A stretch of 64,000 bases of DNA from positions 1 through 64,000 of the IMG/VR virus record IMGVR_UViG_3300036651_001908; one strand, written 5' to 3'. Below the pieces are notes generated by a model that was given only the letters and a program-made list of their open reading frames with translations, was not told the origin of the DNA and made no database searches. This document shows, piece by piece, positions 1 through 64,000 of the stretch (positions within the stretch are counted from its first letter, which is position 1; each line of letters opens with the position of its first letter). A program made the translations under genes and the position numbers. The stretch is from a virus.

Positions 1-255
1 AAATGTGTACTACTCCAGAGCCCGCACCTCAGCGGACCATCCAGACGTAGAACTGCATCGTGAGCCACCGGTCGAAATCTTCTTGCCGACTCCCAGGGGC
101 AGGCTTGGTTAACCGACCTAGATACTCCCAGCCGCGCAGTCGATACCGGCTCATCTCGGTGTCTCGCACCACGGCACACTCGTTCGGCGGCTCAGCAGCC
201 ACGCGTAGCACCCCCGGAATGCCATCGTGGCGTCGGATAGAGCGACGAACAGCCC

Positions 256-573
256 CTATTGGGCATCGTCACCCTCTGCGACATTCCCAGAGCCTGATTT
301 GCCCCACCACGCGTGGTCCCCGATGGGCGCTCCGCGCCATGCACCGTCCACCTGGCGCAGTGTTTTGCCCCCGATCGCCTCGGTGTGGGGGTCCTTGCAG
401 ATCGTCTTGCCGTCCACGCTGCGTTGGTGGGCGTCGAACAGCGATATGCCCTCGAAGGTCTCGTGACACTTGGCACAGTGGCCGGTGCGATTGCCCCGCT
501 GACGCCAGACGTGCTCTAGAGAGCATGCGGGGTACTGCACAGCGTTACGCCGGTGGTCATCCATGGTGTACAT
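256..573 (-). CDS. Phage zinc-binding protein (FDxHR-type)
   Basis: Motif HCAKCHETFEGISLFDAHQ. Start placed at ATG 573, 7 nt after TATACT (581-586), consistent with a leaderless start. Confidence 0.65.
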   Translation of the reverse strand: MYTMDDHRRNAVQYPACSLEHVWRQRGNRTGHCAKCHETFEGISLFDAHQRSVDGKTICKDPHTEAIGGKTLRQVDGAWRGAPIGDHAWWGKSGSGNVAEGDDAQ

Positions 574-778
574 ACGGCATAGTATATGCCCAGCGATAGT
601 GGGTAATTGCAGTTTTGGATATGTGATACGATCGATTGCGATCGTGTCGGGTTGAGGTGCATGACCGGTGTGGCATATATGCCCCGGGTGACTCGAAAAA
701 TCCGCAGGTCGGGCTAACTCCACCCCTTCAGTCTCTCGACTTCGGTTCATCCGGCCCGGGTGGGTTCTTGTTACCTCT

Positions 779-806
779 ATAGTACACCCGTCAGCGGTGG
801 TGTCAA
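779..806 (-). promoter_or_regulatory. SigA-like promoter
   Basis: TTGACA-N16-TACTAT on the minus strand. Confidence 0.6.
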
Positions 807-965
807 TAGCACAAACGTTCTAATTTCCTCATTTAGAGTTGCCACCTCGCCGCTCGCGGACAACATTTGAGACCGTGTGGAGAGCCCGATTTGTGAACTG
901 TGTTCGAATGTCGGCACAGAACAGGGCCCGGGAAGATTTCTCCTCCCGGGCCCTAATTCTTCTGC

Positions 966-1355
966 TCAATTCTGGTGGTTCGCCGTCCAGTGCAGCCGGA
1001 ATGCCGCCAGGGTGTCACGCACCTCGCCGCAGCCGGGCTCGGGGCAGATCCACGTGTCGTTCTCGCCCTCGACGGCCTTCGGGATCGGCCGCATGGTGGT
1101 GGCCCAGTCGGCTCGGGCCTGGGGGTTGGCCTGCTCTGCGAGCACTGCCTGAACCACAGCGTCGTCGTGGTCCCTCAGGGCGTCCAGTGCCTCGCGCTGC
1201 ATCCGCGTGGCGCGGTTCAGGACGCCGAATGCGAGGGCGGTGGCCTCCTGAAGATTCTTGATCACCTTCTCCTGCTCTTCGATCGCTCGTCCGGCCTCAG
1301 TGGCTCGTGCGACGATTGCCTGGCGGACGGTGTCGGTCTTCTCGGTGGTGGTCAT
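966..1355 (-). CDS. Coiled-coil protein with C-terminal C2H2 zinc finger
   Basis: RBS GAAGGAGAAGGA, start MTTTEK, motif CPEPGC...HWTANH; followed by a hairpin at 923-954. Confidence 0.75.
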   Translation of the reverse strand: MTTTEKTDTVRQAIVARATEAGRAIEEQEKVIKNLQEATALAFGVLNRATRMQREALDALRDHDDAVVQAVLAEQANPQARADWATTMRPIPKAVEGENDTWICPEPGCGEVRDTLAAFRLHWTANHQN

Positions 1356-1369
1356 GATTCCTTCTCCTT

Positions 1370-1519
1370 CTAAATCTTCTTGCCGTGGAGGGGGCAGGTG
1401 TGGTCGTGGTGCAGCGGGCTGCGCTTCTCGGTGCTGAACTTGGTGTCCAGCACGTGGTAGAGGTCGCACCATCCCTCAGGGGTGGTGGGCCAGACGATGG
1501 GGGCGGCTGCGGTGGTCAT
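1370..1519 (-). CDS. Small hypothetical protein (49 aa)
   Basis: Read manually as MTTAAAPIVWPTTPEGWCDLYH...; RBS GAAGGAG; below the ORF-track cutoff. Confidence 0.65.
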   Translation of the reverse strand: MTTAAAPIVWPTTPEGWCDLYHVLDTKFSTEKRSPLHHDHTCPLHGKKI

Positions 1520-1540
1520 GGTGTGCTCCTTCGGTGGTGG

Positions 1541-1720
1541 TCAGTCCGGGAGGACTTCGGTGATTTCGTGCTCGGGGATGAATGCTCGTGCGCTGTAGAC
1601 CAGGAGGTCGTTCTCGTTCGCGTACTCCAGTGCGTCGTCGTACTCATCGAAGACCATGCTCACGGTGGCTCGGGACTCCCCGACCAGGAATAGGTCCAGG
1701 ATGATTTCGTTGTGGGCCAT
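1541..1720 (-). CDS. Small acidic hypothetical protein
   Basis: MAHNEIILDLF...; RBS GAAGGAG downstream of the module promoter at 1755-1783. Confidence 0.75.
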   Translation of the reverse strand: MAHNEIILDLFLVGESRATVSMVFDEYDDALEYANENDLLVYSARAFIPEHEITEVLPD

Positions 1721-1820
1721 GATTTCTTCTCCTTCGGTGGTGGTTGATACTGCAATGGTACACCTGCCTGGTGGCAAGTGCAAGGGCCGGGAAGAACTAA
1801 ATCTTCCCGGCCCCTGGTGG

Positions 1821-2150
1821 TCAGGCCTTGACTTCGTGCCCGACCACCACGTGAGTCTTGAGGTGGCTGACGAACTCCTCTTCGGTGAGGAACTTCTTGC
1901 CGTCGATCCAGCACGCCTTGGCGTCCGGGCTCGTGATCGTGAGGGTGCCGACCTCGGTGGCCTTGAGCCCCGGGGCCTCGTAAACGAGGGGGAGAACGAC
2001 CTCGGGCACGCCGTCCCAGTAGGGGTCGAACGAGTAGTCGAACGGCTCGCTCGGCATGAGTGCCATAGCGTCGCTGATCATCAGCCCGATGGTGTACGGG
2101 GTGAAGGACTCGTCAACGGTGAGGGCGACGGTGTAGGTCTTGGTGGTCAT
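1821..2150 (-). CDS. Hypothetical protein (array cassette)
   Basis: MTTKTYTVAL...; RBS AAGGAG; promoter TTGCAT-N17-TACCAT at 2189-2217. Confidence 0.8.
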   Translation of the reverse strand: MTTKTYTVALTVDESFTPYTIGLMISDAMALMPSEPFDYSFDPYWDGVPEVVLPLVYEAPGLKATEVGTLTITSPDAKACWIDGKKFLTEEEFVSHLKTHVVVGHEVKA

Positions 2151-2254
2151 GGTTCCTGCTCCTTGGTGGTGGTTGACTTGATACTGCAATGGTACACCCG
2201 CCTAGCGGCGAATGCAAGGGCCAGCAAGATTTAGTTCTTGCTGGCCCTTGGTGG

Positions 2255-2548
2255 TCAGCGCGTGCCGTGCGCCTCGGCGTAGGTGGCTGCGGGAACGTCC
2301 CACACGGGCAGCAACCCGGCAGCCCTGCGGATCACGTTGTCCGTGTCGGATGCGCCCAGCATGCGCACCCGCACGTATGGCTCTAGCACGCTCAGGATGT
2401 ACCGGCGCTCCGGGTGAGCGATCGACACGGTGCGGAAGGCCTCCAGGGCGGGGAAGTAAGCGGGGCCCTCGTGAATCACGGGGCGGGGGGCAGCCGTGTC
2501 GCTGCTGTCCGTAGCGTCCTCGACCATGAATACTTCGGTGGTGGTCAT
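2255..2548 (-). CDS. Hypothetical protein (array cassette)
   Basis: MTTTEVF...; RBS GGAGG; promoter TTGACA-N17-TAAGAT at 2585-2613. Confidence 0.8.
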   Translation of the reverse strand: MTTTEVFMVEDATDSSDTAAPRPVIHEGPAYFPALEAFRTVSIAHPERRYILSVLEPYVRVRMLGASDTDNVIRRAAGLLPVWDVPAATYAEAHGTR

Positions 2549-2710
2549 GATGTCCTCCAGGGTGGTGGTTGATTTGATACTGCAATCTTATGGCGACCAT
2601 GGCAGGCTGTCAAGAGATTTCTCGAAATACAGCAAACTTTCTATAACATACAGCCAGCGCATAGATTCGATTTCGGGCAGGGGCGGTACAACTCCGTCGG
2701 GTTCCCCTTC

Positions 2711-2739
2711 AGTATACACCACACCACGGCTCGGCGCAA
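2711..2739 (-). promoter_or_regulatory. SigA-like promoter with no clear ORF directly downstream
   Basis: TTGCGC-N17-TATACT on the minus strand. Confidence 0.55.
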
Positions 2740-2836
2740 GTGTTATACTCAACTCATGAAGATTTTTCTCGGGTAAGGGGAGGTGGGGTGACCGTACCCT
2801 TGCCTGGGGAGAGGGGGGCCTTTCGGCCCCCCTTGC

Positions 2837-3124
2837 TCAGTGTGCGCTCACGTCCTCCCGGTGATTGGTGCTCCATGCCCAGCCACCGTCGATGGTGGTG
2901 GTCAGGCGCTCAGCGCCGCACTTGCAGCGGGTGAGGAAGTAGCCCTCCTTCACGGGGATGCCGACGGACGTGAAGTGTCCTTCGGGCCACGCGTTGTCTT
3001 CGGTCATGATGTCCTCCTCCTCGCGCTGGTCGGCGTGCTCACCGCAGTAGCCGTCGTACCCTTCGCCGTCGTCCAGGCTGTTGGTGCAGCCGGGGAATCC
3101 GCAGCGGTCGTCATCCTCAAACAT
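2837..3124 (-). CDS. Cys-rich acidic hypothetical protein (possible internal start near 3007)
   Basis: MFEDDDRCGFPGC...YCGEH; RBS GAGGAG. A second GAGGAGG precedes the in-frame MTEDN. Hairpin GGGGGCC-GAAA-GGCCCCC follows the stop. Confidence 0.75.
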   Translation of the reverse strand: MFEDDDRCGFPGCTNSLDDGEGYDGYCGEHADQREEEDIMTEDNAWPEGHFTSVGIPVKEGYFLTRCKCGAERLTTTIDGGWAWSTNHREDVSAH

Positions 3125-3174
3125 GATTTGCTCCTCAGTGGTGGTGGTTGCCTTGATACTGCAATGGTAGCAGA

Positions 3175-3501
3175 CTACTTCACGCTGAACAAGCCCCACG
3201 GTCCAGGTGGTTCTGGATCCTTCTGCTCGGGCTTGCTCGTGCGCCTCCGGCTCGGGGATGCGTTGTAGCGCTCGCGGAGATACGCCTGCCGGTGCTGGCG
3301 GAACTCAGGGTCGGCACGGTACTTCTCGACCCACTTCGCGGCCTTCCGCTTCTTCTGGGCCTCATACTCTGCCGGGTGGTCCTTGCGCCACTGCTCGCGC
3401 CACTGCCGATTGCGCTCCAGCAATGCCTCCTTCTCTTCGGGGCTCATGTTCTGGTAGCGCTCGCGACGCCGATCGGCGCTGCTCTTCTTCTCATTCATCA
3501 T
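3175..3501 (-). CDS. Highly charged R/K/E-rich helical protein
   Basis: RBS AAGGAGG; repeated (Y/W)RE/RQ motifs. Confidence 0.7.
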   Translation of the reverse strand: MMNEKKSSADRRRERYQNMSPEEKEALLERNRQWREQWRKDHPAEYEAQKKRKAAKWVEKYRADPEFRQHRQAYLRERYNASPSRRRTSKPEQKDPEPPGPWGLFSVK

Positions 3502-3587
3502 TCCTCCTTGCTACATGCCGATGCCCCGCCCAAATCTTGTTTGGACGGGGCCCGACGGTGGGTTGGTCTAGGTTCCGATGGTGGTGC

Positions 3588-3818
3588 TCATGAGTGCGCC
3601 TCGATCCAGGCGGCACGCGCGGCGTAGTCGTCAGACTCGAACACGTCCCGGGGCATTTGCACTTCAGTCCAGGACTCCAGGTACTCCTCGAACGTGAAGG
3701 ATGAGTCCCCGATGTCTTCGTAGTTGCCTCGCATGTCGTCGTAGTCGTTCGCCACGTAGGCGACTTCGGGGTCATCGTGCTCGGTAACCCAGACTCGGAC
3801 GGTATCGGTGGTGGTCAT
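3588..3818 (-). CDS. Small acidic hypothetical protein
   Basis: MTTTDTV...; RBS GAGGAGG. Confidence 0.8.
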   Translation of the reverse strand: MTTTDTVRVWVTEHDDPEVAYVANDYDDMRGNYEDIGDSSFTFEEYLESWTEVQMPRDVFESDDYAARAAWIEAHS

Positions 3819-3843
3819 GGTGTCCTCCTCAGGACGGTGGTGG

Positions 3844-4077
3844 TTACTCGGTGGGGAACATGCTGGCCCAGCATGCGGGGTGGGTGCCGCTGATCAGCGT
3901 TTCGCGCTCTTCGGCGGTCCAGGTGGGGAACACGTCTTGCGTGTACTCGCCCGCCTGCCAGCGGGTGTACTCGTCGTGAGTCATTCCGATGTGCGTGCCC
4001 CGGTGGCAAAGCGGGCACACCCGGATCACGATGTGCAGGTTCGGGCTGATACATGAGGTGCAGGTGGTGGTTGTCAT
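3844..4077 (-). CDS. Cys-rich hypothetical protein, leaderless
   Basis: ATG is 6 nt after TACCAT; CTSC, CPLC and ERETLISGTHPACW motifs. Confidence 0.8.
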   Translation of the reverse strand: MTTTTCTSCISPNLHIVIRVCPLCHRGTHIGMTHDEYTRWQAGEYTQDVFPTWTAEERETLISGTHPACWASMFPTE

Positions 4078-4155
4078 ACTTCGATGGTAGCACCTTCAGC
4101 CTGACATGGCAAGGGCCCTGAAGAGAAAATCTTCAGGGCCCTTCTAGGGGTAGGC

Positions 4156-4479
4156 CTAGAGGCGGATGCTGTACACCCGGGTGAGTAGGGCGGTCCATGA
4201 GCACGCGTAGTGCATGGCGCTCGCTCGCTTGGTGCGAGGGTCGATGGTCCAGGTGCTCCACATGTCCGGGTGCAGCGAGCCTTCCGCGATTGCCGATAGA
4301 GGCTTGCCACAGTGGTCGCACGGGCGGTTGCCGATTGCCTTGGTGGCATTGCTCACGTGCAGCATGTACGGCTTGCGACGGCGGTACATGGACGCCTTGA
4401 CGCCTGCCAGGTTGTCAGCCTCCGGATAGGCGTGCGCGCCGTTTGTCCACGGCTTGCGGTAGTTGGGCTTGGTGGTCAT
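4156..4479 (-). CDS. Hypothetical zinc-binding protein
   Basis: MTTKPNY...CDHC...HYAC; ATGA overlap with the upstream gene. Confidence 0.7.
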   Translation of the reverse strand: MTTKPNYRKPWTNGAHAYPEADNLAGVKASMYRRRKPYMLHVSNATKAIGNRPCDHCGKPLSAIAEGSLHPDMWSTWTIDPRTKRASAMHYACSWTALLTRVYSIRL

Positions 4480-4607
4480 TTCTTGCTCCCGGTGGTGTGA
4501 GTGTGCGAGTAGAACGCGGCGTTCGTCGGGAATGCCTTGCCACAGAACTTGCAGGGCAGCGGAGTCGTCAGGGGCTTGGGGCCCTGGACCTTCTTCGATT
4601 GCTTCAT
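4476..4607 (-). CDS. Mini C2H2 zinc-finger protein (43 aa), leaderless
   Basis: CKFCGKAFPTNAAFYSHTHT; promoter TTGACA-N17-TACTGT-N6-ATG. Confidence 0.7.
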   Translation of the reverse strand: MKQSKKVQGPKPLTTPLPCKFCGKAFPTNAAFYSHTHTTGSKK

Positions 4608-4722
4608 ACTGCGACAGTAGTCCTGCCATGGCTGTATGTCAACCCCTGTTCGCAAATCCCAGCAAACATACAGGTTCAGATTGCCTCTTGCGCACGTACT
4701 GCCATGGGTGTACGATTGCAGT

Positions 4723-4983
4723 ATGAACAACACAGAGGCGCGGAGCGCCATCCTCTATTACCGCGGCGACACCCTGGTCCGCCGTGCCGTCAACGCAATC
4801 CCGACAGAGTCTGTCGCGGATGCGCTCGCCACCGCTGCATCGCACGTATGGGAAGAGGCGGCCGAACAAGTCTTCGTCGGCGTCCCGGTCACCATGCAAG
4901 AGGCAGCGTGGGGCACGTCCCTCGAATTCACGTCCCCCATCGGGCCCGTGAAGATGGTCGGGACGGCTCTACTCAACCGCTGA
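4723..4983 (+). CDS. Hypothetical protein in the inverted array module, leaderless
   Basis: TTGCGC(4688)-N17-TACGAT-TGCAGT-ATG; MNNTEARS...; hairpin after the stop. Confidence 0.8.
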   Translation: MNNTEARSAILYYRGDTLVRRAVNAIPTESVADALATAASHVWEEAAEQVFVGVPVTMQEAAWGTSLEFTSPIGPVKMVGTALLNR

Positions 4984-5193
4984 ACACTCACCTAGCCACC
5001 GGGGGTCGGGACACCGACCCCCCTTAGGTGTGCCTAGAACAAGATTTGCGCCACTAGCCAGGCGCTCGCCGCGATCGTGCCCCATGCCACTAGCGCGAGC
5101 GGGACTGCGACCCGGATAGTCTGTCGATTCATCACGCCGGGCAGAGTAGAGGGCCTGAGGAAGATTTTCCTCAGGCCCTCAGTGTCGGGCGGG

Positions 5194-5502
5194 TCAGAGC
5201 AGCGCGTAGCGCACCGCGCTCTGGTGCTTGCTGGTGCTCACGCTGTACTTGTGATCCGGGATGGTCCAGCCGTCCGGGGTGTGCCACGCGATCGGGGTGT
5301 GATACGAGTAAACGACGTAGTCAACGGCGTTCACGTCCAGGTAGAACTTGTCCCGCCACAGTCGCGGCAGGGCACCGACGGTGCCCTCGTTCGGGCCCCC
5401 GCGGAAGTTGGGCTCACCGTACGCGTTGCCCCCGGCGCTGAACGGCTGACGGGCCACGATGCGATCGGCGGCGGTGCGGATGTTGGTGGCGGTGGTGGTC
5501 AT
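5194..5502 (-). CDS. Conserved-looking actinophage early protein
   Basis: YVVYSYHTPIAW...YSVSTSKHQ motif; RBS GGAGG; hairpin at 5149-5180. Confidence 0.8.
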   Translation of the reverse strand: MTTTATNIRTAADRIVARQPFSAGGNAYGEPNFRGGPNEGTVGALPRLWRDKFYLDVNAVDYVVYSYHTPIAWHTPDGWTIPDHKYSVSTSKHQSAVRYALL

Positions 5503-5612
5503 GATGTCCTCCAGGGTGGTGGTTGGTTGATACTGCAATGGTAGCCTACTGCGGCCGGACATGCAAGAGGGCCAGGGAAGATAATTCTTCTTCCCTGGCC
5601 CTAGGCGGATGG

Positions 5613-5894
5613 TCAGCGCTCTTCGATCCTCAGGTCCCCCCTCAGAACGGTGTAGAACCGTTGCCCCGGGTAGCGGTGGCGCCATTCGATCACTTCGGCG
5701 CGGAGTGCCTTCCAGGTGGTGGTTTTGGCGGAGTGAGTCACGGTCGATTCGGTGACCAGGACCATATCGGCCCCGTGCTCACTGACCAGAACCTCACCCC
5801 CGGCCTCGAAGAATCGTCGGGCGGTGCCGACGGTGGTGCGCGTGGCCCAAACGGGGGCGGTGGTGGTTTCGGTGGTGGTGGTTGATTCGTTCAT
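5613..5894 (-). CDS. Hypothetical protein, leaderless
   Basis: MNESTTTTETT...; TTGCAT-N17-TACTAT-N6-ATG. Confidence 0.8.
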   Translation of the reverse strand: MNESTTTTETTTAPVWATRTTVGTARRFFEAGGEVLVSEHGADMVLVTESTVTHSAKTTTWKALRAEVIEWRHRYPGQRFYTVLRGDLRIEER

Positions 5895-5977
5895 ACTGCG
5901 ATAGTACACCCACGCGCCCGGACATGCAAGAGGGCCAGGGAAGATAATTCTTCTTCCCTGGCCCCCGATTGGCTAGA

Positions 5978-6538
5978 TCAGGTGTGCGAGCAGCGAGTGC
6001 CTCCCGCCCACACCCGCACATCCCCGGTGCTGAAGTCACGAGGGACTGCCTTCAGCGAGGTGCCGCGGGTGGTCAACTTGCCCGTCTTCAATTCGACCGG
6101 GACCCCATGGATGAGGTAGGCCACCACATACGTTTCGCCGGGGTAGTTCCCGAATACAAGCAGCGAGCCCGGCTCATCCGCGTTGAATTGGCACGGCGTG
6201 CGCACGCCCGAATAGATTTCCGCGGCGAGCGCCAGAGCGCTGGTGGTGAGCGATGGTGCGGCCCCGGGCGTACGCGTCGAACGGGTCGAACGGGTGCGAG
6301 TCGAACGGGTGCGGGTCGAACGGGTGCGGTGGGCCACGGGGATCGGGGCAGGGGCGGCATTCGGAGTCGCACCGCCCGCGATTGCCGCTTGGATTTGGGC
6401 CAGGACGGATGAGTACGAAACCGTGCCGCTGGCCCCGGTCGGTGTCCCGGCGTCAGCAGCGCTGGCGCCGATCGTTAGTCCGCCGACGATGATGCATGCG
6501 CCGGTAGCAAGAGCGGCGATGCGGGTGGTGGTCTTCAT
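5978..6538 (-). CDS. Putative secreted/membrane-anchored protein with RSTRT repeats
   Basis: Signal-peptide-like N-terminus (MKTTTRIAALATGACIIVGGLTIGASAA); RBS GAGGAGG. Confidence 0.7.
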   Translation of the reverse strand: MKTTTRIAALATGACIIVGGLTIGASAADAGTPTGASGTVSYSSVLAQIQAAIAGGATPNAAPAPIPVAHRTRSTRTRSTRTRSTRSTRTPGAAPSLTTSALALAAEIYSGVRTPCQFNADEPGSLLVFGNYPGETYVVAYLIHGVPVELKTGKLTTRGTSLKAVPRDFSTGDVRVWAGGTRCSHT

Positions 6539-6650
6539 GATTTGTCCTCCTCAGGACGGTGGTGGTTGATACTGCGATGGTACACCCGCGAGCGGGCAAA
6601 CGGAAGGGCCCGGAAGAACTAAAATCTTCTTCCGGGCCCCGGGGTGGTGG

Positions 6651-6830
6651 TCAGTCGCGCGCTAGCGCCATGCCATCGTCGTCCGCTCGCGCGGAGTCGA
6701 TTTCGTAGTCCATGGTGTCCCTCCCTTCGGTGTCGCGGTGGTGGTCTGCGATGAGTGCTGCCACCGCGGGGATGGCGACAATCAGGGTGAGAATCGCGCC
6801 CCACGTGTCAGCGCTGATCAGGTGCATCAT
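6651..6830 (-). CDS. Small membrane protein (59 aa)
   Basis: Read manually as MMHLISADTWGAILTLIVAIPAVAALIA...; ATGA overlap with 6827..7069. Confidence 0.6.
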   Translation of the reverse strand: MMHLISADTWGAILTLIVAIPAVAALIADHHRDTEGRDTMDYEIDSARADDDGMALARD

Positions 6831-7069
6831 CGGGCCAGCCCTTCACGAGCGGCGATTTCGGCCTGACGCGCGTATCCCCGGGAGTACGCCCGGAAGATTT
6901 CGAGCGTCCGGGGCTGGCCCACGGGGACATTCCCCACTAGATCGCGGATGATGGCGCTCATGGTCGGTGCCATGGTCGCCCCGATCAGGTAGGCCCGTGC
7001 GCCCGCATGGCGGGCGGTGTCTAGTTCGACGGTGGTGGCGGTGGTTTCGGTGGTGGTTGATTGCTTCAT
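6827..7069 (-). CDS. Hypothetical protein, leaderless
   Basis: MKQSTTTETT...; module promoter at 7076-7104. Confidence 0.8.
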   Translation of the reverse strand: MKQSTTTETTATTVELDTARHAGARAYLIGATMAPTMSAIIRDLVGNVPVGQPRTLEIFRAYSRGYARQAEIAAREGLAR

Positions 7070-7150
7070 ACTGCGATGGTACGCCCATCCGGCCTGACAT
7101 GCAAGAGGGCCCGGAAGATTTCTCTCCCGGGCCCGATGGTCGGATGGTGG

Positions 7151-7405
7151 TCAGGACACGTACGCCTCTGCGAGTCGCAGGATGCGGTGGTAATCCTCCT
7201 CAGCGGCGATGCGCGCCTCCTGAGCGGCGCGGTAGGCCTCCTCGTTGTCTCCCCATCCGAAGTGATCTTCGGTGGCGCAGGCATCGTACAGAGCATCCGC
7301 GAGGATGATCACGCGGGCGGTGAGGATGGCGGCGACCATCCCGTGGCGGGTGTCCGCCTGGCGGACATAGGGGGTGGCCATCACGGTGGCGGTGTGTGCG
7401 TTCAT
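7151..7405 (-). CDS. Hypothetical protein, leaderless (MNAHT group)
   Basis: TTGCAT-N17-TACCAT-TGCAGT-ATGAACGCACAC. Confidence 0.75.
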   Translation of the reverse strand: MNAHTATVMATPYVRQADTRHGMVAAILTARVIILADALYDACATEDHFGWGDNEEAYRAAQEARIAAEEDYHRILRLAEAYVS

Positions 7406-7484
7406 ACTGCAATGGTACACCCGCATCCCCGGGCATGCAAGGGCCCCCGGAAGATTTCTCCCGGGGGCCCTAGGTGGGTGGTGG

Positions 7485-7844
7485 TCAGCGCTGCGAGAGT
7501 GCCATGGTCCAAACGTTTCGGTGCAGCGGCCCAAACGGTCGTTCGGCCGAAACGTGCTCGGTGCCGCGGAAGGGGTCGAGCCCGTGCGCAGTCTCCCGGG
7601 CGAACCTACGGTCTAGGTAGGCCTGCCCGTGCGCCTCTGCCTCTTCCCGGGTGGCGTATTCGCGGGTGGTGACTGCCAGCGTGCCCCACGCCTTGACGCT
7701 GAGGGTGATGGTGCAGACCCACGATCCGCCGCGCCCGGCGTGCGATTCCGGGAGGGACAGCCCCGTGCCGTAGTCAAAGCAGCGCTCGCCCGCGGCAGCG
7801 CCACAGGTGTCGCAGTGGGTGAGGGTTTCGGTGTGTGCGTTCAT
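7485..7844 (-). CDS. Hypothetical protein with CxxC motif, leaderless (MNAHT group)
   Basis: MNAHTETLTHCDTCGAAAGERC...H; module start. Confidence 0.75.
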   Translation of the reverse strand: MNAHTETLTHCDTCGAAAGERCFDYGTGLSLPESHAGRGGSWVCTITLSVKAWGTLAVTTREYATREEAEAHGQAYLDRRFARETAHGLDPFRGTEHVSAERPFGPLHRNVWTMALSQR

Positions 7845-7960
7845 ACTGCGATGGTACACCCGTTCCGGCCGATTGCACCCGTGGGTTTCAAGAAACTTCC
7901 GGGCGCATGGGAAGGGCCCCGGCGATTTGCCGGGGCCCTAGGTGGGTGGGTGGTCGGTGG

Positions 7961-8131
7961 TCAGCCCAACAGGTACGGGTCCCGGATGCTGCTGATCAGG
8001 TGGCGCGGGCCACCGCTCAACAGGCGACGGGCGATAAATCGGCCGCGGCGGGTGGTGACCAGGTAGCGGGCGGTGGCCAGCATTTCGCGCGTGCTGGCGA
8101 CGGGGGCGGTGGTGGTGGTGTGTGCGTTCAT
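7961..8131 (-). CDS. Small basic hypothetical protein, leaderless (MNAHT group)
   Basis: The ORF fills the space between two modules exactly. Confidence 0.65.
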   Translation of the reverse strand: MNAHTTTTAPVASTREMLATARYLVTTRRGRFIARRLLSGGPRHLISSIRDPYLLG

Positions 8132-8240
8132 ACTGCGATGGTACACCCGTTCCGGCCGATTGCACCCGTGGGTTTCAAGAAACTTCCGGGCGCATGGGAA
8201 GGGCCCCGGCAGTGCCGGGGCCCTAGTGGTCGGTGGGTGG

Positions 8241-8528
8241 TTAGTTGTTGCTGGCAGGATCTAGCACGCTGTCACGCGTGCACGCGGGCCCGCCCGGGGC
8301 CTGGCAGGACACAGAGTGCCCCACGGTGGGTGCCGGGGTGCTGGCGTGCCCCACGGCGTAGCCTGCCCCGAAGATTCCCCCCCAGAGGATCAGGGTGGCC
8401 AGGATCACTGCCCAGAGGGGCACGTACACTTCCCGGTCGGTGGTGGGGATGCCACCCTCAGGGGGCAAACCATAGCGCGCCATGGCGCGCGCGGTGCGGG
8501 TTTCTTCGGTGGTGGTGTGTGCGTTCAT
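8241..8528 (-). CDS. Small membrane protein, leaderless (MNAHT group)
   Basis: Hydrophobic segment VYVPLWAVILATLILWGGIFGAGYAVG. Confidence 0.7.
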   Translation of the reverse strand: MNAHTTTEETRTARAMARYGLPPEGGIPTTDREVYVPLWAVILATLILWGGIFGAGYAVGHASTPAPTVGHSVSCQAPGGPACTRDSVLDPASNN

Positions 8529-8633
8529 ACTGCGATGGTACACCCGCCCACGGGTTTGGGCAACCCTGCCCTAATTCATGTTCCGGGCGCATGGGAAGGG
8601 CCCCGGCAGTGCCGGGGCCCTAGTGGTCGGTGG

Positions 8634-8837
8634 TTAGTTCCGGGTGATCCGGCAGGCGATGGGTTCGGCGTACCATCCGTGCCCGTCGGGCCATTCCGCC
8701 CACGCCTCCATGCGGGCCCCGTATCCAAGTGAGCCTTGCACGAGCGGCGGGACGTTAGCGGCGTCCATGTCCGCGATGGTTCCGCCGATGATGGTGGTGG
8801 TGGTGCCGCGGGTGAGAGTGTAGGTGCGTGCGTTCAT
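8634..8837 (-). CDS. Hypothetical protein, leaderless (MNART variant)
   Basis: Module start; the ORF ends just before the next hairpin. Confidence 0.7.
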   Translation of the reverse strand: MNARTYTLTRGTTTTIIGGTIADMDAANVPPLVQGSLGYGARMEAWAEWPDGHGWYAEPIACRITRN

Positions 8838-8950
8838 ACTGCGATGGTAGCACCGATCCGCTCGCTTGCACCCGCGGGTTTCGAGAAACTTCCGCGCGCA
8901 TGGGAAGGGCCCGGCATCACTGCCGGGCCCGGATGGTCGGTGGGTGGTGG

Positions 8951-9127
8951 TCAGGCCTGCCAGCATCCCATGGTGTCGCAGAGGGGGCACGTACCGGGGT
9001 GGCAGTGATGCGTGGCCACCCCCGCTCGGTGGTCTGCCCGCGCCCAGGTGACCAGCACGGCGAGGAAGAGACAGGACAGGCTGACGATGTACAGGACCAT
9101 GGCTAGGTCGGTGGTGTGTGCGTTCAT
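8951..9127 (-). CDS. Small membrane protein with Cys cluster, leaderless (MNAHT group)
   Basis: LAMVLYIVSLSCLFLAVLVTWA; C-terminal HCHPGTCPLC. Confidence 0.7.
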   Translation of the reverse strand: MNAHTTDLAMVLYIVSLSCLFLAVLVTWARADHRAGVATHHCHPGTCPLCDTMGCWQA

Positions 9128-9200
9128 ACTGCGATGGTACGCCTGGCAGCGCTCCCTGTCTACGTGCACGCGCCCACGCGCCCACGCGCGCGCGTGAAGC

Positions 9201-9256
9201 CTGGCGCTGCTGCTGGCGCTGCTGCTGGCGCTGCTGCTGGCGCTGCTGCTGGCGCT
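9201..9256. repeat. Tandem 12-bp repeat (CTGGCGCTGCTG) x4.7
   Basis: Directly visible; preceded by the palindrome CACGCGCGCGCGTG at 9183-9196. Confidence 0.95.
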
Positions 9257-9492
9257 CGCCGCTAGGTTTATTCCGGCTGGCGCGGGGTGGTCGCGCGGGT
9301 GGGCGTGGTCGGTCGTGCGCGCCGCGGGACCAGTGACCAACTGAAATGTGTCATATAGTGGCCCACTGGAAAAATTCTCCAGCCGCTGCCAGCCTCAAAT
9401 GTGCTATATGCGGTCGGTGACGATCAGCCAGGTGGCGAACGCCATCAACCCGAGGATGAACAGCACCCAGACGACCGAGAAGACCGTGTCCA

Positions 9493-9723
9493 TCACTCAC
9501 TGTCCGGATACTGCCAGCGCTTCCACGCCTCGGTGGGCACGTCGGGATGCGTCTGGTCGTACTGCCGGTCGGCTTCCTCTGCCATCTCCTCGTACTTGGC
9601 GCGCAGGCCCTCTTCCCAGGCCGCCAGTTCGCGTCGCTCCAGTAGAGCCCGACGGCGTACGTCCTCCTCCTTGGCCCAGAGCAGATCGCTGATGATGCCC
9701 CACTGACGCTTCGTGAATGCCAT
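9493..9723 (-). CDS. Hypothetical protein
   Basis: RBS GGGAGG; followed by a 29-aa hydrophobic ORF at 9404..9493. Confidence 0.7.
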   Translation of the reverse strand: MAFTKRQWGIISDLLWAKEEDVRRRALLERRELAAWEEGLRAKYEEMAEEADRQYDQTHPDVPTEAWKRWQYPDSE

Positions 9724-9762
9724 GGCTTGTCCTCCCGTTGATTTGGAGTTATACTACACGCC

Positions 9763-10074
9763 ATGACGGATATAGCAACCAAGATCGGCCGCCCGAACCT
9801 CAGTGGTGGCTTCGAGACCCAGTCCCCGTCCATGACCTTCCGGATGCCCCAGGTGATGTGGGACGAGATGGAGGAGATGGCCCGGCAGGAGGGCGTGCAC
9901 CGCAATCAGATCGTGCGTGCCGCGCTGGACGCGTACCTGCATGGCCGGACGGTGGCTCCGCAGCCGCTGTCCGAGTATGCGATCGTCGCGAAGGCGAAGG
10001 CGCGGAGGAAGGCGGTCGTGGAGGCCGCGCAGGCGGAAAAGGGCGGGACTCCGTCGGGGGAAGAGGCCTCGTGA
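9763..10074 (+). CDS. Ribbon-helix-helix (CopG/Arc-like) DNA-binding protein
   Basis: GRP...SMTFRMPQVMWDEMEEMARQEGVHRNQIVRAALDAYL; promoter TTGTCC-N17-TATACT-N7-ATG. Confidence 0.8.
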   Translation: MTDIATKIGRPNLSGGFETQSPSMTFRMPQVMWDEMEEMARQEGVHRNQIVRAALDAYLHGRTVAPQPLSEYAIVAKAKARRKAVVEAAQAEKGGTPSGEEAS

Positions 10075-10186
10075 TCCACCTGAGAGGGATCTGGGGCTGG
10101 GACGGCTACCTGCACTGGTACGCGTGCCTGTGCTCGTTCGGGGCCAACCACACGGAGAAGGAACTCAACACCTTTCAGGAGGCGCG

Positions 10187-10420
10187 ATGAACGTCGGGAA
10201 GTTCCTGCTGTTCTGGCTGGTCGCGGTTGTGACCGCGGTGGGGCTGACGGCGCTCTGGTACCTGCTGATGGTGGCCTGCGTGATCTGGTGCCATGACCCG
10301 GCCGGGAAGGCGCTGTCCATCGGGATGAGCCTCGGTCTACTCGTGCCGTTCGGGGCCACCGCGGCGATCCTGGCGACGGCCGACGACTTCGCGAGCGAGC
10401 CGAAGGAAACGAAGAAATGA
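10187..10420 (+). CDS. Membrane protein
   Basis: Two hydrophobic helices; RBS GGAGG. Confidence 0.7.
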   Translation: MNVGKFLLFWLVAVVTAVGLTALWYLLMVACVIWCHDPAGKALSIGMSLGLLVPFGATAAILATADDFASEPKETKK

Positions 10421-10749
10421 GAGTGCTCTTCCTGGTCCGGGGCTGGGGCATCTTCTTCGTGGGGATGCTGCTCTTCGGGGCGTTCTGCATGGTCTACCTG
10501 GTAGCGGTCGCGGCTGTCATCGTGGCGCTGTGTATAGCGGTTGTCATGGCGGTGGTGGTCGGCATCCAGGCGGCGCGGACGCAGCGCCGCATTTCCCGTA
10601 TTAGGCGGGACCGGATCCTTCGGGAGTTCGCTGCGTTTCACCTGGAAAAGTCGATGGTAGAAGATGAGCCGACGCAGGGGCTGGACCCGGAAACGTATGA
10701 GCCCGGGGTCTCTTCTGCATATGTGCAGAATCGAGGTGTTGCCCTGTGA
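10417..10749 (+). CDS. Membrane protein
   Basis: Hydrophobic N-terminal half; ATGA coupling. Confidence 0.7.
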   Translation: MRVLFLVRGWGIFFVGMLLFGAFCMVYLVAVAAVIVALCIAVVMAVVVGIQAARTQRRISRIRRDRILREFAAFHLEKSMVEDEPTQGLDPETYEPGVSSAYVQNRGVAL

Positions 10750-10967
10750 TCGACCGTGATGAACTCTGCCAGGTGCTGCGCGGCTGGCTGCATGGCGGCA
10801 TGCACATGTGGACCGGTGCTGCGGCTGACGCCATCCTCGCGCTGGACAAGCGTGACGAGCGCGACATCCCGAAGCAGTGCCCGAAGTGCAAGCAGTGGTG
10901 CGTCTACGACGGCTGGGACTGGTCCCACGCGTACGGCGACGTAGGGATTGGATCCTGCAATGGATGA
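10746..10967 (+). CDS. Small Cys-containing hypothetical protein
   Basis: GTGA coupling; CPKC motif. Confidence 0.6.
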   Translation: MIDRDELCQVLRGWLHGGMHMWTGAAADAILALDKRDERDIPKQCPKCKQWCVYDGWDWSHAYGDVGIGSCNG

Positions 10968-11298
10968 CACCGACCCGTTCCGCGACGTTGCCTGGCAGCG
11001 CTTCCGTGGCCGCATCCACCCCGAGAGCAAGTGCGAGGGGCAGGCCTGCTGCATCCACCATCCCTCCGACCATCCGCTGGCGACCGCGCCCCTGAACTGG
11101 CGGGCCGACCGCTGGCTGATGGAGCGGATCTGCAAGCATGGTGTCGGTCACCCCGACCACGACGACCTGGCATTCAAGCAGAGGAGCATGGGCCCTGATG
11201 TCTACGAGCGATACGCCTTCGAGTGGCACGGATGCGACGGTTGCTGCTCTGATTGGCACCTTGAAGGCGTACGGGATTCCGATGGCGCCGGAGGGTGA
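10960..11298 (+). CDS. Cys/His-rich phage protein
   Basis: CCIHHPSDH...MERICKHGVGHPDHD...HGCDGCC pattern, recurrent in actinophages. Confidence 0.75.
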   Translation: MDDTDPFRDVAWQRFRGRIHPESKCEGQACCIHHPSDHPLATAPLNWRADRWLMERICKHGVGHPDHDDLAFKQRSMGPDVYERYAFEWHGCDGCCSDWHLEGVRDSDGAGG

Positions 11299-11433
11299 GT
11301 TCGACCTGGCGACCAACCGGCCGCTCGGTCCTCCGGAGCATGAGCACGACTGGGGCTATGACCGATCGCTCTGTGCCGTGTGCGACGCACAGCACTACTT
11401 CTGCCTGATCTGCGGCGAGACGGAGACCTGCTC

Positions 11434-11733
11434 ATGAGTTACGCGCGTTGGGGCGATGGCTCCTCTGTCTACGTCTTCGCGGACGCCTCCGGTGGGGTGG
11501 CCTGCTGTGGCTGCTCGCTGGATGAGTCCGTCTACGAATCGGACGGCGTCGATTTCCTCGGGATCGAGCACAAGAAGGGTGAGCGGATGGCTTTCGGTGC
11601 CACCGTGCACTTCTTCGACGTGGACTCCCTCATCGAACACTTCCAGAAGCACCGCGACGCCGGTGATTTCGTTCCCAAGTACCTGTTCGACCCCGAGACT
11701 TACGACAAAGAAGATTTCGAGGCCCACCGATGA
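11434..11733 (+). CDS. Hypothetical phage protein
   Basis: MSYARW...SVYVF...CCGC; ATGA coupling. Confidence 0.7.
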   Translation: MSYARWGDGSSVYVFADASGGVACCGCSLDESVYESDGVDFLGIEHKKGERMAFGATVHFFDVDSLIEHFQKHRDAGDFVPKYLFDPETYDKEDFEAHR

Positions 11734-11863
11734 TCGCACTCGCCGCTTGCCTGAACGCTGTGATCATCATGATGATCCTCATAGTGATCTTGGGCACCGC
11801 TCTCGTCCTGGGACTTTGGAGGATGCGGCGCAAGGCCGCCCAGACGGAAGCGAGACAACGAGC

Positions 11864-12076
11864 ATGAGCGAACCGACCAACGCGTTCCCCCACGGGCTCC
11901 CGATGCACAATCAGGACTACGCGGACTGGCTAGAACGTCTAGTGATCGGTTTCCCGAGCCAGGAGACCGCCAACGAACTGACCCGGATGACCGGGCAGGA
12001 CTTCATCCGCATCTTCGGGCTGGCTCTAGGGATCTTGAAGAAGGACTACTACCCACCGATCAAAGGAGTGGACTGA
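11864..12076 (+). CDS. Hypothetical protein
   Basis: Part of a translationally coupled chain that also includes 11282..11437, 11730..11867 and 12076..12231. Confidence 0.6.
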   Translation: MSEPTNAFPHGLPMHNQDYADWLERLVIGFPSQETANELTRMTGQDFIRIFGLALGILKKDYYPPIKGVD

Positions 12077-12287
12077 TGACCATCGGTGACTACATCTACC
12101 CCTGCGACGCCGGAACCGGCAGGCCCATGGGGTACCACAACTTCACTGCCACACCGGGTGGGGTCGTCTGCTCGCTCTGCGGCCAGGTGCCGGGGCAGAT
12201 CAAGACGATCTGGAATTCGTCGCACACCTAGACAGCGGCCTCAAATGTGTGTTATACTGAAGTATCACACGAGAGGAGGTAGCAACC

Positions 12288-12434
12288 ATGACGCTTGAAC
12301 ATCTGCTCTACGCTTCGGCATCCAGCCCGAGCGCACTTCAGAAGGCGGTCGCTGAGGTTCCGGAGACGGAACTCCGCGGGCTGCTCACCGAGGCGGTCAC
12401 CCGGCTCGAAGCGGCCGAACCCGCCTGGCTCTAG
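12288..12434 (+). CDS. Small hypothetical protein (48 aa)
   Basis: Extended -10 TGTTATACT, RBS AGGAGG, and a hairpin at about 12447-12480 after the stop. Confidence 0.6.
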   Translation: MTLEHLLYASASSPSALQKAVAEVPETELRGLLTEAVTRLEAAEPAWL

Positions 12435-12487
12435 CACCACAGCAAGACGCCCCGACCAAACAAGATTTGGCCGGGGCGTTCCTGCGT

Positions 12488-12676
12488 CTAGTCCTCGTCT
12501 TCGACCAGGATCTTCATGGCCGGAGCGAAGGGGTCCAGCCAGCACCGCACGGTGCCGTCCTTGAGACGCCGGATGCGGACGCCGCAGCCGATGTCCCGAG
12601 CCCGAGCACAGGTGGTCTGGATGAGTTCGAGGTTGCGCGAGTGCTGCTCTAGAAGGCCTTGCTCGAAGGGCTGCAT
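12488..12676 (-). CDS. Hypothetical protein
   Basis: MQPFEQGLL...; RBS AGGAGG. Confidence 0.6.
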   Translation of the reverse strand: MQPFEQGLLEQHSRNLELIQTTCARARDIGCGVRIRRLKDGTVRCWLDPFAPAMKILVEDED

Positions 12677-12803
12677 CAGTGACCTCCTGGGTTCACGATG
12701 ATGATGACCTGTTGGCCGATGGGCTTGCCGTTGTCTCCACGACCGACTCCGCACCACGATGGGTCGTACGGGTGCGGTGGTCCGTCGCAGTGGCACATGG
12801 TCA

Positions 12804-13313
12804 TCAGTCCACCTGCTTCGGGTAGTGCCCGTTCTGAATGGCGTGCCAGTGCGCCAGCACGGTCGGGTGGATGCCTTCAGGGATGAAGGTGTCACCCATC
12901 CGCTCAGCGACCTGCTCCTGGAGCCACGTCCTGCTGGACTCCTGGCTCAGCCACTCCTCGACACGCTCCACCGGGTTGCTCTGCGGATACAGGGCGTCCC
13001 GCAACTGGAGCATCATGAACGGCCCGTCGATGTGCATGACCATGCCATAGGCCTGGAGAGCGGCGACGGAGGCCTGGAAGCCGGTGACGCCCAACTCGGA
13101 GGCGACGTAGTCGAACGCCATCACGGCGGCGTCGCGCATCGCTTCGATGCACTTCATGTAGCCGTCACCGAAGAGGTCGGAGTTCTCCAGCGTCATCTCC
13201 TCTTGCGGAGTCGCCTCCGTCACCTGCCGGATGCGTAGATCGATGGCATCCTTCAGTTGCTCCAGTGTCGGCGGGGTAGCGGGGATCTGGTCCACCATGT
13301 GGTCTTTCGCCAT
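12804..13313 (-). CDS. Hypothetical protein
   Basis: MAKDHMVD...GVTGFQAS; TGATG coupling. Confidence 0.75.
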   Translation of the reverse strand: MAKDHMVDQIPATPPTLEQLKDAIDLRIRQVTEATPQEEMTLENSDLFGDGYMKCIEAMRDAAVMAFDYVASELGVTGFQASVAALQAYGMVMHIDGPFMMLQLRDALYPQSNPVERVEEWLSQESSRTWLQEQVAERMGDTFIPEGIHPTVLAHWHAIQNGHYPKQVD

Positions 13314-13675
13314 CAGAGTTCCTTCCAGGTAAGTTCGCCGTCTTCCTGACGACGCCTTTCTTCTTCTAAACGCAGTTGCTCTGCGTAGGCCTCGCGGAGT
13401 TTCTGCGTCTTCTCCTCTGCCTCCGCCACGAACTCGCGGAGTTCGGAGATGGACATCTCGTCCTGCTCCCACTCGGGGATCTGACGGTGCACGAGGACGG
13501 CCTTGACACCATCGAGTCGGAGTTTCAGCACGTCAACGATGGCCTGGTCCATGGGCTCGATGAAGACCCGGTCCATGGGACCGCCCTTGACGGACTGGTG
13601 TAGACAGCCGTACTCCACCTTCCCAGGGAACGACGGGTACTTGGGAGCCACCCGTGACTCACGGAAGTCGGTCAT
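13313..13675 (-). CDS. Hypothetical coiled-coil protein
   Basis: ATGA coupling to the HD gene. Confidence 0.7.
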   Translation of the reverse strand: MTDFRESRVAPKYPSFPGKVEYGCLHQSVKGGPMDRVFIEPMDQAIVDVLKLRLDGVKAVLVHRQIPEWEQDEMSISELREFVAEAEEKTQKLREAYAEQLRLEEERRRQEDGELTWKEL

Positions 13676-14106
13676 GCCAGCACCTCCATTGCTCTTGTGT
13701 ACTTGACGTACAGCCGATCCTGAGTGGCCTGATCCGGTATCTGTGACAACCGGTACAGGTTGTCCTCAACGTCCGCAATCTTCACCTGGTGGGCGATGGG
13801 GTTGGCCTTGGCCCGAGCCCAGTAGTCCGGCAGGTACTCGTTCTTCCGATGGGTGATGGCCTTGACGGCGTCTCCGACCTCCACCCCGAACCGGGAGTAA
13901 ATCTGAGCCTGCACACCCGCGCTGTCCCGAGGAGTGGGGGCGTCCTCAATCACGTCGTGCAGGAGTGCCACGATCTGGAACGTCGGGGTGGTGAACTGCA
14001 AGGAGACGCGGAGCGGGTGCCAGATGTACGGCTGCCCAGCCTTGTCCACCTGGTGCCAGTGCACCTCGTTCGCCATCTCGACGGCGAGGGGGATGAGTTC
14101 GTTCAT
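13672..14106 (-). CDS. HD-domain hydrolase, SpoT/Mesh1-like (small alarmone hydrolase-type)
   Basis: HWHQVDKAGQPYIWHPLRV...ALLHDVIED...VKIADVEDN. Confidence 0.85.
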   Translation of the reverse strand: MNELIPLAVEMANEVHWHQVDKAGQPYIWHPLRVSLQFTTPTFQIVALLHDVIEDAPTPRDSAGVQAQIYSRFGVEVGDAVKAITHRKNEYLPDYWARAKANPIAHQVKIADVEDNLYRLSQIPDQATQDRLYVKYTRAMEVLA

Positions 14107-14127
14107 ACAGGGAGTATACCATACGTC

Positions 14128-14691
14128 TTACGCCGAGGCCAGAGTCTCTTCCTGGCTGAGACCGTTGAGCACCCTGAGGATGGCCTTCGCCATGTCACTC
14201 CGGCCCTCTCGGTAGTCATCGGCCAGGGCCGTTCCGTCCGGCATGACCCACTGCTCGCAGAGGAGCCGGATGGCCTCGTGGCGCTCGGACACGTCCGCCC
14301 ACTCGATGGGGACGACCGGCTTGTCCAGACCGATCAGGACTCGAATCTCGGCGTCATGGATGGGCGATCCGATGCCGGTGGGGTAGCCGACCTCCTTGCA
14401 GCACTTCGCGCAGCGCTGAGCGAGCCTGGCCATCTTCGGACCGGGCAGGTCCATCTCTTCGATGTGCGCCGTACACAGGACTTCGCCACCGAAGTACATC
14501 CCCTGCCGGGAGAGCATGTCGGTCTCGTACTCGTTTAGAGCCGGAGCATGCAACATGCTGTTCGCGCCCGAGGTCGCGGAGTTGGAACCCGAAATCACCC
14601 ACATGAGTTCTGGCTTGCTCAACTCACTGGCTGGTCGGATCACCGGCGCGTGCCGGGCCCGCCGCCGACCGACACTCCGTCGCTCGGTCAT
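14128..14691 (-). CDS. Hypothetical protein with CxxC motif
   Basis: Long ORF with phage-like codon usage. Confidence 0.7.
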   Translation of the reverse strand: MTERRSVGRRRARHAPVIRPASELSKPELMWVISGSNSATSGANSMLHAPALNEYETDMLSRQGMYFGGEVLCTAHIEEMDLPGPKMARLAQRCAKCCKEVGYPTGIGSPIHDAEIRVLIGLDKPVVPIEWADVSERHEAIRLLCEQWVMPDGTALADDYREGRSDMAKAILRVLNGLSQEETLASA

Positions 14692-14920
14692 GCTGTCTCC
14701 CTGTCCGCGGGATGCCTGCCCACCCGCTCCATCGTGATTTCCCGAAGGAACTCGCTCACACTCGCGTTCTGTGAGCCTGCAACTCCTTGCAGGCGCTGGT
14801 AGAGACCTTCCTCACATCGGAACGTCACCATTCGAGTCTTGTTCTCCGTCATTGTTCGACCGCCCATCTGGCAACCCCGTCGGGGCCCACTTTGGTTCTG
14901 CCTCTGCTACAGTATAGGAC

Positions 14921-15343
14921 ATGCACCCTGAACAGCAACCCCGAATCCCAGCCTGGTGCCGGGAGGGGGAGGAAGTGATCCGAACCTGGCAGGGCGTGGA
15001 CGAGCCCATCTGGGTCTTCGACTACGTCGCGAAGGTCTCCCCCACCGGGGTGGTCTTCTGCTCCGGCGTGCGCCTGGGTGCGATGAGTGTAGGGGAGCGC
15101 CTCTACTCCGGCGACAACCTGTGGGCCCGGGCCATGGTCTGGTCGTTCGCGCTGAAGCGTCGTCGGATCGAGATGGAGCGGGTGTCCACGGCTCTAGCCC
15201 ACAGCAAGCGGCCATCGAACACGCTGATCCGGCAGGGCAAGGACGCCGTCGATCTGCTCACGAAGGCCCGCTGGGAGTGGGAGAACGCACTTCTAGATTT
15301 GACCCTTGACAGGTCGAGGCGCACTCTAGTACACTCCCGGTAG
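14921..15343 (+). CDS. Hypothetical protein
   Basis: TACAGT-N7-ATG leaderless start. The 3' end contains the tRNA promoter TTGACA-N18-TACACT (15306-15335). Confidence 0.65.
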   Translation: MHPEQQPRIPAWCREGEEVIRTWQGVDEPIWVFDYVAKVSPTGVVFCSGVRLGAMSVGERLYSGDNLWARAMVWSFALKRRRIEMERVSTALAHSKRPSNTLIRQGKDAVDLLTKARWEWENALLDLTLDRSRRTLVHSR

Positions 15344-15419
15344 GCGGTCTAGCCCAATCGGGAGAGGCGGCGGGATACAAAACCCGCTCTGAGTCCGAGT
15401 TCGAATCTCGGGATCGCCA
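15343..15419 (+). tRNA. Atypical tRNA, Leu-like body with 8-nt anticodon loop ATACAAAA
   Basis: Acceptor GGCGGTC/GATCGCC, anticodon stem GCGGG/CCCGC, T arm CCGAG-TTCGAAT-CTCGG, discriminator A; no encoded CCA. Confidence 0.75.
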
Positions 15420-15420
15420 C

Positions 15421-15500
15421 GGCAGCGATGATCCTGGTGGATCGACCCGGCTGTAAACCGGGCGCCAAGAGCATGAGAGGTTCGATCCCTCTCGCTGCCA
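15421..15500 (+). tRNA. tRNA-Tyr(GTA)
   Basis: Acceptor GGCAGCG/CGCTGCC, CCCGG-CTGTAAA-CCGGG, long variable arm, T loop TTCGATC. Confidence 0.9.
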
Positions 15501-15572
15501 CGGCGGTGCACCCCGTGCTGGCGCTCCTTGGTAGAACCCTTGCAGGAGTCCCAAGAACAGCGAACAGTGCAT

Positions 15573-15655
15573 GCCCCTGTGGTTGGAATCGGTAGACACG
15601 TCGCACTCAAAATGCGATGCCGAAAGGCGTGTGGGTTCGAGTCCCACTGGGGGTA
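15573..15655 (+). tRNA. tRNA-Leu(CAA)
   Basis: TCGCA-CTCAAAA-TGCGA, variable arm GCC-GAAA-GGC, GTGGG-TTCGAGT-CCCAC. Confidence 0.92.
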
Positions 15656-15755
15656 CAGAGGGAGTTGCCGGTCCTCTCTCAAAGTGGCGGATACCGCAGA
15701 AGCCCAAGAGAACCCGTGCACGGGACCTCGGGCACCGGCACCGATAGTCTTGGGT

Positions 15756-15998
15756 ATGCCCTCCGCTCGTTTCATCCTGCTGACACCGGTCCAAGCCATC
15801 CAGGTCACCGCCACCAATCTGGCGGAAGTAGCCACATTCGCCGGTGGCACGGTGCTGACCCCCACCGATGACCTCCCGAGCGTCCTGGTGCAGACCCTGA
15901 AGGGGCCTCAGCAGGCCTACGTGGGCTCATACGTCCTCCAGAAGGGGACCAAGTTCGGCGTCGTTTCGCAGGACATCTTCGAGGCCCTGTACCAGTGA
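15756..15998 (+). CDS. Hypothetical protein
   Basis: PVQAIQVT.TNL.EVA.F.GG...TLKG motif; CCGATAGT-N7-ATG. Confidence 0.7.
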   Translation: MPSARFILLTPVQAIQVTATNLAEVATFAGGTVLTPTDDLPSVLVQTLKGPQQAYVGSYVLQKGTKFGVVSQDIFEALYQ

Positions 15999-16246
15999 CG
16001 GGGGACCTCGAACGCCGTCAGCCCTTCGAGCAGACGGCGGCGGTCCTCTACGAGCGCTACGCCGGGTTCACCGGTGTGGAGGCACTGAGCGACCACGAGA
16101 AGATTTTGGCACTCGTCAGCCTGATCCCGATGGCGCTCCAGGTGGTGGACGAAGCCCGCGACACCATCGAACGGCTCAACTCTGAGAACGCTGCGCTTCG
16201 AGGTAGTCCGCCAGCGCCTCCTGGCGCAGATGCTCGTTCTGCTTAG
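15995..16246 (+). CDS. Hypothetical protein
   Basis: GTGA coupling. Confidence 0.6.
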   Translation: MTGDLERRQPFEQTAAVLYERYAGFTGVEALSDHEKILALVSLIPMALQVVDEARDTIERLNSENAALRGSPPAPPGADARSA

Positions 16247-16523
16247 CCAGGTGCACAACCATGTCCTCCTGGAACTTCAACTTCTTCTCCAGAGGTGACT
16301 GATAGGGGCCGTAGAACTCCTTCTTGCCTTCCTCAGTGAGTCCGGCACGCACGGTGTTTTCGACGTTGCCGTCCATGAGGAAGACCAGGTTCATGTCGCA
16401 CAGCGCCTTCAGTGACTGACGGTTCCGGCTGTCGAAGGTCCAGAAGCCCTCACCAAGCCGATGCCGTGCGAGCAGCACGTCGATGATCAGATCCTGAGTC
16501 GGGGTGAAGCGGTGTGTCGTCAT
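16176..16523 (-). CDS. Possible winged-helix protein
   Basis: FTPTQDLII...LKALCDMNLV...LTEEGK; TATAGT-N6-ATG. Confidence 0.6.
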   Translation of the reverse strand: MTTHRFTPTQDLIIDVLLARHRLGEGFWTFDSRNRQSLKALCDMNLVFLMDGNVENTVRAGLTEEGKKEFYGPYQSPLEKKLKFQEDMVVHLAKQNEHLRQEALADYLEAQRSQS

Positions 16524-16637
16524 GCCATCACTATACAGCACAGACGATGGTATAGAGCATGTGCCTCTGCCGTCACTCCCACTACTGTGCCCCGGAGTGC
16601 GCGTGTGACTCGTCCTGCGACTCCTGCGACCACGCGC

Positions 16638-16895
16638 CTAGAACGGGCGAATGATCCAGCACTCACTGATTAGGCGCTTGCAGAAGATGCAGTTCGTATC
16701 TTGCTGCATCGTCTCGTAGAGGTCGCGCCGCGCCTGGCACCACAGCACGTCGTTGCGGGGATCCGGGCAGGGAAGTCGGCTGCTCACCGCGTAGTGCGCC
16801 TGCACCGTGCACTTGTGGAGGGCACGGCTGGTGCACCTTAGGTTCTCCTCGAAGAGAGATTCGAGGTGGGCACCGACCAACTCTAGAGACTGCAT
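16638..16895 (-). CDS. Cys-rich hypothetical protein
   Basis: Several Cys including CIFC; start uncertain. Confidence 0.55.
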   Translation of the reverse strand: MQSLELVGAHLESLFEENLRCTSRALHKCTVQAHYAVSSRLPCPDPRNDVLWCQARRDLYETMQQDTNCIFCKRLISECWIIRPF

Positions 16896-16932
16896 GGTTG
16901 ATGATACCACGATGTCTGCTATGATACGGACC

Positions 16933-17202
16933 ATGTATACCGTGTCTCAGGATGAGGACCCGCCCAGCGGCAGGACGACCAGGATCCTCAACGTCCGACT
17001 CCCCATCCCCCTGTACGACGAGTTCGTTGCGGAGGCAGGTCCGGGCTACGGAGCACGCAGCGACCTGATGCGTCGTATGATCCAGTTCTGGCTCAGCAGC
17101 GTGGACGCCCGCACCTGGAAGAGCCGGTACCAGTCGGAGCGCTCGCTCCGTATCCAAGCAGAAGCAAAACTCAGTCAAATAGCGGAGATAGCGAAATCAT
17201 GA
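16933..17202 (+). CDS. Ribbon-helix-helix-like regulator
   Basis: ILNVRLPIPLYDEF...RSDLMRRMI; TATGAT-N7-ATG. Confidence 0.65.
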   Translation: MYTVSQDEDPPSGRTTRILNVRLPIPLYDEFVAEAGPGYGARSDLMRRMIQFWLSSVDARTWKSRYQSERSLRIQAEAKLSQIAEIAKS

Positions 17203-17504
17203 TCCATCGAGAATGGCGCCTGTCGTACTCATTCACGCGCGGCGAAAAGTATGACCCGAACAACAACTGGTGGGTGGTTCTCTACGAGAACAGCGCCCTC
17301 CATAACACCGTCGAGGTCGCTGGCGACCGCCTTTGCGCATTGACCGGACACCGGTGGTGCAATCGGATCTACGGCCCTATCTCCGATTGGGCGATGAATA
17401 GGGAGAACGAAGTGCTCCGTATTCCGATCACCCGAGGTTCGGCCGAGTCGTTGGACCGAGTTTTCGTGGACCGCATGGATTCCCAGATCGAGGAAACAGT
17501 ATGA
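17199..17504 (+). CDS. Hypothetical protein
   Basis: ATGA coupling; LC.LTGHRWC motif. Confidence 0.65.
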   Translation: MIHREWRLSYSFTRGEKYDPNNNWWVVLYENSALHNTVEVAGDRLCALTGHRWCNRIYGPISDWAMNRENEVLRIPITRGSAESLDRVFVDRMDSQIEETV

Positions 17505-18199
17505 TGATCCATCGGTTTTGGATGGGGCGTCAGATGCCCGAGCAATATCGCGAGTACGGGGAGCAGTGGAAACGGCTAAACCCGGACTGCGCTCTGATCG
17601 ACTGGAACGACAACGTTCTCATGTCTCTAGAAGAAGAATTGCCCCACATCCGCCCGGTGCTAGACGACCTGTACCTCCGGGACAAGGGCCGCAACGGGAT
17701 CGAACTGGCGGTGCAGGTGGCGGACGTGGTCGGCTACGCGCTGGTCCAGCAGCACGGTGGGATCTACGTGAACTGCGACATGCAGCCCGTGCGCCCGCTC
17801 CCCTCCCTCCCCGCGCAGGCCTGGGCCTCCTACGAGAACAACGAGGACTGGCGGATCAACAACGCTGCCATCGGGGCTCGTAGCCCGGGGGACGCGTTCT
17901 GGACGAACCTGCTGCTCGCCCTGCCGGAGAACTACTTCCTGCACCAGTACGACGAGATGGTGATGAGCACCGGTCCTGGCTTCCTGACCGAGTTCGCCCT
18001 GACGCATCCGGGCGAACTCGCCGTACTGCCGATGAGTACCTTCAACTCGAAGCACTGGAAATCGGTGCTGCCTGGCGACGATGCGAGCGCCTACGTGACG
18101 CAGCAGCGGTATCCGTCCGACGCCATCGCGGTGCACCACTGGGGGCACAAGCGCGACGGCCGGACGAACACGGTCGAGAACGCGACTCAGACCTCGTAG
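17501..18199 (+). CDS. Glycosyltransferase, GT32/OCH1-like
   Basis: IHRFW.G...WKRLNPD...ADVV.Y..V..HGGIYVNCD (DxD variant)...STGPGFLT...AVHHW. Confidence 0.85.
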   Translation: MMIHRFWMGRQMPEQYREYGEQWKRLNPDCALIDWNDNVLMSLEEELPHIRPVLDDLYLRDKGRNGIELAVQVADVVGYALVQQHGGIYVNCDMQPVRPLPSLPAQAWASYENNEDWRINNAAIGARSPGDAFWTNLLLALPENYFLHQYDEMVMSTGPGFLTEFALTHPGELAVLPMSTFNSKHWKSVLPGDDASAYVTQQRYPSDAIAVHHWGHKRDGRTNTVENATQTS

Positions 18200-18906
18200 T
18201 AGCGCTGAGCACCGACGTGCTCCTGGTAGCCAGGAACGTGCCGGTAGTCCTGCGGCTGCGCGTGCGTGCCGAGCACCCCGATGTTGTCCACACGGCTCGC
18301 CTCTGGCACGACCACGACCTTGTGGTGCAGGGGCAGGATGCGGGTGTTGAGGTTCCAGTCCCAGCCGGACTGATTCCCGGGGTGGCCGTTGTAGGTGCTG
18401 TAGTTGCGGTCCCACGTCGGGCCGATCAGGCTGTCCCAGCGGTCGTGCCAGGTGCCCCAGATCCATGGTGAGAAGCCCGGCCCACGGTGGACGGCGGCTA
18501 GGTCACCACTGGCACCACCGTGTGCACAGACCGTCGCCACCTGCTGATCGTGACGGTACTCGTGGTCGGCCCAGGAGAAGAACTCCAGGATGTCGTCGGA
18601 GACGACCAGGTCGTCCTCCGCACGGACGACGAAGTTGTGCTGCTGGAACTGGTCTTCGAAGCCCACCCAGGGGCAGTACAGGACGCCTAGACGCTCCGTG
18701 TTGACGACGCGTTCCACACGTGAGAGGCCTGTTTCAGCGACGAACTTTTCAACAAGATCGCTCACCTCACGCAGCCGGTTGGACGGTTCGAAGCGGAACT
18801 GCACGTCCCACTGGTCTAGGCCGCGGACCCGGGACCAGGAGTCGAGGACGGGGGACAGATACTCCGGCCGGTTGTAGATGGTGAAGAAGATACTGCGGGA
18901 AGTCAT
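18187..18906 (-). CDS. Glycosyltransferase, GT-A fold (GT2/GT13-like)
   Basis: YNRPEYL...AEDDLVVSDD...WIWGTWHDRW...SRVDNIG; CCGACAGT-N7-ATG. Confidence 0.8.
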   Translation of the reverse strand: MTSRSIFFTIYNRPEYLSPVLDSWSRVRGLDQWDVQFRFEPSNRLREVSDLVEKFVAETGLSRVERVVNTERLGVLYCPWVGFEDQFQQHNFVVRAEDDLVVSDDILEFFSWADHEYRHDQQVATVCAHGGASGDLAAVHRGPGFSPWIWGTWHDRWDSLIGPTWDRNYSTYNGHPGNQSGWDWNLNTRILPLHHKVVVVPEASRVDNIGVLGTHAQPQDYRHVPGYQEHVGAQRYYEV

Positions 18907-18946
18907 GTCTCTTACTGTCGGTCCAGAGTATGGTATACTGATGGGC

Positions 18947-19156
18947 ATGGGACGAGAATTTCTAGTCGATCGCTCGTCGTGTCGGGACTCCGGCACGCCC
19001 ATCTGGGCGATCCTTGAGGGCCTGATGGACGGCACCCTCAAGCCGTCTCCATACCCCCACTCGTGGGGCTGGATCCTCTACGGGGACGAGCGTGAGAGCG
19101 TGCTGTATAGTGTAGCACCCCATGCGAGCCCGGTCCGGCACGCTAGGAGAAAATGA
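18947..19156 (+). CDS. Hypothetical protein
   Basis: TATACT-N7-ATG; coupled to 19153..19389. Confidence 0.6.
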   Translation: MGREFLVDRSSCRDSGTPIWAILEGLMDGTLKPSPYPHSWGWILYGDERESVLYSVAPHASPVRHARRK

Positions 19157-19389
19157 TGAGCGATTGGTTCCTGGGTCCGTCCGCGTTCCCCTCGGTTGAC
19201 CCGAACTTGATCGAGGTCGGATCCGTGCTGGTGTCCCCCAAGGGCACCCGCTGGTCGGTGACCGCCGTCGAGCAGTCGGGCCGTGGCGCCTCCTATCTAA
19301 TGTGGGACGGGAGGGCCGTGCGCACGTGGCGCTCCTACCAGACGGTGCGGAACTGGACCCTGGCCGAGTCTCTACCGGACAGGACTTGA
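19153..19389 (+). CDS. Hypothetical protein
   Basis: RBS AGGAG; ATGA coupling. Confidence 0.6.
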   Translation: MMSDWFLGPSAFPSVDPNLIEVGSVLVSPKGTRWSVTAVEQSGRGASYLMWDGRAVRTWRSYQTVRNWTLAESLPDRT

Positions 19390-19481
19390 CACACCACACC
19401 GGCGTGGCATACACTCCTGGTAACAGGCCTTCCTGATCCAAACTTGAAGGCTCCTCACCACACACCGAAGGACACATAACT

Positions 19482-20381
19482 ATGAGCACGACCCTCCTGG
19501 CGCAGAAGGCGCCCGAAGTCGTAGAGGTCGATGAGTCGTACCTCGCTGGCCCGTACCACCGCCTCGTACTCGTCACGCCCGAACTGGCGGAGTACTGGCT
19601 GGACATGAACCTCCACAACCGGAAGGTGTACTTCGGCGTCGTCCGCGAGTACACCACGGCGATGAAGGAGGGTCGCTGGGAGTTCGACGGCGACTCGATT
19701 CAGTTCTCGAAGCAGGGCATCCTGCTCAACGGGCAGCACCGCCTGATGGCGCAGGTCGCCTCCGGCACCACGCTCGTCCAGTCCGTCTGGTACAACCTGG
19801 ACGAGCGGATCCAGACCGTCATGGACACCGGCCGCAAGCGCTCGTTCGCGGACATCCTCGAACTGGAGGGTGAGAAGGACGCGGCCCACCTCGCGGCGCT
19901 GACCAGCATGCTCTACTACTACGAGAAGGGCAGCCGGGGCCAGAACCTGACGAACTTCTCGAACTGGTCGGGCAACCGGGCGCAGCACACGCAGTTGCTG
20001 GAGTTCTTCCAGGAGAACGCCAGCGAAATCCGCAACTGCCTCCCGGCAGCCAAGGCCGCCCACCGCAGCGCCTACGCCCCGATCCGGGTCACCGCGTTCG
20101 CAAATCTCCTTTTCCGTCGCCTCGACGCGTACGAGGCGGATGTCTTCATGAAGGCCCTCACCTCCGGTGTGGGTCTGGAGTACGAGAGCCCGATCCTCCT
20201 CCTCCGCCAGCGGCTCGTCAACGACTACGGCGGGAAGGTCAAGGTCTCCAAGCCCCAGTCGTGGATCGTCCTGGCACTCATCTTCAAGGCCTGGAACTAC
20301 TGGCGGGATGGCGAGTCCATCAAGCAGTTGTCCTTCAAGCCGGGTGGCGCCAGCAAGGAAGTCTTCCCCGAGCCGCACTGA
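19482..20381 (+). CDS. ParB/Srx-like N-terminal domain protein
   Basis: VTPELA..WL..N.HNR...G.W...LLNGQHRL...MDTG.KRS; promoter TTGACA-N18-TACACT at 19386-19415. Confidence 0.8.
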   Translation: MSTTLLAQKAPEVVEVDESYLAGPYHRLVLVTPELAEYWLDMNLHNRKVYFGVVREYTTAMKEGRWEFDGDSIQFSKQGILLNGQHRLMAQVASGTTLVQSVWYNLDERIQTVMDTGRKRSFADILELEGEKDAAHLAALTSMLYYYEKGSRGQNLTNFSNWSGNRAQHTQLLEFFQENASEIRNCLPAAKAAHRSAYAPIRVTAFANLLFRRLDAYEADVFMKALTSGVGLEYESPILLLRQRLVNDYGGKVKVSKPQSWIVLALIFKAWNYWRDGESIKQLSFKPGGASKEVFPEPH

Positions 20382-20477
20382 TCCCCAAGACCCTGACCGC
20401 CCGAGACGATCCCTGTTCGTCTCGGGCGGTTCGGTCTCTTCTTCTGGTATATTGCACCCGAACCACCTGGAGGTGTG

Positions 20478-20723
20478 ATGTCGAACGAAGACATCGAGGC
20501 GTTTGTCCGCGCTTGCGTGAAGTGGGCATGCTTCGACGCAGAGGGCCCGTGCATGGACTACCGGGACGAGCGCCTACGGGGTGACCTCGTGATGTTCGCG
20601 AAGTTGTCCTTCAACGACCCGGTCACCGACAAGGATCCCAAGATGCTATGGGATCTATTTCTAGCCACTCCGGCCTACAAGGACCGGACACAAGCGGCGC
20701 AGGAGAAGGACACCACACCATGA
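20478..20723 (+). CDS. Hypothetical protein
   Basis: RBS GGAGG. Confidence 0.65.
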   Translation: MSNEDIEAFVRACVKWACFDAEGPCMDYRDERLRGDLVMFAKLSFNDPVTDKDPKMLWDLFLATPAYKDRTQAAQEKDTTP

Positions 20724-20965
20724 CTGACGAAGTGAAGATCGATGGCCGCACGCGGCCCCGCACGCAGAAGTTCCTCAACGCCCGCAAGCGCGGGGAAGAG
20801 CACCCTCGTTCGAAGGTGACCGCCGAACAGGTTCGTGAGATGCGCCGTCTGTGGACGGAGGAACGCCTCACGCTGAAGGAGATACAGGAGCGGCTGAATC
20901 TCTCCATCGGGCCGAAGAGCATTCACGGCATCGTGAAGCGCCATACCTGGAAGCACGTGGACTGA
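20720..20965 (+). CDS. Small HTH DNA-binding protein
   Basis: RGEEHPRSKVTAEQVREMR...TWKHV, like the C-terminal HTH of phage HNH endonucleases but without the nuclease domain. Confidence 0.7.
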   Translation: MTDEVKIDGRTRPRTQKFLNARKRGEEHPRSKVTAEQVREMRRLWTEERLTLKEIQERLNLSIGPKSIHGIVKRHTWKHVD

Positions 20966-21507
20966 TGGACGGCCGTCTCGTCGTGACCTACGTCATCGGG
21001 ACGGACACCTACCGCCTGGTAGTGGAGGTGCCTGCCCTGGAAGGGGCAGAGCCCTCTCTATCCTCGCTCTTCCGGACGACACAACTCGCCACCCGGGATC
21101 TAGAAGAACTCGTTCGTCGCCAGCGGTTCCCCACTGAGCGCCCCCGACCGAAGCAGGAATTGTGATCACCAACCGTCAGGCCGCTCTCATCGCAGGGTCC
21201 ATCGCGGCTCTACGCCAGCAGGGCAGTACGTCCACCTCCTCATACCAGCCGATCGATCCAACGCTCCACTACGCGGAGAAGTATCTGAAGTGGTTGGAGG
21301 AGTCCGAATGACCCACAACACGGATGAGTACACCCTGGTCTGCGCCTACAACACGCACACCGACTGCCCCGGGCGGGATGAGGGAGGAATCTGTACCTGC
21401 CTCTGCCACTTCATGAACACCGGTGATCGGTTCCGGATCGACGGCGTCTCCTTCATCAAGACGGGACGGGAGAGCGTTCGTCGTCTGACCGAGAAGGAGC
21501 GGCTTCA

Positions 21508-22467
21508 GTGACGAAAATCTTGTTGCTGGGCGACATCCACGCCCGCGACCGCTCTCCGGCCAACCGCAAGGAGGGCTATCTCGATGAAGTCCTCGACCTG
21601 CTCTGGCAGACGGTGGAGTTGGAGAAGTCTCTAGGCTGCGACGCCGTCATCTGGGCCGGGGACATCTTCGACTTCAAGGCGCCGAGCAAAACGAGCCACG
21701 CCACGGTTTTGAAGATGATCGAAATCGTCAAGGCCTATCGGAACCTCTGGATCGTGACCGGCAATCACGACATCTCCAACGACGTGCTGGACTCGCTCTA
21801 CGAGAAGCAACCTCTAGGCGTGCTCCTCCACGCAGGAGCGCACGAACTCGTCGGCTGGCACCCGTCTCTACCGGTGTACGGCGTCCCCTGGCAGCAGGAC
21901 TGGACGACCGGTGACGAGTGGCAGAACGCGTTCGATGACTGGGCGGACTCCCTCAGCAGGGCATGGCAACCCAAGAAGGCGCTCGTCGTCACCCACTGCC
22001 CCATCTATCCTCCGGCCGAAGCAGTGGGCAAGCCATTCGACCTCGTTCCCGCTGAGGATCTGGCTCAGGCCATGGGATACGGGGGCGCGCTCTACTACGG
22101 GCACATCCACGAGGACCACGGGATCTACGAGGTGGACGGCGTCACCTTCTGCAACCCCGGGGCCATCAGCCGCGGTAGCCTGCACGAGTACAACGTGGAG
22201 CGTGAGGTGAAGGTCGCTGTCTGGGACTCGGAGACGGGCTTCGAGCAGATCGTGCTGAACCACCAGCCCGCCTGCGACATCTTCCGGATGGACGAAGTAG
22301 CCGACGCGAAGGACGACAAACGGAACTTCGACGCGTTCTTAGGCAGCATCGGAACGACGACGCTGTCCATGAACTCCACAGCCAGCGTCATACAACACAT
22401 CATGCTTCTTGACGTAGACCTTGAGGTCCGTACCACAGCAGCGCAAATACTCGAAACTCTCCAGTAG
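21508..22467 (+). CDS. SbcD/Mre11-like metallophosphoesterase nuclease
   Basis: GDIH, AGDIFD, GNHD, THCP, GHIH and NPGAISR motifs. Confidence 0.9.
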   Translation: MTKILLLGDIHARDRSPANRKEGYLDEVLDLLWQTVELEKSLGCDAVIWAGDIFDFKAPSKTSHATVLKMIEIVKAYRNLWIVTGNHDISNDVLDSLYEKQPLGVLLHAGAHELVGWHPSLPVYGVPWQQDWTTGDEWQNAFDDWADSLSRAWQPKKALVVTHCPIYPPAEAVGKPFDLVPAEDLAQAMGYGGALYYGHIHEDHGIYEVDGVTFCNPGAISRGSLHEYNVEREVKVAVWDSETGFEQIVLNHQPACDIFRMDEVADAKDDKRNFDAFLGSIGTTTLSMNSTASVIQHIMLLDVDLEVRTTAAQILETLQ

Positions 22468-22536
22468 CATAGAAGGGTGCACCGCGCCACCCAGCGGTGC
22501 TGTCCATCTACAAACACCAGGACTGGAGAAGACGCA

Positions 22537-22854
22537 GTGACCGACCTCGTATTGGAGCCCGAGCAGACCGACCCAGGTCTCAAGGGAACCGGCGACGAGT
22601 CTTGGCATGGCACCGTCAGTGGGTACACGTACCACGGATGCCGTTGCGTCCAGTGCCGTGGTGGCTGGAGTACGGCCAATTTGGAGTCTCGCCGCCGTCG
22701 TGCGGAGAACGAGAAGCCGGAGAACATCCACGGGACGGCCAACGGGTACAACAACTACAAGTGCCGTTGTAACGAGTGCCGTGCGGCCTGGGCTGCTCGG
22801 GCGCGTGAGCAACGCGCCCGGAGTCGGGAGAAGGCCAACAACACGTTGGCCTAG
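22537..22854 (+). CDS. Zinc-binding protein with two HGT-GY-CRC repeats
   Basis: HGTVSGYTYHGCRCVQCR and HGTANGYNNYKCRCNECR. Confidence 0.75.
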   Translation: MTDLVLEPEQTDPGLKGTGDESWHGTVSGYTYHGCRCVQCRGGWSTANLESRRRRAENEKPENIHGTANGYNNYKCRCNECRAAWAARAREQRARSREKANNTLA

Positions 22855-22865
22855 GCTCTGAAGCC

Positions 22866-22905
22866 GAAGGACCCCACCGGGAGGTGTACCCCGGTGGGGT
22901 CCTTC
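22866..22905. terminator. Stem-loop, probable terminator
   Basis: GAAGGACCCCACCGGG...CCCGGTGGGGTCCTTC. Confidence 0.75.
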
Positions 22906-22996
22906 TACGCGTGTCTCAGCACACACTCAGCCAGGTTTCTGACAATCTTGAGCAGACCCCTTGACCCAGTGTATTACACGGAGGTATACTACACAC

Positions 22997-23191
22997 ATGA
23001 ACAAAGACATCCCGACCATCGTCCGCTCCCTAGAGAAGCAGGGCTGTGGCATCCGCAACACCAAGGCGGGCTACATGATCCTGTTCCCCGACGGGAAGTC
23101 CTCCTACACCGTGCACAAGAGCAACCACTCCGACTACCGGACTCTTGCTAACATACGGGCTGCCATGAAGCGGCACGGACTGGAGGTCTGA
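22997..23191 (+). CDS. HicA-like small protein
   Basis: LEKQG...TKAGY...PDG...VH...SD.R...N...MKRHG; promoter TTGACC-N18-TATACT-N6-ATG. Confidence 0.65.
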   Translation: MNKDIPTIVRSLEKQGCGIRNTKAGYMILFPDGKSSYTVHKSNHSDYRTLANIRAAMKRHGLEV

Positions 23192-23192
23192 G

Positions 23193-23504
23193 ATGAACTC
23201 GTACGAGAAGGCCCTAGAGACTCTGACGGCGGACATCCGCTCGAACCTGGAGGAAGGCATCTCCGAGGGGAAGATCGAGATACTGGCGGATGCGCTGATC
23301 CAGCGGGGCTGGACCACCATCGATCTGGTGACCCGGTTCCCCGACGACTACGCGCCCGGACGCCGCGTCGAAATCCTCGACTTACAGCAGGGCAAGTGGG
23401 TCGAAGGGGACGTGTCAGGCCACGTGGGCAACACGGTGCAGGTGGACACCGAGCGTGGTCCCCGCACCGTTGGCTCCAGCCGGAGCATCCGACCCGTCTA
23501 CTAG
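23193..23504 (+). CDS. Hypothetical protein with SH3-like C-terminus
   Basis: PGRRVEI...WVEGDV...VQVDT. Confidence 0.65.
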   Translation: MNSYEKALETLTADIRSNLEEGISEGKIEILADALIQRGWTTIDLVTRFPDDYAPGRRVEILDLQQGKWVEGDVSGHVGNTVQVDTERGPRTVGSSRSIRPVY

Positions 23505-23635
23505 ATCCTCGACCGAGTAGCCGTACATCACGGCGTACTCGCGAAGAGACCGAGCGAGTTTCCGGTCTCCTTCCCGAATAGCACGGGCGATCAGGAACCT
23601 GAACTCAAACTCATGAGTAGTCATGTTGCCTAGAA

Positions 23636-24001
23636 CTATCGACGCGTCCTCCACCAAGGGCGCCATTTCGCAGCGCGCTCAGGACTGACCTTTGCCACTC
23701 GCTCGTAGTAGTGGAACAACTCCTTGCGCATGCGATCGAGCAGTAGGAGAGCGCGCTCGTCCACTTCGCGGGTCATCTCCAAGTCCTGGACCGCGCTCAG
23801 CGGGTCCAGTTCGGAATGGTCGCTCCACGATGGCGGATCGGTCCGCACGGCGCTGATCCACCGCATTGCCATCGCCAGGTCGTCGGCGTCCCGACAGTAG
23901 AACGGCCCGCCCGGATCACCGGGCAGCATGTCCAGTGCCTCCAGCCGGGCGAGGGCTTCGATCAGCAGAGCCTTGTAGTCCGGCTCAGTCGGTGAGTTCA
24001 T
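23636..24001 (-). CDS. Hypothetical protein
   Basis: Follows 23985..24155 in the leftward operon. Confidence 0.6.
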   Translation of the reverse strand: MNSPTEPDYKALLIEALARLEALDMLPGDPGGPFYCRDADDLAMAMRWISAVRTDPPSWSDHSELDPLSAVQDLEMTREVDERALLLLDRMRKELFHYYERVAKVSPERAAKWRPWWRTRR

Positions 24002-24151
24002 CAAGTGCCGCTTTCTTCTTCCTAGCGCGCTCGCGGATCGCATCAATCTCCTCCTGCGTCCAGCGGGACTCGAAGTGCTTGCCGAAGGTGCAGTAGTCGT
24101 CCACTTCGAGGATGATCCAGTGGTGCAGGCCGTGTCGGCACAGCCACTGCT

Positions 24152-25378
24152 TCATCGGACCGTCCTCATCTGTTGCAGGACCATGGTGAGCCCCGAGTCG
24201 ATTTCCTCCACGTAGACGGCGGAGGACTTGGTCAGGCTGTCGGCACCGAGGTGCATGGACAGGAACTCGTCGTCGTAGATCGACAGCAGATCCATCAGGT
24301 GCTGCTTGTGTAGAACAAGATCCACCTGGCGCTTGGCTCCGGTGTACTGGCAGGGCATGACCTCCTGCGCAGCGTTGCCGTTCCGGTCTCGCGCGTGAAC
24401 CACCAAATCGTGCCCTGTCTTGCCGTCCGTGGGCAGGACTGTCAGGTTGATCTGCGCGTGGTCTGGATCGGCGTTTACTCGGACGCGGGAGACGCATCCC
24501 AGGAGCACGGTCGGGTCCACCACGAGCCGATCGGTGTTGGAGATGGCCGCGGTCGAGATGATCGACTCCACACTGCCCGGGAAGGGCACCGCCAACTGCT
24601 GCATCGTCATCTGGGTCTGACCCACCTCCACCTGCACCAGACGGGCGTTCGCACCGATGAAGGCGTCCGTGCCGTCGCCGCTCTTCAGCAGGCGGATGAG
24701 TTCCGGCAGCGCGGAGGCCGGGATCGAGAACTCGATGTCCGGCAGGCTGGGCACCTCGATGCGGTGGATCCGGATTCCATCGCAGGCCATGAGGAACCTG
24801 TTCTTCACATGGATCTGTGCCATGGAGGGACGGCCCGTGGGAGACCCTGTGGCGGGCTCCACGGCGTGCAGGGCGCCCAGGAAGGACTGCCGCTCCACCG
24901 TGTGCAATGGCTCAGCCCAGGGCTGGTACGCCACCGGAAGGTCACGGCCCTTCGGCAGCGCCACCGTCCAGAGCGCCCGGCCGGAGCGGATGGTGAGCGA
25001 GCCGCCCTGCACCTCCAGGGAGACCTGCGGATCCGGCGTCCGCTTCAAGATTTCGATCAGCCGGTCAGCCGGAACAAGAATTTGGCCCTCGACGTAGACA
25101 GCCAGCCGGTCGGTGATGGTGCGCACGCTGCGCTCCCCATCGTTGGCCGCGACCTCCACGAAGGATGCCGTCTTGGCCGTCGCACGCCCCGCCCTCAGAC
25201 GGGCGAACTTCGTCCCGGGTATCACTTCACGCCGGGGGACGATTGCGGCGCTCCTGTCGAGCACAGTGATGAAATCCTTGGCACTTCCCTCAACGTGCAG
25301 CCGCACCTCCACGTTGTGTGGTCGGGGGATCAGTTCAGGGTCGGCATCCTCGCGCTCGAAGAGTTCGTGGAGGCTCAC
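24152..25378 (-). CDS. dnaN: DNA polymerase III beta sliding clamp
   Basis: Three-domain length, ANDGE and ACDGIRI motifs, FP motif, C-terminal VLQQMR. Confidence 0.85.
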   Translation of the reverse strand: MSLHELFEREDADPELIPRPHNVEVRLHVEGSAKDFITVLDRSAAIVPRREVIPGTKFARLRAGRATAKTASFVEVAANDGERSVRTITDRLAVYVEGQILVPADRLIEILKRTPDPQVSLEVQGGSLTIRSGRALWTVALPKGRDLPVAYQPWAEPLHTVERQSFLGALHAVEPATGSPTGRPSMAQIHVKNRFLMACDGIRIHRIEVPSLPDIEFSIPASALPELIRLLKSGDGTDAFIGANARLVQVEVGQTQMTMQQLAVPFPGSVESIISTAAISNTDRLVVDPTVLLGCVSRVRVNADPDHAQINLTVLPTDGKTGHDLVVHARDRNGNAAQEVMPCQYTGAKRQVDLVLHKQHLMDLLSIYDDEFLSMHLGADSLTKSSAVYVEEIDSGLTMVLQQMRTVR

Positions 25379-25620
25379 GCGCCCGCTGCCTTCAGTTCCT
25401 CGGCGGCGGCCACGAGCGCCGACTTGAATTCTTGATCCAGGCGCTCCAGCAGTGAGTTCGCTTCAGCCAGATTGGCGACACCGTAGGTGTCCTTGAGTTC
25501 GGCCAGCGCGTTGCGGAGACCCTGGGTCTCCTTCTCCAGTCGCACCGTCGCCTCGGCGCGCTGGCGCTCTAGATCGTCGCGCTGCTTCTTCAGGGTGGTG
25601 AGGTCGTCTTCAGAGGTCAT
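25375..25620 (-). CDS. Small coiled-coil protein
   Basis: LK..YGV.NL.EA..LL motif; TACTAT-N6-ATG. Confidence 0.7.
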   Translation of the reverse strand: MTSEDDLTTLKKQRDDLERQRAEATVRLEKETQGLRNALAELKDTYGVANLAEANSLLERLDQEFKSALVAAAEELKAAGA

Positions 25621-25624
25621 TGCT

Positions 25625-26488
25625 CTATAGTACGCCGCTCGGTTCCTCAGCGCTACGGGCACCTGCCTGCATGAGTGGGTTGAACTTCCGGCAGGCATGC
25701 TTCACGTTGCAGAAGTGGCACTCGCTGAAGTCCCGGCGCGGGGAGGTGTCACCCCTCCAGATGTCGCTCGCCATCCCGGAGATTCGCTGGAGCATCTGGC
25801 GACGCCAGTCGTCGCTGATCACGAACTCCTTCACCCGCTCCCGGCACAGCGGCTGGAGGAGGGCCACACCGGTGGTCTTCTCCCCGAACAGCATCCGCAC
25901 GCTCAGGTCGTAGAAGGTGAGTTGGGCGACGGTCTTCTTCCAGTAGTTGTCGTCGGTGGTGTGCTTCACGTCGTAGACCCAGAACTGGTCCTTGTCGTCC
26001 TGGACCAAGATGTCCATCCGGCCGATGATGCGCACCTGCTCCTGGCCACCAGCGGGGTGGGGTAGAGACAGCGGGGCGTCGAAGGAGAAGTCCGGGGTGT
26101 ACCGGTAAGGGACGACGCGCTCCAGCAGGCTGGGCTCGATCTTCCGGAGGGCGTCCTCGACCCCACGGTGCACCTCGCTGCGGTCGCTGGGGTTGCGCCA
26201 GCGCATGGGCCCTTCGGCTTCCATCTCGACCTTCGTCTTGTCGATGAAGGTCGCGACCATGTCCGGCATCTCACCTACGTGGGAGAGCGGGTCGTTCTCC
26301 AGCCAGTAGCGCACGACGCGGTCGGTGACGTTGCCTGGGAAGAAGATCCTCTGGTCCGAGAGTGATCCCTTACGGCCTGCTCTCTGCAAATACCCACGTT
26401 GTTTGCAGGTTTCATGAGTTCGGAGGCTGCTCCAACTGATCTTGATCAAAAGGCGTCCACATCTCACGCACCTTTTGGGTGCGGCCAT
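25625..26488 (-). CDS. Cas4/RecB-family PD-(D/E)xK exonuclease
   Basis: ISWSSL..H..C; GRMDIL...YDVKH...QLTFY; C-terminal CHFCNVKHAC. Confidence 0.85.
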   Translation of the reverse strand: MAAPKRCVRCGRLLIKISWSSLRTHETCKQRGYLQRAGRKGSLSDQRIFFPGNVTDRVVRYWLENDPLSHVGEMPDMVATFIDKTKVEMEAEGPMRWRNPSDRSEVHRGVEDALRKIEPSLLERVVPYRYTPDFSFDAPLSLPHPAGGQEQVRIIGRMDILVQDDKDQFWVYDVKHTTDDNYWKKTVAQLTFYDLSVRMLFGEKTTGVALLQPLCRERVKEFVISDDWRRQMLQRISGMASDIWRGDTSPRRDFSECHFCNVKHACRKFNPLMQAGARSAEEPSGVL

Positions 26489-26489
26489 G

Positions 26490-26852
26490 TCACGCTATTT
26501 TCTGTGCACGGCCTGTGCGACGGGTGCGACGTGACCGAACTCGAAGGCGCAACTCTCGATACATCATGGCGGCTTCTCCGGACTCCAACAATCCGTTGTC
26601 GAAGAAGAAGCCTCCCCTCATACCCTCGACATGTCGATCGTTGAGTGCATCGTGCAGGCAAGCCATGCGAACTGGGCAGTCCTCACAGATCATCCGGGCG
26701 CGCTCGGAGAAGAGATTGTGTTGCTGAATCCAGGCCTCCGCCATTAGAGGCTCGTCGGCCACCACCGCGGAGCAGTCCGCCCTATCACGCCACTCAGCCT
26801 TCACGTCGGCAACAGTGGGGTCGTCGTGGTAGAAGGTCATGTCGGTGGTCAT
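26490..26852 (-). CDS. WhiB-family transcription factor
   Basis: WRDRADC...ARMICEDCPVRMACL...GMRGG. Confidence 0.88.
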   Translation of the reverse strand: MTTDMTFYHDDPTVADVKAEWRDRADCSAVVADEPLMAEAWIQQHNLFSERARMICEDCPVRMACLHDALNDRHVEGMRGGFFFDNGLLESGEAAMMYRELRLRVRSRRTRRTGRAQKIA

Positions 26853-27115
26853 GCCGCCACCACCTGTGGCTTGCAGCCGCAGAACACGGGGAACGCGTAG
26901 CCCACGACGTAGTCGAGCCCCCGCGTTAGAAAGTCCTGCGCTAGAACGGCGGACACCGCTTTCGTCAGGTTCCCGACACAGATCCAGTCTTCGCTGGGAT
27001 CTTCCCTAACGAGAACGTACCACTCGCGATCATCCATGTCCCTACTATCACATGCGGACGGGTAAAAGAACACCCCTTGCCAGAATTTTCCTGCCAATCT
27101 GCTGGCAATGGTCAT
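26849..27115 (-). CDS. Hypothetical protein
   Basis: ATGA-coupled. Confidence 0.55.
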   Translation of the reverse strand: MTIASRLAGKFWQGVFFYPSACDSRDMDDREWYVLVREDPSEDWICVGNLTKAVSAVLAQDFLTRGLDYVVGYAFPVFCGCKPQVVAA

Positions 27116-27582
27116 GGCTCGACCCCGTAGTCCTTCGCGATGGCGTCCAGTTCATCGGCGTTCCGCGGGTTGACCATGAGGCAGAGTTGCATGAGCGAGG
27201 TCTTCTTCACTCGATCGATGATGTCCTTCGCGGTCTCACGGGCGATGTCTCGCCCGGCATGCGGGGTCACCGTGCATGGCTCGGCCAGTGGCTTCCACGA
27301 GATGATCTTCTCCTTGGGGGTCGCTCCGAGACGGGCACCCCCATCAACACTGACCCAGCCGATACCGGTGAGGATCAGCGTCTGTCGCACGGAGTCATTG
27401 ATCCGGGCCACCCTCGCTTCAATGACGGTGAACAACTCGGTGGGGAGTGGGGGCACCGGATCCTTGAGGACCCACCGCTGAGTGGTGCCGTCAGGTCTCA
27501 CGTGCACCACGTACTCGGGTGCACCTTCGATGGAAGCCACTTCCAGCCAACCCTCACCAGGTGGTGTGAAGTCGTCGGCCAT
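27112..27582 (-). CDS. Hypothetical protein
   Basis: RBS GGAGG; TGATG coupling. Confidence 0.7.
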   Translation of the reverse strand: MADDFTPPGEGWLEVASIEGAPEYVVHVRPDGTTQRWVLKDPVPPLPTELFTVIEARVARINDSVRQTLILTGIGWVSVDGGARLGATPKEKIISWKPLAEPCTVTPHAGRDIARETAKDIIDRVKKTSLMQLCLMVNPRNADELDAIAKDYGVEP

Positions 27583-27824
27583 CAGATCGCCTCCAGTTCT
27601 TCTTCGTCCACGTCCCACCACTCGCCATCTTCAACCCGGCAGATGCCGCCAGCGTCGGAGTAGTCGGGCTTCACCTTGTTCTCGAACTCGAAGATCGAGA
27701 AGTCGATGATGGTGTTGAGCAGCAACTTCGCCGTCTTGAGGTCGTTGTCTGGCACGATCACCTCGAAGGCCTCCATCGGGACCTGAGGGATGTACCAGAC
27801 CTTGAGGGCGCCCTCGGTCTCCAT
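27582..27824 (-). CDS. P22 gp17-like protein
   Basis: LKVWYIPQVPM.AF.V...F.FEN.VKPDYS.AGG closely resembles P22 gp17 (LRVWHIPQVPM...KPDY) as I recall it. Confidence 0.75.
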   Translation of the reverse strand: METEGALKVWYIPQVPMEAFEVIVPDNDLKTAKLLLNTIIDFSIFEFENKVKPDYSDAGGICRVEDGEWWDVDEEELEAI

Positions 27825-28171
27825 CAGTTCGCCTTCTTCACGCTCAGGGCACGGGAGGCCGGGACGGTGAAGCCGTCGCGCACGTCGGCGTCCAGCGTGC
27901 TGGGGTCGATCTTGTGGGCGTAGAACTTCCGGTTCGCCAGGTCGCTGTAGGGCAGCGATGCCTCCGCCATGTCAGCGTCGAACTTCGTCTTGTCCTGGAT
28001 CGTGACGACGACATCGCCGTAGATGTAGGCGCCAGCCTTCTTGGTGGCGTGGGCGTCCTTGATCATCTCGTTCAGAACCTTGTGTCGGGCCTGCAACTTC
28101 TTGATCCCTGCATCGATCTTGGCGTACTCATCGACTTCGGCCTGGGTGAGCCCGTTGGGCAGATCAGCCAT
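27824..28171 (-). CDS. Hypothetical protein
   Basis: RBS GAGGAGG; MADLPNG... Confidence 0.75.
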   Translation of the reverse strand: MADLPNGLTQAEVDEYAKIDAGIKKLQARHKVLNEMIKDAHATKKAGAYIYGDVVVTIQDKTKFDADMAEASLPYSDLANRKFYAHKIDPSTLDADVRDGFTVPASRALSVKKAN

Positions 28172-28231
28172 GTTGTCCTCCTCGGTTGGTGGTACCCGTA
28201 GCATATAGCAGCCGCGCCGATAGTACAAGAC

Positions 28232-28990
28232 GTGACCAACTTCGCTCTGGGCAAGGCCCCCGCCCGCAAGAACTCGATCCTGCTGTGGCTGGACAACTAC
28301 ATCCACTTCGGTGATCTGCCCGTGGCTCCGCGTGAGTTCGGCCAGCAGGCTCTCGTGACCGACTGGGGCATGCTGGGCAACGACAACTACGGCGACTGCG
28401 TCTGGGCCGGTGCCGCGCACGAGACGATGCTGTGGAACGCCGAAGCGGGCAGCAAGGTGACTTTCGCGGATGACGCCGTGCTCAGCGACTACTCGGCGGT
28501 CACCGGGTTCGACCCGAGCGACCCGTCCACGGACCAGGGCACCGACATGCAGAAAGCCGCTGCCTACCGGCAGAAGACCGGTGTGCTGGATGCCTTCGGC
28601 CACCGGCACACGGTGGAGGCCTACGTCGCGCTGAAGAAGCGCTCCCTGGACTGGATCACCAGGGCTGCCTACGCCTTCGGTGCTGTCGGCGTCGGCATCC
28701 GGTTCCCCTCCACCGCGATGGCCCAGTTCAACGCTGGCAAGCCGTGGTCCTACGTGCCGTTCTCCACCGTCGAAGGCGGCCACTACGTGCCGATCGTCGG
28801 CCGTCTCGCGAATGGCAACCTGCTCTGTGTGACCTGGGGCCAGATCCAGGAGATGACGCCGACGTTCTTCTGGAAGTACAACGACGAGAACGTGGCGTAT
28901 CTCAGCCTGGAGGCCCTGAAGAACTCGGAGAACCTGCTCGGGCTGAACGTCCGGCAGTTGGAAGCCGACCTCCGGGCGCTGAGGCGCTAG
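28232..28990 (+). CDS. Papain-like (C1-type) cysteine peptidase
   Basis: MLGND.YGDCVWAG (catalytic Cys), GGHYVP (His), TWG; CCGATAGT-N7-GTG. Confidence 0.8.
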   Translation: MTNFALGKAPARKNSILLWLDNYIHFGDLPVAPREFGQQALVTDWGMLGNDNYGDCVWAGAAHETMLWNAEAGSKVTFADDAVLSDYSAVTGFDPSDPSTDQGTDMQKAAAYRQKTGVLDAFGHRHTVEAYVALKKRSLDWITRAAYAFGAVGVGIRFPSTAMAQFNAGKPWSYVPFSTVEGGHYVPIVGRLANGNLLCVTWGQIQEMTPTFFWKYNDENVAYLSLEALKNSENLLGLNVRQLEADLRALRR

Positions 28991-29688
28991 CGGCGCTTGA
29001 ACCGCTTGGGCTTGGCCACCGGGGCAGAAACAACTTCTTCCTGCGGTGCGTTCAGGTCGGCGTTCACGTGAGCGTTCTTCCGGTCGGTGTCGCTGAACGC
29101 GTAGACACCTCCGGCGCGCACGGTGCTCATGGCGGAGGCCGCAGCCATGAACGACGCGCTCACCCCAGCGGAGTTGGCGTCGTACGTGAGGCTCTGGGCC
29201 ACAGGAACACCCATGCCACGCCCCACGCTCACCGCGTCCATGTTCGCGCCCAGGAACGTGAACGTCCAGTCGTACATCGACTGCTGGTGCTCGACCATCT
29301 TCTTGATCTGGGGCTGAGTGAACTCGTGGCTGGAGTTCTCCATCCCGTCGGTGACGACGGCGATGATGACCGTGCCAGGGCGACGAGCCTCGGCCATGCT
29401 GGCGAACTTCAGGCCCATGGTGTTGATCACGGTGCCCATGGCATCCAGCAGGGCCGTGCTGCCGCGGGGGCTGAGGAGCGGCGGGCGGATGCGCCAGCGC
29501 ATGGCGTCCTCGTACGGGTGCTCCACCTGCCCGTCGAAGGTGAAGACATCGATCAGCAACTTGCCCGGCTGCTCTGCCTGGGCGTCGAGGAGTTGCTGGA
29601 TGGCGGGCTCCATGTCGGAGCGGAGGCTGTGCATCGAACCGCTGCGGTCGAGCACCAGCGTTAGATGGCAGTAGGTCTCATCGGGCAT
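28987..29688 (-). CDS. von Willebrand factor A domain protein
   Basis: LDRSGSM (MIDAS), G.TALLDA, TDGMENSS, FLGAN.DA. Confidence 0.9.
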   Translation of the reverse strand: MPDETYCHLTLVLDRSGSMHSLRSDMEPAIQQLLDAQAEQPGKLLIDVFTFDGQVEHPYEDAMRWRIRPPLLSPRGSTALLDAMGTVINTMGLKFASMAEARRPGTVIIAVVTDGMENSSHEFTQPQIKKMVEHQQSMYDWTFTFLGANMDAVSVGRGMGVPVAQSLTYDANSAGVSASFMAAASAMSTVRAGGVYAFSDTDRKNAHVNADLNAPQEEVVSAPVAKPKRFKRR

Positions 29689-30023
29689 GGGGAGACCATA
29701 GCGTATCTAGGACCCCTCCGCTACTGGCGCTCGGGCCAGATGAGGTGTATGGTCCCGTCTTGCCGCGAGGCGGGGCCGGGTCGCGAGACCCACTACGACG
29801 AAGCGACCGAAGGCTTATGGCCGGGATATGCGCAACTCCTATACCACAGGATAAAGCCTACTATCCCCCCTGTTCGATTCCCATCTTCATCCCGAAGAGG
29901 GCAGCCTGAGGGAGTGAGAAGTAGTTGTCTCTTACTGCCATGTTTGGGGTAAGGGGCCAACTACAACTCGCTCTCTCAGCAGTTCTCAAACCCTCTTCAT
30001 CCCCACCACCAGAGGAGAAAAGA

Positions 30024-30185
30024 ATGCATATTCCTTCCCCACAGGAAATCGAAGATTCACGTACTCTAAAGGGTGGGTGGAAAAGGGACTCTCTAAAGGA
30101 ATGGGGAATTCCATGGCCCCCACCCAGTGGCTGGCGAGAGTTGCTTCAGAGGCGCTACAACGCAACATCGGTGCGTGAGCGATGA
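30024..30185 (+). CDS. Small Trp/Pro-rich protein
   Basis: T.KGGW....LKEWGIPWPPPSGW; RBS GAGGAG; AT-richer codon usage. Confidence 0.65.
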   Translation: MHIPSPQEIEDSRTLKGGWKRDSLKEWGIPWPPPSGWRELLQRRYNATSVRER

Positions 30186-30850
30186 CACCTTCGGAATCAG
30201 TTGTCCTCCCCGACCTCCAGGATCTAGAGACTCGCTTCCGCTTCCGCCGTCGGCAACTCGACCAGGAGGCCGGGGTCATCGCCTCACTCCAGAAGCGGAT
30301 CACCGACCTCGATGCCGAGATGGCCACGCTGGAGCACCAGGCCGTCGTGCTGGAGCAGACGACCGCCCTGCTGAACTCCCTCGGGGAGGAGCGCCAAGCG
30401 GTGGCGCAGACCACGATCGAGGATCTGGTCACCCAGGGGTTGCAGTCGATCTTCGATCCGACGCTGTCGTTCCACATCGCCACCACCGTGAAGGGCAAGA
30501 CCACCACCGTCGAGTTCTTCGTCAAGACCACCCTGGCCAGCGGGTCGATCGAGACCCCGGTCATCGACGCCCGTGGCGGCGGCCTGGTGGCCGTCATCTC
30601 GTTCCTGCTGCGGCTGACCGTCCTGCTGCTCCAGCGGGGCCGGGGTGACCACCTGCTCGTGCTGGACGAGTCGTTCGCCATGGTGAGCGAGGACTACCTG
30701 GACAACGTCGGCTCGTTCCTGAAGCAACTCGTGGAGCGCACAGGGGTGCAGATCATCATGGTGACGCACCAGCAGACCCTTGTGGAGTATGCGGATGTAG
30801 TATACCGTTTCTCGTTAGAGGACGGCGAGACGAAGGTGAGGACAGAATGA
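30182..30850 (+). CDS. SbcC/Rad50-like ABC ATPase, C-terminal half
   Basis: Coiled coil, signature-like RGGG, Walker B LLVLDE, H-loop MVTH; no Walker A. Confidence 0.8.
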   Translation: MTPSESVVLPDLQDLETRFRFRRRQLDQEAGVIASLQKRITDLDAEMATLEHQAVVLEQTTALLNSLGEERQAVAQTTIEDLVTQGLQSIFDPTLSFHIATTVKGKTTTVEFFVKTTLASGSIETPVIDARGGGLVAVISFLLRLTVLLLQRGRGDHLLVLDESFAMVSEDYLDNVGSFLKQLVERTGVQIIMVTHQQTLVEYADVVYRFSLEDGETKVRTE

Positions 30851-30971
30851 CCGACGGCAACGACATCAAGAAGTACGCGGAGCGCGGCTGCCCGAAGGCG
30901 GAGGACGGCATCCACGTGTGGTCCGAGCAGGACAACGGCACCAAGCAGTGTGACCTGTGCGGAGCGCTTGA

Positions 30972-31214
30972 GTGAAGACCCTGAAGATCTGGTACCGGGC
31001 GCTGCTGCCCGACGGCAGGGTGTGGTGCGAGTCCGCCAGCGAGCGGGAGTGCGTGGATCAGGGGGCGCTGAGTGTTCAGCCCGTGCACTACGAGCAGATG
31101 CACGTCATGGTCGTGGACGGACCGTGGGAGCCCTACACCCCATCCGAGGTCTTGCTGAAGGAAGCGGAGGAGTTCGCTCGACTCCGCCAGGAAGAACTGG
31201 AGATGGAAGAATGA
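30972..31214 (+). CDS. Hypothetical protein
   Basis: WYRALLPDG.VWCES motif. Confidence 0.65.
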   Translation: MKTLKIWYRALLPDGRVWCESASERECVDQGALSVQPVHYEQMHVMVVDGPWEPYTPSEVLLKEAEEFARLRQEELEMEE

Positions 31215-31462
31215 AACCACTGAAGCAGCAACTGACGCCCCGGAAGCCGAAGCCCGACGACAGCCTCTACACCCCGGCGTATGCCATCGGTGTGGCTGAC
31301 ACGGAGCCGATCGATCACCCCGAGTTCGGCTCGGCCGAGATTCGGATCTGGCACAACGAGAAGCAGTCCACGACCCTGCACCTGAGCCAGTCCGATGCGC
31401 AGGCTCTAGCGGCGAAACTGAACGCCTACCTCAGCCGCAAGCGGGGCGGGTACCTCGCATGA
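31211..31462 (+). CDS. Hypothetical protein
   Basis: ATGA coupling. Confidence 0.6.
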   Translation: MKPLKQQLTPRKPKPDDSLYTPAYAIGVADTEPIDHPEFGSAEIRIWHNEKQSTTLHLSQSDAQALAAKLNAYLSRKRGGYLA

Positions 31463-31686
31463 TGTACCCGGACGACCTCCGCGCGGCGCTGGCCTTCCTC
31501 GACTGGCTGAACGACAACCACTCGCACAACACCACCGCAGCCAGCGAGAAGTTGAAGTCAGACGACACCCTCTGGACCTACGCCGGACGGATTCAGATCG
31601 TGAACCCCGAGCATGGGAACGCGGTGGGTTGGGCCGTCTGGCATGGTGATGGGTTCTGGTGGTTCGAGCCACCGAGGGAGAAGTAA
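31459..31686 (+). CDS. Hypothetical protein
   Basis: ATGA coupling. Confidence 0.6.
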   Translation: MMYPDDLRAALAFLDWLNDNHSHNTTAASEKLKSDDTLWTYAGRIQIVNPEHGNAVGWAVWHGDGFWWFEPPREK

Positions 31687-31904
31687 TGCCGCATCCTGAT
31701 TTCGATCCGAAGACGATGAAGATCGTGGACCGGCTCACCGAGCGGGAGATTCCCATCTCGCCGGGGTCGCTCTACGCCCTGCGAGCGTCCGCGAAACTCC
31801 ACCTCATCTCTCAGGTGGTGTGGCAGATGAAGGACGACCCGGAGTCGTCGGGCTGGGCCGAGGACATCACCGAGATTCTGGAGAAGGTGGACTGGTATGA
31901 GTAA
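31686..31904 (+). CDS. Hypothetical protein
   Basis: TAATG coupling. Confidence 0.6.
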   Translation: MPHPDFDPKTMKIVDRLTEREIPISPGSLYALRASAKLHLISQVVWQMKDDPESSGWAEDITEILEKVDWYE

Positions 31905-32169
31905 GCCCCTGACCTTGATTCAGCGAATTCAAGCCTGCTGGCATGAGTAGCGCGTTCGGGTATCTCCGCCAGACCTCGGAGCCGAGCATCCAGTGGCGTG
32001 CCCGCCTGCCGGTCACCTTCCGGGTGAGGGAGGCGGAGGGTGGCTTCTACCGCATCCAGATCCGTCTCGGCAGCGGCCACCTGATCGATCAGAGCGTCAA
32101 GGTGATCGACGGCGTGATGGAGGTCACCGTGTCAGAGGACGCGGTGACCATGGGTAGAGGGCAGTTCGA

Positions 32170-33288
32170 ATGACTGAGCCGCTAGCGCTGAAGTACCGGC
32201 CTACCAACTTCGAGGACATCGTCGGCCAGCGCCTCACTGCCGTCGTCCTCGCGCAGATGGTGAAGACCGGCTCAGTGCCAGCGGGCCTCCTGTTCTCCGG
32301 GCCGTCTGGGAGTGGCAAGACCACCGCGGCCCGGATCCTCGCATCCGCCCTCACCGACGCCGAACTCGGCTACATCGAGGTGGACGCCGCCAGCAACGGT
32401 GGGGTGGACGCCGTCCGGACGATGATCGACTCTCTACGGTTCGGCACCGGCGAGCCTCGCGTCATCGCATACGACGAAGCCCAGTCGATGAGCCGGGAGG
32501 CGTACAACGCTCTCCTGAAGACGCTGGAGGAACCACCGCCCGGCGTGCACTTCATCCTGATCACCACCGAGCCGGAGAAGATCCCGGAGACGGTGAAGAC
32601 CAGGGTGATGGAGTTCGAGTTCCAGCGCATCCCCACCGAGGCGATCTTCGACCGGATGGTGCAGGTCGTCACCGCCGAGAAGATCAACATCACCGGTGAC
32701 CTGCTCCGGCTGCTCACCCACCGGGCGCAGGGCAACCTGCGCACCGCGCTGACCCTGCTGGACCAGGTGTGGCGTGCCGGAATTGGCACAGTTGAGTCAT
32801 TTCTGGACCTCCTCGGAGAAGAAGATTTTGCTCCGGCGCTCATCGCAGCGAGTGCCAACGGCGACTTGGAGCAGGTGTTCATCGCCTTCGAAACCCAGAT
32901 GGCGCGTGGGGGCAACCCCGGCGTGATCGTGAGTGGGCTGGTGCACTGCTTCCGGGATGTGCTGGTGCTGCGCTCCGGGGGCAAGATCGCCACCACCGGG
33001 CCCGGTCTGGAGGCCCGGATGGAACTGGCCACTAGGCTCGGCCCAGACCGGATCGTCTCCGTGATCAAGTTGCTCTGGGATCTTCGTACCCGTGTCCGCG
33101 CCAGCGACGATCCGGTCTCCAACGTAGAACTCGTTCTCGTGCTGATGACCGACATGTTCGCGCGTGGCAAGGCCGCCGCGCCGCCGATAGTTCATGCTGT
33201 CAAGCCCGTTACCGCGTCGATCCCCGTGCAGGCTCCGCAGCGTCCTTTGACACCGGAAGAACTTCGTCAACGTTTGGCTGGTCGCTGA
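32170..33288 (+). CDS. dnaX: DNA polymerase III clamp loader gamma/tau subunit
   Basis: LALKYRP.NFEDIVGQ, GPSGSGKTT, EVDAASN.GVD, DEAQ, NALLKTLEEPP. Confidence 0.95.
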   Translation: MTEPLALKYRPTNFEDIVGQRLTAVVLAQMVKTGSVPAGLLFSGPSGSGKTTAARILASALTDAELGYIEVDAASNGGVDAVRTMIDSLRFGTGEPRVIAYDEAQSMSREAYNALLKTLEEPPPGVHFILITTEPEKIPETVKTRVMEFEFQRIPTEAIFDRMVQVVTAEKINITGDLLRLLTHRAQGNLRTALTLLDQVWRAGIGTVESFLDLLGEEDFAPALIAASANGDLEQVFIAFETQMARGGNPGVIVSGLVHCFRDVLVLRSGGKIATTGPGLEARMELATRLGPDRIVSVIKLLWDLRTRVRASDDPVSNVELVLVLMTDMFARGKAAAPPIVHAVKPVTASIPVQAPQRPLTPEELRQRLAGR

Positions 33289-33289
33289 T

Positions 33290-33538
33290 ATGTGGATTCT
33301 GCTTATGCTCGCTGCGATGGTGCTGCCTGAGGCGGGGGTCCTTCTGGCCGCCTGGCTACTTCACCGACGACGAGTGCGGCGGGGTCTCCAGGCCGTGTAC
33401 TCCCTAGCGGCGGAGTTGGTCAGCCACTGCATGCACTGTGGCCGCATGGTCCGCCAGGGCATCGGCTACTGCGACGTGGTCTGCCGACACGGCTACGAGC
33501 GACGATTCAGTTCGTCGCACTGGACAGACTCGGATTAG
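33290..33538 (+). CDS. Small membrane protein with Cys cluster
   Basis: N-terminal TM segment; CMHC...YCDVVC. Confidence 0.5.
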   Translation: MWILLMLAAMVLPEAGVLLAAWLLHRRRVRRGLQAVYSLAAELVSHCMHCGRMVRQGIGYCDVVCRHGYERRFSSSHWTDSD

Positions 33539-33584
33539 GTGTGCTATAGTCCAGACAGGTCCTCGTGGTGGTGGGCTGTCTCCT

Positions 33585-33622
33585 AAGAAGGCCCCGGGTA
33601 GTCCTTTCCCCGGGGCCTTCTT
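33585..33622. terminator. Stem-loop separating the replication and virion modules
   Basis: AAGAAGGCCCCGG...CCGGGGCCTTCTT. Confidence 0.75.
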
Positions 33623-33667
33623 CGTGCCTGCCGATAGTTGTGGTAAAGGCTTCGGAGGCGAATCGCC

Positions 33668-33958
33668 ATGACTACTTGGCCCCCCAGTATCCATCAGGAC
33701 GTGACGGATACCATCAACTCACTACTGACCCTTGCTCCAGGGTCCGCAGCGGTCGGTTCCGTGCCGGTGGTGAGCAGCACGGGCGTCGTCACGTATGGCA
33801 TCCCGGCCACGTCGGGCTTCATCTTCTACGACCCCACCGGGGGTTGGCCGTCCTCACCGAGCGTGGGCAAGTTGGTCTTCTACTCGGTCGGCTACCCGTC
33901 GGCTCCGGCGCCCACGACCGGATCGAATGACTCGGTCTGGTTCTTCTCTCCCTCATGA
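33668..33958 (+). CDS. Small putative virion protein
   Basis: CCGATAGT at 33631; RBS GGAGG; S/T/P/G-rich. Confidence 0.7.
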   Translation: MTTWPPSIHQDVTDTINSLLTLAPGSAAVGSVPVVSSTGVVTYGIPATSGFIFYDPTGGWPSSPSVGKLVFYSVGYPSAPAPTTGSNDSVWFFSPS

Positions 33959-35136
33959 CCACCGCTGCGGTTGCTCGACTTCTGGCAGGCACGTGGACGA
34001 CAGTTCTGGGTACCGGGACGCCAGTCACCCCGCCTCCCTCGGGTCCGCCTCCCTACACGCAGGACTCTGGTCTGGGCACGAACGGCGGACTGGAGCCCAC
34101 GGGCTACACCAGTTACTCCTCGCTGTCCGGAGCGACGATCGTGCAGCGGCTCACCGCGGCAGGCACCCACGTCATGTCGGTGGGCCCTGGCACCTACACG
34201 CTGGCGGGCTTCTCCTCCAACGCCTACGACAGCAATCACGTCGCCACGTCTGCGGGGTTCATTGGCGCGGGGTCGTCAAAGACGTTCCTGACGATGGCGG
34301 CCGGTTCTTCCAGTGGGGCGGCCTTCACTTCCAACACTAATCCGTACACGGCGCTGCGGTTCAACACCGATCCCGGTGGTTTCTTGGAGGACTTCACCTT
34401 CACTGCGACCGCGCAGTCAGTCTCGGACAACTCCGGCAGCAGCCACAATGCCAATAACACCTACAACGGCATCTCCATTGTGGCATCCGACTGGACGATC
34501 CGGCGGATCAAGGTCCTGGGTGTTCCCGGCACCTATTCTGCCCCTCCTGGTGAGACGTTCCCGCTGAATCTCTTCAAGGCCTACGGAACCATTCTCATCG
34601 AAGATGTCGAAATCGATGGACAGGGTGCCTCGGCATCCAACCTCGGGGTCAACGGTACAGGTACGAGTGCCACGGTTGGTACCACGAACATGACGGTCAA
34701 CCGGATGTACTCGCATAACAACCCGTATTCGGGGGGTATTGCGCTGTGGGAGTCGAAGGGCTCCTTCACCTTCAACGACTGCACATTCGACATGTGCCGC
34801 TGCTTCTGGAACATCGAGCGCATGACTGGAACGGTAGACCTGTACCGGCCTCGCATTGGCACCCTGCATACGTTGGGTGCGGCAGTCACCGGCATCTTCT
34901 GTGAGGCGGATGCTACGTGGGGTGCAACCGATGCGAAGAACTTCCGGTTCAACATCCACGACCCCCGCAACCTGGATGACACTCCGTACACCGGTTCGCC
35001 CATCTCGGTTCTTTACGGATCAGCCAATGATGGGGGCACGAACTACTACGGTCGTTCGAACTTCCGGTGCTACAACGCATCTGGGACGGACATCTCCTCT
35101 TCGTTCTACTCCACCGGTGGAAACCCCTACAACTAG
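33955..35136 (+). CDS. Right-handed beta-helix (pectin-lyase-like) protein, possible depolymerase or receptor-binding protein
   Basis: VGPGTYTL, GFIGAGSSKT, IEDVEIDG and repeated beta-helix rungs. Confidence 0.7.
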   Translation: MTTAAVARLLAGTWTTVLGTGTPVTPPPSGPPPYTQDSGLGTNGGLEPTGYTSYSSLSGATIVQRLTAAGTHVMSVGPGTYTLAGFSSNAYDSNHVATSAGFIGAGSSKTFLTMAAGSSSGAAFTSNTNPYTALRFNTDPGGFLEDFTFTATAQSVSDNSGSSHNANNTYNGISIVASDWTIRRIKVLGVPGTYSAPPGETFPLNLFKAYGTILIEDVEIDGQGASASNLGVNGTGTSATVGTTNMTVNRMYSHNNPYSGGIALWESKGSFTFNDCTFDMCRCFWNIERMTGTVDLYRPRIGTLHTLGAAVTGIFCEADATWGATDAKNFRFNIHDPRNLDDTPYTGSPISVLYGSANDGGTNYYGRSNFRCYNASGTDISSSFYSTGGNPYN

Positions 35137-35145
35137 GAATAGATC

Positions 35146-36087
35146 ATGACTCTTCTACAGTGGCGGATGGACGGTACCAATGGTGCCGCTCTCACCACCG
35201 CCAACTCTGGGTTCACCTCTATCATCGCTTCGGGTAGTGCGACGGCGGTCTATTCGACCGGCGCCGCCTTCCAGGGCAGCACTGGTGCTGTTTTCACATC
35301 TGATGGCACCAATGCTTCTATCGCCGTGGCGACGTTCAACGCTTCGTGCACACAGTGCGCTATCTCGATCGCGTTCAAGATTCCCGCTTCCACCCCCGCA
35401 GCGGACTATGGTGTCTTCACTGTCTATGACACGTCAAGTGCCCGCTGCTTCGGTTTCGCGTACCGGTCGAATGGCTATGTCATTTTCAATGACAAGGGAA
35501 ACACTTACACCACCCTGCTGACGGCCGCGCAGGCGACTGCTAACACGTACTTCCGGTTCGAGATTCAGGTCTCGGCTCTGTCAACGACTGCCGGTACCTT
35601 CAGCGTTCAGGTGTACAACGCCGCAGGCACCCAGGTGGGCTCGACGGTGAACGTGTCGAACGGCAACCTCGGCACCACGGCGATGAGTTACACCCATCTC
35701 GGTGCGACTACTGCTACCGCATTCACCGCGACTCTGGACTCCCTCCAACTCAACGATGGCAGCACCAGTCCGATCGGGCTGCTGTCCACGGCTACCCCTC
35801 CGACCGCGAGTGCGACGGTCTCGAACAACATTTCGGTGATCGACGCCAGTGCATCGCACACGAACGACAGTGGCACGCTGACCTTCTCCATCTCCCCCGG
35901 CACCGGGCTGACCTTGCTCGCCCCAGGGATTTGGAAGGCCACCCCACAATCCACCTCGACCACCTACACCTACACCGTCACGGATTCGGTGGGCTCGTCC
36001 AACACTGCGACCGGCACCGCTGTCGTCCCCGCGGCCACGGCGACGGGCATCGCCAGCAAGGTTTTGGTGGGCGGAGTCTGGACCTAA
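35146..36087 (+). CDS. ConA/LamG-like plus Ig-like virion protein
   Basis: S/T-rich beta protein; YFRFE, TYTYTVTDS. Confidence 0.65.
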   Translation: MTLLQWRMDGTNGAALTTANSGFTSIIASGSATAVYSTGAAFQGSTGAVFTSDGTNASIAVATFNASCTQCAISIAFKIPASTPAADYGVFTVYDTSSARCFGFAYRSNGYVIFNDKGNTYTTLLTAAQATANTYFRFEIQVSALSTTAGTFSVQVYNAAGTQVGSTVNVSNGNLGTTAMSYTHLGATTATAFTATLDSLQLNDGSTSPIGLLSTATPPTASATVSNNISVIDASASHTNDSGTLTFSISPGTGLTLLAPGIWKATPQSTSTTYTYTVTDSVGSSNTATGTAVVPAATATGIASKVLVGGVWT

Positions 36088-36109
36088 CCTGCCTGTCGAT
36101 GGTATAGGC

Positions 36110-36553
36110 ATGGCTGAAACTCCCTTCGACGCGCCGCTGGATGAACTGGCGGCAGCCTTCGAACTGCCGGAGTACATCGCTGAGGACGAAGTTCTGTCCG
36201 GGTTGTACCACGAAATCGTGCTGCGCCTCCGCCGTGAGGCCGCGGGGCTGCCGATGAAGACGGCCCACATGCTGCTCATTGAGCGCATCGCATCCTTCTA
36301 CGTGACCATCCGGTACAAGGAGAATCACCAGGAGTTTCGGGGCTACCAGCAGAAGGAATTCAACACCTACTGGCTGAGTCTGACCCAGGAGTTCAACAAG
36401 GTGCTCCAGGCCAACGACGAGAAGTTGCGTGAGGCCATGCTGATCGAGATTCAGACGATCGTCTCGGATACTCTGAAGTTGATCACCGACCCCGCTGACC
36501 GGCAGAACGTGCGCCGGAAGTTGTCTGAAGAATTTGCAAAGATGGAGGTCTGA
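36110..36553 (+). CDS. Helical protein, candidate terminase small subunit
   Basis: First gene of the operon leading to terL; TCGATGGT-N6-ATG. Function inferred from position only. Confidence 0.5.
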   Translation: MAETPFDAPLDELAAAFELPEYIAEDEVLSGLYHEIVLRLRREAAGLPMKTAHMLLIERIASFYVTIRYKENHQEFRGYQQKEFNTYWLSLTQEFNKVLQANDEKLREAMLIEIQTIVSDTLKLITDPADRQNVRRKLSEEFAKMEV

Positions 36554-36554
36554 A

Positions 36555-36947
36555 ATGGGTTACGTGTTCCCCAACTCGATGCTGAAGATCGACAAGGACG
36601 GCAACACCGTCATGTCGGATTCTCTGGAGCCTGGCGAGAAGATGATCGATGGCACGACCTACGACCAGATCGTGGCTGGTGAGCACGCCGATCCGTCCCC
36701 GGTGGACACGAACCCGACGACCGTCCTCACGGTGGACGAGTCCGGTGTGAACACCGCTCTCGTGACTTCGGATGGTCACCTGGTCACCCGTCTGCTCCCG
36801 CTGGAACTGCGGGCCGCGGAGAACGCTGCGGTGGCTGCCGCCGTGGCTGCTGCACAGCCCACGGCGAACGAGCCCGTCACGGCGCAGCGCGCTGAGGCGA
36901 ATGACTCCGAGCCCATCGCTGACGCCCAGGATGCGCCCCAGGCATGA
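36555..36947 (+). CDS. Acidic hypothetical protein
   Basis: RBS GGAGG. Confidence 0.7.
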   Translation: MGYVFPNSMLKIDKDGNTVMSDSLEPGEKMIDGTTYDQIVAGEHADPSPVDTNPTTVLTVDESGVNTALVTSDGHLVTRLLPLELRAAENAAVAAAVAAAQPTANEPVTAQRAEANDSEPIADAQDAPQA

Positions 36948-37774
36948 GCGCCCTCGATGACTGGAACATGATTGTGTTCCTGACCGGTGGTGTGGGTCCA
37001 TGCTCGCTGGACCGCTCCCCGAAGAGCAACTGGGTGCAGAAGAACGGCGGCCTGCCGAACTACATCTGCCACATCGCTCGCGCGATCACCGGGAACGGCC
37101 ATTCCATCAACGAGGCCATCCCCATGGCGATCGGTACGGCCAAGCGCTGGGCTGCCGGGGGCTCGACCAACGGAACCGCCACGGCGAAGAGGGTGCACCC
37201 AGCCACCCAGGCCAAGGCCGCCGCCGCTGTCGCCCAGTGGGAGGCGCTGCGCGCTCGTGCACATGCCGGTCACGTCGTCAAGGCCACCCACCCTCTAGGC
37301 GGCCAGTACCTGATGCTGACCGACATCGGCTCGTTCAACACCGAGATGGTCCGGCAGGCGTGGTCCGCGATGCAGCGTGACCTCCAGTTGGGCCACCGGC
37401 CCTACGACCCGGATAACGACGGCGACGACGACTCCCCCGAGTTGGCCTCGGGCTACATCATCGAACTTGGTTCGGACTACATCATCGTGGAGTACTACGA
37501 CAAGGATGGGGTCGGCGCCAGTTTCGCTCGCTATCCTTACACGGTCGAGGGCAACACCGTTTCGTTCGACAACCCTCAGCAGGTGAAGCAGGCCTACGTC
37601 CCGGTCAGCGATGATGACCCGAATCAGCCCGACGAAGACGGCGACGACGACTCGCAGGAGCCGGACGACGAAGACGAAGAATTGACTCCCGAAGAGGAGC
37701 AGGCAGCCAAGGACGAGAACCCGTTCGTCGGCTACACGCCTCTGGAGAAGATCACGCGCGCTGCGGGGTACTAA
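36944..37774 (+). CDS. Head-region protein with acidic tail
   Basis: NWVQKNGGLPNYI.HIA.A...AI..A...KRWA.G motif; YDPDNDGDDD. Confidence 0.7.
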   Translation: MSALDDWNMIVFLTGGVGPCSLDRSPKSNWVQKNGGLPNYICHIARAITGNGHSINEAIPMAIGTAKRWAAGGSTNGTATAKRVHPATQAKAAAAVAQWEALRARAHAGHVVKATHPLGGQYLMLTDIGSFNTEMVRQAWSAMQRDLQLGHRPYDPDNDGDDDSPELASGYIIELGSDYIIVEYYDKDGVGASFARYPYTVEGNTVSFDNPQQVKQAYVPVSDDDPNQPDEDGDDDSQEPDDEDEELTPEEEQAAKDENPFVGYTPLEKITRAAGY

Positions 37775-39646
37775 ATGAAGATGCGTGACATGGCTGAGTT
37801 CTTCTCTCAGCCAGAGCCGCCTCCCCCCACAACGGTCGAATCGATCTTCGAAGAGGAGCCCGTCTCCCTCGACGTGTTCATTCGGGACAAGAAGTACCTG
37901 GGCTCCGAGTGGAATCTCTCGCCCATCCAGGCCGAGTCCGTGCGCACGATCGAGCGGATCTACCTGCCTTCGTTGTACCCCGAGATGGCGAAAGAGTTCG
38001 GTGGCTACTGGGCCGAGCCAATGCCGATGAAGAACATCATCACCCTCCAGTGGGGCAAGGGATCCGGCAAGGACCACGTCTGCCGTATCTCGTCCCTCCG
38101 GGTGGCGTACCTGCTGCTCTGCCTGAAGAGCCCGCTTCAGTACTTCGACATGCCGGAGGACGACTCCATCCACCTGCTGAACATCGCAGCGAACTCGGCT
38201 CAGGCGAACCGGGCGTTCTTCACCCCGCTGACCAAGTCGGTGAAGCGTGGGTGGTTCGCGGACAAGGCAGACCCGAAGCGCGACTCCATCCAATATGCCA
38301 AGAACATCGAGTCCGTCTCTGGGCACTCTGATGCAGAAGGGCAGGAAGGATTGAACATTCTGCTCGGTGTCGCGGATGAGATTGATGCGTTCAAGGCCAG
38401 TGACGAGATGGTGGGCCAGGGCAAGCGAGCCCGTGAGGCATCCACCTCCGCCGAATCCATCCTGAAGATGCTGAAGGGTTCGGCCTCGACCCGATTCCCT
38501 GAGTCCTACAAGCGCGTGGCCATCTCCTACCCGCGCTACGTCGGCTCCACGATCCAGCGGCTCACTGCCGAGGCGGAGGATGACATCAAGGAGGTCGGAC
38601 CGACCTCGATCTACTTCGCGTCCGGCCCCTATGCCACGTGGGACGTGAACCCCCGCATCAAGGGCAAGGAGTCCTTCGCTTCTGACTACCGGCGCAACCC
38701 GGTGGAGGCCGCGGCCATGTACGAGTGCAAGCCGCACCTCGCGACCGACCCGTACTTCCGCAACTTCGAAATCTTCAAGCAGGCGATCGATGCTGAGGAT
38801 CAGCCGCTGCATGTGGACTACGAACTGGAGAACATCAAGTCCAAGCGCACCGGCTCAGTCCAGCAGGTGTGGACGCCGAAGTTCGACTTCGCCTCCGACT
38901 TCGTTCCCGTCCAGGGTGCGCGCTACGCCCTCCACGGCGACCTCGCCATCAAGGGCGACCGGGCCGGTATCGCCATGGCGCACGTCGAGCGCTGGGAGTA
39001 CAAGAAGGACGTTTTACAAGACGAAGAGGGCGGTGACTACGAGGTCTTCACCTATGCGCCCCACGTCAAGGTGGACTTTGTCATCTCATTCGAGGCCGAC
39101 CTGAGCATCATGCCCGCCCGGGAGATTCAGATCCGCTGGGCTCGGTCACTCGCCTACCTGCTGATCAAGCGGGGCTTCGTCATTGACCGGTTCACCTTCG
39201 ACGGCTTCCAGTCCACCGACTCCATGCAGATTCTAGAAATGCATGGCATCACGAGCGAGAAGGTCTCGGCTGACCGCACGGACGATGTCTGGATGACGCT
39301 GCGGGATGTGGCCAGCGATGGCCGTCTGAAGATGCCGTACGACCCGCTGCTGCTCACCGAACTCGGTGCTCTGTCCCGCATCGGGGGCAAGGTGGACCAC
39401 CCTCCGCACGGCTCGAAGGATCTTGCGGACGCGCTCGCCTGTGCCGTGACTGGGGCCATCAATGCGGGCGGTGAAGAAGATGTCGATGGTACCGAGGTAG
39501 AAGTCGGTGCCACCTATTTCGATCTAGGTGAGGCTCTGACCCCTCTAGAGGGGTTGGAGGACATGGACGTGTTCCAGCCGGATGGGGCTTTCGCGCCACT
39601 TCTTGGGATGAAGGAGGTGCAGCACGATGAGTTCTTCGGTTGGTGA
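37775..39646 (+). CDS. terL: Terminase large subunit
   Basis: Walker A GKGSGKD, Walker B VADEID, nuclease HGDLA..GD, TFDGFQS, VDHPPHGSKDLADA. Confidence 0.93.
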   Translation: MKMRDMAEFFSQPEPPPPTTVESIFEEEPVSLDVFIRDKKYLGSEWNLSPIQAESVRTIERIYLPSLYPEMAKEFGGYWAEPMPMKNIITLQWGKGSGKDHVCRISSLRVAYLLLCLKSPLQYFDMPEDDSIHLLNIAANSAQANRAFFTPLTKSVKRGWFADKADPKRDSIQYAKNIESVSGHSDAEGQEGLNILLGVADEIDAFKASDEMVGQGKRAREASTSAESILKMLKGSASTRFPESYKRVAISYPRYVGSTIQRLTAEAEDDIKEVGPTSIYFASGPYATWDVNPRIKGKESFASDYRRNPVEAAAMYECKPHLATDPYFRNFEIFKQAIDAEDQPLHVDYELENIKSKRTGSVQQVWTPKFDFASDFVPVQGARYALHGDLAIKGDRAGIAMAHVERWEYKKDVLQDEEGGDYEVFTYAPHVKVDFVISFEADLSIMPAREIQIRWARSLAYLLIKRGFVIDRFTFDGFQSTDSMQILEMHGITSEKVSADRTDDVWMTLRDVASDGRLKMPYDPLLLTELGALSRIGGKVDHPPHGSKDLADALACAVTGAINAGGEEDVDGTEVEVGATYFDLGEALTPLEGLEDMDVFQPDGAFAPLLGMKEVQHDEFFGW

Positions 39647-41369
39647 CAACTCTGATCAGACCGAGCAGAGAAGCCTCAAGGGCATCGATGAGCATCAGGA
39701 CAAGAAGCCTGATCCCAAGTCGTATGAAATCGAAATCGGCACTGACCTCAACATGCCGTTCAGCACGCCGTTCAACGGCACTGCTCTCGGCGTGCAGAAG
39801 ACTGCTGACGAAGAACTCCAGGAGATTCGGCGCAACTCCGGCTGGGAGGTGGATGAGGGGCCGACCGTTCGGCAACTGGTCACCATGCGCCGTATGGACG
39901 GCCAGGCCCGTGCGCTCTACCGCCTGCTCTCGCTGCCTGTCCGTGCCGCGCTGAAGTCCGCGACGTTCATTCCGGCCAAGGGCGGCACGGCTGAGGCCGA
40001 CTTCATCTCGAAGGTCTTCACCACGCCCCCCGAGGGCGGCGGAATGTCCGTCACCTTCCACCGGGTGATGAGCCAGATCCTCCAGGGGCTCTTCGACGGC
40101 TTCGCGCCCTTCGAGAAGATTTTCTGGGTCCCGGACTACGGTCCCCTCAAGGGCAAGATCACGCTGAAGAAGTTGGCCTACCGGCCCAGCGAGACGATCA
40201 CCTTCATCACCGACCGGCAGGGCCACTTCCGAGGCTTCCGCCAGCGCGCCGTGATCATGGGCAAGGCCCTCGACGCATACATCCCCGCCTCCAACGCGTT
40301 CTACTACGCGGCCCAGGAGGAGGAGCGGAAGTTCTACGGAATCTCGTTCTTCCAGAGCGCCTTCTACCACTACGACAAGAAGGTCAAACTCTATTACATC
40401 GCCCACGTGGCGGCCCAGCGCTCCGCTGTCGGCACCCGAGCAGGCACTTACCCGCTGAACGCGAACAACGCGCAGCGCGGTGAGTTCGCCAAGTCGCTGT
40501 CGAACCTGAGCCTCGCGCAGTTCATGCTCATGCCTGAGAACTTCAAGGTGGAGATGCTGAAGGAGTCGGGCACGTTCGACTTCCTGGGCTACATCAACCA
40601 CCACAACAGCCAGATGAGCAAGAGCGTCCTCGCGGCGTTCTTCGACGCGAACACCGGTGCCGGAGCGAATGAGGGCTCCTTGGTGTCCTTCGCCGCCCCC
40701 GGCGACGACATGTTCCTGATGATGCTGCGCGCCGTGATGGACGACATCGCTACGGCGATCAACCACTACATCATCCCGCAGTTGGTGGACTTCAACTTCG
40801 AGGGCGGCAAGTACCCGGTCTTCAGTTGGGGCGAACTCACCGACGAGCAGCGTGCCGCGGTGGCGAACTCCTTCGACAAGTTGTCCATCGCTGGCCAGAC
40901 GATGAACGTCACGCCCGAGTTCATGCGTGCTCTGGAGCAGAAGCAGGCCAAGGAGATGGGCCTGGAAATCGACTACGACGCAGTCGAGAAGCGCGAGCAG
41001 GAGCAGCAGCAACAACTGGCTGGCGGCTTCCCGGGGATGCCTGGTGGGCTTCCTGGCATGGGCATGCCAGGTGCCTCCCCGATCGCAGCCGGTCCGGGCG
41101 CTCCGGGCGCTCCCGTCCAGCCCTCGATGGTCCCACCGAACCGGCTCACCCCGGGCGCTCCGGGCACCATCTCGCCGGTGCCGGGTCAGACGGGCATGCA
41201 GCAGGCCGCTGGTCGGACGACGACGCAGTTGAGTCCCGCGCAGCGCGTGGAGGCGTTCCAGTCCTCGCTGGCCAAGTTGACCGACGAGCCCGATCGGTAT
41301 GAGAACCTGTTGCGCCTCGCGTCAGAGATGCTGGACGAGACTCCGGAAGAAGATCAAGAGCCGTTCTGA
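39627..41369 (+). CDS. Portal protein (Mu gp29/DUF935-like)
   Basis: Follows terL; DGFAPFEKIF, YINHHNSQMSKSVLA, IIPQLVDFNF; P/G/M-rich tail. Confidence 0.9.
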   Translation: MSSSVGDNSDQTEQRSLKGIDEHQDKKPDPKSYEIEIGTDLNMPFSTPFNGTALGVQKTADEELQEIRRNSGWEVDEGPTVRQLVTMRRMDGQARALYRLLSLPVRAALKSATFIPAKGGTAEADFISKVFTTPPEGGGMSVTFHRVMSQILQGLFDGFAPFEKIFWVPDYGPLKGKITLKKLAYRPSETITFITDRQGHFRGFRQRAVIMGKALDAYIPASNAFYYAAQEEERKFYGISFFQSAFYHYDKKVKLYYIAHVAAQRSAVGTRAGTYPLNANNAQRGEFAKSLSNLSLAQFMLMPENFKVEMLKESGTFDFLGYINHHNSQMSKSVLAAFFDANTGAGANEGSLVSFAAPGDDMFLMMLRAVMDDIATAINHYIIPQLVDFNFEGGKYPVFSWGELTDEQRAAVANSFDKLSIAGQTMNVTPEFMRALEQKQAKEMGLEIDYDAVEKREQEQQQQLAGGFPGMPGGLPGMGMPGASPIAAGPGAPGAPVQPSMVPPNRLTPGAPGTISPVPGQTGMQQAAGRTTTQLSPAQRVEAFQSSLAKLTDEPDRYENLLRLASEMLDETPEEDQEPF

Positions 41370-42163
41370 TGACCTCGTACCGCGACCAGATCAGTGCCAC
41401 CGTTGGTGCTCACAGCGCGGTCAACTCGCTGGAGTCACAGGCACGTTCCCGTGTGGCAGCACTGATTCAGCAGTATGAAGCCGGACAGATCACTGGCCAG
41501 CAGATCCGCTACCGTCTAGAGAATCTGGTGCGCCAGGCGTATCGGGCGTCCGGCGAGATAGGCAGCAATCTGGTCGCTGCCCAGTCCGGACTGGAGGACT
41601 GGCAGCCGCAGGAGCGAGTCTTCTCCTCCGCGTACCTGAACGCGCTCCTCATGGATGTGCGCCGGAACCTCCAGGACTACAAGGCCTCGGAGCGGGATGC
41701 TCTAGCGCAGCGGCGACTCCAGTTGCGGATCCAGGCCTCCATCGGCGTCGGCACCCAGCGGGGCTACACCGACGCGCAACTCAAGGGCTACAAGGAACTC
41801 AAGGACTTCGGCTTCCAACTCCGCAAGGTCTGGTGGGCGAACTTCGTCAACAACACCCCCTGCCCAATGTGTGCTGCGCTGCACGGCAAGGACGTGGAAC
41901 TCGAAGAGGACTTCGGCCAGGGGCTGGGGACGAAGGTCTACCACAACCTGGAGGGGCCGCCCCGGCATCCGAACTGCCAGTGCACCCTGGTGGTGCTGAT
42001 CAGCACGCTGGAGAACGCCTACGAGGGCATGAACTTCGATGCCCCACAGAAGGTGGTCACCGACATGTCCACTGACCAGGTTCGCAAGATGCCGCTCGCG
42101 TTCTTCTTGGCCGTCGTCAAGACCCTGAAGAAGATCATCTCGAAGTTCGGACACAAGTCATGA
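41369..42163 (+). CDS. MuF-like head morphogenesis protein
   Basis: KVWW...CPMCAALHG...PPRHPNCQC. Confidence 0.88.
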   Translation: MTSYRDQISATVGAHSAVNSLESQARSRVAALIQQYEAGQITGQQIRYRLENLVRQAYRASGEIGSNLVAAQSGLEDWQPQERVFSSAYLNALLMDVRRNLQDYKASERDALAQRRLQLRIQASIGVGTQRGYTDAQLKGYKELKDFGFQLRKVWWANFVNNTPCPMCAALHGKDVELEEDFGQGLGTKVYHNLEGPPRHPNCQCTLVVLISTLENAYEGMNFDAPQKVVTDMSTDQVRKMPLAFFLAVVKTLKKIISKFGHKS

Positions 42164-42384
42164 TCGTCAGCACCAGTACCCGGTTCCTCTTCGACTCCTT
42201 TCCCTCCGCCGTGCTGGCGCTGCTGACCGTGCTTCAGGATGCCAGGATTACGGAGAAGGACTACACGTTCTCTGGCCTCGACCCCAAGCAGATCCGTACC
42301 AGTGGGCTCGTTCTCACAGGCGACATCACTGACATCTCCGCTGAACTGGAGAAGATCCCGGGCGCCGTCTCCTTCCCGGACTGA
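42160..42384 (+). CDS. Small hypothetical protein
   Basis: ATGA coupling. Confidence 0.6.
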   Translation: MIVSTSTRFLFDSFPSAVLALLTVLQDARITEKDYTFSGLDPKQIRTSGLVLTGDITDISAELEKIPGAVSFPD

Positions 42385-42461
42385 CTCCGAAAATCTTGTT
42401 TGGCTGCTCCGGTCGATAGTCCCTTCGTGGGCGAAATCTTGTTGGCGCCCGACGACAGGAG

Positions 42462-45400
42462 ATGGCCTTGAGCGACCTCGATCCGTACGAGGAGATTCTT
42501 CTCCTGAGTCTCGGGATGCGGCACGTCCGTACCCTTCAGGGCGCTGAGTTCTTCCATCTCCCTCTCGGTGCGTTCATTACGCCGGAGGAGATAGAGGCGG
42601 CCACGGCAGCCAACGGGGGCGATCTTGCGCAGGATGCGGCCGAGGCAGCGCAGGATGCAGCCGAGGCCCAGTCCGACGAAATTGCGGACAAGGCGGAAGC
42701 CGCGCAGGATGCGCAGGCCAAGGCAGCGAACGCTGCTTCCAAGATCGCCAAGTTCAAGTTCAAGGGCGTTCCGCCTGGCGCCCTGGGCACGAAGAGTGAG
42801 GCGGAGAAGTCCGCCGCGGCATATGCCAAGAACCCGTCAGCCACGATCTTCAAGAACCTCCCGAGCCACCACCCGTACAACCTGCCCGCAGATCACCCCC
42901 GGCACCTTGCTCCCCCCGCTTCCGAGGCGGCTGCCCTCGCGCTGGACCACCAGCATCACCTGGTCAGCGGCAACCCCGACACGCAGTTCCAGCCCCACCC
43001 GTCAACGTTGACCGGTCCGAACGAGTTCTCCGTCGGGCCGATGAAGTACAACGTCCCGGCTGGTTCCCGGATGTTCCAGCCCAAGGGCATGCCGAACGTC
43101 CGCATCCTCATCACGCCGGACGAGACCGTGCACGCCTTCACCCACGTGGGCGAAGTCGATGTCCCGATGGATCTTCAGCAGGCCTTCGCTGACGTGCTCC
43201 CCCCGGGGGCGAAGAGCAACGATCTTTACCAGACGAAGAACTTCGATGTCGCCGCTCCGGTCACCAGCGACCTGAAGGCGCACATCCAGAACACCCACGA
43301 CACCAAGGCCGCCGCGCGCTATGCCGCAGCCCTGGTGCAGAGCGACCACGCCAACACGGCGGCGGCAGCCGCATCCCCTCCTGCCAAGGGTGCTCCGCCC
43401 GTGGAGCCGCCCGCTGCCATGACCCCGGAGGAGGCGGGGCAGCACGCGTCGATCACCGGTGCGCTCATGCACGCGCACCCCGGGGCAGAACTGGTCAACG
43501 GTGATGGTGAGACCGAGTTCATCAAGCAGCCCGATGGCACGTGGAAGCACGCGCTGTTCAACGCCACGGTGGATGAGTCCGTCGTCCAGAAGTTGGTCAC
43601 CTCGGGCGAACTCCACATCAAGGGTGCTGCTCCCGGCCTGACTCATGATTTCAAGGGCATGTCCAAGGAGCAGTGGCTCGCGTTCTTGAACAAGGCTCCC
43701 GTAGGGGCCAAGTTCCAGATCGACGGCAAGGACATGGTCAAGGGGGAGGACAAGACCTGGAACGGCATTCCTGCCGAGAAGATGGGCACCCTCCGGCTCA
43801 TCGCCAACAACTATGAGGACGGCACCGGCCCGGCTATCCCGAAGAAGGAGGCACCGGCCAGCCCGTACTCCGCTCCGCAGGAGGCGTGGAAGGAGTCGCC
43901 GGTTCCCACCGGGCCGGACCAGATCACGGCCGCCCAGATTCAGGTTGGGGACAAGGTCAATGGCGACCCGGTCACGAAGACCTTCAAGACCGAGACCCCC
44001 GGTCGCGTTCGCGTTGTCACGCGGAGCGAGGCCGGAATGCTCCAGGAGCATTCCTGGCTGAAGACGACCCAAATCGGGGTGGAGCGAGCCAACCACGGTC
44101 TGTCGTTCGATGAGAAGTACCCGAACGCGAACAACGGGAAGCCCAACACCGGGAAGTCGATGAACGACTTCACCAACACTCCGGGTGGAGGCACGGCAGG
44201 TCAGGGTCTCAACACGCCTAAGAAGGCGGACGCGGGTAGTGTAGAGAAGCCCGCAGCGGCTACCCCGCCGCCCAAGAACGAGAATCTGGCTAAGCCGGAG
44301 TATCAGCCATTCGTAGCGCCGAAGGAGAGCAATGTCGGATCAGAAGCCGGAGCAGGAGCAGGTGGAAACCAACCTGCAAGCGGGAACGCTCAGCCCGCAG
44401 GATCGGGAAACGTTCCTGCACATGATGGCGGGAACGGCAACGCCAACGCCGGATCAACTGGTGGATCTTCAGAAGCAGTGGCCGGACAGCAACATCCTGA
44501 TGGCAATGGGGCTGGGCCTGGGGTAATCCCCCCCGAAATCGTCAAGGGTGAACTGCCGCATTCTCCTGCGGTCCAGGCCCTCGCCGCGAAGGGGCTTGTC
44601 ACCCCGCAGATGGTCGAACTCCACGCCGACAAGGGCGCGCAGTTCTTCCAGGACGCCATCTCCCGGCTCAAGGAGAACAACCCCTACGCTGCTGCTGTCT
44701 ACGTCCACCCGGTGGACGAGTACAAGAACATGCGGCTCTTCGTCACGCAGGACGGCACCGCTGGCTTTGCCGTCGATGGGAACAACGCCGTCTCGCTGTT
44801 CATCAGCCCGAAGTCCCCGCACAAGGGTGGCTCGGTCGCGATGCTCACGATGCAGACCGAACTCGGTGCCCGGCGTCTCGACGCCTTTGACACTGTGCTG
44901 CCCGGGATCTACGCCAAGGTCGGCTACGTGCCGTCCGCCCGCGTGAAGTGGGATGACAACTACGCCCCGGACGGCTGGGACAAGAACACCTTCAAGCCGT
45001 GGAACAACGGCGAGCCTGACGTGGTGTTCATGGTTCATGATCCTGCCCACTCGGATGGCACGTACCACCCGGGCGAGGGCAAGGTGTTCGCCTCCTACGA
45101 CCAGGCGGAGGCGTTCACCAAGAAGGCCGCGCTCAACCCGAGCCTGGTCAACCCGGCCAACACCACGCCGGGAGAGGTGCACCACCAGCCCGGTGAAGTC
45201 CTGTCCCACCAGGATCTGAAGAGCCTGCCTCCGGGGCACACGGTGGAGCACACGCCCTCCGGAGTTCAGTACACCAGCCAGGGCCAGGGCCAGTTCCTCT
45301 CACACAAGAGCAACGGCGTCGGTGATGTCGGCCTGATGAAGACGGCTGCTGACGCGGGCAAGATGGCGTACCACTCCAAGACCTCGGGCGCAGCCCCGGC

Positions 45401-48400
45401 TCCGGAGAAGGCTCCTGAGCCCCCGGCCGCCACTGAGGTTCCCAAGGCTCCCGCCGCGCCCCCGGCCGCTCCCGCTCCGGAGAAGAAGTCCGGTCCGGCG
45501 ATGAAGAAGGCCGAGCAGTTGACCAAGGGCGACAAGATCGCCACGGGCACCGTCTTCGGCGTCGATCACATCAACGCGCCCAAGGGCAAGGTCCACGTCT
45601 ACTACCACAACCACAAGGGCGTCATGCAGAAGGGGGAGTGGAACAAGTCCACTCTCATCGGTTACGAGGCCCCGAAGGCTGCCACGCCTGCTCCTGAGAA
45701 GGCTCCTGAGCCCGCAGGATCTGGTGGTGGGGCCGCGCAGCCTCCGACGCCTCCCGAGGCGCCTGCCGCGCCCAGCGGGGGCAATGCGGAGGGGTCTGGC
45801 TCGTCCGACTCCAAGCAACTGTGGGAGAACGGTCCGCAGTTCAGCACGCAGGACATCCAGGCGGCGCACGATGCGCTGAAGAACGCCGGTGCGTTCCAGG
45901 TCTCCTACGGCTTCAAGAGCATCCCCAGCAACCCGCTGGCGAGCCACCAGGCCGAACTCAAGGCCGAGGCCAAGAAGCAGTTCCCGACGATGCAGCCGAA
46001 GGCCGCCGTCGTGAAGTTGCTGCACAACCAACTCTCCCCGGAGCAGAAGGCGGAGAGCAAGGCCGAAGAGGTCGCGAAGATCCACATCGGAGCCAAGGAG
46101 CCGAAGCCCACACAGCAGGGCTTCAACGGTGGTGACTACACCGCAGACGAAATCCGGCACGCCATTCAGGCGCTGGAAGCCGACAACGGCAAGTTGGTGA
46201 AGTCCATTCTCAACAAGGCGGGCAGCCCGCTTGGTGAGTTGAGCCCGATCACGTTGCCGGAGGTGGGGTTCAACAAGGACAAGACCATCACCAAGCAGAA
46301 GTTCATCGACCACCTGAAGAGCCTGCTGCCGAAGGAGACTGGCCCGAAGAAGGTCACGGTCCGTCCTGAGAAGGACATCACCACCGGCACGATCGGCACG
46401 CCGCTGGAGAAGGACGGGCGCTTCGTCGCCCCGCCCAAGGCCGCTCCGAAGAAGGTCACGGTCCGCCCCGAGAAGGACATCACTACGGGCACGGTGGGTA
46501 CTCCGCTGGAGAAGGATGGGCGCTTCAAGGCCAAGGAGAAGTTGCCCCATCAGCCGGGCGACCTCCTTACCGGTGAGCAGGTCAAGGCTCTCCCGGATGG
46601 GCACGTCATTGCGTGGCACACCCATGACGGTGCGACCCACCCCGATGTGCAGCACACCGGGATCAAGGCGGGCGACAAGGTCAACAACGACCATGGGACC
46701 CAGAACAACGTCAGCACACTTGCCATCGTGGCTAACTCGCACGATCCGAATTCTGCTTCTGTGATGAACAAGCATGGCGTTCACTACGTGGGCGGTCCCG
46801 GTGCAACGAAGTTGGATGTCTCGAAGTACAAGAACGAGTTCTCCAAGGCCGAAGAGCCGAAGTTGCCCACTGCATTGGAGAACTTCGACAAGCCTGAGGA
46901 CACCGGACACGGACTTCAGCCGGGCGACCACGTTGATCAGGCTGCCTTCGACAAGTTGGTTCCCGGTGACCAGATCAAGACCTACCCGGGGGGCACGGTT
47001 TACTACACGCTGATGCCCGGTGGTCAGTCCTTCGAGTCCAGCCTGTCCGGCAGTCTCTTCGACAAGGAGGAGATGAACCCGACGGCCTACACCGGCATGG
47101 AGTTCAAGGGGCATGATGCTTCTCATGACGCTGTAACCCCGTCGGCTACCCCTGCGGCCTCTGAGGCTGAGATGCAGACGCACGACCAGGCTGTGGCGCA
47201 GACCCAGGAGTTCACTCCAGCGACGCAGGACCAGATCAACAACGCCGGTGTGGGCTCGCAGATGATCCTTCACTCAGTGAATGGGACTGAGTATCCCTTC
47301 ACCATGGGTACTAACGGTCAGTGGCACAACCCTCAGATGGGTGAGTTCAGCCCCGACCAGATCGATGCCAGCAAGGGTCATTTCGAGATGACCAAGGAAC
47401 TCAAGAAGTTGCCGACCGGCGACCCGAAGACCGTCGAGGAGATGCACGCCTTCCCGGAGAAGACGCAGTTCACCTACCACGCTGCATCCGGGACGATCTA
47501 TGACGCGGCTAAGTCCACCTCGGGGACCGTGCAGATTGCAGGCCTGGGCAACTACACGCCCGAGGGTGTGAAGGACCAGATCACAGCCGGGAAGTTCCAT
47601 GTGGAGCACATCCCCACTCCCGACGCTCATCCGCTCTCCCCTGCGGAGGTCGCTGCTCTCGGTGTGGGTTCCCGTGTCTTCTACTCGGGCGGCTTCGGTC
47701 GCGTCCTGGAGCGCAAGCCCGACGGCATGTGGCAGAGCCCCGGTGGGCAGGATGTGGGAGACGTTACCGGCATCGGTACGGCGCCCATCTACCTGGTCTC
47801 CGAGGCCGACAAGGGCGACCCGGCGAACATCGGCTACAGCCCTGAGATTCTGGATGCCAAGCCGAACAGCGTCGTGACCTACGCCGACGGTGCCGTGGCC
47901 AAGAAGATGGCCTACGCCTGGAACCTGTACAACTCGGATGGCGAGAGTGGAGGCACGCTCAACCCGGCCGTCGTCGCGCAGGACGTAGCCGATGGGCACG
48001 CGACACTGACCCACACCCCCACCGAGGCACAGCCCTTCGCACCCGGGAAGTACATCTCCAACGGCAAGGCCGCCATGCACGTCCTCCCGGACGGCACCGG
48101 TGTCTACGTCGCGAGCACGGGCACGACTTCCAAGTTGTCCAAGGCGAACGTGCTGAAGAACCACGACGCCGGGATGAGCAACTACCTGGGTGCCAACCAC
48201 CCGGTGCCCGAGATTGCGCCCAAGGAGTCGAAGGCTCCTGGTGCGGTCACCAAGGCTGCCGTTGCCGTTCCGACGAGCAAGGACATCCCGGATGGCAACT
48301 ACTACCTGAAGTCCAAGGCCGGTGACAGCATTCTCGTTACTGCCAATGGTCAGCAGGTGGCGAAGAACGGCGAGAACATCGGTGACCTGAAGAAGTTGAA

Positions 48401-51400
48401 GTTGGCCTTCAACAAGGGCCAGATCCTCGACCTCAACGGCACCTCGATTACACCGGTTGGCTACTCCGGTGGTGTCTCCCTGCTCGATACTCCGACGACC
48501 ATTCCGGCTTTGCTCGACCTCCAGAAGTACCTGGATCAGCATCCGGACCTGTTCAAGACGCCCTACTGGTATGGCGTCACGGACAACTTGTCCGCTGCGG
48601 GTTTCCCTCTGTCGTTGAGCGCATTCGTCAAGGCGTACAACGAAACGGCCGGTCCGGGGATGGCAGCCACCACCGGGCACTACTTCATGCAGGACGCACC
48701 CGCGGATGTGAAGGAGGCGATGGCCAACTTCTTCTCGCAGTCGGTCGCAAATCTTCTTGCGAAGGTGGACACGGCGATCCCCGACGCCAACACGTCGGCC
48801 CTGTTCGACTGGACGACGAACGGCCAGGCGAAGCCCCCGCTCCAGTTGGTCTCGATCCCGAAGATCAGCAGCAGCACCGACCCGGCCACGCTCAACGCGT
48901 ATGTGAAGCAGATCACTGAAGCACTCGGCGCGCAGAAGATTTTCAACCTGACCGGCATGACCAAGTACGCCAAGATGGATTGGATCAACGCGGTCAAGAA
49001 GGGCAACTTCGCCCACGCCTACGATTTGGAGGTCGCGTCACACTCGAACAAGGGGAAGGTGCACCCGTCGGGGTACCTGCACCCGGGCTACGAGGGCAAT
49101 GCGGCGACGAACAAGATCCAGTGGGGTCCCGCAGTCGAGGGCGAGGTCCCGGCTGGTGTTCCGGTCGAGGGTAACTGGACCTCCATCGGTGTGGCTGCTT
49201 CCACCGAGGAGTTGCAGAACTACCTCATCGCAGCGCACATGCAGCACCCGGAGCACCTGACCCTCGCGCAGCAGCGTTCCTGGGTCACGTACCACCGCAC
49301 CGGAGACAAGCAGGCCACGGATCAGTTGTCCGCCATGGCGGCTGTGAAGGCGCAGAACGGCGACCCTCAGATCAGTCCGACTCCGGTGTGGACGGACAAC
49401 GTCCAGCCTGCGAAGTCGTACGCCGTGTGGTTCGACAAGGGTCCGTTCCCCACCGAGAACGACATCTACAACGGGCTCACCGACGCCCCGGCCGAGTACC
49501 TGAAGGACAACGCCGGGAACGCCGAACTCCAGAAGTCGTGGGACGCCTGGTCCTCGCCGTACAAGAACAACTACACCAGCCTTCAGGATATGGCACACGG
49601 CGGCTCCTGGGGCACGCAGAAGAAGTTCCTGACGGATCACTTCACCCGGCTCCGGGAGGAGGCTGCGGCGGAGGAAGCCAAGCCGAAGTTCTCGTTGGTG
49701 AAGGAGATTGCCCAGGGCCAGCATCCCGCCTACCTGGTGGAAGACCACGGCAATCAGTACATCTTCAAGCCGGTGGATCCGGGCAAGGACTACCGTGCAG
49801 AAATCGAGGCGGCTGCCCTGCAACTGGGCGCGCTCTGGGGCTTCACGGAGCCGACGGCATCCGTCCAGTCTCTACCGACTGCCTCCGGCGAGCCCATGTT
49901 CGGTGGCCAGGTTGGCCTCCTCCAGTCCCTGATCCCGAACGTCGGGAACATGAACTTCGCTGACGGCCCGGTGGACATCGCGAGCCTGCACCCGAAGCAG
50001 TTGGGCCAGATCGCTGCCGAGCACGTCCTGGACTGGGCGATCGACAACAACGACGGCCACGGCGACAACCTCCTGATGACCCCGGACGGCAACATCGTCG
50101 GCATTGACAAGGGTCGTGCCTTCGCTGCCTTCGGCACCTGGGACGGGCTGAACGGCCCCGGCATGAACTACCAGGCCGAGACCATCGCTTCCAAACTGTT
50201 CATGCTGGCCAAGGCCGGTGTGCTCACCCAGGAGCAGATGGATGGCGCGTACAAGGCGGCGCTGAAGGCTGCGAACAAGATTTTCAAGTCGCCGGATGCA
50301 TCGGCTGTCTCGATCATCGCGAAGGGCCTGGCGAACCGGCCGCACTACCAGCAGGGTCCCGGCTCGAAGGAAGCCGTCATCCAGGCCTTCCTCGATCGCA
50401 AGCACGGGATCGTGGATGACATCAACAAGTTGTGGACGGGGATCTACGCCAAGTCCGGACTGACCAAGCCGGAGCCTCCCGTCAAGGCCTTGAACGAGGA
50501 CTTGCAGTCTGGCTTCCATGAGCCCGACCTCAGCGCGGCCATTCAGGACAAGGCGGTGTGGGGCGTGACCACGTTCCACGCTTCTCCGGACATCAAGAAG
50601 GGTTCCGTCCTGATTTGGCAGGAGAAGAACTCCAACGGCGATCCGGTCGCCAAGGGGCTGTTCGCCGTCAACAAGTACGCCGAGGGCAAGTTGCTGTCCT
50701 GGCTTGATGGCCATCTCAGCACTGATACCAGTGGCTCGTACGCGAGTGCGCAGTCGCTGGCCAACTTCCCGAACATGGAGCCCTTCCGCAAGGCCCTCTC
50801 CACCGCGGGTCGCGAGGTCAGTGATCACCTGGAGTCCGGGAACCCCAGCCCGGAGGTCATGCAGAAGTTCCAGGAGACCAAGGATCAACTTCTTGCGGAT
50901 GCCCAGTTCGGAGACACCCTTCCCGTCACTGCTGGGCAGGGCACCGATCCGATCAAGTTCCCCTCGGGCAATGCAGTGGATCCGGGCGCGCTGGGTCAGT
51001 ACCGTGCTGCGCTCACCCACTACCTGGACGCCGCTTACGAGGTGGAGCAGGCGCAGAAGGAGCAGCGTAAGACCGAGAAGTCACTGTTCGGGATCTACCA
51101 CCCGATCGCGGCGAAGACCACTCCGGCCACCTACCTGAACCCGGAGAAGGGTCTGGCCTACACCGAACTGACTACCGGAGACTTCATCACGAACATGGGG
51201 GTTGTGGTTCCGGCATCGCAGTTGCCTGACGGGGCGAAGGAGGGCTTGAACGGCTGGACTGCCATCAATGGGGCTCAGCAGTCCAGCGGGCTCACGGTGG
51301 TGAAGGAGCACGCGGGCGACCTGGCCGGGGCACTGAAGGAGGGCGGGCTCAAGGAGCAGTCCGACACCTTCAGCACCGCGGGCCACAATGGTTCGGAGTA

Positions 51401-52547
51401 CGTCGTTCATCTGACTACCGGTGAGTACATCCGGTTCCGTAACAGCGATCACACCAGCACCGATCAGTCGCAGTGGGACCAGATCCGCTTCCGGCTCTCC
51501 GGTTCCGATCACGAGGCCAGCCTGTCTCGGGTGGAGGCCGTGCTCAATCAGATGGGCCTGGACATGTCCGGGGCCGAGCCTGAGCACACGGAGGACATCT
51601 ACTGGAAGGAGATGTTCAATGCTCTGATCGGCAGCAGTCAGCAGATTCCGGCTGCTCAGAAGCAGGTTCTCGAAGACATGGCGCAACTCCGGAATGACCT
51701 CATGACGGAGCATGGTGTCTCGTACGACGGGATTGCGGACAAGCACCTGATCGAAGCCATTGCGGCGTCGAAGACGGTTGTTCCGGATCAGCATCAGTTC
51801 TGGCACGACAAGGCGGTGCAGGCATTCGGCCAGAAGAAGGTCGATGAGTGGCTGGCTGCGGAGAAGCACCTGCCGCAGTTCCAGCACTTTGATCTGGCCA
51901 ACCCGGAGAAGACGACCGGTCACGCTTTCTGGAACCGGCTCGACTTCACCCTGGAGCAGATCCTGGCGAAGCAGACGCTGCTTGGTCAGGGCACCATGGG
52001 TAAGGACAAGTCGTTGGCCAACTTCATCAAGTCCGGTAACTCGATCAGCACCGAGGAGCGCTTGCGCATGCTTGGTGTATTCGGTCACGGTATCTCGAAG
52101 GAGTCCGACCAGCCCAAGGGTGGTGCCAACTACGTCTTCGCCCGTACCGCCTATGACAAGGCGAAGTACGAAGGGGCTGCGGGCTTCGGTCCGCACGTCA
52201 TCTACTGGAACCCGGCGCTGTTCTTGCAGACCGGAACCAAGGGGTTCAACTACGACGCGTACGGCGAGCAGGACTCTCTATATAGAGCACAGGCCGACAT
52301 CCTGAAGGCACTGCGCCACGGGAACATGGACAACGAGACCGACATCCAGAACGCCATCTCCGTCTTCGACTACATGGAAATCATGATCTTCGATCTGGCA
52401 GAGAACCGCAATGCCGCGATTCAGAAGATGAAGGCGCTCGGACATGCCATACTGCGTGGTGTACCCATCGAGGAGCGGCTGATCATGCGTCAGGACGTAA
52501 ACAAGGCCATGGCGACCGTCATGGCGGCGTGGGGGAAGAACACATGA
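42462..52547 (+). CDS. Giant (3361 aa) polyvalent-type multidomain protein, putatively packaged and ejected
   Basis: Uninterrupted ORF with RBS AGGAG. GNAT-like block at about 44640-45140, kinase-like block at about 49680-50460, ART-like C-terminus. No Cys seen. Confidence 0.9.
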   Translation: MALSDLDPYEEILLLSLGMRHVRTLQGAEFFHLPLGAFITPEEIEAATAANGGDLAQDAAEAAQDAAEAQSDEIADKAEAAQDAQAKAANAASKIAKFKFKGVPPGALGTKSEAEKSAAAYAKNPSATIFKNLPSHHPYNLPADHPRHLAPPASEAAALALDHQHHLVSGNPDTQFQPHPSTLTGPNEFSVGPMKYNVPAGSRMFQPKGMPNVRILITPDETVHAFTHVGEVDVPMDLQQAFADVLPPGAKSNDLYQTKNFDVAAPVTSDLKAHIQNTHDTKAAARYAAALVQSDHANTAAAAASPPAKGAPPVEPPAAMTPEEAGQHASITGALMHAHPGAELVNGDGETEFIKQPDGTWKHALFNATVDESVVQKLVTSGELHIKGAAPGLTHDFKGMSKEQWLAFLNKAPVGAKFQIDGKDMVKGEDKTWNGIPAEKMGTLRLIANNYEDGTGPAIPKKEAPASPYSAPQEAWKESPVPTGPDQITAAQIQVGDKVNGDPVTKTFKTETPGRVRVVTRSEAGMLQEHSWLKTTQIGVERANHGLSFDEKYPNANNGKPNTGKSMNDFTNTPGGGTAGQGLNTPKKADAGSVEKPAAATPPPKNENLAKPEYQPFVAPKESNVGSEAGAGAGGNQPASGNAQPAGSGNVPAHDGGNGNANAGSTGGSSEAVAGQQHPDGNGAGPGVIPPEIVKGELPHSPAVQALAAKGLVTPQMVELHADKGAQFFQDAISRLKENNPYAAAVYVHPVDEYKNMRLFVTQDGTAGFAVDGNNAVSLFISPKSPHKGGSVAMLTMQTELGARRLDAFDTVLPGIYAKVGYVPSARVKWDDNYAPDGWDKNTFKPWNNGEPDVVFMVHDPAHSDGTYHPGEGKVFASYDQAEAFTKKAALNPSLVNPANTTPGEVHHQPGEVLSHQDLKSLPPGHTVEHTPSGVQYTSQGQGQFLSHKSNGVGDVGLMKTAADAGKMAYHSKTSGAAPAPEKAPEPPAATEVPKAPAAPPAAPAPEKKSGPAMKKAEQLTKGDKIATGTVFGVDHINAPKGKVHVYYHNHKGVMQKGEWNKSTLIGYEAPKAATPAPEKAPEPAGSGGGAAQPPTPPEAPAAPSGGNAEGSGSSDSKQLWENGPQFSTQDIQAAHDALKNAGAFQVSYGFKSIPSNPLASHQAELKAEAKKQFPTMQPKAAVVKLLHNQLSPEQKAESKAEEVAKIHIGAKEPKPTQQGFNGGDYTADEIRHAIQALEADNGKLVKSILNKAGSPLGELSPITLPEVGFNKDKTITKQKFIDHLKSLLPKETGPKKVTVRPEKDITTGTIGTPLEKDGRFVAPPKAAPKKVTVRPEKDITTGTVGTPLEKDGRFKAKEKLPHQPGDLLTGEQVKALPDGHVIAWHTHDGATHPDVQHTGIKAGDKVNNDHGTQNNVSTLAIVANSHDPNSASVMNKHGVHYVGGPGATKLDVSKYKNEFSKAEEPKLPTALENFDKPEDTGHGLQPGDHVDQAAFDKLVPGDQIKTYPGGTVYYTLMPGGQSFESSLSGSLFDKEEMNPTAYTGMEFKGHDASHDAVTPSATPAASEAEMQTHDQAVAQTQEFTPATQDQINNAGVGSQMILHSVNGTEYPFTMGTNGQWHNPQMGEFSPDQIDASKGHFEMTKELKKLPTGDPKTVEEMHAFPEKTQFTYHAASGTIYDAAKSTSGTVQIAGLGNYTPEGVKDQITAGKFHVEHIPTPDAHPLSPAEVAALGVGSRVFYSGGFGRVLERKPDGMWQSPGGQDVGDVTGIGTAPIYLVSEADKGDPANIGYSPEILDAKPNSVVTYADGAVAKKMAYAWNLYNSDGESGGTLNPAVVAQDVADGHATLTHTPTEAQPFAPGKYISNGKAAMHVLPDGTGVYVASTGTTSKLSKANVLKNHDAGMSNYLGANHPVPEIAPKESKAPGAVTKAAVAVPTSKDIPDGNYYLKSKAGDSILVTANGQQVAKNGENIGDLKKLKLAFNKGQILDLNGTSITPVGYSGGVSLLDTPTTIPALLDLQKYLDQHPDLFKTPYWYGVTDNLSAAGFPLSLSAFVKAYNETAGPGMAATTGHYFMQDAPADVKEAMANFFSQSVANLLAKVDTAIPDANTSALFDWTTNGQAKPPLQLVSIPKISSSTDPATLNAYVKQITEALGAQKIFNLTGMTKYAKMDWINAVKKGNFAHAYDLEVASHSNKGKVHPSGYLHPGYEGNAATNKIQWGPAVEGEVPAGVPVEGNWTSIGVAASTEELQNYLIAAHMQHPEHLTLAQQRSWVTYHRTGDKQATDQLSAMAAVKAQNGDPQISPTPVWTDNVQPAKSYAVWFDKGPFPTENDIYNGLTDAPAEYLKDNAGNAELQKSWDAWSSPYKNNYTSLQDMAHGGSWGTQKKFLTDHFTRLREEAAAEEAKPKFSLVKEIAQGQHPAYLVEDHGNQYIFKPVDPGKDYRAEIEAAALQLGALWGFTEPTASVQSLPTASGEPMFGGQVGLLQSLIPNVGNMNFADGPVDIASLHPKQLGQIAAEHVLDWAIDNNDGHGDNLLMTPDGNIVGIDKGRAFAAFGTWDGLNGPGMNYQAETIASKLFMLAKAGVLTQEQMDGAYKAALKAANKIFKSPDASAVSIIAKGLANRPHYQQGPGSKEAVIQAFLDRKHGIVDDINKLWTGIYAKSGLTKPEPPVKALNEDLQSGFHEPDLSAAIQDKAVWGVTTFHASPDIKKGSVLIWQEKNSNGDPVAKGLFAVNKYAEGKLLSWLDGHLSTDTSGSYASAQSLANFPNMEPFRKALSTAGREVSDHLESGNPSPEVMQKFQETKDQLLADAQFGDTLPVTAGQGTDPIKFPSGNAVDPGALGQYRAALTHYLDAAYEVEQAQKEQRKTEKSLFGIYHPIAAKTTPATYLNPEKGLAYTELTTGDFITNMGVVVPASQLPDGAKEGLNGWTAINGAQQSSGLTVVKEHAGDLAGALKEGGLKEQSDTFSTAGHNGSEYVVHLTTGEYIRFRNSDHTSTDQSQWDQIRFRLSGSDHEASLSRVEAVLNQMGLDMSGAEPEHTEDIYWKEMFNALIGSSQQIPAAQKQVLEDMAQLRNDLMTEHGVSYDGIADKHLIEAIAASKTVVPDQHQFWHDKAVQAFGQKKVDEWLAAEKHLPQFQHFDLANPEKTTGHAFWNRLDFTLEQILAKQTLLGQGTMGKDKSLANFIKSGNSISTEERLRMLGVFGHGISKESDQPKGGANYVFARTAYDKAKYEGAAGFGPHVIYWNPALFLQTGTKGFNYDAYGEQDSLYRAQADILKALRHGNMDNETDIQNAISVFDYMEIMIFDLAENRNAAIQKMKALGHAILRGVPIEERLIMRQDVNKAMATVMAAWGKNT

Positions 52548-52849
52548 ACATCCAAGGTGACCCTCGGGTCGAAGTGAAGCGGGTCTTCCCCTACGGGGCT
52601 CAGGCGGCGACGGAGAATCCGAATCAGCCGGACTTCAAGATCGTGGATGTCCAGGTCAAGCAGGCCGCGGATGGTGAATGGATCATGGGCGGCTGGGCCT
52701 ACCCGAACAAGATGATGACCTTCGAACTCGCGGACGCCACCGAGACACCCCGAGGCTGGATCGTCTACAAGGGCAGCGTCCGCTACCTGCTCACCCCGCT
52801 GAGCCAGCAAGTGGGGCAAGCGCTCTACGCGGAGATTGAGGCGATCTGA
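52544..52849 (+). CDS. Hypothetical protein coupled to the giant gene
   Basis: ATGA overlap with the giant gene stop. Confidence 0.75.
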   Translation: MNIQGDPRVEVKRVFPYGAQAATENPNQPDFKIVDVQVKQAADGEWIMGGWAYPNKMMTFELADATETPRGWIVYKGSVRYLLTPLSQQVGQALYAEIEAI

Positions 52850-53133
52850 TGGCGCTCTATCTGATCCACTGCAAGCCCAATGGTGAGCCGGTCGGGATCT
52901 GGGACGACACCGGAGACCACGTCTACGCCGATCCGAAGTACGAGACCCGGGGGCAGTTGACCTTCGACTCCCGTGGGTCGAAGAACCCGTGGTCCTCCTT
53001 CGTGGACGGACTCAGTCGGGGCACGCCGCACGCTTCGCTGTGGCAGTCCGATGACACCCCGCTGGACAAGGGACAGGCGCTTGATCAGGCCCGGAGCCAG
53101 TACCAGGGGCTCAACAAACCTCCGCTCCGATAG
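52849..53133 (+). CDS. Hypothetical protein
   Basis: TGATG coupling. Confidence 0.75.
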   Translation: MALYLIHCKPNGEPVGIWDDTGDHVYADPKYETRGQLTFDSRGSKNPWSSFVDGLSRGTPHASLWQSDDTPLDKGQALDQARSQYQGLNKPPLR

Positions 53134-53144
53134 TACAAGTCGAA

Positions 53145-54683
53145 ATGACTGATGTAGCGGAAGTTGATGTTGACAACTCGCGCCCCCGCCTGAGTGGGGG
53201 TGGTGAGGGCCTTCTGCGCCCGGACTTCGGGTTCGCCGCAGCCGCCGCATCTCTACTGGGATGCGACCTCTCCCACTGGAACGGTGCCGTTGACATCGCG
53301 AAACTGGGCGCCCAGTTCGTCATCCTCAAGTTGGGGGGCTCGGATTCGGGCCGCTACACCGACCGGATGTACTCCACTTGGGCTCCCGAGGTTCGTGCCG
53401 CGAAGAAGCACCTCGGGCACTATTGGTTCAACGGAGCCGGTGACCCCGTTGCGGACGCCCGGTACTTCGTCGCGAACCTCTCGCACTACCAGGACGAGGA
53501 TCTTCTTGTTCTAGACATTGAGTCGGAGATTCCGGGTACGCCATGGACTCCGTCGCATGCTCTGGCATGGTTCAAGGAGGTCCGGGCGCTGAAGCCGAAG
53601 GCTCGGCTCGTGGCCTACATGTCGTCCTCCGTGACGACTGCTTTCGATTGGTCCGAGGTCGTCAAGTTCGGTGTCGAACTCTGGGTCGCGAACTACGGAG
53701 CCAACACCGGGAGCAAGCCGTCGGGCACCCCGGTCGTCGGGCACTGGAAGAACTGGATCATCTGGCAGTACACCAGCGTCGGTCGCATCGCGGGTGTCCC
53801 CGGTGCGGTGGACCTCAACTTCGCACACCCCAGCCTCTTCGCTCCGCTTCCTGCTCCGACGCCGGTTCCCAAGCCGGTTCCCAAGCCTGTCCCCGCTGTG
53901 CCTACCAAGGCCGAGGGCACAGCCATTCAGGAGTGGGCCAAGCACGGTGGCTACACGGGTCCGATCGATGGTGACCCGCAGAAGTACACCTGGACGGCCT
54001 GCCAGGTCCTGCTCAAGAAGGACTGGGGCTACACCGGCATCGAGGACGGCGTTCCGGGCACCCTCACTTACGAGGCGTTCGAGCGTTTGGCCAAGGCTAA
54101 GGGCGGCTACACCGGCTCGGTGACCAATGGTGTGCCCGACGCTGCCCTCTGGGCTGCGGTCGCTAAGGCTGTCACCCCGGCCCCTGCGCATGTTCCTGCC
54201 CCGGTTCCTGCGCCCGCACCTGCTCCGGCCCCCAAGCCGATCCCAGCCCCTACTCCTACCCCGGCGCCTGTTCCCGCTCCGGTTCCCCCCAAGGATGACG
54301 CCATGCAGACCATTTACTCCCGTACCTTCGCTCCGAATCAGCCTGTCAAGCCCGCTGAATGGACCACCGTCGAACTGGACGGGAAGGGTGTCTTCTCCTT
54401 CATCATCGCCAATGAGGATGGGAACTACGACATCAACGCGTCGTTCCAGTTCGCAGGCATCCCGGTGGGAGACAGCGCGCAGGCACGTCTAGCGATCGTG
54501 GACGCCAACGGCAAGGTGCTGCACCAGACGCCGGTGGTGGAGTTCGCGGGCACGCCCGGCAGCACCTTCGCTGCCCTCGGGCGCTTCGTCGCACTGAAGA
54601 AGGGCGAACGTCTTCGCGTGCAGGTCGCGGCCTTCACGCCGGGCGTGGTCCTGGCCCGCGGCGACGTGCAGTGGCACTCCTAG
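53145..54683 (+). CDS. Endolysin: GH25 muramidase, peptidoglycan-binding repeats and C-terminal beta domain
   Basis: GCDLSHWNG, GHYWF, LDIE, LWVANY, WQYTS.G; GYTGPIDG / GYTGIEDGVPG repeats; Pro-Ala linkers. Confidence 0.92.
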   Translation: MTDVAEVDVDNSRPRLSGGGEGLLRPDFGFAAAAASLLGCDLSHWNGAVDIAKLGAQFVILKLGGSDSGRYTDRMYSTWAPEVRAAKKHLGHYWFNGAGDPVADARYFVANLSHYQDEDLLVLDIESEIPGTPWTPSHALAWFKEVRALKPKARLVAYMSSSVTTAFDWSEVVKFGVELWVANYGANTGSKPSGTPVVGHWKNWIIWQYTSVGRIAGVPGAVDLNFAHPSLFAPLPAPTPVPKPVPKPVPAVPTKAEGTAIQEWAKHGGYTGPIDGDPQKYTWTACQVLLKKDWGYTGIEDGVPGTLTYEAFERLAKAKGGYTGSVTNGVPDAALWAAVAKAVTPAPAHVPAPVPAPAPAPAPKPIPAPTPTPAPVPAPVPPKDDAMQTIYSRTFAPNQPVKPAEWTTVELDGKGVFSFIIANEDGNYDINASFQFAGIPVGDSAQARLAIVDANGKVLHQTPVVEFAGTPGSTFAALGRFVALKKGERLRVQVAAFTPGVVLARGDVQWHS

Positions 54684-54847
54684 TCCCAGTCGGTTGACCG
54701 GATCTGTCGCTTCGCGATACGGCGCTGCCGCTTCGCAGCGGAGTGCTTCGCCCACGCTAGGTACTTGTGCGTGTGCGAGACGTAGCGCCTGCACATCTTG
54801 CAGAAGGCGTCGTGCTCGTCTTGCTTCTCGTCCCTGTGTCCCATCAT
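54680..54847 (-). CDS. Small basic protein (55 aa)
   Basis: Read manually as MMGHRDEK...CKMC...; ATGA-coupled to the ParB-like gene. Confidence 0.5.
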   Translation of the reverse strand: MMGHRDEKQDEHDAFCKMCRRYVSHTHKYLAWAKHSAAKRQRRIAKRQIRSTDWD

Positions 54848-55164
54848 GTGCTAGATACTACACCCTCTAGAACAAGAACTCTAGCCTCGATCGTCTCTTG
54901 GCCAGCGAGCATGGCGCGGGTCACCCGATGGTGGCCGTCCTCCAGGTAGTTCTCTCCGCCCCAGACGATGACATGCGGATGAACGTCGCCCCCCACCGGG
55001 GTGGCCACTGGGCCAATGAGGGGCTGGAAGTAGATCCCATCCTGTGTGGCGGTGAGAGTATCGATCCGCACCGACTCCACTGGGACCTCTAGCCATGTCG
55101 CTGAGGTCTTCCCCGACGTGCCCCAGGGGCAGCCGTTCTCTCTGCTGATCACGCGGCGAAACAC
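54844..55164 (-). CDS. ParB/Srx-like single-domain protein
   Basis: L.ATQ...PHVI.W.G..YLEDGHHRV; GTG start 6 nt after a minus-strand CCGATAGT at 55171-55178. Confidence 0.75.
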   Translation of the reverse strand: MFRRVISRENGCPWGTSGKTSATWLEVPVESVRIDTLTATQDGIYFQPLIGPVATPVGGDVHPHVIVWGGENYLEDGHHRVTRAMLAGQETIEARVLVLEGVVSST

Positions 55165-55216
55165 GTTTCTACTATCGGGATAGAACTGGATTCCGAGTCT
55201 GCCGATAGTACGTGTC

Positions 55217-56320
55217 ATGGCTACCGGTCGTGCAATCGTCCCCCCAGTGCGGGGTGAGGGATTCGTAGAACTCGCGCGCTCGCGCAAGGGCCGCGTCTTC
55301 GAAAAGCAGATCCTCAATTACGGGGACCTGCTCTACCCGGGTGTCAAGGGTGGCAAGGTCCACATCGATGACGAGTGGGCCGACAAACTCATCACGAACT
55401 TCTCCAACGGAGTCTGCGACATCGTCCAGGTTCCGAAGGCTGGCCCGAATAACGAGCACACCGAAGACCCCGATCGCAACATCGGTGAGGTCATTGGGCT
55501 TGTGAAGCGCAACGGAAAGATTTACGCGCACCTCGATGCTCGTGATGCTGAGGCGGCTGAGAAGTTGGGCAAGACCCTTCTCGGGGCGTCAGCGATGCTG
55601 CACCTCGACTACACCGACACCAAGACGGGATCGAAGGTCGGGCCGACTCTTCTCCACGTCGCGGTCACAAACCGCCCGTATATCACGGGTCTTGAGGACT
55701 TCGAGGAAGTCCTCGCTGCTTCTGCCGATGGTAGTGGCGAAGAGGTCGTCATGCTGACGGCTACGGACAATCAGGAAGGAAGCGTCATGACGCTTGAGGA
55801 ACTTCTTGCTGAGTTGAAGTCTGAGCACGGCATCGACGTTGCCGAACTCCAGACCAAGGCTGAGCAGAGCGAGATGGCCGCAGCCCTCTCCAACAAGATC
55901 GAGACCGAACTCGGTACTGCTGGCGTGCTCACGCTGAGCAATGGCGAGAAGGCAACCGCAGACGAACTCATCAACGCCATCGGAGAGGCCGGTCAGAAGA
56001 TCGTCTCCCTCTCCTCGCGGGTGGACGAGTTGGTCGAGAAGGGTGCCAAGGACGCGGCGGCCTCTCGGGTCGAGGGTCTGGTCCGTAGCGGCCACATCCT
56101 CCCGAAGAACAAGGACGCCCAGATCGAACTTCTGCTCTCGAACAGCGACCTGTTCGAGAAGTTGCTTCCCGAGAAGCCTCTCGTGAAGTTGTCCAACAAC
56201 GAGGAGGACGGCGAAGCCGGATTCCACGTCGAGGACGACCAGCAGAAGCAGACCGTCGAGGCCGAAGTTGCTCGTCTGACCCAGGTGGCAGACCAGCAGC
56301 GCGGGTTCGTTCGTTCCTGA
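55217..56320 (+). CDS. Capsid maturation protease / scaffold fusion (Mu gpI-like)
   Basis: NEH...GASA.L...Y.D...GPTLLHVAVTNRPYI; acidic helical C-terminal half; CCGATAGT-N7-ATG. Confidence 0.88.
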   Translation: MATGRAIVPPVRGEGFVELARSRKGRVFEKQILNYGDLLYPGVKGGKVHIDDEWADKLITNFSNGVCDIVQVPKAGPNNEHTEDPDRNIGEVIGLVKRNGKIYAHLDARDAEAAEKLGKTLLGASAMLHLDYTDTKTGSKVGPTLLHVAVTNRPYITGLEDFEEVLAASADGSGEEVVMLTATDNQEGSVMTLEELLAELKSEHGIDVAELQTKAEQSEMAAALSNKIETELGTAGVLTLSNGEKATADELINAIGEAGQKIVSLSSRVDELVEKGAKDAAASRVEGLVRSGHILPKNKDAQIELLLSNSDLFEKLLPEKPLVKLSNNEEDGEAGFHVEDDQQKQTVEAEVARLTQVADQQRGFVRS

Positions 56321-56360
56321 CCTCAACTCAACTCCCCAGATCAGATTTTAGGAGGGCACC

Positions 56361-56795
56361 ATGACGAACTCTCTCGGGTTCTTCACGCAGTACCCCGGTA
56401 ACGCAATTCCGGGTGCAGGCTTCACCAGTGGCAACAACTTCGTTGACGACGAGTTGCTGTTCTCCACGCACAACTACATCCAGAAGGGTGTGACGCTGGA
56501 GCCCGGAAACGGAGTTCTCCCGCTCGGCACCATCCTGGCTCGTCGTACCGACACCAAGCGCTACGTCGCGTACAACTCGGGCGGCTCCAACGGCACCAAC
56601 GTCGCGCTGGGCATCCTGCGCAACACGGTGGACACCGGGACCGACTCGTCTGCCAACGCCCAGATCTGGCAGGCGAACATCCTCTACTCCGGCCTGCTCA
56701 AGTACTCCGCGGTCTCCGCGGCGAACTCGGGCGTCTCGCTGACCTCGGTGCTGAACGCCACGGTCAACACGACCGCGGGGTTCTTCAAGTTCTGA
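56361..56795 (+). CDS. Head decoration protein
   Basis: GVTL..G...GTILA...Y..Y...SNG...ALGIL, lambda gpD-like; sits upstream of the MCP gene. Confidence 0.85.
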   Translation: MTNSLGFFTQYPGNAIPGAGFTSGNNFVDDELLFSTHNYIQKGVTLEPGNGVLPLGTILARRTDTKRYVAYNSGGSNGTNVALGILRNTVDTGTDSSANAQIWQANILYSGLLKYSAVSAANSGVSLTSVLNATVNTTAGFFKF

Positions 56796-56810
56796 TTCTG
56801 ACATCGGGAA

Positions 56811-56937
56811 GTTGACGGTGCGGCAGGGCGCAATCCCTGCCAATCCGTGAGCGGCCCGAAAGCCACTCAATAGACCAGCCAAGTGACTCCTTTCGCGGGA
56901 GGGCGCAGGTCGGACACCACGGTGTCGCTGACATCAA
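56811..56937 (+). ncRNA. Candidate structured cis-regulatory RNA upstream of the MCP gene
   Basis: Closing stem GTTGA/TCAAC enclosing four helices (detailed in findings). Confidence 0.5.
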
Positions 56938-56964
56938 CCCCATCTATCCGAAAGGAAAGTCGAG

Positions 56965-58008
56965 ATGTCCGTCATTTCGCTTCTCCAGCCCGTCGTACTG
57001 ATGGGCGTGATTCAGAAGTTCACGACGCCGGAGAATCTGACGCTGCTGAACTCCGTTCAGAAGACCCCGTGGCCGTTCCCCACGGCCCAGTGGGAGGTCA
57101 TCCGCGGTTCGCGCGCCATCGCGCGGCCCAACGTCCCGAACTCCGAGGCGCACGTCGTGCCCCGGCTCGGTCGCGAGAGCCAGTCGGCTGCCTTCATCTA
57201 CCTCCGGGAGAAGAAGGTCTTCGAGCCGACCACGCTCCACTGGCTGCGCCAGGCTGCGAACAACACGTCCGAACTCGCCAAGGTCAACGCTGAGGCTGCT
57301 GTTCTTCGCGAGATTCAGGACCTCAACACACGGTTCGACAACTTCGCGGAGTTCCTGCTCTGGCAGTCCCTGACGGGCCAGATCACCCTGGACTACCCGG
57401 ACGTGCAGGCGAGCGTGAACTACAAGTTCCTCTCGACGCACAAGCCGAGGGTCGTCGCCTCCTGGGCTTCCGCGACCGCCATCCAGATCATGTCGGACAT
57501 CCGCGCCATCAAGCGCCTCATCCGCCGTGATGGCCGCGTCCAGGCCCAGGTCGCGTACGCGACTGAGCCCACCCTGGCGTACATCTTCAACGCCTTCGCC
57601 AACACCGGCACCCAGCCCGGAACGCTGCTGAGCGACCGCATGAAGGACATGTACTACAGCAACGGCACGCTGCCGGGGTTCATGGGCCTCGACTGGCAGG
57701 TTCAGGAGAACGTGTACGACGCCACCGGCGCCGCCTACACGGCCAACCCGACCAACCCCGGCCAGGAGCAGATGTTCCTCCCGGACAACGCTCTCGTCGT
57801 CGCCAACCTCCAGGACAACCGTCCGTTCGAACTCATCCAGGGCCCGACGGCCGACGATGAGGCCCCGGACGGGTTCACCGGCAAGTACGCGAAGACCTGG
57901 CAGGAGAAGGACCCCTCGGCCCGTCAGTACCTGCTGGAGTGGAACGTGCTCCCGATCATCACGCGCCCCGAGCAGATCGTCTACGTCGCGGATGTCACCG
58001 CTCCGTGA
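56965..58008 (+). CDS. Major capsid protein (HK97 fold, lambda gpE-like)
   Basis: 347 aa after the decoration gene; EFLLWQSLTGQI, W....A....DI, W.EKDPS, LPII.RP. Confidence 0.92.
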   Translation: MSVISLLQPVVLMGVIQKFTTPENLTLLNSVQKTPWPFPTAQWEVIRGSRAIARPNVPNSEAHVVPRLGRESQSAAFIYLREKKVFEPTTLHWLRQAANNTSELAKVNAEAAVLREIQDLNTRFDNFAEFLLWQSLTGQITLDYPDVQASVNYKFLSTHKPRVVASWASATAIQIMSDIRAIKRLIRRDGRVQAQVAYATEPTLAYIFNAFANTGTQPGTLLSDRMKDMYYSNGTLPGFMGLDWQVQENVYDATGAAYTANPTNPGQEQMFLPDNALVVANLQDNRPFELIQGPTADDEAPDGFTGKYAKTWQEKDPSARQYLLEWNVLPIITRPEQIVYVADVTAP

Positions 58009-58023
58009 GCATGATGCTCTAGT

Positions 58024-58054
58024 GAAAGGCCCCGGCTAACCACCGGGGCCTTTC
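58024..58054 (+). terminator. Intrinsic terminator after the MCP gene
   Basis: GAAAGGCCCCGG-loop-CCGGGGCCTTTC. Confidence 0.85.
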
Positions 58055-58098
58055 TCGTGGTACAGCAATTGTTCACTTGTGTGGTGTAGGGTGGTGGC

Positions 58099-58404
58099 AT
58101 GTTCGAAAACGAACACCGCGACCTTCTACTGAAGTGGATGCGGAACATCAGCGCAGAGTTACGCGCTCTGCGGAGGGAGATTCATCACATGTCCGACGAC
58201 CAGACCCACCTCGACGCCGACGTTCAGGCGCTCACCGATGGCCTCACCGCTGTGGAGGCGGAGATTGCGGCGCTGAAGAGCCAGCCGCAGGCTGCCGCGC
58301 TCAACTTCACGGCGCTCGACGCGGCCGTGGCCCGCATCAAGGGTGACGTGCCCGTGGCTCCGGCCCCCGCGCCCGCCCCCGCACCCACCCCGCCCGCCGT
58401 CTGA
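58099..58404 (+). CDS. Coiled-coil protein (alternative start at 58189)
   Basis: RBS GGAGG before MSDDQ; Pro-Ala tail. Confidence 0.7.
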   Translation: MFENEHRDLLLKWMRNISAELRALRREIHHMSDDQTHLDADVQALTDGLTAVEAEIAALKSQPQAAALNFTALDAAVARIKGDVPVAPAPAPAPAPTPPAV

Positions 58405-58549
58405 GTGGTAGGCTGACGCCTGCAACGGGCACTAGCCCGAAGAAGTGAAGGCCCCGAGTGCTCCGGACGGTGCATGAGGGGCCTTCGCGCTGTCTGGTAA
58501 AAGAAGAAATCAACTTCTCTTCTCGGCGTGTCGGGTGCATAGTGTATGC

Positions 58550-58903
58550 ATGCCAGGAATGCGAGCGTACGACCAGCGGTTTCATGACCTACCTGCGTGG
58601 GCCAAGGAAGAACTCAAGGGGGCGCAGGAGGAGATAGATCGCCTACTCGCCACCGTCGCCCGTCTCGTCGGGAAGGAACAGACCACTGTCTCCATCCGGC
58701 GTGAGGATGCGGGTGGGGAGCAGATCAGACAGTTCATCCCCGAGGGCACCGGAGTAGATTTCGATCTACCGAACGGCTCTCGTCTCACCGTGAAGAGGGA
58801 CGTGAACTCTCTACGCGTGACCGAGGGAACCGACACGTCACAGATCGTCGTGGTCCCCCAGACCACCGGTGTGATCAACATCGGAGTGCTCCGACAGAAG
58901 TAA
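58550..58903 (+). CDS. Hypothetical protein
   Basis: LPAWAKEE...VVPQTTGVINI motif; start uncertain. Confidence 0.65.
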   Translation: MPGMRAYDQRFHDLPAWAKEELKGAQEEIDRLLATVARLVGKEQTTVSIRREDAGGEQIRQFIPEGTGVDFDLPNGSRLTVKRDVNSLRVTEGTDTSQIVVVPQTTGVINIGVLRQK

Positions 58904-58987
58904 TTCTCCAGAGTTTACAACAAGAAGACTCTGGTCACCCATACTATATGTGCGGCGAACCGCCGATAGTACCAACAAGGAGGAAAC

Positions 58988-59629
58988 GTGCCCGCACGTA
59001 ATTCAGGCTCAGAGGAGCCGCTGGATCTAGACGATCTTCTCGGCACCGATGAGGACGTGGCTGCGGCTGTCGTCTCGGAGCACCCGGAGATGGTCCCTGC
59101 CGAGTCGGCTGAAGAGCGTCGCATCCGCGAACTCCAGGCTGAACTCGCCAAGCCCGCCCCGAAGAAGAACGCTCGGCCCACTCCCGAGAGCCAGTTGACG
59201 CCGGACCAGAAGAAGATCCGCGACCTCGAAGACCAACTCGCTCGCCGTCGTAGCCAGGAGGCGGACGACGCTGACACCGAGTGGGAGGAAGCCTCAGGTG
59301 AGGGAGAGCGAATTCTTCTTCATGTCTGCGAGGACGGCCTGATCGCCATGGGTGTCGTCTGGTACCGCGGCCAGGAGATTGAGTTCGTCGTCGGCTCCGA
59401 GGCCTACGAGCAGACCAAGGACCGCAACGGCGTCTCCTGGCTGGACATGCTGGACGACATCGACGCGCAGTTCGAGCGCTGGGGCGCCCAGTACATCAAG
59501 CGTGGTCCGTGGCGTGGCAAGAAGTGGGGAGACACCTCTGTGCTCTCCGACCCCGAGGAGATTGCAGCGGCCAAGACCGCTGCCGAAGCCGAGCGTCGGC
59601 GCAACCGCGCTGCACCCGTCATCCGCTAG
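58988..59629 (+). CDS. Hypothetical late protein
   Basis: CCGATAGT at 58963 and RBS AGGAGG. Confidence 0.8.
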   Translation: MPARNSGSEEPLDLDDLLGTDEDVAAAVVSEHPEMVPAESAEERRIRELQAELAKPAPKKNARPTPESQLTPDQKKIRDLEDQLARRRSQEADDADTEWEEASGEGERILLHVCEDGLIAMGVVWYRGQEIEFVVGSEAYEQTKDRNGVSWLDMLDDIDAQFERWGAQYIKRGPWRGKKWGDTSVLSDPEEIAAAKTAAEAERRRNRAAPVIR

Positions 59630-59640
59630 TGAGGTAACCG

Positions 59641-60363
59641 ATGCCCTACCCGACTTTCACCGCCCAAGATGTCGCTGACTTCTCGGGTAGGGACATCTCC
59701 TCCTACCCAGTTCCCTTCTCTACGATGGCGCTGCACCAGGCAGCCCTCCTCTTCAAGATTGCCACGGGCATCTCGGACGACCTCTACCCGACGGATCCGG
59801 ACGCGGCCCAGATCGCCAGGTACGGCATCATCGCTCTAGCGGACGAACTCATTCTTCAGCAGCCGTTCCAGCAGATCGTTGCCTCTCCGATCAACTCCGA
59901 GAGCATCGGCTCGTACCACTACATGAAGTCGTACAGCCGCTCGGTGTCCACGGCATCGTTGAAGTTGCAGGGCAACACTTTCGCCAAGATGACGCGCTCG
60001 GCCATCATGGGCTCCGTCACGGGCTGCATGTGGTTCGACATCGCGGTGGACACCCTCGGACTCAAGAACTCGGCGCGTGGACAGTTCCTCAATGGGGGCA
60101 TCGAAATCATGGAGCATGATGCTCCGCTGGTGACGGCCCAGGGCCTCAACCGTCGGATGCTTTCGCCTTCCGACCTGAACCTCTTCGACTTCTCCATGGG
60201 CGGCCTGGGCGGGATCGGCTGGGACCCGGCTCAGGGCTATGGGAACGTTCCGATCTACATCGCAGGCCAGCCGCAGCCGTCCGCTCCCCCGCAGGCCTCC
60301 ATCATCAGTGGGTCAGCGGAAGGTATCGAGTACCCGAACGACCAGCAGGGCTTCTTCGAGTAG
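59641..60363 (+). CDS. Putative head-to-tail adaptor
   Basis: T..DVA.FSGR...SESIGSYHY.K motif; position after MCP. Confidence 0.7.
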   Translation: MPYPTFTAQDVADFSGRDISSYPVPFSTMALHQAALLFKIATGISDDLYPTDPDAAQIARYGIIALADELILQQPFQQIVASPINSESIGSYHYMKSYSRSVSTASLKLQGNTFAKMTRSAIMGSVTGCMWFDIAVDTLGLKNSARGQFLNGGIEIMEHDAPLVTAQGLNRRMLSPSDLNLFDFSMGGLGGIGWDPAQGYGNVPIYIAGQPQPSAPPQASIISGSAEGIEYPNDQQGFFE

Positions 60364-60429
60364 GTCATTTCTCTCCTGCCGATTGTAGAGAGGGAGCCCT
60401 CAGGGCTGGACCCAATCGGAAGGTAACTC

Positions 60430-60663
60430 ATGGCACTCGATAGGCGCAGGGTCACAATGACCAATGCCGTCGCCACCGCAAACGGGGTGGAGATTCACCA
60501 GGCTGAGGACTTCGTAGACATCGAGCACATCGATGAGTACGTGGCCGACGCGAAGACTCGCTGGCAGGCCGTCACGGTCGGAGACGAGCCGGACGATGGC
60601 CCCGCTGGGGCCGACGGCACGTATGACGTGGTTGCTGCCACCAATCCCCCGCAGGAGGGCTGA
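60430..60663 (+). CDS. Small acidic virion-region protein
   Basis: CCGATTGT upstream at 60379. Confidence 0.7.
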   Translation: MALDRRRVTMTNAVATANGVEIHQAEDFVDIEHIDEYVADAKTRWQAVTVGDEPDDGPAGADGTYDVVAATNPPQEG

Positions 60664-60666
60664 TCC

Positions 60667-61032
60667 ATGGTACGCAACAACACGATGCTGAACACCCTCG
60701 CGAACGCCTACAAGGGCGCGGCGGTGTACGGCGCTCTCTTCACCGGCGCCGGTCCGGCCTCCGGTGCGTCGAACACTGCTTCCAACGAGTGCACGGGTGG
60801 TTCTCCCGCCTATGCACGGAAGGTGCTCGCCTGGGGCTCCCCGGCTGCCGGTGTCGTCTCCTCGACTGCGGTCACCTTCGACATCGCTTCGGGCACGACG
60901 GTGACGTACTTCGGTGTGACCACCTCCGGTACTGCGGCCACCGCGGACGTGCAGGACTCGGTCTCGATCACCTCGCAGAACTTCGCGTCGCAGGGGACCT
61001 ACCAGATCACCCCGACCTACACCCAGACCTGA
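60667..61032 (+). CDS. Minor tail / tail-associated protein
   Basis: ALFT..P....NE.TGG.PAYARK..W motif; terminator at 61052-61084. Confidence 0.75.
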   Translation: MVRNNTMLNTLANAYKGAAVYGALFTGAGPASGASNTASNECTGGSPAYARKVLAWGSPAAGVVSSTAVTFDIASGTTVTYFGVTTSGTAATADVQDSVSITSQNFASQGTYQITPTYTQT

Positions 61033-61123
61033 TCCGGGGGAACGCTGACTGGGGGCCGACTGCCACGAGCGGTCGGCCCCTTTTCGGTCCTAGGCAGAAC
61101 AAGATTTAGGAAGGACCAGGCCC

Positions 61124-61923
61124 ATGGCCGATTCCTCGGTAGCGATCACAGCCGGTACAGGCACGCCCATCCGTGTACTGACTGCCTTGGGCACCGCGAG
61201 TGCCGACCAGCAGGTCATCACCATCGCGGACTCTTCCGGCAACCTTCTTGGTACGCAGGCCGCTCCTATTCCGGTTTCGATTGCGCAGAGCGGGGGCCAG
61301 ACCACTACCTCGGGCACCATCTCCGCGTCTGCGACGAACACTCCAGGCACGGCAGTCACCGCCTCCACCACGGCACAGATCGTACGGCAGCCCTGCCCGG
61401 GGTGGCCTACTTCCGTGTCCGCTGCTCGGCTTTCACGTCGGGCACCATCGCGGTCCTCATGGCCCCCGGTCCCACGTTGGTGGAACCGAACCCGTCGCTT
61501 GCAGCGTCCAGCGCTGTCATCGGCACCGTCGTGGATTCGCCCATCCTGACCGCGGTGGCCACGATGACCACTGTGGTGAACTCTGCACCGGGTGCTACGG
61601 GCACGATTGGCCACGCCGCAGCGACCATCACGGCTGCGGTCACCACTGCCGCTGCCTTCCTCAGCGCTCCGGGCGCGGGGCTCTCGATCTACATCACCGA
61701 CATCAATGCCACGAACTCCGGGGCATCGGCCACGCTTGTGTCTCTATTCGCGGGCGCTGCAACGGTGCCTCTCGCTGCGAAGTACCTCCCTGTGACAAGC
61801 AGTGCGCCGCCCACCTCGTACCACACTCCGATCCGTGTCGGGACCGCGACGGCTCTGAACTACACCAACTCGGTGGCATCCACTTCGGTCTTCGTGCAGG
61901 TCACGTACTACGTCGCCCCGTAG
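61124..61923 (+). pseudogene. Tail-associated gene split by a frameshift near 61385
   Basis: The 61124 frame reads as a virion protein up to ...TTAQIV. The -1 frame continues TAALPGVAYFRVRCSAFTSGT... to the stop at 61923. Confidence 0.6.
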
Positions 61924-61935
61924 GAGGTGTAAGCC

Positions 61936-64000
61936 GTGCCCGGAACCTTTGTCTCCTCTTCTAGCAACCACGTTGTTGGCGCATCTTCCCTGACCGGCAC
62001 CATCGTGGTGAACGCGCCAGCGAGTATCGCCTCCGGCAACCTTCTTGTCGCTGTTTTTACCAACTCCCACAACGGTGGCGTTCAGAGCGACTTGACTGCG
62101 CCCTCCGGGTGGACACGGGCCGATTCAGCGTTCTTCCGCAGCACGGTCGGTACCGGTTCGGTATTCTGGAAAGTCGCCTCTGGGGCCGAACCTTCGACTT
62201 ACACCTTCACGAGCACATACTCGTCTGCGGGCGGCCACTATTTGAACACTGCCATTCTCCAGTACGCAAGCATCGACCCCATCACTCCTGTGTCGGCCGC
62301 GCCCGTTTGGACGGCATACACCTCGGGTACGACTGCGCCTGCCGCCGCCAGCGTGACCCCTACGACCGCGAACGGCACCTCGATCGAGGCGTGGGCTGGC
62401 TTCAACGGGGGCTCGGTCACCACCTTCCCCTCAGGAGCCATTGGCCGCACCTCATATACCGACTCCTCGAACTACAGCCTCTATACCGCTGACGCCCCGC
62501 TGACCGCTGGGGCTGGGACGGCGACTGGATCGAAAACTCCGACCACCAGTTCGGATGACTGGATCAGCGTCCAGTTGGTGCTCAACCCCCGGACGACGGC
62601 AGCCTATTCAGCCAGCGCGGCGCTTTCAGGTTCTGGATCCCTTTCTGCATCTCTGCTCCCTGGCCTGGCCTCCTCTGCAACTCTCGCGGGCTCGGGCGGC
62701 CTGACCGCGGTCAACGTTCCCAACATCGTCTTTTCTGGCGGTATGGGGGGCGCTGGTGCGCTGACCGCGACCAACACCCCCTCGGTCATCACGACTGCTG
62801 CCCTCTCCGGAGCCGGTGCACTGACCGCTGCCAACCTGCCCTCTTTCCCCATCACCCCCCAGTTGGCCGGTGCAGGAGCACTGACCGCGACCAACACTCC
62901 CTCCTTCTCGATCACCCCGCAGTTGGCAGGTGCTGGGTCACTGAGCACCACCGTCCTGCCCAGCCTGATCCTCACTCCGCAGTTGTCCGGCGCGGGTGCA
63001 CTGAGTGCCACGAACACCCCTAGCCTGATTTTGGCGACGGCCCTGGCAGGGGCGGGGGTGCTGTCGGGCGCTGTCACCGCTCTATCGATCACCCTGGCCC
63101 AGTCGCTCACGGGAACCGGTGCCCTGACCGCGACCCTGAAGCCGATCGAGGTCACCACCGCTGCACTCTCCGGAGCAGGCTCTTTGACGGTGGCCCCGCT
63201 CGTCTTCGAAGCCACGACGGCTGCCCTCTCTGGAGCAGGTGCGCTGACGGCGACCAACCTGCCATCCTTCCCCATCACTCCCCAGTTGACCGGTGCGGGT
63301 TCCTTGACCTCGGTCGGTGGCCCGCTCTACACCGCTACGGCCACGCTCTCTGGCACTGGCTCGCTGACGGCCACCAACCTGCCCAGCCTGATCCTGGCCT
63401 CCAGCCTGACCGGCTCCGGCACGCTGTCCAGCACGGTCAAGCCGGGCCTGATTCTGGCGACCGCGCTCACTGGTGCCGGTGCTCTGACCGGAGCCGTCTC
63501 CGGTCTCTCGCTTATTTCTGCTTCTACCCTCACCGGCGCTGGCGCCCTCTCAGTGTCGGCTACACCTATCTTGGTGACCACAGCGGGGCTGTCCGGTGCA
63601 GGCACCCTGACCTACATCGGTGGCCCGCTCTACACCGCGACCGCATCCTTCTCGGGCACTGGCTCTCTGGCGGCTCCTGTGCTGCCTTCGCTGATTCTCG
63701 CTACAGCACTTACGGGCGCTGGCAGCCTCACGGTGGCACGGGTATCCGCCCTGGCCACAAACGCCGCCCTGGCTGGCGCGGGTGCCCTGTCTGGTGCCAT
63801 CACCGGTCTTACACTGGTCCTCTCACAGAGCCTGTTGGGGTCGGGAACGCTTTCGGCGGCCGTGTTGGCGAAGCCGATCCTCGCCATCGCGCTTTCGGGC
63901 TCCGGTTCGCTCACTGCCGCCAACCTGCCCAGCGTCAGCACGGCGGCTGCCCTGACAGGCTCCGGTGCCCTGACCTACATCGGTGGCCCGCTCTACACCG
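61936..64000 (+). CDS. Long S/T/G/A-rich virion fibre-like protein with 20-aa repeats (runs off the window)
   Basis: RBS AGGAGG and GTG start. Reads MPGTFVSS...APSGWT...; LxGxGxLTA repeats from about 62620. No stop seen, so it is absent from the ORF track. Confidence 0.85.
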   Translation, partial: MPGTFVSSSSNHVVGASSLTGTIVVNAPASIASGNLLVAVFTNSHNGGVQSDLTAPSGWTRADSAFFRSTVGTGSVFWKVASGAEPSTYTFTSTYSSAGGHYLNTAILQYASIDPITPVSAAPVWTAYTSGTTAPAAASVTPTTANGTSIEAWAGFNGGSVTTFPSGAIGRTSYTDSSNYSLYTADAPLTAGAGTATGSKTPTTSSDDWISVQLVLNPRTTAAYSASAALSGSGSLSASLLPGLASSATLAGSGGLTAVNVPNIVFSGGMGGAGALTATNTPSVITTAALSGAGALTAANLPSFPITPQLAGAGALTATNTPSFSITPQLAGAGSLSTTVLPSLILTPQLSGAGALSATNTPSLILATALAGAGVLSGAVTALSITLAQSLTGTGALTATLKPIEVTTAALSGAGSLTVAPLVFEATTAALSGAGALTATNLPSFPITPQLTGAGSLTSVGGPLYTATATLSGTGSLTATNLPSLILASSLTGSGTLSSTVKPGLILATALTGAGALTGAVSGLSLISASTLTGAGALSVSATPILVTTAGLSGAGTLTYIGGPLYTATASFSGTGSLAAPVLPSLILATALTGAGSLTVARVSALATNAALAGAGALSGAITGLTLVLSQSLLGSGTLSAAVLAKPILAIALSGSGSLTAANLPSVSTAAALTGSGALTYIGGPLYT

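Follow-up and report, generated by a model that had tools for sequence, protein, structure and literature searches.

A 123,755-bp IMG/VR virus record carries, within its first 64 kb (the whole stretch analysed here, termed the window), an array of 17 promoter-like units with conserved joints and unrelated cargo genes. The array is likely to represent the multi-promoter early-gene region of a lytic-type phage of about 124 kb with an actinobacterial host. An expression-cassette array of this kind had been predicted, and the motif counts, alignment and cargo comparison all agree with it. The components are summarized in Table 1.

A repeated promoter-like core

The motif TACYATYGCAGTAT, allowing up to two mismatches, occurs 17 times in the window (13 exact, three with one mismatch and one with two). 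Sixteen copies read in the minus direction and fall within 1747-9139; the remaining copy (4711-4724) reads in the plus direction. The expectation from 100 shuffles was a mean of 0.40 with a maximum of 3, confirming the repetition of the joint. All 13 exact copies in the whole record are on the reverse strand within 1747-9139, inside 8.4 kb, and a control pattern gave no matches in the 123,755 bp. Beyond the window, the record has weaker copies of the unit at 121596, 120962 and 115849.

An anchored alignment shows hardly any variation from -12 to +4 (TACCAT YGCAGT AT[G/C]AA), and spacers that have drifted apart, to 0.1-0.5 bits per position. The -10 conforms to TANNNT in 17/17 units, and 12 have a TTG-type -35 hexamer exactly 17 bp upstream. 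The remaining five have GGTGCA (three units), TAGACA (one) or TTCCGT (one), which are poor -35 elements and count against the assignment. The exact 17-bp spacing of the original prediction thus holds for 12-13 of the 17 units, and not for the remainder.

Housekeeping promoters of actinobacteria have a TANNNT -10 sequence, and leaderless mRNAs are common in these bacteria. Each copy of TACYATYGCAGTAT can be read as a promoter of this type with a predicted start at A. The host sigma factor would probably be used, although the phage encodes a sigma-70-family protein of its own (84634-85365 of the record), which counts against this. Six other predicted leaderless promoters in the genome have quite different discriminators, so generic promoter function fails to explain a constant YGCAGT beside diverged spacers. 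The core therefore seems to be under extra constraint, for example as a regulator site or through special initiation kinetics. The uniformity of the joints would reflect descent from a common ancestor together with recombination or gene conversion between copies, with selection probably holding positions -12 to +5 unchanged.

Table 1. Components of the array in order along the minus strand. U, unit; g, gene; dG in kcal/mol.
Feature	Position	Strand	Description
GC-rich inverted repeat near U1	9167-9196		
U1 promoter	9127..9162	-	TAGACA-17-TACCAT-CGCAGT-A (+1 = 9127); no GGGCC hairpin upstream
g1	8951..9127	-	58 aa, leaderless (ATG at +1); hydrophobic segment, Cys/His-rich tail
U2 joint	8837..8930	-	hairpin 8907-8930 (dG -23.4), spacer, GGTGCA-17-TACCAT-CGCAGT-A (+1 = 8837)
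g2	8634..8837	-	67 aa, leaderless
U3 joint	8528..8621	-	hairpin 8597-8621 (dG -25.2), TTGCCC-17-TACCAT-CGCAGT-A (+1 = 8528)
g3	8241..8528	-	95 aa, leaderless; one hydrophobic segment
U4 joint	8131..8224	-	hairpin 8200-8224 (dG -25.2), GGTGCA-17-TACCAT
g4	7961..8131	-	56 aa, leaderless, pI 11.9
U5 joint	7844..7939	-	hairpin 7913-7939 (dG -26.4), GGTGCA-17-TACCAT-CGCAGT-A (+1 = 7844)
g5	7485..7844	-	119 aa, leaderless; weak phage zinc-finger domain match, below Pfam cut-off
U6 joint	7405..7473	-	hairpin 7438-7473 (dG -31.8) abuts TTGCAT-17-TACCAT-TGCAGT-A (+1 = 7405)
g6	7151..7405	-	84 aa, leaderless
U7 joint	7069..7134	-	hairpin 7107-7134 (dG -25.2), TTGCAT-17-TACCAT-CGCAGT-A (+1 = 7069)
g7a	6827..7069	-	80 aa, leaderless; stop overlaps g7b start (ATGA)
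g7b	6651..6830	-	59 aa; N-terminal half hydrophobic, tail acidic
U8 joint	6539..6639	-	hairpin 6606-6639 (dG -26.6), TTCCGT-17-TACCAT-CGCAGT-A (+1 = 6570)
U8 leader	up to ATG at 6538	-	ATCAACCACCACC..GAGGAGG
g8	5978..6538	-	186 aa; hydrophobic N-terminus, signal-peptide-like by eye
U9 joint	5894..5966	-	hairpin 5930-5966 (dG -29.8), TTGCAT-17-TACTAT-CGCAGT-A (+1 = 5894)
g9	5613..5894	-	93 aa, leaderless; phrog_14125 (unknown function)
U10 joint	5503..5602	-	hairpin 5568-5602 (dG -27.8), TTGCAT-17-TACCAT-TGCAGT-A (+1 = 5531), leader
g10	5194..5502	-	102 aa; phrog_32689
Hairpin 3' of g10	5149..5180	-	dG -28.0; no family promoter after
g10b	5034..5132	-	32-aa hydrophobic ORF, no own promoter; weak gene call
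Hairpin between convergent g10b and gP	5001..5022	.	dG -18.9; could serve both strands
gP	4723..4983	+	86 aa, leaderless; only plus-strand gene of the array
UP	4688..4723	+	sole plus-strand copy, TTGCGC-17-TACGAT-TGCAGT-A (+1 = 4723); back to back with U11
U11 promoter	4607..4642	-	TTGACA-17-TACTGT-CGCAGT-A (+1 = 4607); no hairpin upstream
g11a	4476..4607	-	43 aa, leaderless; weak C2H2 zinc-finger match, below cut-off
g11b	4156..4479	-	107 aa, pI 10; start overlaps g11a stop
U12 joint	4077..4143	-	hairpin 4111-4143 (dG -25.7), TTGCCA-17-TACCAT-CGAAGT-A (+1 = 4077)
g12a	3844..4077	-	77 aa, leaderless, 5 Cys; phrog_20898
g12b	3588..3818	-	76 aa, pI 4.1
Hairpin 3' of g12b	3523..3551	-	dG -21.3; no family promoter after
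g12c	3175..3501	-	108 aa, very basic (pI 10.1); own GGAGG, no recognisable promoter
U13	3125..3192	-	TTGTTC-17-TACCAT-TGCAGT-A (+1 = 3157), leader; overlaps g12c end; no hairpin
g13	2837..3124	-	95 aa, acidic, 5 Cys
Hairpin 3' of g13	2812..2833	-	dG -21.5
U14	2549..2613	-	TTGACA-17-TAAGAT-TGCAGT-A (+1 = 2578), leader
g14	2255..2548	-	97 aa
U15 joint	2151..2250	-	hairpin 2215-2250 (dG -28.4), TTGCAT-17-TACCAT-TGCAGT-A (+1 = 2182), leader
g15	1821..2150	-	109 aa, acidic
U16 joint	1721..1816	-	hairpin 1781-1816 (dG -30.7), TTGCAC-17-TACCAT-TGCAGT-A (+1 = 1748), leader
g16a	1541..1720	-	59 aa, pI 4.1
g16b	1370..1519	-	49 aa; phrog_25281
g16c	966..1355	-	129 aa
Last array hairpin	920..957	-	dG -31.9

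Predicted leaderless and leadered units

The relationship between the base at +3 and the layout of the ORF was used as an internal test of the start site. Eleven of the 17 units have G at +3, and in all 11 an ORF of 43-119 aa is open from +1. Since ATG then occupies the first transcribed base, these mRNAs are predicted to be leaderless. The other six have C at +3, and each has a GGAGG-type Shine-Dalgarno sequence and ATG 25-32 nt downstream, with an A/C-rich leader (6/6). The three outlying copies obey the same rule (3/3). Scanning the genome for leaderless units (-35, -10, 6 nt, ATG or GTG, and an ORF of at least 30 aa) found 15, compared with 0-3 in 20 shuffles. The leaderless layout is a recurring trait of this genome.

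The sequence TCAACCACCACC lies inside the reading frame of U7 and U9 but is untranslated in U8, U10, U14, U15 and U16, and the A/C tract appears to be a nucleic-acid element. The (ACC)n tracts are concentrated in the array, where 29 of the 35 minus-strand copies of ACCACCACC in the genome fall (900-9300). In a review (PMC9031893, citing Martin-Farmer and Janssen 1999), CA repeats just after the start codon are described as enhancing both leaderless and leadered translation.

Intergenic hairpins

Seventeen intergenic hairpins follow stop codons, with dG = -18.9 to -31.9 kcal/mol and inner stems that differ between units. A GGGCC…GGCCC hairpin lies directly upstream of 12 of the 16 minus-strand promoters (all except U1, U11, U13 and U14), and in eight units the hairpin abuts the next -35. 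They are followed by one or two T only. Mycobacterial RNA polymerase requires a U-tract for termination in vitro, and the hairpins may therefore be weak terminators or RNA-stability elements. The ORFs g10b and g12c are located behind hairpins and have no recognisable promoter, so their expression would require read-through, and some cassettes are not self-contained. While the 17 promoters of the predicted 17 or so self-contained cassettes are present, five units are operons of two or three genes, giving 24 ORFs in all. The g12a-g12b junction reads TAA-CCACCACC-GTCCTGAGGAGGACACC-ATG, with no hairpin or promoter in between.

The cargo genes

The 24 cargo ORFs encode 32-186 aa and have GC3 of 0.75-0.93 in every case. 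Just two of 276 protein pairs match at E<=0.05, both of them short, and on this comparison the ORFs appear mutually unrelated. Domain searches found almost no recognisable domains; five ORFs match PHROG families, all of unknown function. The cargo ORFs were absent on comparison with the nearest relatives. The protein of g8 has a paralogue (66.7% aa identity) at 120372-120995 of the record, and homologues of g10 are present in Streptomyces, Gordonia and Microbacterium phages. The labels immediate-early, host takeover and anti-defence may suit these genes, which would be expressed early and could act in host takeover or counter-defence.

The phage and its relatives

The genome is probably that of a lytic-type phage of about 124 kb infecting a GC-rich Gram-positive (actinobacterial) host. 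It encodes a Mu-like portal, an E-type capsid protein, a GH25 lysin and a clamp loader. Its terminase shares 59% identity with the terminase of Microbacterium phage Magritte, compared with 33% for terminases from Streptomyces phages. The nearest cultured relatives thus infect Actinobacteria, as expected for the predicted actinophage, and by sequence this appears to be a large, uncultivated soil phage akin to Magritte.

In the relative G001 the sequence TTGCAC-(conserved 17 nt)-TAGGCT is present 25 times. In Magritte a promoter recurs six times in the 43-kb part that was searched, mostly with a conserved leader after it. A habit of repeating promoters is common to these relatives, each with its own sequences. 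All three phages share a conserved P-loop ATPase gene, placed within or adjoining each promoter-rich region. Searches of 25 related IMG/VR records, Magritte and three public collections yielded no relative with these joints, and none of the RNA runs searched contains the array sequence.

Possible exchange at the joints

It had been suggested that cassettes are captured and shuffled at the joints, perhaps assisted by SbcCD-like and RecB-like proteins. Such proteins are indeed encoded, a RecB-like PD-(D/E)XK nuclease at 25625-26488 and an Mre11/SbcD-like nuclease at 21508-22467 that matches the annotated MRE11 gene of Magritte. Capture and shuffling are at most partly supported, and two indirect lines of evidence favor exchange at the joints. 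The joints are mosaic, in that the nearest partners of their upstream, promoter and downstream parts differ. The -35-plus-spacer segment of U4 is identical to that of U5 (23/23); the hairpin of U10 is nearly the same as that of U9, and its leader is nearly identical to that of U14. In addition, contigs in four soil runs pass from joint edges like those of this phage into DNA absent from this genome. Against this, we found no close relative sharing the joints, no excised circle, and no tyrosine or serine recombinase gene in the genome. Public contigs end at the repeated joints, and among those listed none spans 7859-8604, so that the order of U3 to U5 is given by the IMG/VR assembly alone.

Comparison with known systems and a model for expression

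The comparisons made originally, with PeSLs and SPO1, were the right ones. PeSLs are described in PMC2839356 as sigma-70-like early promoters combined with stem-loops, and the array is built like these promoter/terminator cassettes of T4-type phages. Its multi-promoter, small-gene construction also resembles the SPO1 host-takeover module, which PMC6873191 describes as a set of small early genes whose promoters and ribosome sites are of the type seen in highly expressed genes; PMC4122927 also supports these comparisons. On this analysis the array would be another early-gene region of the kind found in other large phages, and not a new kind of system.

We suggest that transcription by the host RNA polymerase, carrying the housekeeping sigma factor, would begin at all 17 near-identical promoters (TTGCAT-like -35, 17-bp spacer, TACCAT -10 and YGCAGT discriminator), with the A located 7 nt past the -10 as the first base. 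In 11 units this would be the A of ATG, leaving no leader, and the ribosome would begin at the 5' end of the mRNA, where the first codons AAC GCA CAC ACC ACC ACC form a probably unstructured A/C-rich tract. In the other six the single G-to-C difference at +3 would abolish the 5' ATG, whereby the tract becomes a leader of 25-32 nt before GGAGG and ATG. The GC-rich hairpin after most cargo genes would end or stabilise the transcript. The outcome would be a series of short transcripts, each expressed strongly and independently of the others, that together encode about 24 small, fast-evolving proteins.

A repeated core with promoter geometry

The sequence TACYATYGCAGTAT, with up to two mismatches allowed, occurs 17 times in the window, compared with 0.40 copies expected and a maximum of three among 100 shuffles. 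Sixteen copies are on the minus strand (units U1–U16) and one is on the plus strand (unit UP), so that the predicted array of conserved joints, the stretches of hairpin and promoter between the cargo genes, is real. Exact copies number 13 in the whole 123,755-bp record (G000), and every one of them falls inside the array stretch. Coordinates are collected in the table of features below.

We aligned the 17 copies on the predicted transcription start. Positions −12 to +4 are near-invariant, reading TACCAT, YGCAGT and A T (G/C) A A. A TTG is found exactly 17 bp upstream of the −10 element in 12 of the 17 units, and the others have GGTGCA (three), TTCCGT or TAGACA there; the strict 17-bp spacing of the original prediction thus holds for 12–13 of the 17. 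There is a promoter every 300–500 bp within the array. A −35 element of TTGCAT or TTGACA, a 17-bp spacing and a −10 element of TANNNT make up a target of the housekeeping sigma factor, and are not usual for alternative or ECF-type sigmas. The geometry is most likely that of a housekeeping-sigma promoter, with a predicted start at the A 7 nt after the −10 element. A generic consensus promoter scan recovers only four of the 17 array promoters and none of the GGGCC hairpins that accompany them, because it demands nine of 12 matches plus a T-run; it is not informative for this organism. We infer start sites, sigma usage, timing and termination from these signals, and on that basis the array transcripts are most probably of the early class.

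The promoters might instead be read by a sigma factor of the phage itself, and would then form a middle class. G000 does contain a sigma-70-family ORF (24.7 bits summed over region 2) with a homolog of 41% identity in the related IMG/VR record G001, and promoter families specific to a lineage are the usual pattern for phage-encoded sigma factors. However, the cargo is small, orphan and fast-evolving, as are the early genes of SPO1 and T4, and since the hexamers and spacing of the array look like those of housekeeping promoters we rate the use of a phage sigma here as quite improbable. Transcription by the host housekeeping sigma is the reading we adopt.

Generic promoter function alone does not fully explain the core, since it is invariant while the spacers and hairpins have diverged. 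Either the invariant YGCAGT-AT(G/C)AA is under some further selection, such as for a regulator site or special initiation kinetics, or it has been kept uniform by gene conversion. The whole class could be switched together, for example in early shut-off, if the core were bound by a phage regulator or its discriminator were adjusted to an initiation factor of the host. The core (−12 to +5) carries 2.0–2.4 bits at most positions against 0.1–0.5 bits per position in the −35/−10 spacer, the hairpins also differ in sequence between units, and the other predicted leaderless promoters of G000 lack YGCAGT. The promoter family of G001 likewise conserves positions outside the polymerase contacts, in a 17-nt spacer common to 25 copies. 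Against this, no candidate for such a regulator emerged: no DNA-binding domain above the Pfam cut-off was found in gP (the cargo of UP) or the other cargo ORFs scanned, a ribbon-helix-helix match in an ORF beyond the array falls under the cut-off, and by eye the core has no clear dyad symmetry. Moreover the recent spread of one promoter copy together with gene conversion could equally give such uniformity. We therefore consider a regulatory role of the core somewhat doubtful.

Just past the array stands a further promoter, TTGACA-16-TACTAT, followed by a 164-aa ORF whose match to the phage FDXHR zinc-binding domain clears the cut-off at 41.7 bits. Immediately upstream of U1 is a 12-bp perfect tandem repeat CTGGCGCTGCTG of 4.7 copies, from which an A+T-richer non-coding stretch extends; public contigs are cut there.

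Coordinates of the array and of other features of the phage genome
Feature	Sequence	Position	Strand
Array of units	window	~900–9300	
Core copies, 16	window	within 1747–9139	minus
Core copy, one	window	4711	plus
Outlying weaker unit copies, three	G000	121596, 120962, 115849	
AAATCTT/AAGATTT, examples	window	933, 1799, 2226, 3532, 4127, 5161, 6622, 7115, 7451	
Promoter TTGACA-16-TACTAT	window	779–806	
164-aa ORF with FDXHR domain	window	256–750	
12-bp tandem repeat	window	9201–9256	
A+T-richer non-coding stretch	window	tandem repeat to ~9400	
Other leaderless pair	window	22997	plus
Other leaderless pair	G000	104642	plus
Other leaderless pairs, four	G000	109187, 111943, 116689, 121998	minus
g8 (cargo)	window	5978–6538	
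g8 paralog	G000	120372–120995	
ORF with ribbon-helix-helix match	window	9763–10074	
Sigma-70-family ORF	G000	84634–85365	
Overlap of record ends	window / G000	1–361 / 123394–123754	
Three-tRNA cluster	window	15343–15656	
3361-aa ORF	window	42462–52547	
54-bp-period repeat	G000	73809–74036	
1782-aa ORF	G000	69991–75339	
Joint edges where contigs stop matching, examples	window	6627, 7422, 8096, 8818	
Inspected indel	G009 / G010	61647–62122 / ~4300	

Hairpins coupled to the promoters

The minus-strand RNA of the array (900–9300) can form 25 hairpins with ΔG of −14 or stronger, as calculated from single-sequence folds. The first 10-kb bin of the genome has 26 such hairpins, compared with 5–14 in every other bin. 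Seventeen of the 25 are intergenic, located just past a stop codon, with ΔG values between −18.9 and −31.9. A GGGCC…GGCCC hairpin lies directly upstream of 12 of the 16 minus-strand promoters. It abuts the −35 element in eight, where the GGCCC of the 3′ arm continues directly into it (GGCCC-TTGCAT). The array hairpins are followed by one or two T and no more, and may be weak terminators or protectors of 3′ ends. Two ORFs lie behind hairpins without a promoter of their own, suggesting that there is some read-through. A search of Rfam with positions 1–12000 of the window (E ≤ 0.1) gave no match, and the array contains no tRNA genes.

The most over-represented 7-mers of the genome by far are AAATCTT (36 copies, 0.7 expected) and AAGATTT (26 copies, 1.0 expected). 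They are present in either orientation in the loops of nine of the 17 array hairpins, and elsewhere in coding and ribosome-site contexts. Related genomes have repeats of the AAGATTC type near gene starts.

The +3 base separates leaderless from leadered units

The units divide into two groups according to the base at +3. In 11 units this is G, and the predicted start A opens the ATG of an ORF of 43–119 codons. In the other six it is C; these have no 5′ ATG, and a GGAGG-type site and ATG are found 25–32 nt downstream. The same rule is kept by the three outlying copies of the unit. The array thus supplies an internal test of the predicted start A.

Leaderless expression is common in Actinobacteria. 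A generic scan of the genome found 15 pairs of promoter and leaderless ORF, compared with 0–3 in shuffled sequences, and leaderless expression is thus a predicted habit of this phage. Six further predicted leaderless promoters of G000, lying outside the array, have unrelated discriminators, and might constitute a second, looser promoter class. In function, the array would be a series of short transcription units, each strongly expressed, that supply small accessory proteins.

The start is followed by an A/C-rich tract, TCAACCACCACC. In the leaderless units this encodes Ser and Thr, while in the others it is part of the untranslated leader. Being translated in some units and untranslated in others, the tract must be an element of the nucleic acid rather than a protein motif. 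A review (PMC9031893) describes CA-rich sequence right after the start codon as enhancing the translation of both leaderless and leadered mRNA. The minus strand of the genome has 35 copies of ACCACCACC, 29 of them within the array, and CCACC directly follows the stop codon in 14 of the 23 minus-strand ORFs of the array.

Such tracts on both sides of the joint could guide recombination through microhomology, or could just reflect selection for unstructured flanks. They also raise the idea that the unit of hairpin and promoter is a small mobile element that inserts into A/C-rich intergenic junctions, leaving a CCACCACC repeat on each side. In addition to the CCACC following so many stop codons, the operon junctions that have no joint (g12a/g12b and g16a/g16b) read stop-CCACCACC-(GTCCTGAGGAGGAC or GAAGGAGCAC)-ATG, and joints with a leader have the form stop-CCACCACC-[hairpin, promoter]-CAACCACCACC-(the same Shine–Dalgarno site)-ATG, the site being GTCCTGAGGAGGAC in U8. 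If the U8 stretch that separates the two tracts were deleted, the result would be the junction of g12a and g12b. Nevertheless we find this idea very hard to favor. Terminal inverted repeats and a transposase are both lacking, copies were found neither outside the early region nor in other genomes of the viral, genome and metagenome collections, and the tracts differ in length and could owe their presence to nothing more than selection for unstructured flanks.

Cargo proteins

The cargo comprises 24 ORFs of 32–186 aa, all with GC3 between 0.75 and 0.93. They are essentially unrelated to each other, with just two of 276 protein pairs matching at E ≤ 0.05, both over short stretches. The sole duplicated cargo is g8, with a paralog of 66.7% identity elsewhere in G000. 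Both proteins look secreted, with a hydrophobic N-terminus, a linker rich in Thr, Arg and Ser and a conserved C-terminal half containing Cys; each gene stands behind a promoter of the family and a leader.

No Pfam domain scored above cut-off in the 19 of 24 array ORFs scanned, where there were only weak zinc-finger-like matches. PHROG families of unknown function match g9, g10, g12a and g16b, together with the flanking ORF that carries the FDXHR domain. Homologs of g10 are found in phages of Streptomyces, Gordonia and Microbacterium. In Streptomyces phage Wakanda the homolog belongs to a compact operon at the left end of the genome, in which we saw no cassette structure by eye. Several cargo proteins are very acidic (pI 4.1–4.5) and several very basic (pI 10–12), and there are Cys/His-rich and short hydrophobic proteins. 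This composition fits host-directed early phage proteins, while proving nothing as to such a role.

The carrier genome and its relatives

G000 is estimated to be 99% complete, and the window is its first 64 kb. Although labeled linear, its ends overlap by 361 bp with 99.4% identity, showing that the assembly closes on itself. As a result the minus-strand block of small genes continues from the array into 115–122 kb, where the three weaker unit copies are located. Products of the genome include a Mu-type portal, an E-type major capsid protein, a GH25 lysin, clamp-loader and sliding-clamp-like proteins and a PD-(D/E)XK nuclease. The terminase has 59% identity to its counterpart in Microbacterium phage Magritte (OR553905), and ~33% to those of ~130-kb Streptomyces phages. 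The capsid protein has relatives in 157 stretches of IMG/VR, the best 72% identical and many in records of 124–146 kb. The G+C content is 60–66% (~62%). The carrier is therefore an uncultivated soil phage with a large genome of actinophage type. Among soil metagenomes, six runs contain 91–98% of the sampled words of the array, and there are no RNA runs among those listed as containing array sequence.

Three other features of the genome may be recorded. The window has a cluster of three tRNA genes, one of which has a four-base anticodon call (acaa) and no amino-acid assignment. A single ORF of 3361 aa lies between the portal and head-accessory genes and the lysin, and is 38% identical over 1560 aa to an ORF of G001. 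Five copies of a 12-mer in 54-bp steps are found inside an ORF of 1782 aa, which from its position is probably the tape measure.

The original prediction had suggested scanning related phages for the joint. We found the core in none of 25 related IMG/VR records, and in Magritte there was one match, containing one mismatch. Among other collections, the exact core occurs as single matches in three stretches of viral_contigs, 47 of genome_contigs and 90 of metagenome_contigs, none of which has an array; the exception to single occurrence is a marine contig with two matches. A near-identity search of the array DNA against 50,697 phage records gave no match, and searches for related loci using the G000 terminase or the cargo protein g10 found no relative.

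The relatives do have promoter families of their own. G001 (124,313 bp) has core genes in common with G000 at 35–72% identity, and carries its 25 promoter copies in the form TTGCAC-(conserved 17 nt)-TAGGCT followed by Shine–Dalgarno leaders. Magritte has at least six promoter copies in the 43 kb searched, most of them preceding a conserved leader that contains a small hairpin. A P-loop ATPase gene is conserved in all three genomes, and lies in or beside the promoter-rich region of each. Like the array, G001 and Magritte have many copies of one promoter with a TTGCAC-like −35 element and 17-bp spacing in a region of small genes. However, their promoter sequences cannot be aligned with the joints of G000, are 0.6–6 kb apart, are followed by Shine–Dalgarno leaders and mostly have no upstream hairpin. 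A hairpin with ΔG of −23 or stronger precedes 13 of 16 promoters in the array, compared with four of 25 in G001 and none of six in Magritte. The multi-promoter design recurs in relatives with their own sequences, and what is special to the array is its promoter density, the regular coupling to hairpins and the leaderless starts.

Among further related records, G002 and G005 are 100% identical. The repeated 14-mer of G002 has at most one match in each of G006, G007 and G008, which probably have no promoter-rich region.

Do the joints exchange cargo?

The original prediction saw the array as a system for the capture and shuffling of genes, comparable to the promoter-early stem-loop (PeSL) cassettes of T4-type phages. 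In its simplest form, homologous recombination carried out by enzymes of the phage or the host would act on the joints, with cargo being inserted, deleted or swapped between phages. The array would then evolve as a platform for sampling genes, in addition to its function in expression and without replacing it.

Several features point in this direction. Conservation of the joint runs from the stop codon to about codon 5 at its other end; identity ends sharply at both limits, and the cargo is unrelated. Furthermore the joints are mosaic, the nearest partner often differing among the three segments (upstream, promoter spacer and downstream). Thus U10 is closest to U9 upstream (35/65) and to U14 downstream (36/41), while the upstream parts of U14 and U10 have almost nothing in common. 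U7 is partnered by U6 upstream and U9 downstream, U6 too has different partners on its two sides, and U4 pairs with U5 upstream and with the outlying copy at 115849 downstream. The joints most alike are those of neighbors (U4/U5, U9/U10, U6/U7 and U15/U16). Gene conversion inside a single genome could however produce such mosaics without any cargo changing hands.

The gene content of the region differs from that of relatives. None of the ORFs of 1–21 kb has a counterpart in G001, and the array cargo has none in the two parts of the Magritte genome that were fetched. In the soil runs X2, X4, X5 and X6, contigs stop matching at the edges of joints and continue into other DNA. All nine run-on motifs tested are absent from G000, so that in the same soils the same joint appears to have other neighbors; three others were recognized by eye as distant copies belonging to G000 itself. 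On the other hand, contigs of the unitig type break at repeats by construction, and metagenome joints with a short side often derive from other organisms or from repeats.

As to the enzymes, the original prediction had named RecB-like and SbcCD-like proteins as possible helpers, and G000 indeed encodes RecB-like and Mre11-like nucleases. It encodes no tyrosine or serine recombinase. There is precedent in T4-type phages, where two reports (PMC2839356, PMC4122927) describe indels bounded by PeSLs and the formation of mini-circles.

No genome with the same joints and another order of cargo was found among 25 related IMG/VR records, Magritte and three public collections. The only close pair of the family that could be compared, G009 and G010, overlaps in just 57–102 kb of G009, which excludes the promoter-rich region (the repeat-rich 22–32 kb of G009). 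They are 99.5% identical around the capsid gene, with five indels in 57–73 kb of G009. The one of these that we inspected is the insertion of an HNH-like Cys-rich gene between tightly packed genes, with no flanking joint of promoter and hairpin.

Taken together, we regard exchange at the joints as a real possibility that falls a little short of an even chance. A dedicated capture system is much less likely than this. A more elaborate proposal combines the elements. The joint (hairpin, −35, −10, YGCAGT-AT(G/C)AA and (ACC)n) would be a portable expression plug-in of actinophages, in which the +3 base sets the leaderless or leadered mode, and recombination at the joints, aided by (ACC)n microhomology and requiring no integrase, would let small early genes be exchanged and tried out across a population of related soil phages. 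We consider the whole of this speculative and on balance unlikely. If true, it would be an integron-like, PeSL-type platform for gene sampling in a phage group having no described example.

Comparison with known systems

PeSLs are the closest parallel. As described by Arbiol et al. 2010 (PMC2839356) and Comeau et al. 2014 (PMC4122927), each couples a strong early promoter to a stem-loop, copies recur in hyperplastic regions, close relatives show indels at these sites, and mini-circles are formed. Both systems are small composites of a strong, housekeeping-type early promoter (predicted in the array) and a stem-loop, repeated many times in a region of small orphan genes not conserved between related phages, with one element separating one or a few ORFs from the next. 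In the array the coupling is seen at 12 of 16 minus-strand promoters, and the 17 copies occupy 8.4 kb rich in small orphan genes. There are also clear differences. The carrier is an actinophage-like genome with a Mu-like portal and E-type capsid protein, not a T4-like myovirus. The stem-loops are GC-rich with no U-tract, 11 of the 17 units are predicted to give leaderless mRNAs, and the invariant discriminator and start region and the flanking (ACC)n tracts belong to the element. The PeSL-bounded indels and mini-circles of T4-type phages are experimental results, while the array is known from its sequence. Since the lineage differs and recombination at the joints, the defining trait, is conjectural in the array, it cannot be classed as a PeSL in the strict sense.

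A second parallel is the host-takeover module of SPO1. It is described (PMC6873191) as 26 small early genes in short operons, having the promoters and ribosome sites of highly expressed genes. Both systems place some 24–26 small genes, predicted to be early in the array, in about 10 kb and divide them among many short operons whose promoters and translation signals are strong; the 24 ORFs of the array are served by 17 promoters and are either leaderless or preceded by GGAGG sites. The SPO1 genes use Shine–Dalgarno sites, unlike the 11 of 17 array units predicted to be leaderless, and several SPO1 products have proven roles in host shut-off, whereas those of the array cargo are conjectured. The location of the SPO1 module in a terminal repeat is proven. 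In four soil runs the contig depth, itself an unreliable gauge, is ~1.3–2 times higher for 1–9139 than for 9261–14000, and the step at ~9.3 kb could reflect a long terminal repeat containing the array, or strains that have the array in common. We know of no report that SPO1 promoters are near-identical over the discriminator and start.

Among actinophages, the early region of the Streptomyces phage phiC31 is said, in work by Ingham et al. from 1993 and 1995, to contain multiple conserved early promoters and terminators with no poly-U tail. It would share with the array the repetition of similar promoters in an early region, and hairpin terminators without a 3′ U-tract. The phiC31 promoters are reportedly unlike the housekeeping consensus and fewer than those of the array.

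Integron arrays also consist of a row of unrelated small genes with conserved hairpin-forming joints between them. A profile search of the record gave no match to Phage_integrase or Resolvase, while the controls matched. In place of one common promoter there is a copy before each of the 17 units, and the joints are elements of promoter and terminator, not attC sites. With no integrase, and every unit having its own promoter, we rejected an integron.

Searches of the literature for PeSL-like cassettes found only work on T4-type phages and cyanophages, and for promoter arrays of actinophages nothing relevant. By analogy, the array would work like a PeSL-rich hyperplastic region and the SPO1 host-takeover module in both function and layout. 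The array is genuine, orderly and of practical use, and its switch between leaderless and leadered units is informative; it is not a new category of system.

Biological significance

The array offers a natural experiment in leaderless translation: its 11 leaderless and six leadered units have the same promoter and A/C-rich tract and differ at +3. This provides a directly testable rule for how actinobacterial mRNA chooses its mode. For genetic tools in Actinobacteria the joint could serve as an off-the-shelf part that unites a strong promoter, a start and an insulator, its activity being predicted, and the 24 small orphan proteins form a compact list of candidates for host takeover or counter-defense. 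If the joints mediate exchange, the six high-depth soil runs would allow the turnover of cassettes to be followed in nature. In the literature searched, the composite design of promoter and terminator cassettes was described only for T4-type phages. The array brings into its range a large set of soil phages allied to those of Microbacterium and Streptomyces.

Follow-up and report, generated by a model that had tools for sequence, protein, structure and literature searches.

A giant cysteine-free protein encoded beside MuF in a phage head module, a probable polyvalent cargo with GNAT-, kinase- and ADP-ribosyltransferase-like domains

The DNA analysed here, a stretch of 64,000 nucleotides referred to below as the window, corresponds to positions 1 to 64,000 of the IMG/VR virus record IMGVR_UViG_3300036651_001908, a record of 123.8 kb whose nearest relative with a name is Microbacterium phage Magritte. 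One very long reading frame (the giant) lies in it in the following setting:

37775-39646: TerL, upstream of the giant.
39627-41369: Mu-type portal, upstream of the giant (PF06074, 1.5e-31).
41369..42163, plus strand: MuF-like minor head protein of 264 aa, a separate gene (PF04233 at E 2.4e-6, just below the cut-off, besides several PHROG head-morphogenesis matches).
42160..42384, plus strand: conserved 74-aa protein between MuF and the giant, its start overlapping the MuF stop.
42462..52547, plus strand: the giant ORF, open over 3361 codons (3361 aa, 0 Cys, Lys 7.3%, Arg 1.5%).
52544..53133, plus strand: two small ORFs coupled to the stop of the giant (ATGA at 52544, TGATG at 52849).
56361-56795: decoration gene, separate.

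A Cys-free protein of 3361 aa had been proposed here by a sequence-only reading, and both the reading frame and the codon count confirm it, all the motifs quoted at that time being present in the translation. There are no Cys codons in frame, against 91 and 121 TGT/TGC triplets in the other two frames. The other likely genes of the window encode 103 Cys in 11,237 aa (0.92%), a rate at which about 31 Cys would be expected in the giant, with a probability of finding none of about 4e-14. If the head genes alone are considered (portal, MuF, GH25, protease, decoration and MCP; 7 Cys in 2214 aa), the expectation is about 10.6 Cys and the probability of none about 2e-5. A point against reading the giant as head cargo is that the portal, the MCP and the decoration protein of the same phage also have 0 Cys each.

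The gene order TerL-portal-MuF-74aa-giant-protease-MCP is conserved across related loci, with the giant adjoining MuF but unfused to it. MuF lies upstream in 17 of the 19 loci with an upstream flank, and the protease, decoration and MCP genes lie downstream in all 21 loci with a downstream flank; in the window, a GH25 lysin gene and a Mu-I-like protease gene follow the giant. The conservation of this slot, between MuF and the protease/scaffold-decoration-MCP genes, counts for the reading of the giant as head cargo, but the classic fusion argument is not directly applicable because MuF is here a separate gene. This MuF carries a 4-Cys zinc ribbon whose residues (C165, C168, C203 and C205) are invariant among 10 homologues. 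A small ORF homologous to the 74-aa gene (72-76 aa, 37-57% identity) occupies the gap between MuF and the giant in 10/10 places, that is, the window and nine loci, Magritte gp16 included, and its profile finds a match in most loci with the N-terminal motif described below; the 74-aa protein is a candidate adaptor or chaperone. An overlapping ORF at 42239-42547 (102 aa) was rejected as a gene, since it is unconserved, with no tblastn match, and the conserved gene of that gap is 42160-42384.

The two small ORFs behind the giant bring in a first alternative, namely that the giant is not packaged at all and acts as a late cytoplasmic enzyme complex, or as a polymorphic toxin of the MuF neighbourhood that is freed at lysis and attacks the producer or neighbouring bacteria, the small downstream genes providing immunity or inhibition. 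Both ORFs are translationally coupled to the stop of the giant, and the second (94 aa), which has no family match, gives tblastn matches behind the giant gene in nine loci (the first in two). MuF polymorphic toxins with downstream immunity genes have been described (Jamet et al. 2017, PMC5576092), with the difference that the giant has no N-terminal MuF, which is encoded by a separate upstream gene. On the other side, no Macro or NADAR domain that might serve as antidote was found in the 123.8-kb phage genome, and the predicted enzymes require cytoplasmic ATP, acetyl-CoA and NAD+, while domain searches of the giant detected no secretion or entry domain. We consider this alternative quite unlikely, and return to it with the evidence from the motif and from Cys content.

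The following regions were delimited within the giant (all on the plus strand):

42489..42596, aa 10-45: N-terminal motif, putatively for docking; a short helix, then RHVRTLQGAEFFHLPLGAFIT.
42999..43247, aa 180-262: second conserved N-terminal island, in nearly all giants and in Magritte gp17.
44598..45047, aa 713-862: GNAT-fold acetyltransferase-like domain (AlphaFold2 model, pLDDT 93).
45789..46421, aa 1110-1320: module M3, in two similar halves, common to relatives and to giants without the C-terminal block.
48393..52544, aa 1978-3361: conserved C-terminal block that defines the family (30-37% identity to relatives P0002-P0009).
48939..49481, aa 2160-2340: domain X, strongly conserved, with invariant W, G, P, E, N and Y columns.
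49686..50486, aa 2409-2675: PI3/4K-/HipA-like kinase domain (profile and motif).
51384..51866, aa 2975-3135: small alpha/beta unit and helical bundle before the ART fold (secondary structure of the model).
51939..52496, aa 3160-3345: predicted ADP-ribosyltransferase (ART) fold, closest to DarT (model pLDDT 84).

A search with aa 2162-3361 gathered 737 clusters (at 50% identity) with E<=1e-3, 190 of them at <=1e-30, and this C-terminal family of 1200 aa is annotated by neither Pfam nor NCBIfam. Related loci were not retrieved with the single C-terminal sequence, an alignment of relatives being needed. Searches of the whole protein against PDB sequences, NCBIfam and PADLOC gave nothing useful, and the window protein passes the Pfam thresholds for none of the GNAT, kinase and ART domains. 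It also lacks any recognised LPD, peptidase, ART-PolyVal or MuF domain in Pfam; no peptidase domain for self-processing was found, and a literature search on proteolytic processing of the Mu portal yielded nothing usable. The kinase and ART regions have no paralogue in the phage genome.

A GNAT-like domain had been called at about 44640-45140, and the AlphaFold2 model agrees with it, since only GNATs appear among its best 50 rows both in Foldseek (E from 1.6e-4) and in VIA (Z 8.6-10.5; against 1y9k, rmsd 3.0 over 131 aa). In Pfam, a few of the 15 members of this region gave sub-threshold matches (Acetyltransf_7, 1.3e-3, in one member; Acetyltransf_1, 0.11, in two; Acetyltransf_10, 0.13, in one). 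The acetyl-CoA pyrophosphate-binding loop of GNATs has the consensus R/Q-x-x-G-x-G/A; the loop that follows the strand IVSVF varies among members, being KGSAR or KGSGR in some and HKGGS in the window. By this model, aa 713-862 is predicted to have a GNAT fold. This module is shared beyond the family: aa 700-890 have 35-47% identity to proteins with PF18760 (ART-PolyVal), PF18857 (LPD38), PF23802 and PF01464, its hosts being giants with ART-PolyVal, LPD38 and SLT domains, and the same module ends the MuF 'minor capsid' proteins of the Microbacterium phages Caron, UtzChips and Barnstormer.

The kinase call (about 49680-50460) has likewise been borne out, by a match below threshold, by matches of relatives and by a complete set of motifs. 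The window sequence matches PF00454 at E 0.0018, with 18.7 bits against a gathering cut-off of 27.1, and for being below that threshold it is not filed as a member of the family. Among 20 relatives, PF00454 was matched by 9 (at E<=1; best 4.8e-7), HipA_C (PF07804) by 6 (best 9.5e-8) and Fam20C by 3, HipA_C giving no match with the window sequence itself. PI4Ks fill the best 10 places when the kinase profile is searched against PDB, PI4KB and PI4KA leading at E 0.07-0.12, and the catalytic motifs of the profile align onto the same motifs of these two enzymes. The PI3_PI4_kinase consensus comprises a catalytic loop D-R-H-x-x-N, a metal-binding Asp of the D-F-G type and an ATP-binding Lys; in the family of the giant, the set K2436, E2449, D2531-G-H2533-G-D-N2536 and I-D2549-K-G is invariant in 20 sequences, an R following the last of these motifs in the window. 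Like PF00454 and PF07804 kinases, the family keeps D-x-H-x-x-N, I-D-x-G and the upstream Lys and Glu, but in per-member matches it falls between PI3/4K, HipA and Fam20C, and from its sequence aa 2409-2675 is best described as kinase-like, of the PI3/4K-HipA kind. A homologue of 271 aa stands alone (L021), and the module recurs within MuF-ART fusions of Mycobacterium prophages, for example in McProf gp54.

The C-terminal ART had been the weakest of the calls, and it is upheld by a structure model. In VIA the best match is 8baq, DarT1 (Z 10.9, rmsd 3.5 over 161 aa), followed by three more DarT entries (Z 10.4, 9.2 and 9.1), with rmsd of 3.5-3.9 over 152-161 residues for DarT as a whole; lower rows hold SopF (7.2) and Tpt1 (6.7), as well as OspC3, CopC, CteC, Scabin, LT and pertussis toxin. 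Foldseek gives SopF at 1e-3 and DarT at 0.02-0.07, with a DarT probability of 0.96-0.99. When the preceding helical part is included, the model aligns in VIA with SopF and OspC3. The NAD-binding and catalytic triad of ARTs is H-Y-E or R-S-E; in this region E3292, which opens a strand, R3200, R3202 and D3265 are invariant, and an [FY]-[TA]-R strand is mostly conserved. None of 19 members matched any Pfam ART family, DarT included, and a homologue search with the ART piece alone returned just a fragment of the window's own protein. As the profiles of the GNAT and ART regions gave only chance-level rows against PDB sequences, these two assignments rest on predicted folds. Thus, aa 3160-3345 appear, by their model, to be an ADP-ribosyltransferase fold that resembles DarT in fold only. 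From DarT, the DNA ADP-ribosyltransferase toxin of DarTG, this domain differs in having 7-12% identity to it and in being part of a protein of 3361 aa, where a helical domain precedes it as it does in SopF and OspC3, and DarTG differs further in its partner, since the window genome has no DarG-like Macro or NADAR protein.

Between and around these domains the protein is built of long linkers and small modules. Self-BLAST in windows revealed internal repeats (459-541/993-1069 and 908-965/1363-1426), and TRF a single tandem repeat of 21 bp in two copies; neither module M3 (aa 1105-1325) nor aa 1975-2380 gave a usable lead in the ESM Atlas, and the domain X profile gave only chance-level rows against PDB. 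Such an architecture could also be that of a mainly structural protein, which, after its release, would lengthen the tail channel so that it spans the thick actinobacterial envelope, or would build a DNA-organising inner body, with its enzymes as accessories. An extended structure would agree with the length, the extended linkers and the abundance of small repeated beta modules, SLT lysozyme domains occur in related polyvalent proteins, a GH25 muramidase gene lies in the head module two genes downstream, and a role as conduit has been proposed for phi24B gp47 by its authors (bioRxiv 10.64898/2026.04.10.717836). Yet conservation peaks in the enzymatic C-terminal block, with its invariant residues of catalytic type, and not in the linkers, and domain searches of the giant detected neither membrane-spanning nor peptidoglycan-degrading domains. 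A structural role of this kind is unlikely as the main function, and it is compatible with the giant being head cargo rather than exclusive of it.

The N-terminal motif reported by the sequence-only reading is conserved among relatives, with the consensus RxVRTPEGxxFYGxPIG and R20, V22, T24, G27, P34, G36 and I39 invariant in 10 sequences. A profile of it (aa ~9-52) matches the C-terminal tails of portals, strongly in six phages (those of L003, L013, L014, L016, L019 and L020) and weakly in three (L012, L015 and L032), and also the N-terminus of a MuF (L017/L018), proteins of 105-145 aa encoded between portal and MuF, among them Magritte gp14, and other proteins without Cys, of 1044 and 676 aa. 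The cargo behind the motif varies, being NUDIX+GNAT in L032 and of no assigned type in L036, L043, L047 and Magritte gp17. Since portal tails, MuF and other head-module proteins bear it too, the motif is a candidate head-loading signal, and this sharing argues against the unpackaged toxin. Counting against the cargo reading, the profile search found no motif in the window's own portal and MuF. The profile of the N-terminal region gave chance-level rows against PDB sequences, a Pfam scan of 10 members revealed no consistent family, a search of its alignment against proteins of 491-2000 aa found no homologue, and the second island has no PDB or Pfam match. A predicted complex of MuF with the N-terminal 280 aa of the giant, run without controls, scored 0.00 and 0.01 where the mark is 0.32, and is taken neither for nor against binding.

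The same motif bears on a further alternative, in which the giant would be an external head fibre or decoration for adhesion and its avoidance of Cys a consequence of extracellular exposure. Long linkers with small beta modules do resemble displayed arrays, and in Gram-positive systems proteins outside the cell are often poor in Cys. Nevertheless, three cofactor-dependent intracellular enzyme folds would be senseless outside the cell, the motif is found on the C-terminal tails of portals, which face the capsid interior in solved portals, and the phage already has its decoration gene elsewhere (56361-56795). An external location is, in our opinion, very improbable.

Avoidance of Cys is a family-wide trait of the motif-bearing giants and is absent from the short forms without motif. 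Among 58 cluster representatives with the motif, 49 have no Cys and the total is 13 Cys in 172,886 aa, versus 282 Cys in 46,330 aa in the motif-less forms below 2000 aa; those of 1050-1375 aa mostly have 8-17 scattered Cys each. Since short relatives (~1300 aa) in the same slot have ordinary Cys content and no motif, position in the slot does not by itself enforce the avoidance, and these short forms may not be packaged. The existence of Cys-containing kinase-ART forms without motif can be taken as a point for the unpackaged toxin, but that alternative leaves unexplained why giants and not short forms would avoid Cys if both worked in the same cytoplasm. Similar figures are found elsewhere: 27 other polyvalent proteins contain 19 Cys in 80,463 aa, and Caron gp4 and McProf gp54 have no Cys apart from the four of their MuF zinc ribbons. 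The main text of the paper on polyvalent proteins (PMC5512222) never uses the word 'cysteine', and a literature search on Cys avoidance in ejected phage proteins found nothing relevant, which is not proof of its being unpublished.

The virion RNA polymerase of N4 (gp50) is packaged and ejected into the host. It is of comparable size to the giant (~3500 aa) and, as had been stated earlier and a count confirms, has 0 Cys in 3500 aa. No sequence or domain relation between the two was found, and N4 is a podovirus whose head module differs from that of the window. As no RNA polymerase motif or domain was detected in the giant, its reading as an N4-like polymerase was rejected; the suggestion that it primes transcription of the early array finds no supporting sign either, no transcription-related domain having been detected.

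The closest parallels are found among the polyvalent proteins (Iyer, Burroughs, Anand, de Souza and Aravind 2017, PMC5512222), described there as giant polypeptides that combine unrelated ART, kinase and GNAT domains, are encoded among head-morphogenesis genes beside MuF and portal, and are predicted to be injected. The giant combines at least two disparate activities (as predicted domains), lies among head genes and has homologous domains, its GNAT module recurring in ART-PolyVal/LPD38 carriers. The link to MuF-associated polyvalent proteins drawn in the earlier reading thus holds, through the GNAT module in PF18760/PF18857 proteins and in MuF C-termini, and through the kinase module in MuF-ART fusions. 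Unlike those proteins, the giant is unfused to MuF and has its own N-terminal motif; its kinase is PI3/4K-/HipA-like, and not of the truncated Ser/Thr/Tyr-type clade of Verrucomicrobia, Chlamydiae and Bacteroidetes prophages that the paper describes; and its ART, DarT-like by fold, stands outside all Pfam ART families. Caron gp4 (MuF-GNAT) and McProf gp54 (MuF-kinase-like-ART) share with it 38-40% identity in the GNAT and ~29-30% in the kinase-like domain, occupy the same slot between portal and scaffold, and have Cys-free cargo parts; in them the cargo, 3 to 6 times shorter, is fused directly to MuF, whereas the window has a separate 264-aa MuF, then the 74-aa gene and then the giant. A further parallel is phi24B gp47, a polyvalent head-module protein of 2811 aa which is described as abundant in virion proteomics and invisible in cryo-EM (bioRxiv 10.64898/2026.04.10.717836), and whose LPD38 domain is found together with the GNAT module of the window in P0015, P0017 and other proteins. 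From its description, gp47 is set apart as a protein of an E. coli Stx podovirus with LPD5, LPD1, LPD38 and MuF-C peptidase domains. Most likely, the giant represents the known injected polyvalent strategy in a new and very large family, which the supplementary domain tables of PMC5512222 might list.

From gene position, domain sharing, the shared motif and Cys avoidance we infer packaging, ejection, catalysis and host targets, and propose that the giant is probably a polyvalent protein carried as cargo in the phage head, loaded into the procapsid, ejected with the DNA and modifying the host. It would be made late, alongside the head proteins, and loaded into the procapsid by its short N-terminal docking motif, for which the portal core, MuF, the conserved 74-aa neighbour and the protease-scaffold are candidate partners. 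It would then travel with the DNA down the tail in a mostly unfolded state, a route to which small domains on long Pro/Ala/Gly/Lys linkers and zero Cys would be suited, as the total lack of Cys means that no disulfide or metal cross-links can form. Refolded in the cytoplasm of the host, the domains would draw on acetyl-CoA (GNAT), ATP (kinase) and NAD+ (DarT-like ART) to modify host proteins or nucleic acid in take-over or counter-defence.

A bolder version of this proposal can be entertained, though we think it less likely than not. According to it, the motif of ~35 residues (a helix followed by R-x-V-R-T-P-E-G-x-x-F-Y-G-x-P-I-G-x-x-I-T) would be a transferable capsid-loading signal, which this phage lineage attaches to portal tails, to MuF and to whatever cargo is to enter the head; motif-loaded proteins would be selected near-absolutely against Cys, and against Arg, because they exit unfolded through the tail; and the kinase and DarT-like ART block would be a hitherto unrecognised injected take-over module, marking DNA or proteins of the host in the first seconds after entry. 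If this were true, the sequence by itself, through the motif and the absence of Cys, would be enough to predict which proteins are ejected.

Of all phage weapons, enzymes that are packaged in the head and injected arrive in the host first and, as far as we know, few of them have been studied beyond T4 Alt and the N4 virion RNA polymerase. The unannotated family of 737 clusters offers a concrete predicted cargo of three enzymes for testing, and a motif common to cargo, portal tails and MuF could serve in searches for packaged proteins of actinophages or in their engineering. The giants, other polyvalent proteins, the cargo halves of MuF fusions and the N4 enzyme all avoid Cys to an extreme degree, a signature that would, if upheld, flag ejected proteins in any phage genome. 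Finally, the DarT fold is best known as an anti-phage toxin, and a phage-borne DarT-like ART would invert that fold into a phage weapon.

The window covers the first 64 kb of a virus record of 123,755 bp, estimated to be ~99% complete, with a G+C content of ~62%. On its plus strand, ORF 42462-52547 runs for 3361 codons without interruption, confirming the earlier observation, and its product (hereafter, the giant) is encoded among the following genes:

37775-39646, large terminase, upstream of the giant gene
39627-41369, Mu-type portal (PF06074 at 1.5e-31), upstream
41369-42163, MuF-like protein, upstream
42160-42384, plus strand, 74-aa gene whose start overlaps the MuF stop
52544-52849 and 52849-53133, plus strand, two small ORFs, coupled through overlaps (ATGA, TGATG) to the giant gene
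53145-54683, plus strand, GH25 muramidase of 512 aa, downstream
55217-56320, Mu-I-like protease/scaffold, downstream, followed by a decoration-like gene and the major capsid gene

Neither small ORF has a known family; tblastn matches to the second were found behind the giant gene in nine related loci, and to the first in two. The gene of the GH25 muramidase lies in the head module, where it follows the giant gene and precedes the protease; of the related loci, L011 alone has a partial match at this place. The enzyme may act as a virion-associated lysin and not as the endolysin.

The conservation of this slot was counted over the loci of related phages (numbered L0xx) fetched with the C-terminal block of the giant, plus the Microbacterium phage Magritte, the nearest named phage (portal identity 59.5%); near-duplicates (L005/L008 and L017/L018) are included in the counts. 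Protease/scaffold, decoration and capsid genes lie 3' of the slot in all 21 loci with the downstream flank present, leaving out L020, which is cut, and L021, which is a different place. MuF lies 5' of it in 17 of the 19 loci with the upstream flank present, with no match in L010 and L015. A gene of 72-76 aa separates MuF from the giant in 10/10 places examined (the window and nine loci), Magritte gp16 being the counterpart of the 74-aa gene, and its profile was found in most motif-bearing loci (see below), not in L010, L015, L017, L018 or L022. The 74-aa protein is a candidate adaptor for the giant. ORF 42239-42547 (102 aa, other frame), considered as the gene of that gap, is not conserved.

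A word-indexed search retrieved eight full-length relatives of the giant, of 2522-3476 aa, and 27 further giant proteins with only one module in common. BLAST against these relatives set the module limits:

aa 10-130 and aa 172-275, N-terminal islands
aa 700-890, aa 1110-1320 (M3) and aa 1850-1960, other shared modules
aa about 1978-3359, C-terminal block, 30-37% identical to relatives

Magritte gp17 (1991 aa), syntenic with the giant, has only the N-terminal islands in common with it. When aa 2162-3361 were searched exhaustively with phmmer, 737 clusters (represented at 50% identity) passed E<=1e-3, of which 190 passed <=1e-30; most are proteins of 2500-4200 aa, with a subgroup of 1050-1375 aa. 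The linkers between modules are rich in Pro, Ala, Gly and Lys, with small repeated beta-type units; at 44237-44526, ahead of the GNAT domain, there is a Gly/Asn/Ala-rich low-complexity linker, whose composition may be enough to account for the odd codon usage of that stretch. Sequence and structure searches gave no lead for the very conserved domain X (aa 2160-2340), M3 or the second N-terminal island.

The giants of related loci start, after 5-30 residues, with the motif R-[KR]-V-R-T-P-E-G-x-x-F-Y-G-x-P-I-G-x-x-I-T (aa 10-45 of the giant), and every ORF of 40 codons or more, from the loci as well as the window, was scanned with its profile. Besides the giants, the motif was found in the C-terminal tails of portals in L003/L031 (4e-11), L013/L039 (2e-9), L014 (1e-10), L016/L035 (5e-8), L019 (7e-12) and L020 (4e-11), with weaker matches in L012/L042 (6e-5), L015 (5e-4) and L032/L033 (2e-3). 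The portals with a motif tail include:

L003:2264-4123
L013:1429-3300
L014:3777-5897
L016:1746-3623
L019:5983-8034
L020:6099-8126

In L017 and L018, a MuF-containing protein bears the motif at its N-terminus. The motif also occurs on proteins of 105-145 aa encoded between portal and MuF (Magritte gp14, L010, L011/L034, L040, L044-L046 and L047), the rest of each resembling the portal tail; the motif tail of the portal is a separate gene in these other phages. In the window, the portal ends just short of the motif, and the giant is its only carrier.

In the head modules of L006 and L036, the giant gene is preceded by one for a second large motif protein without Cys, of 1044 aa (L006:1037-4168, paired with L038) and 676 aa (L036:6162-8189), so some phages may load several cargo proteins. 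In loci retrieved through the N-terminal alignment, the motif of L032/L033 is followed by GNAT, M3 and a NUDIX domain but by neither kinase nor ART, and L036, L043-L046 and L047 have nothing recognisable behind it; all these proteins with other cargo contain 0 or 1 Cys each. Taking into account that the motif is common to the portal tail, MuF and variable cargo of the head module, the simplest reading is that it would mark proteins to be built into the head.

The absence of Cys from the giant, reported previously, was verified; Cys codons number 91 and 121 in the other two frames of the same DNA. With the mean of 0.92% Cys in other likely genes of the window, ~31 would be expected in the giant (P about 4e-14); the Cys-poor head genes alone, with 7 Cys in 2214 aa, lead to an expectation of about 10.6 (P about 2e-5). 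The survey was extended to 151 family representatives, in which the motif was sought by pattern in the first 200 aa.

Table. Cys in representatives of the family and in other proteins (Cys / residues).
Representatives with the motif (58 of 151): 13 / 172,886; 49 of these without any
Representatives of 2000 aa or more, pattern not matched (55; some incomplete or variant): 52 / 155,750
Representatives under 2000 aa (38): 282 / 46,330; 1050-1375-aa forms mostly 8-17 each
Polyvalent proteins of other lineages, only the GNAT module in common (27): 19 / 80,463
N4 vRNAP: 0 / 3500 (N4 replication proteins, 0.4-1.2%)
Magritte gp17: 0 / 1991
Caron gp4 and McProf gp54: 4 Cys each, all 4 in the MuF zinc ribbon

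In the short forms, Cys is spread through the kinase and ART regions, which indicates that the kinase-ART block tolerates Cys when it is short and motif-less, and loses it in motif-bearing giants. Judging from these sequences, Cys avoidance belongs to the protein format rather than to the domains. Motif-less forms of 1214-1317 aa with domain X, kinase and ART occupy the same slot in L014 (6728-10636), L019 (9308-13261) and L024 (9008-12652); those of L014 and L019 have 14-15 scattered Cys and that of L024 has 2, and the ORFs of L014 and L024 share the frame of a MuF-like match ahead of them. Since these Cys-containing forms share the slot, position alone proves nothing.

The giant is also rich in Lys (7.3%) and poor in Arg (1.5%; K/R 4.7), with His raised to 3.5%, its neighbours having 3-7% Arg; 142 giant relatives pooled contain 7.7% Lys and 2.5% Arg. 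This make-up runs counter to the G+C bias, resulting in a positive AT skew over the gene, and may have to do with contacts to DNA inside the capsid, with escape from proteases or with self-modification.

With respect to the enzymatic domains, the kinase call (aa 2409-2675) made in the sequence-only reading holds, through a complete catalytic set and PI3_PI4_kinase and HipA_C matches among relatives. An alignment of 20 sequences shows as invariant K2436 in F-K-P, E2449, D2524, N2529, D2531, N2536 and I-D2549-K-x-R2552, with His2533 nearly so; the domain reads D-x-H-x-x-N, then I-D-K-G-R. Searched singly against Pfam, nine of these 20 members matched PI3_PI4_kinase (best 4.8e-7), six HipA_C (9.5e-8), three Fam20C and one HipA_2; the window's kinase reaches E 0.0018 and 18.7 bits with PI3_PI4_kinase, under the 27.1 cut-off. 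The ten best PDB matches of the profile are all PI4KB or PI4KA (E 0.07-0.12), with alignments falling on the catalytic loop and the DFG equivalent. Thus, the domain is predicted to be a kinase of the PI3/4K-HipA kind, outside both Pfam families, a kinship that leaves its substrate unfixed. Mycobacterium prophages carry the module too, within fusions of MuF and ART such as McProf gp54. A stand-alone homologue of 271 aa (L021:9995-10807; 37% identity, 3 Cys) lies on the same contig as L005, about 60 kb from the giant gene; the window's own genome has no such stand-alone paralogue.

The GNAT proposal (aa 713-862) was borne out by fold, the AlphaFold2 model from aa 700-895 and 14 homologous stretches having a pLDDT of 93. 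All matches listed by Foldseek against PDB are GNAT acetyltransferases (best 2kcw, 1.6e-4), as are all the best 50 in VIA-align (Z 8.6-10.5), including RimI 5isv (Z 9.6) and NatA subunits (Z 9.5-9.8), so that the structures nearest to the model include protein N-terminal acetyltransferases. At sequence level, support is sub-threshold and the profile matches no PDB sequence. In the Microbacterium phages Caron, UtzChips and Barnstormer, the MuF 'minor capsid protein' ends in this GNAT module, which is also a stand-alone 'acetyltransferase' in R4-like Streptomyces phages.

The ART suggested for the C-terminus (aa 3160-3345) likewise finds support in its fold. The model, from an alignment of 19 sequences over the last 402 aa, has pLDDT 84 and pTM 0.84. 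In Foldseek, the best match is SopF, an ART effector of Salmonella (1e-3); DarT entries come next (0.02-0.07, probability 0.87-0.99), with OspC3/CopC, Tpt1 and PARP1 lower in the list. In the VIA all-against-all comparison, the closest entry is DarT1 8baq (Z 10.9, rmsd 3.5 over 161 aa, model residues 201-386), and three more DarT entries (Z 10.4, 9.2 and 9.1) precede SopF (7.2), yeast Tpt1 (6.7), OspC3 (5.9) and CopC (5.8); DarT scores are well above those of unrelated entries, and classical ART toxins appear in the tail (Z 3.5-4.5). Given that Pfam ART families were matched by 0/19 members, this is a sequence family of ART fold outside Pfam. The catalytic Glu of ARTs opens a beta strand. In the alignment, E3292, R3200, R3202, S3212, D3216, D3265 and G3268 are invariant, and E3292, the putative catalytic Glu, is the first residue of a strand in the model. 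The DarT-like fold of the model may leave nucleic acid open as a target. Matches in a viral structure library are mostly uncharacterised proteins, including one of a Mycobacterium phage and iridovirus and baculovirus ORFs, whether or not of the ORF28 family; a review places the baculoviral ORF28 family among DarT-like ARTs (PMC9503650).

The concept of injected polyvalent proteins is already known: these proteins received their definition in 2017, and their injection has been predicted (PMC5512222; PMC9503650); a proteomic report describes a 2811-aa polyvalent protein as abundant in phi24B virions (bioRxiv 10.64898/2026.04.10.717836). What is new here is the family of the giant, with its types of kinase and ART, the combination of a separate MuF with a portable motif and, as far as a limited literature search for prior reports of Cys avoidance reaches, the composition signature.

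Of the multi-enzyme effector put forward earlier, the three domains stand, and a packaged and ejected protein appears a reasonably probable reading. The N-terminal motif would load the giant into the procapsid, from which it would leave along with the DNA, ejected in extended form. Such a passage would account for its build, like beads on a string, as well as for the exclusion of Cys, which could form cross-links; once in the cytoplasm, it would act using acetyl-CoA, ATP and NAD+.
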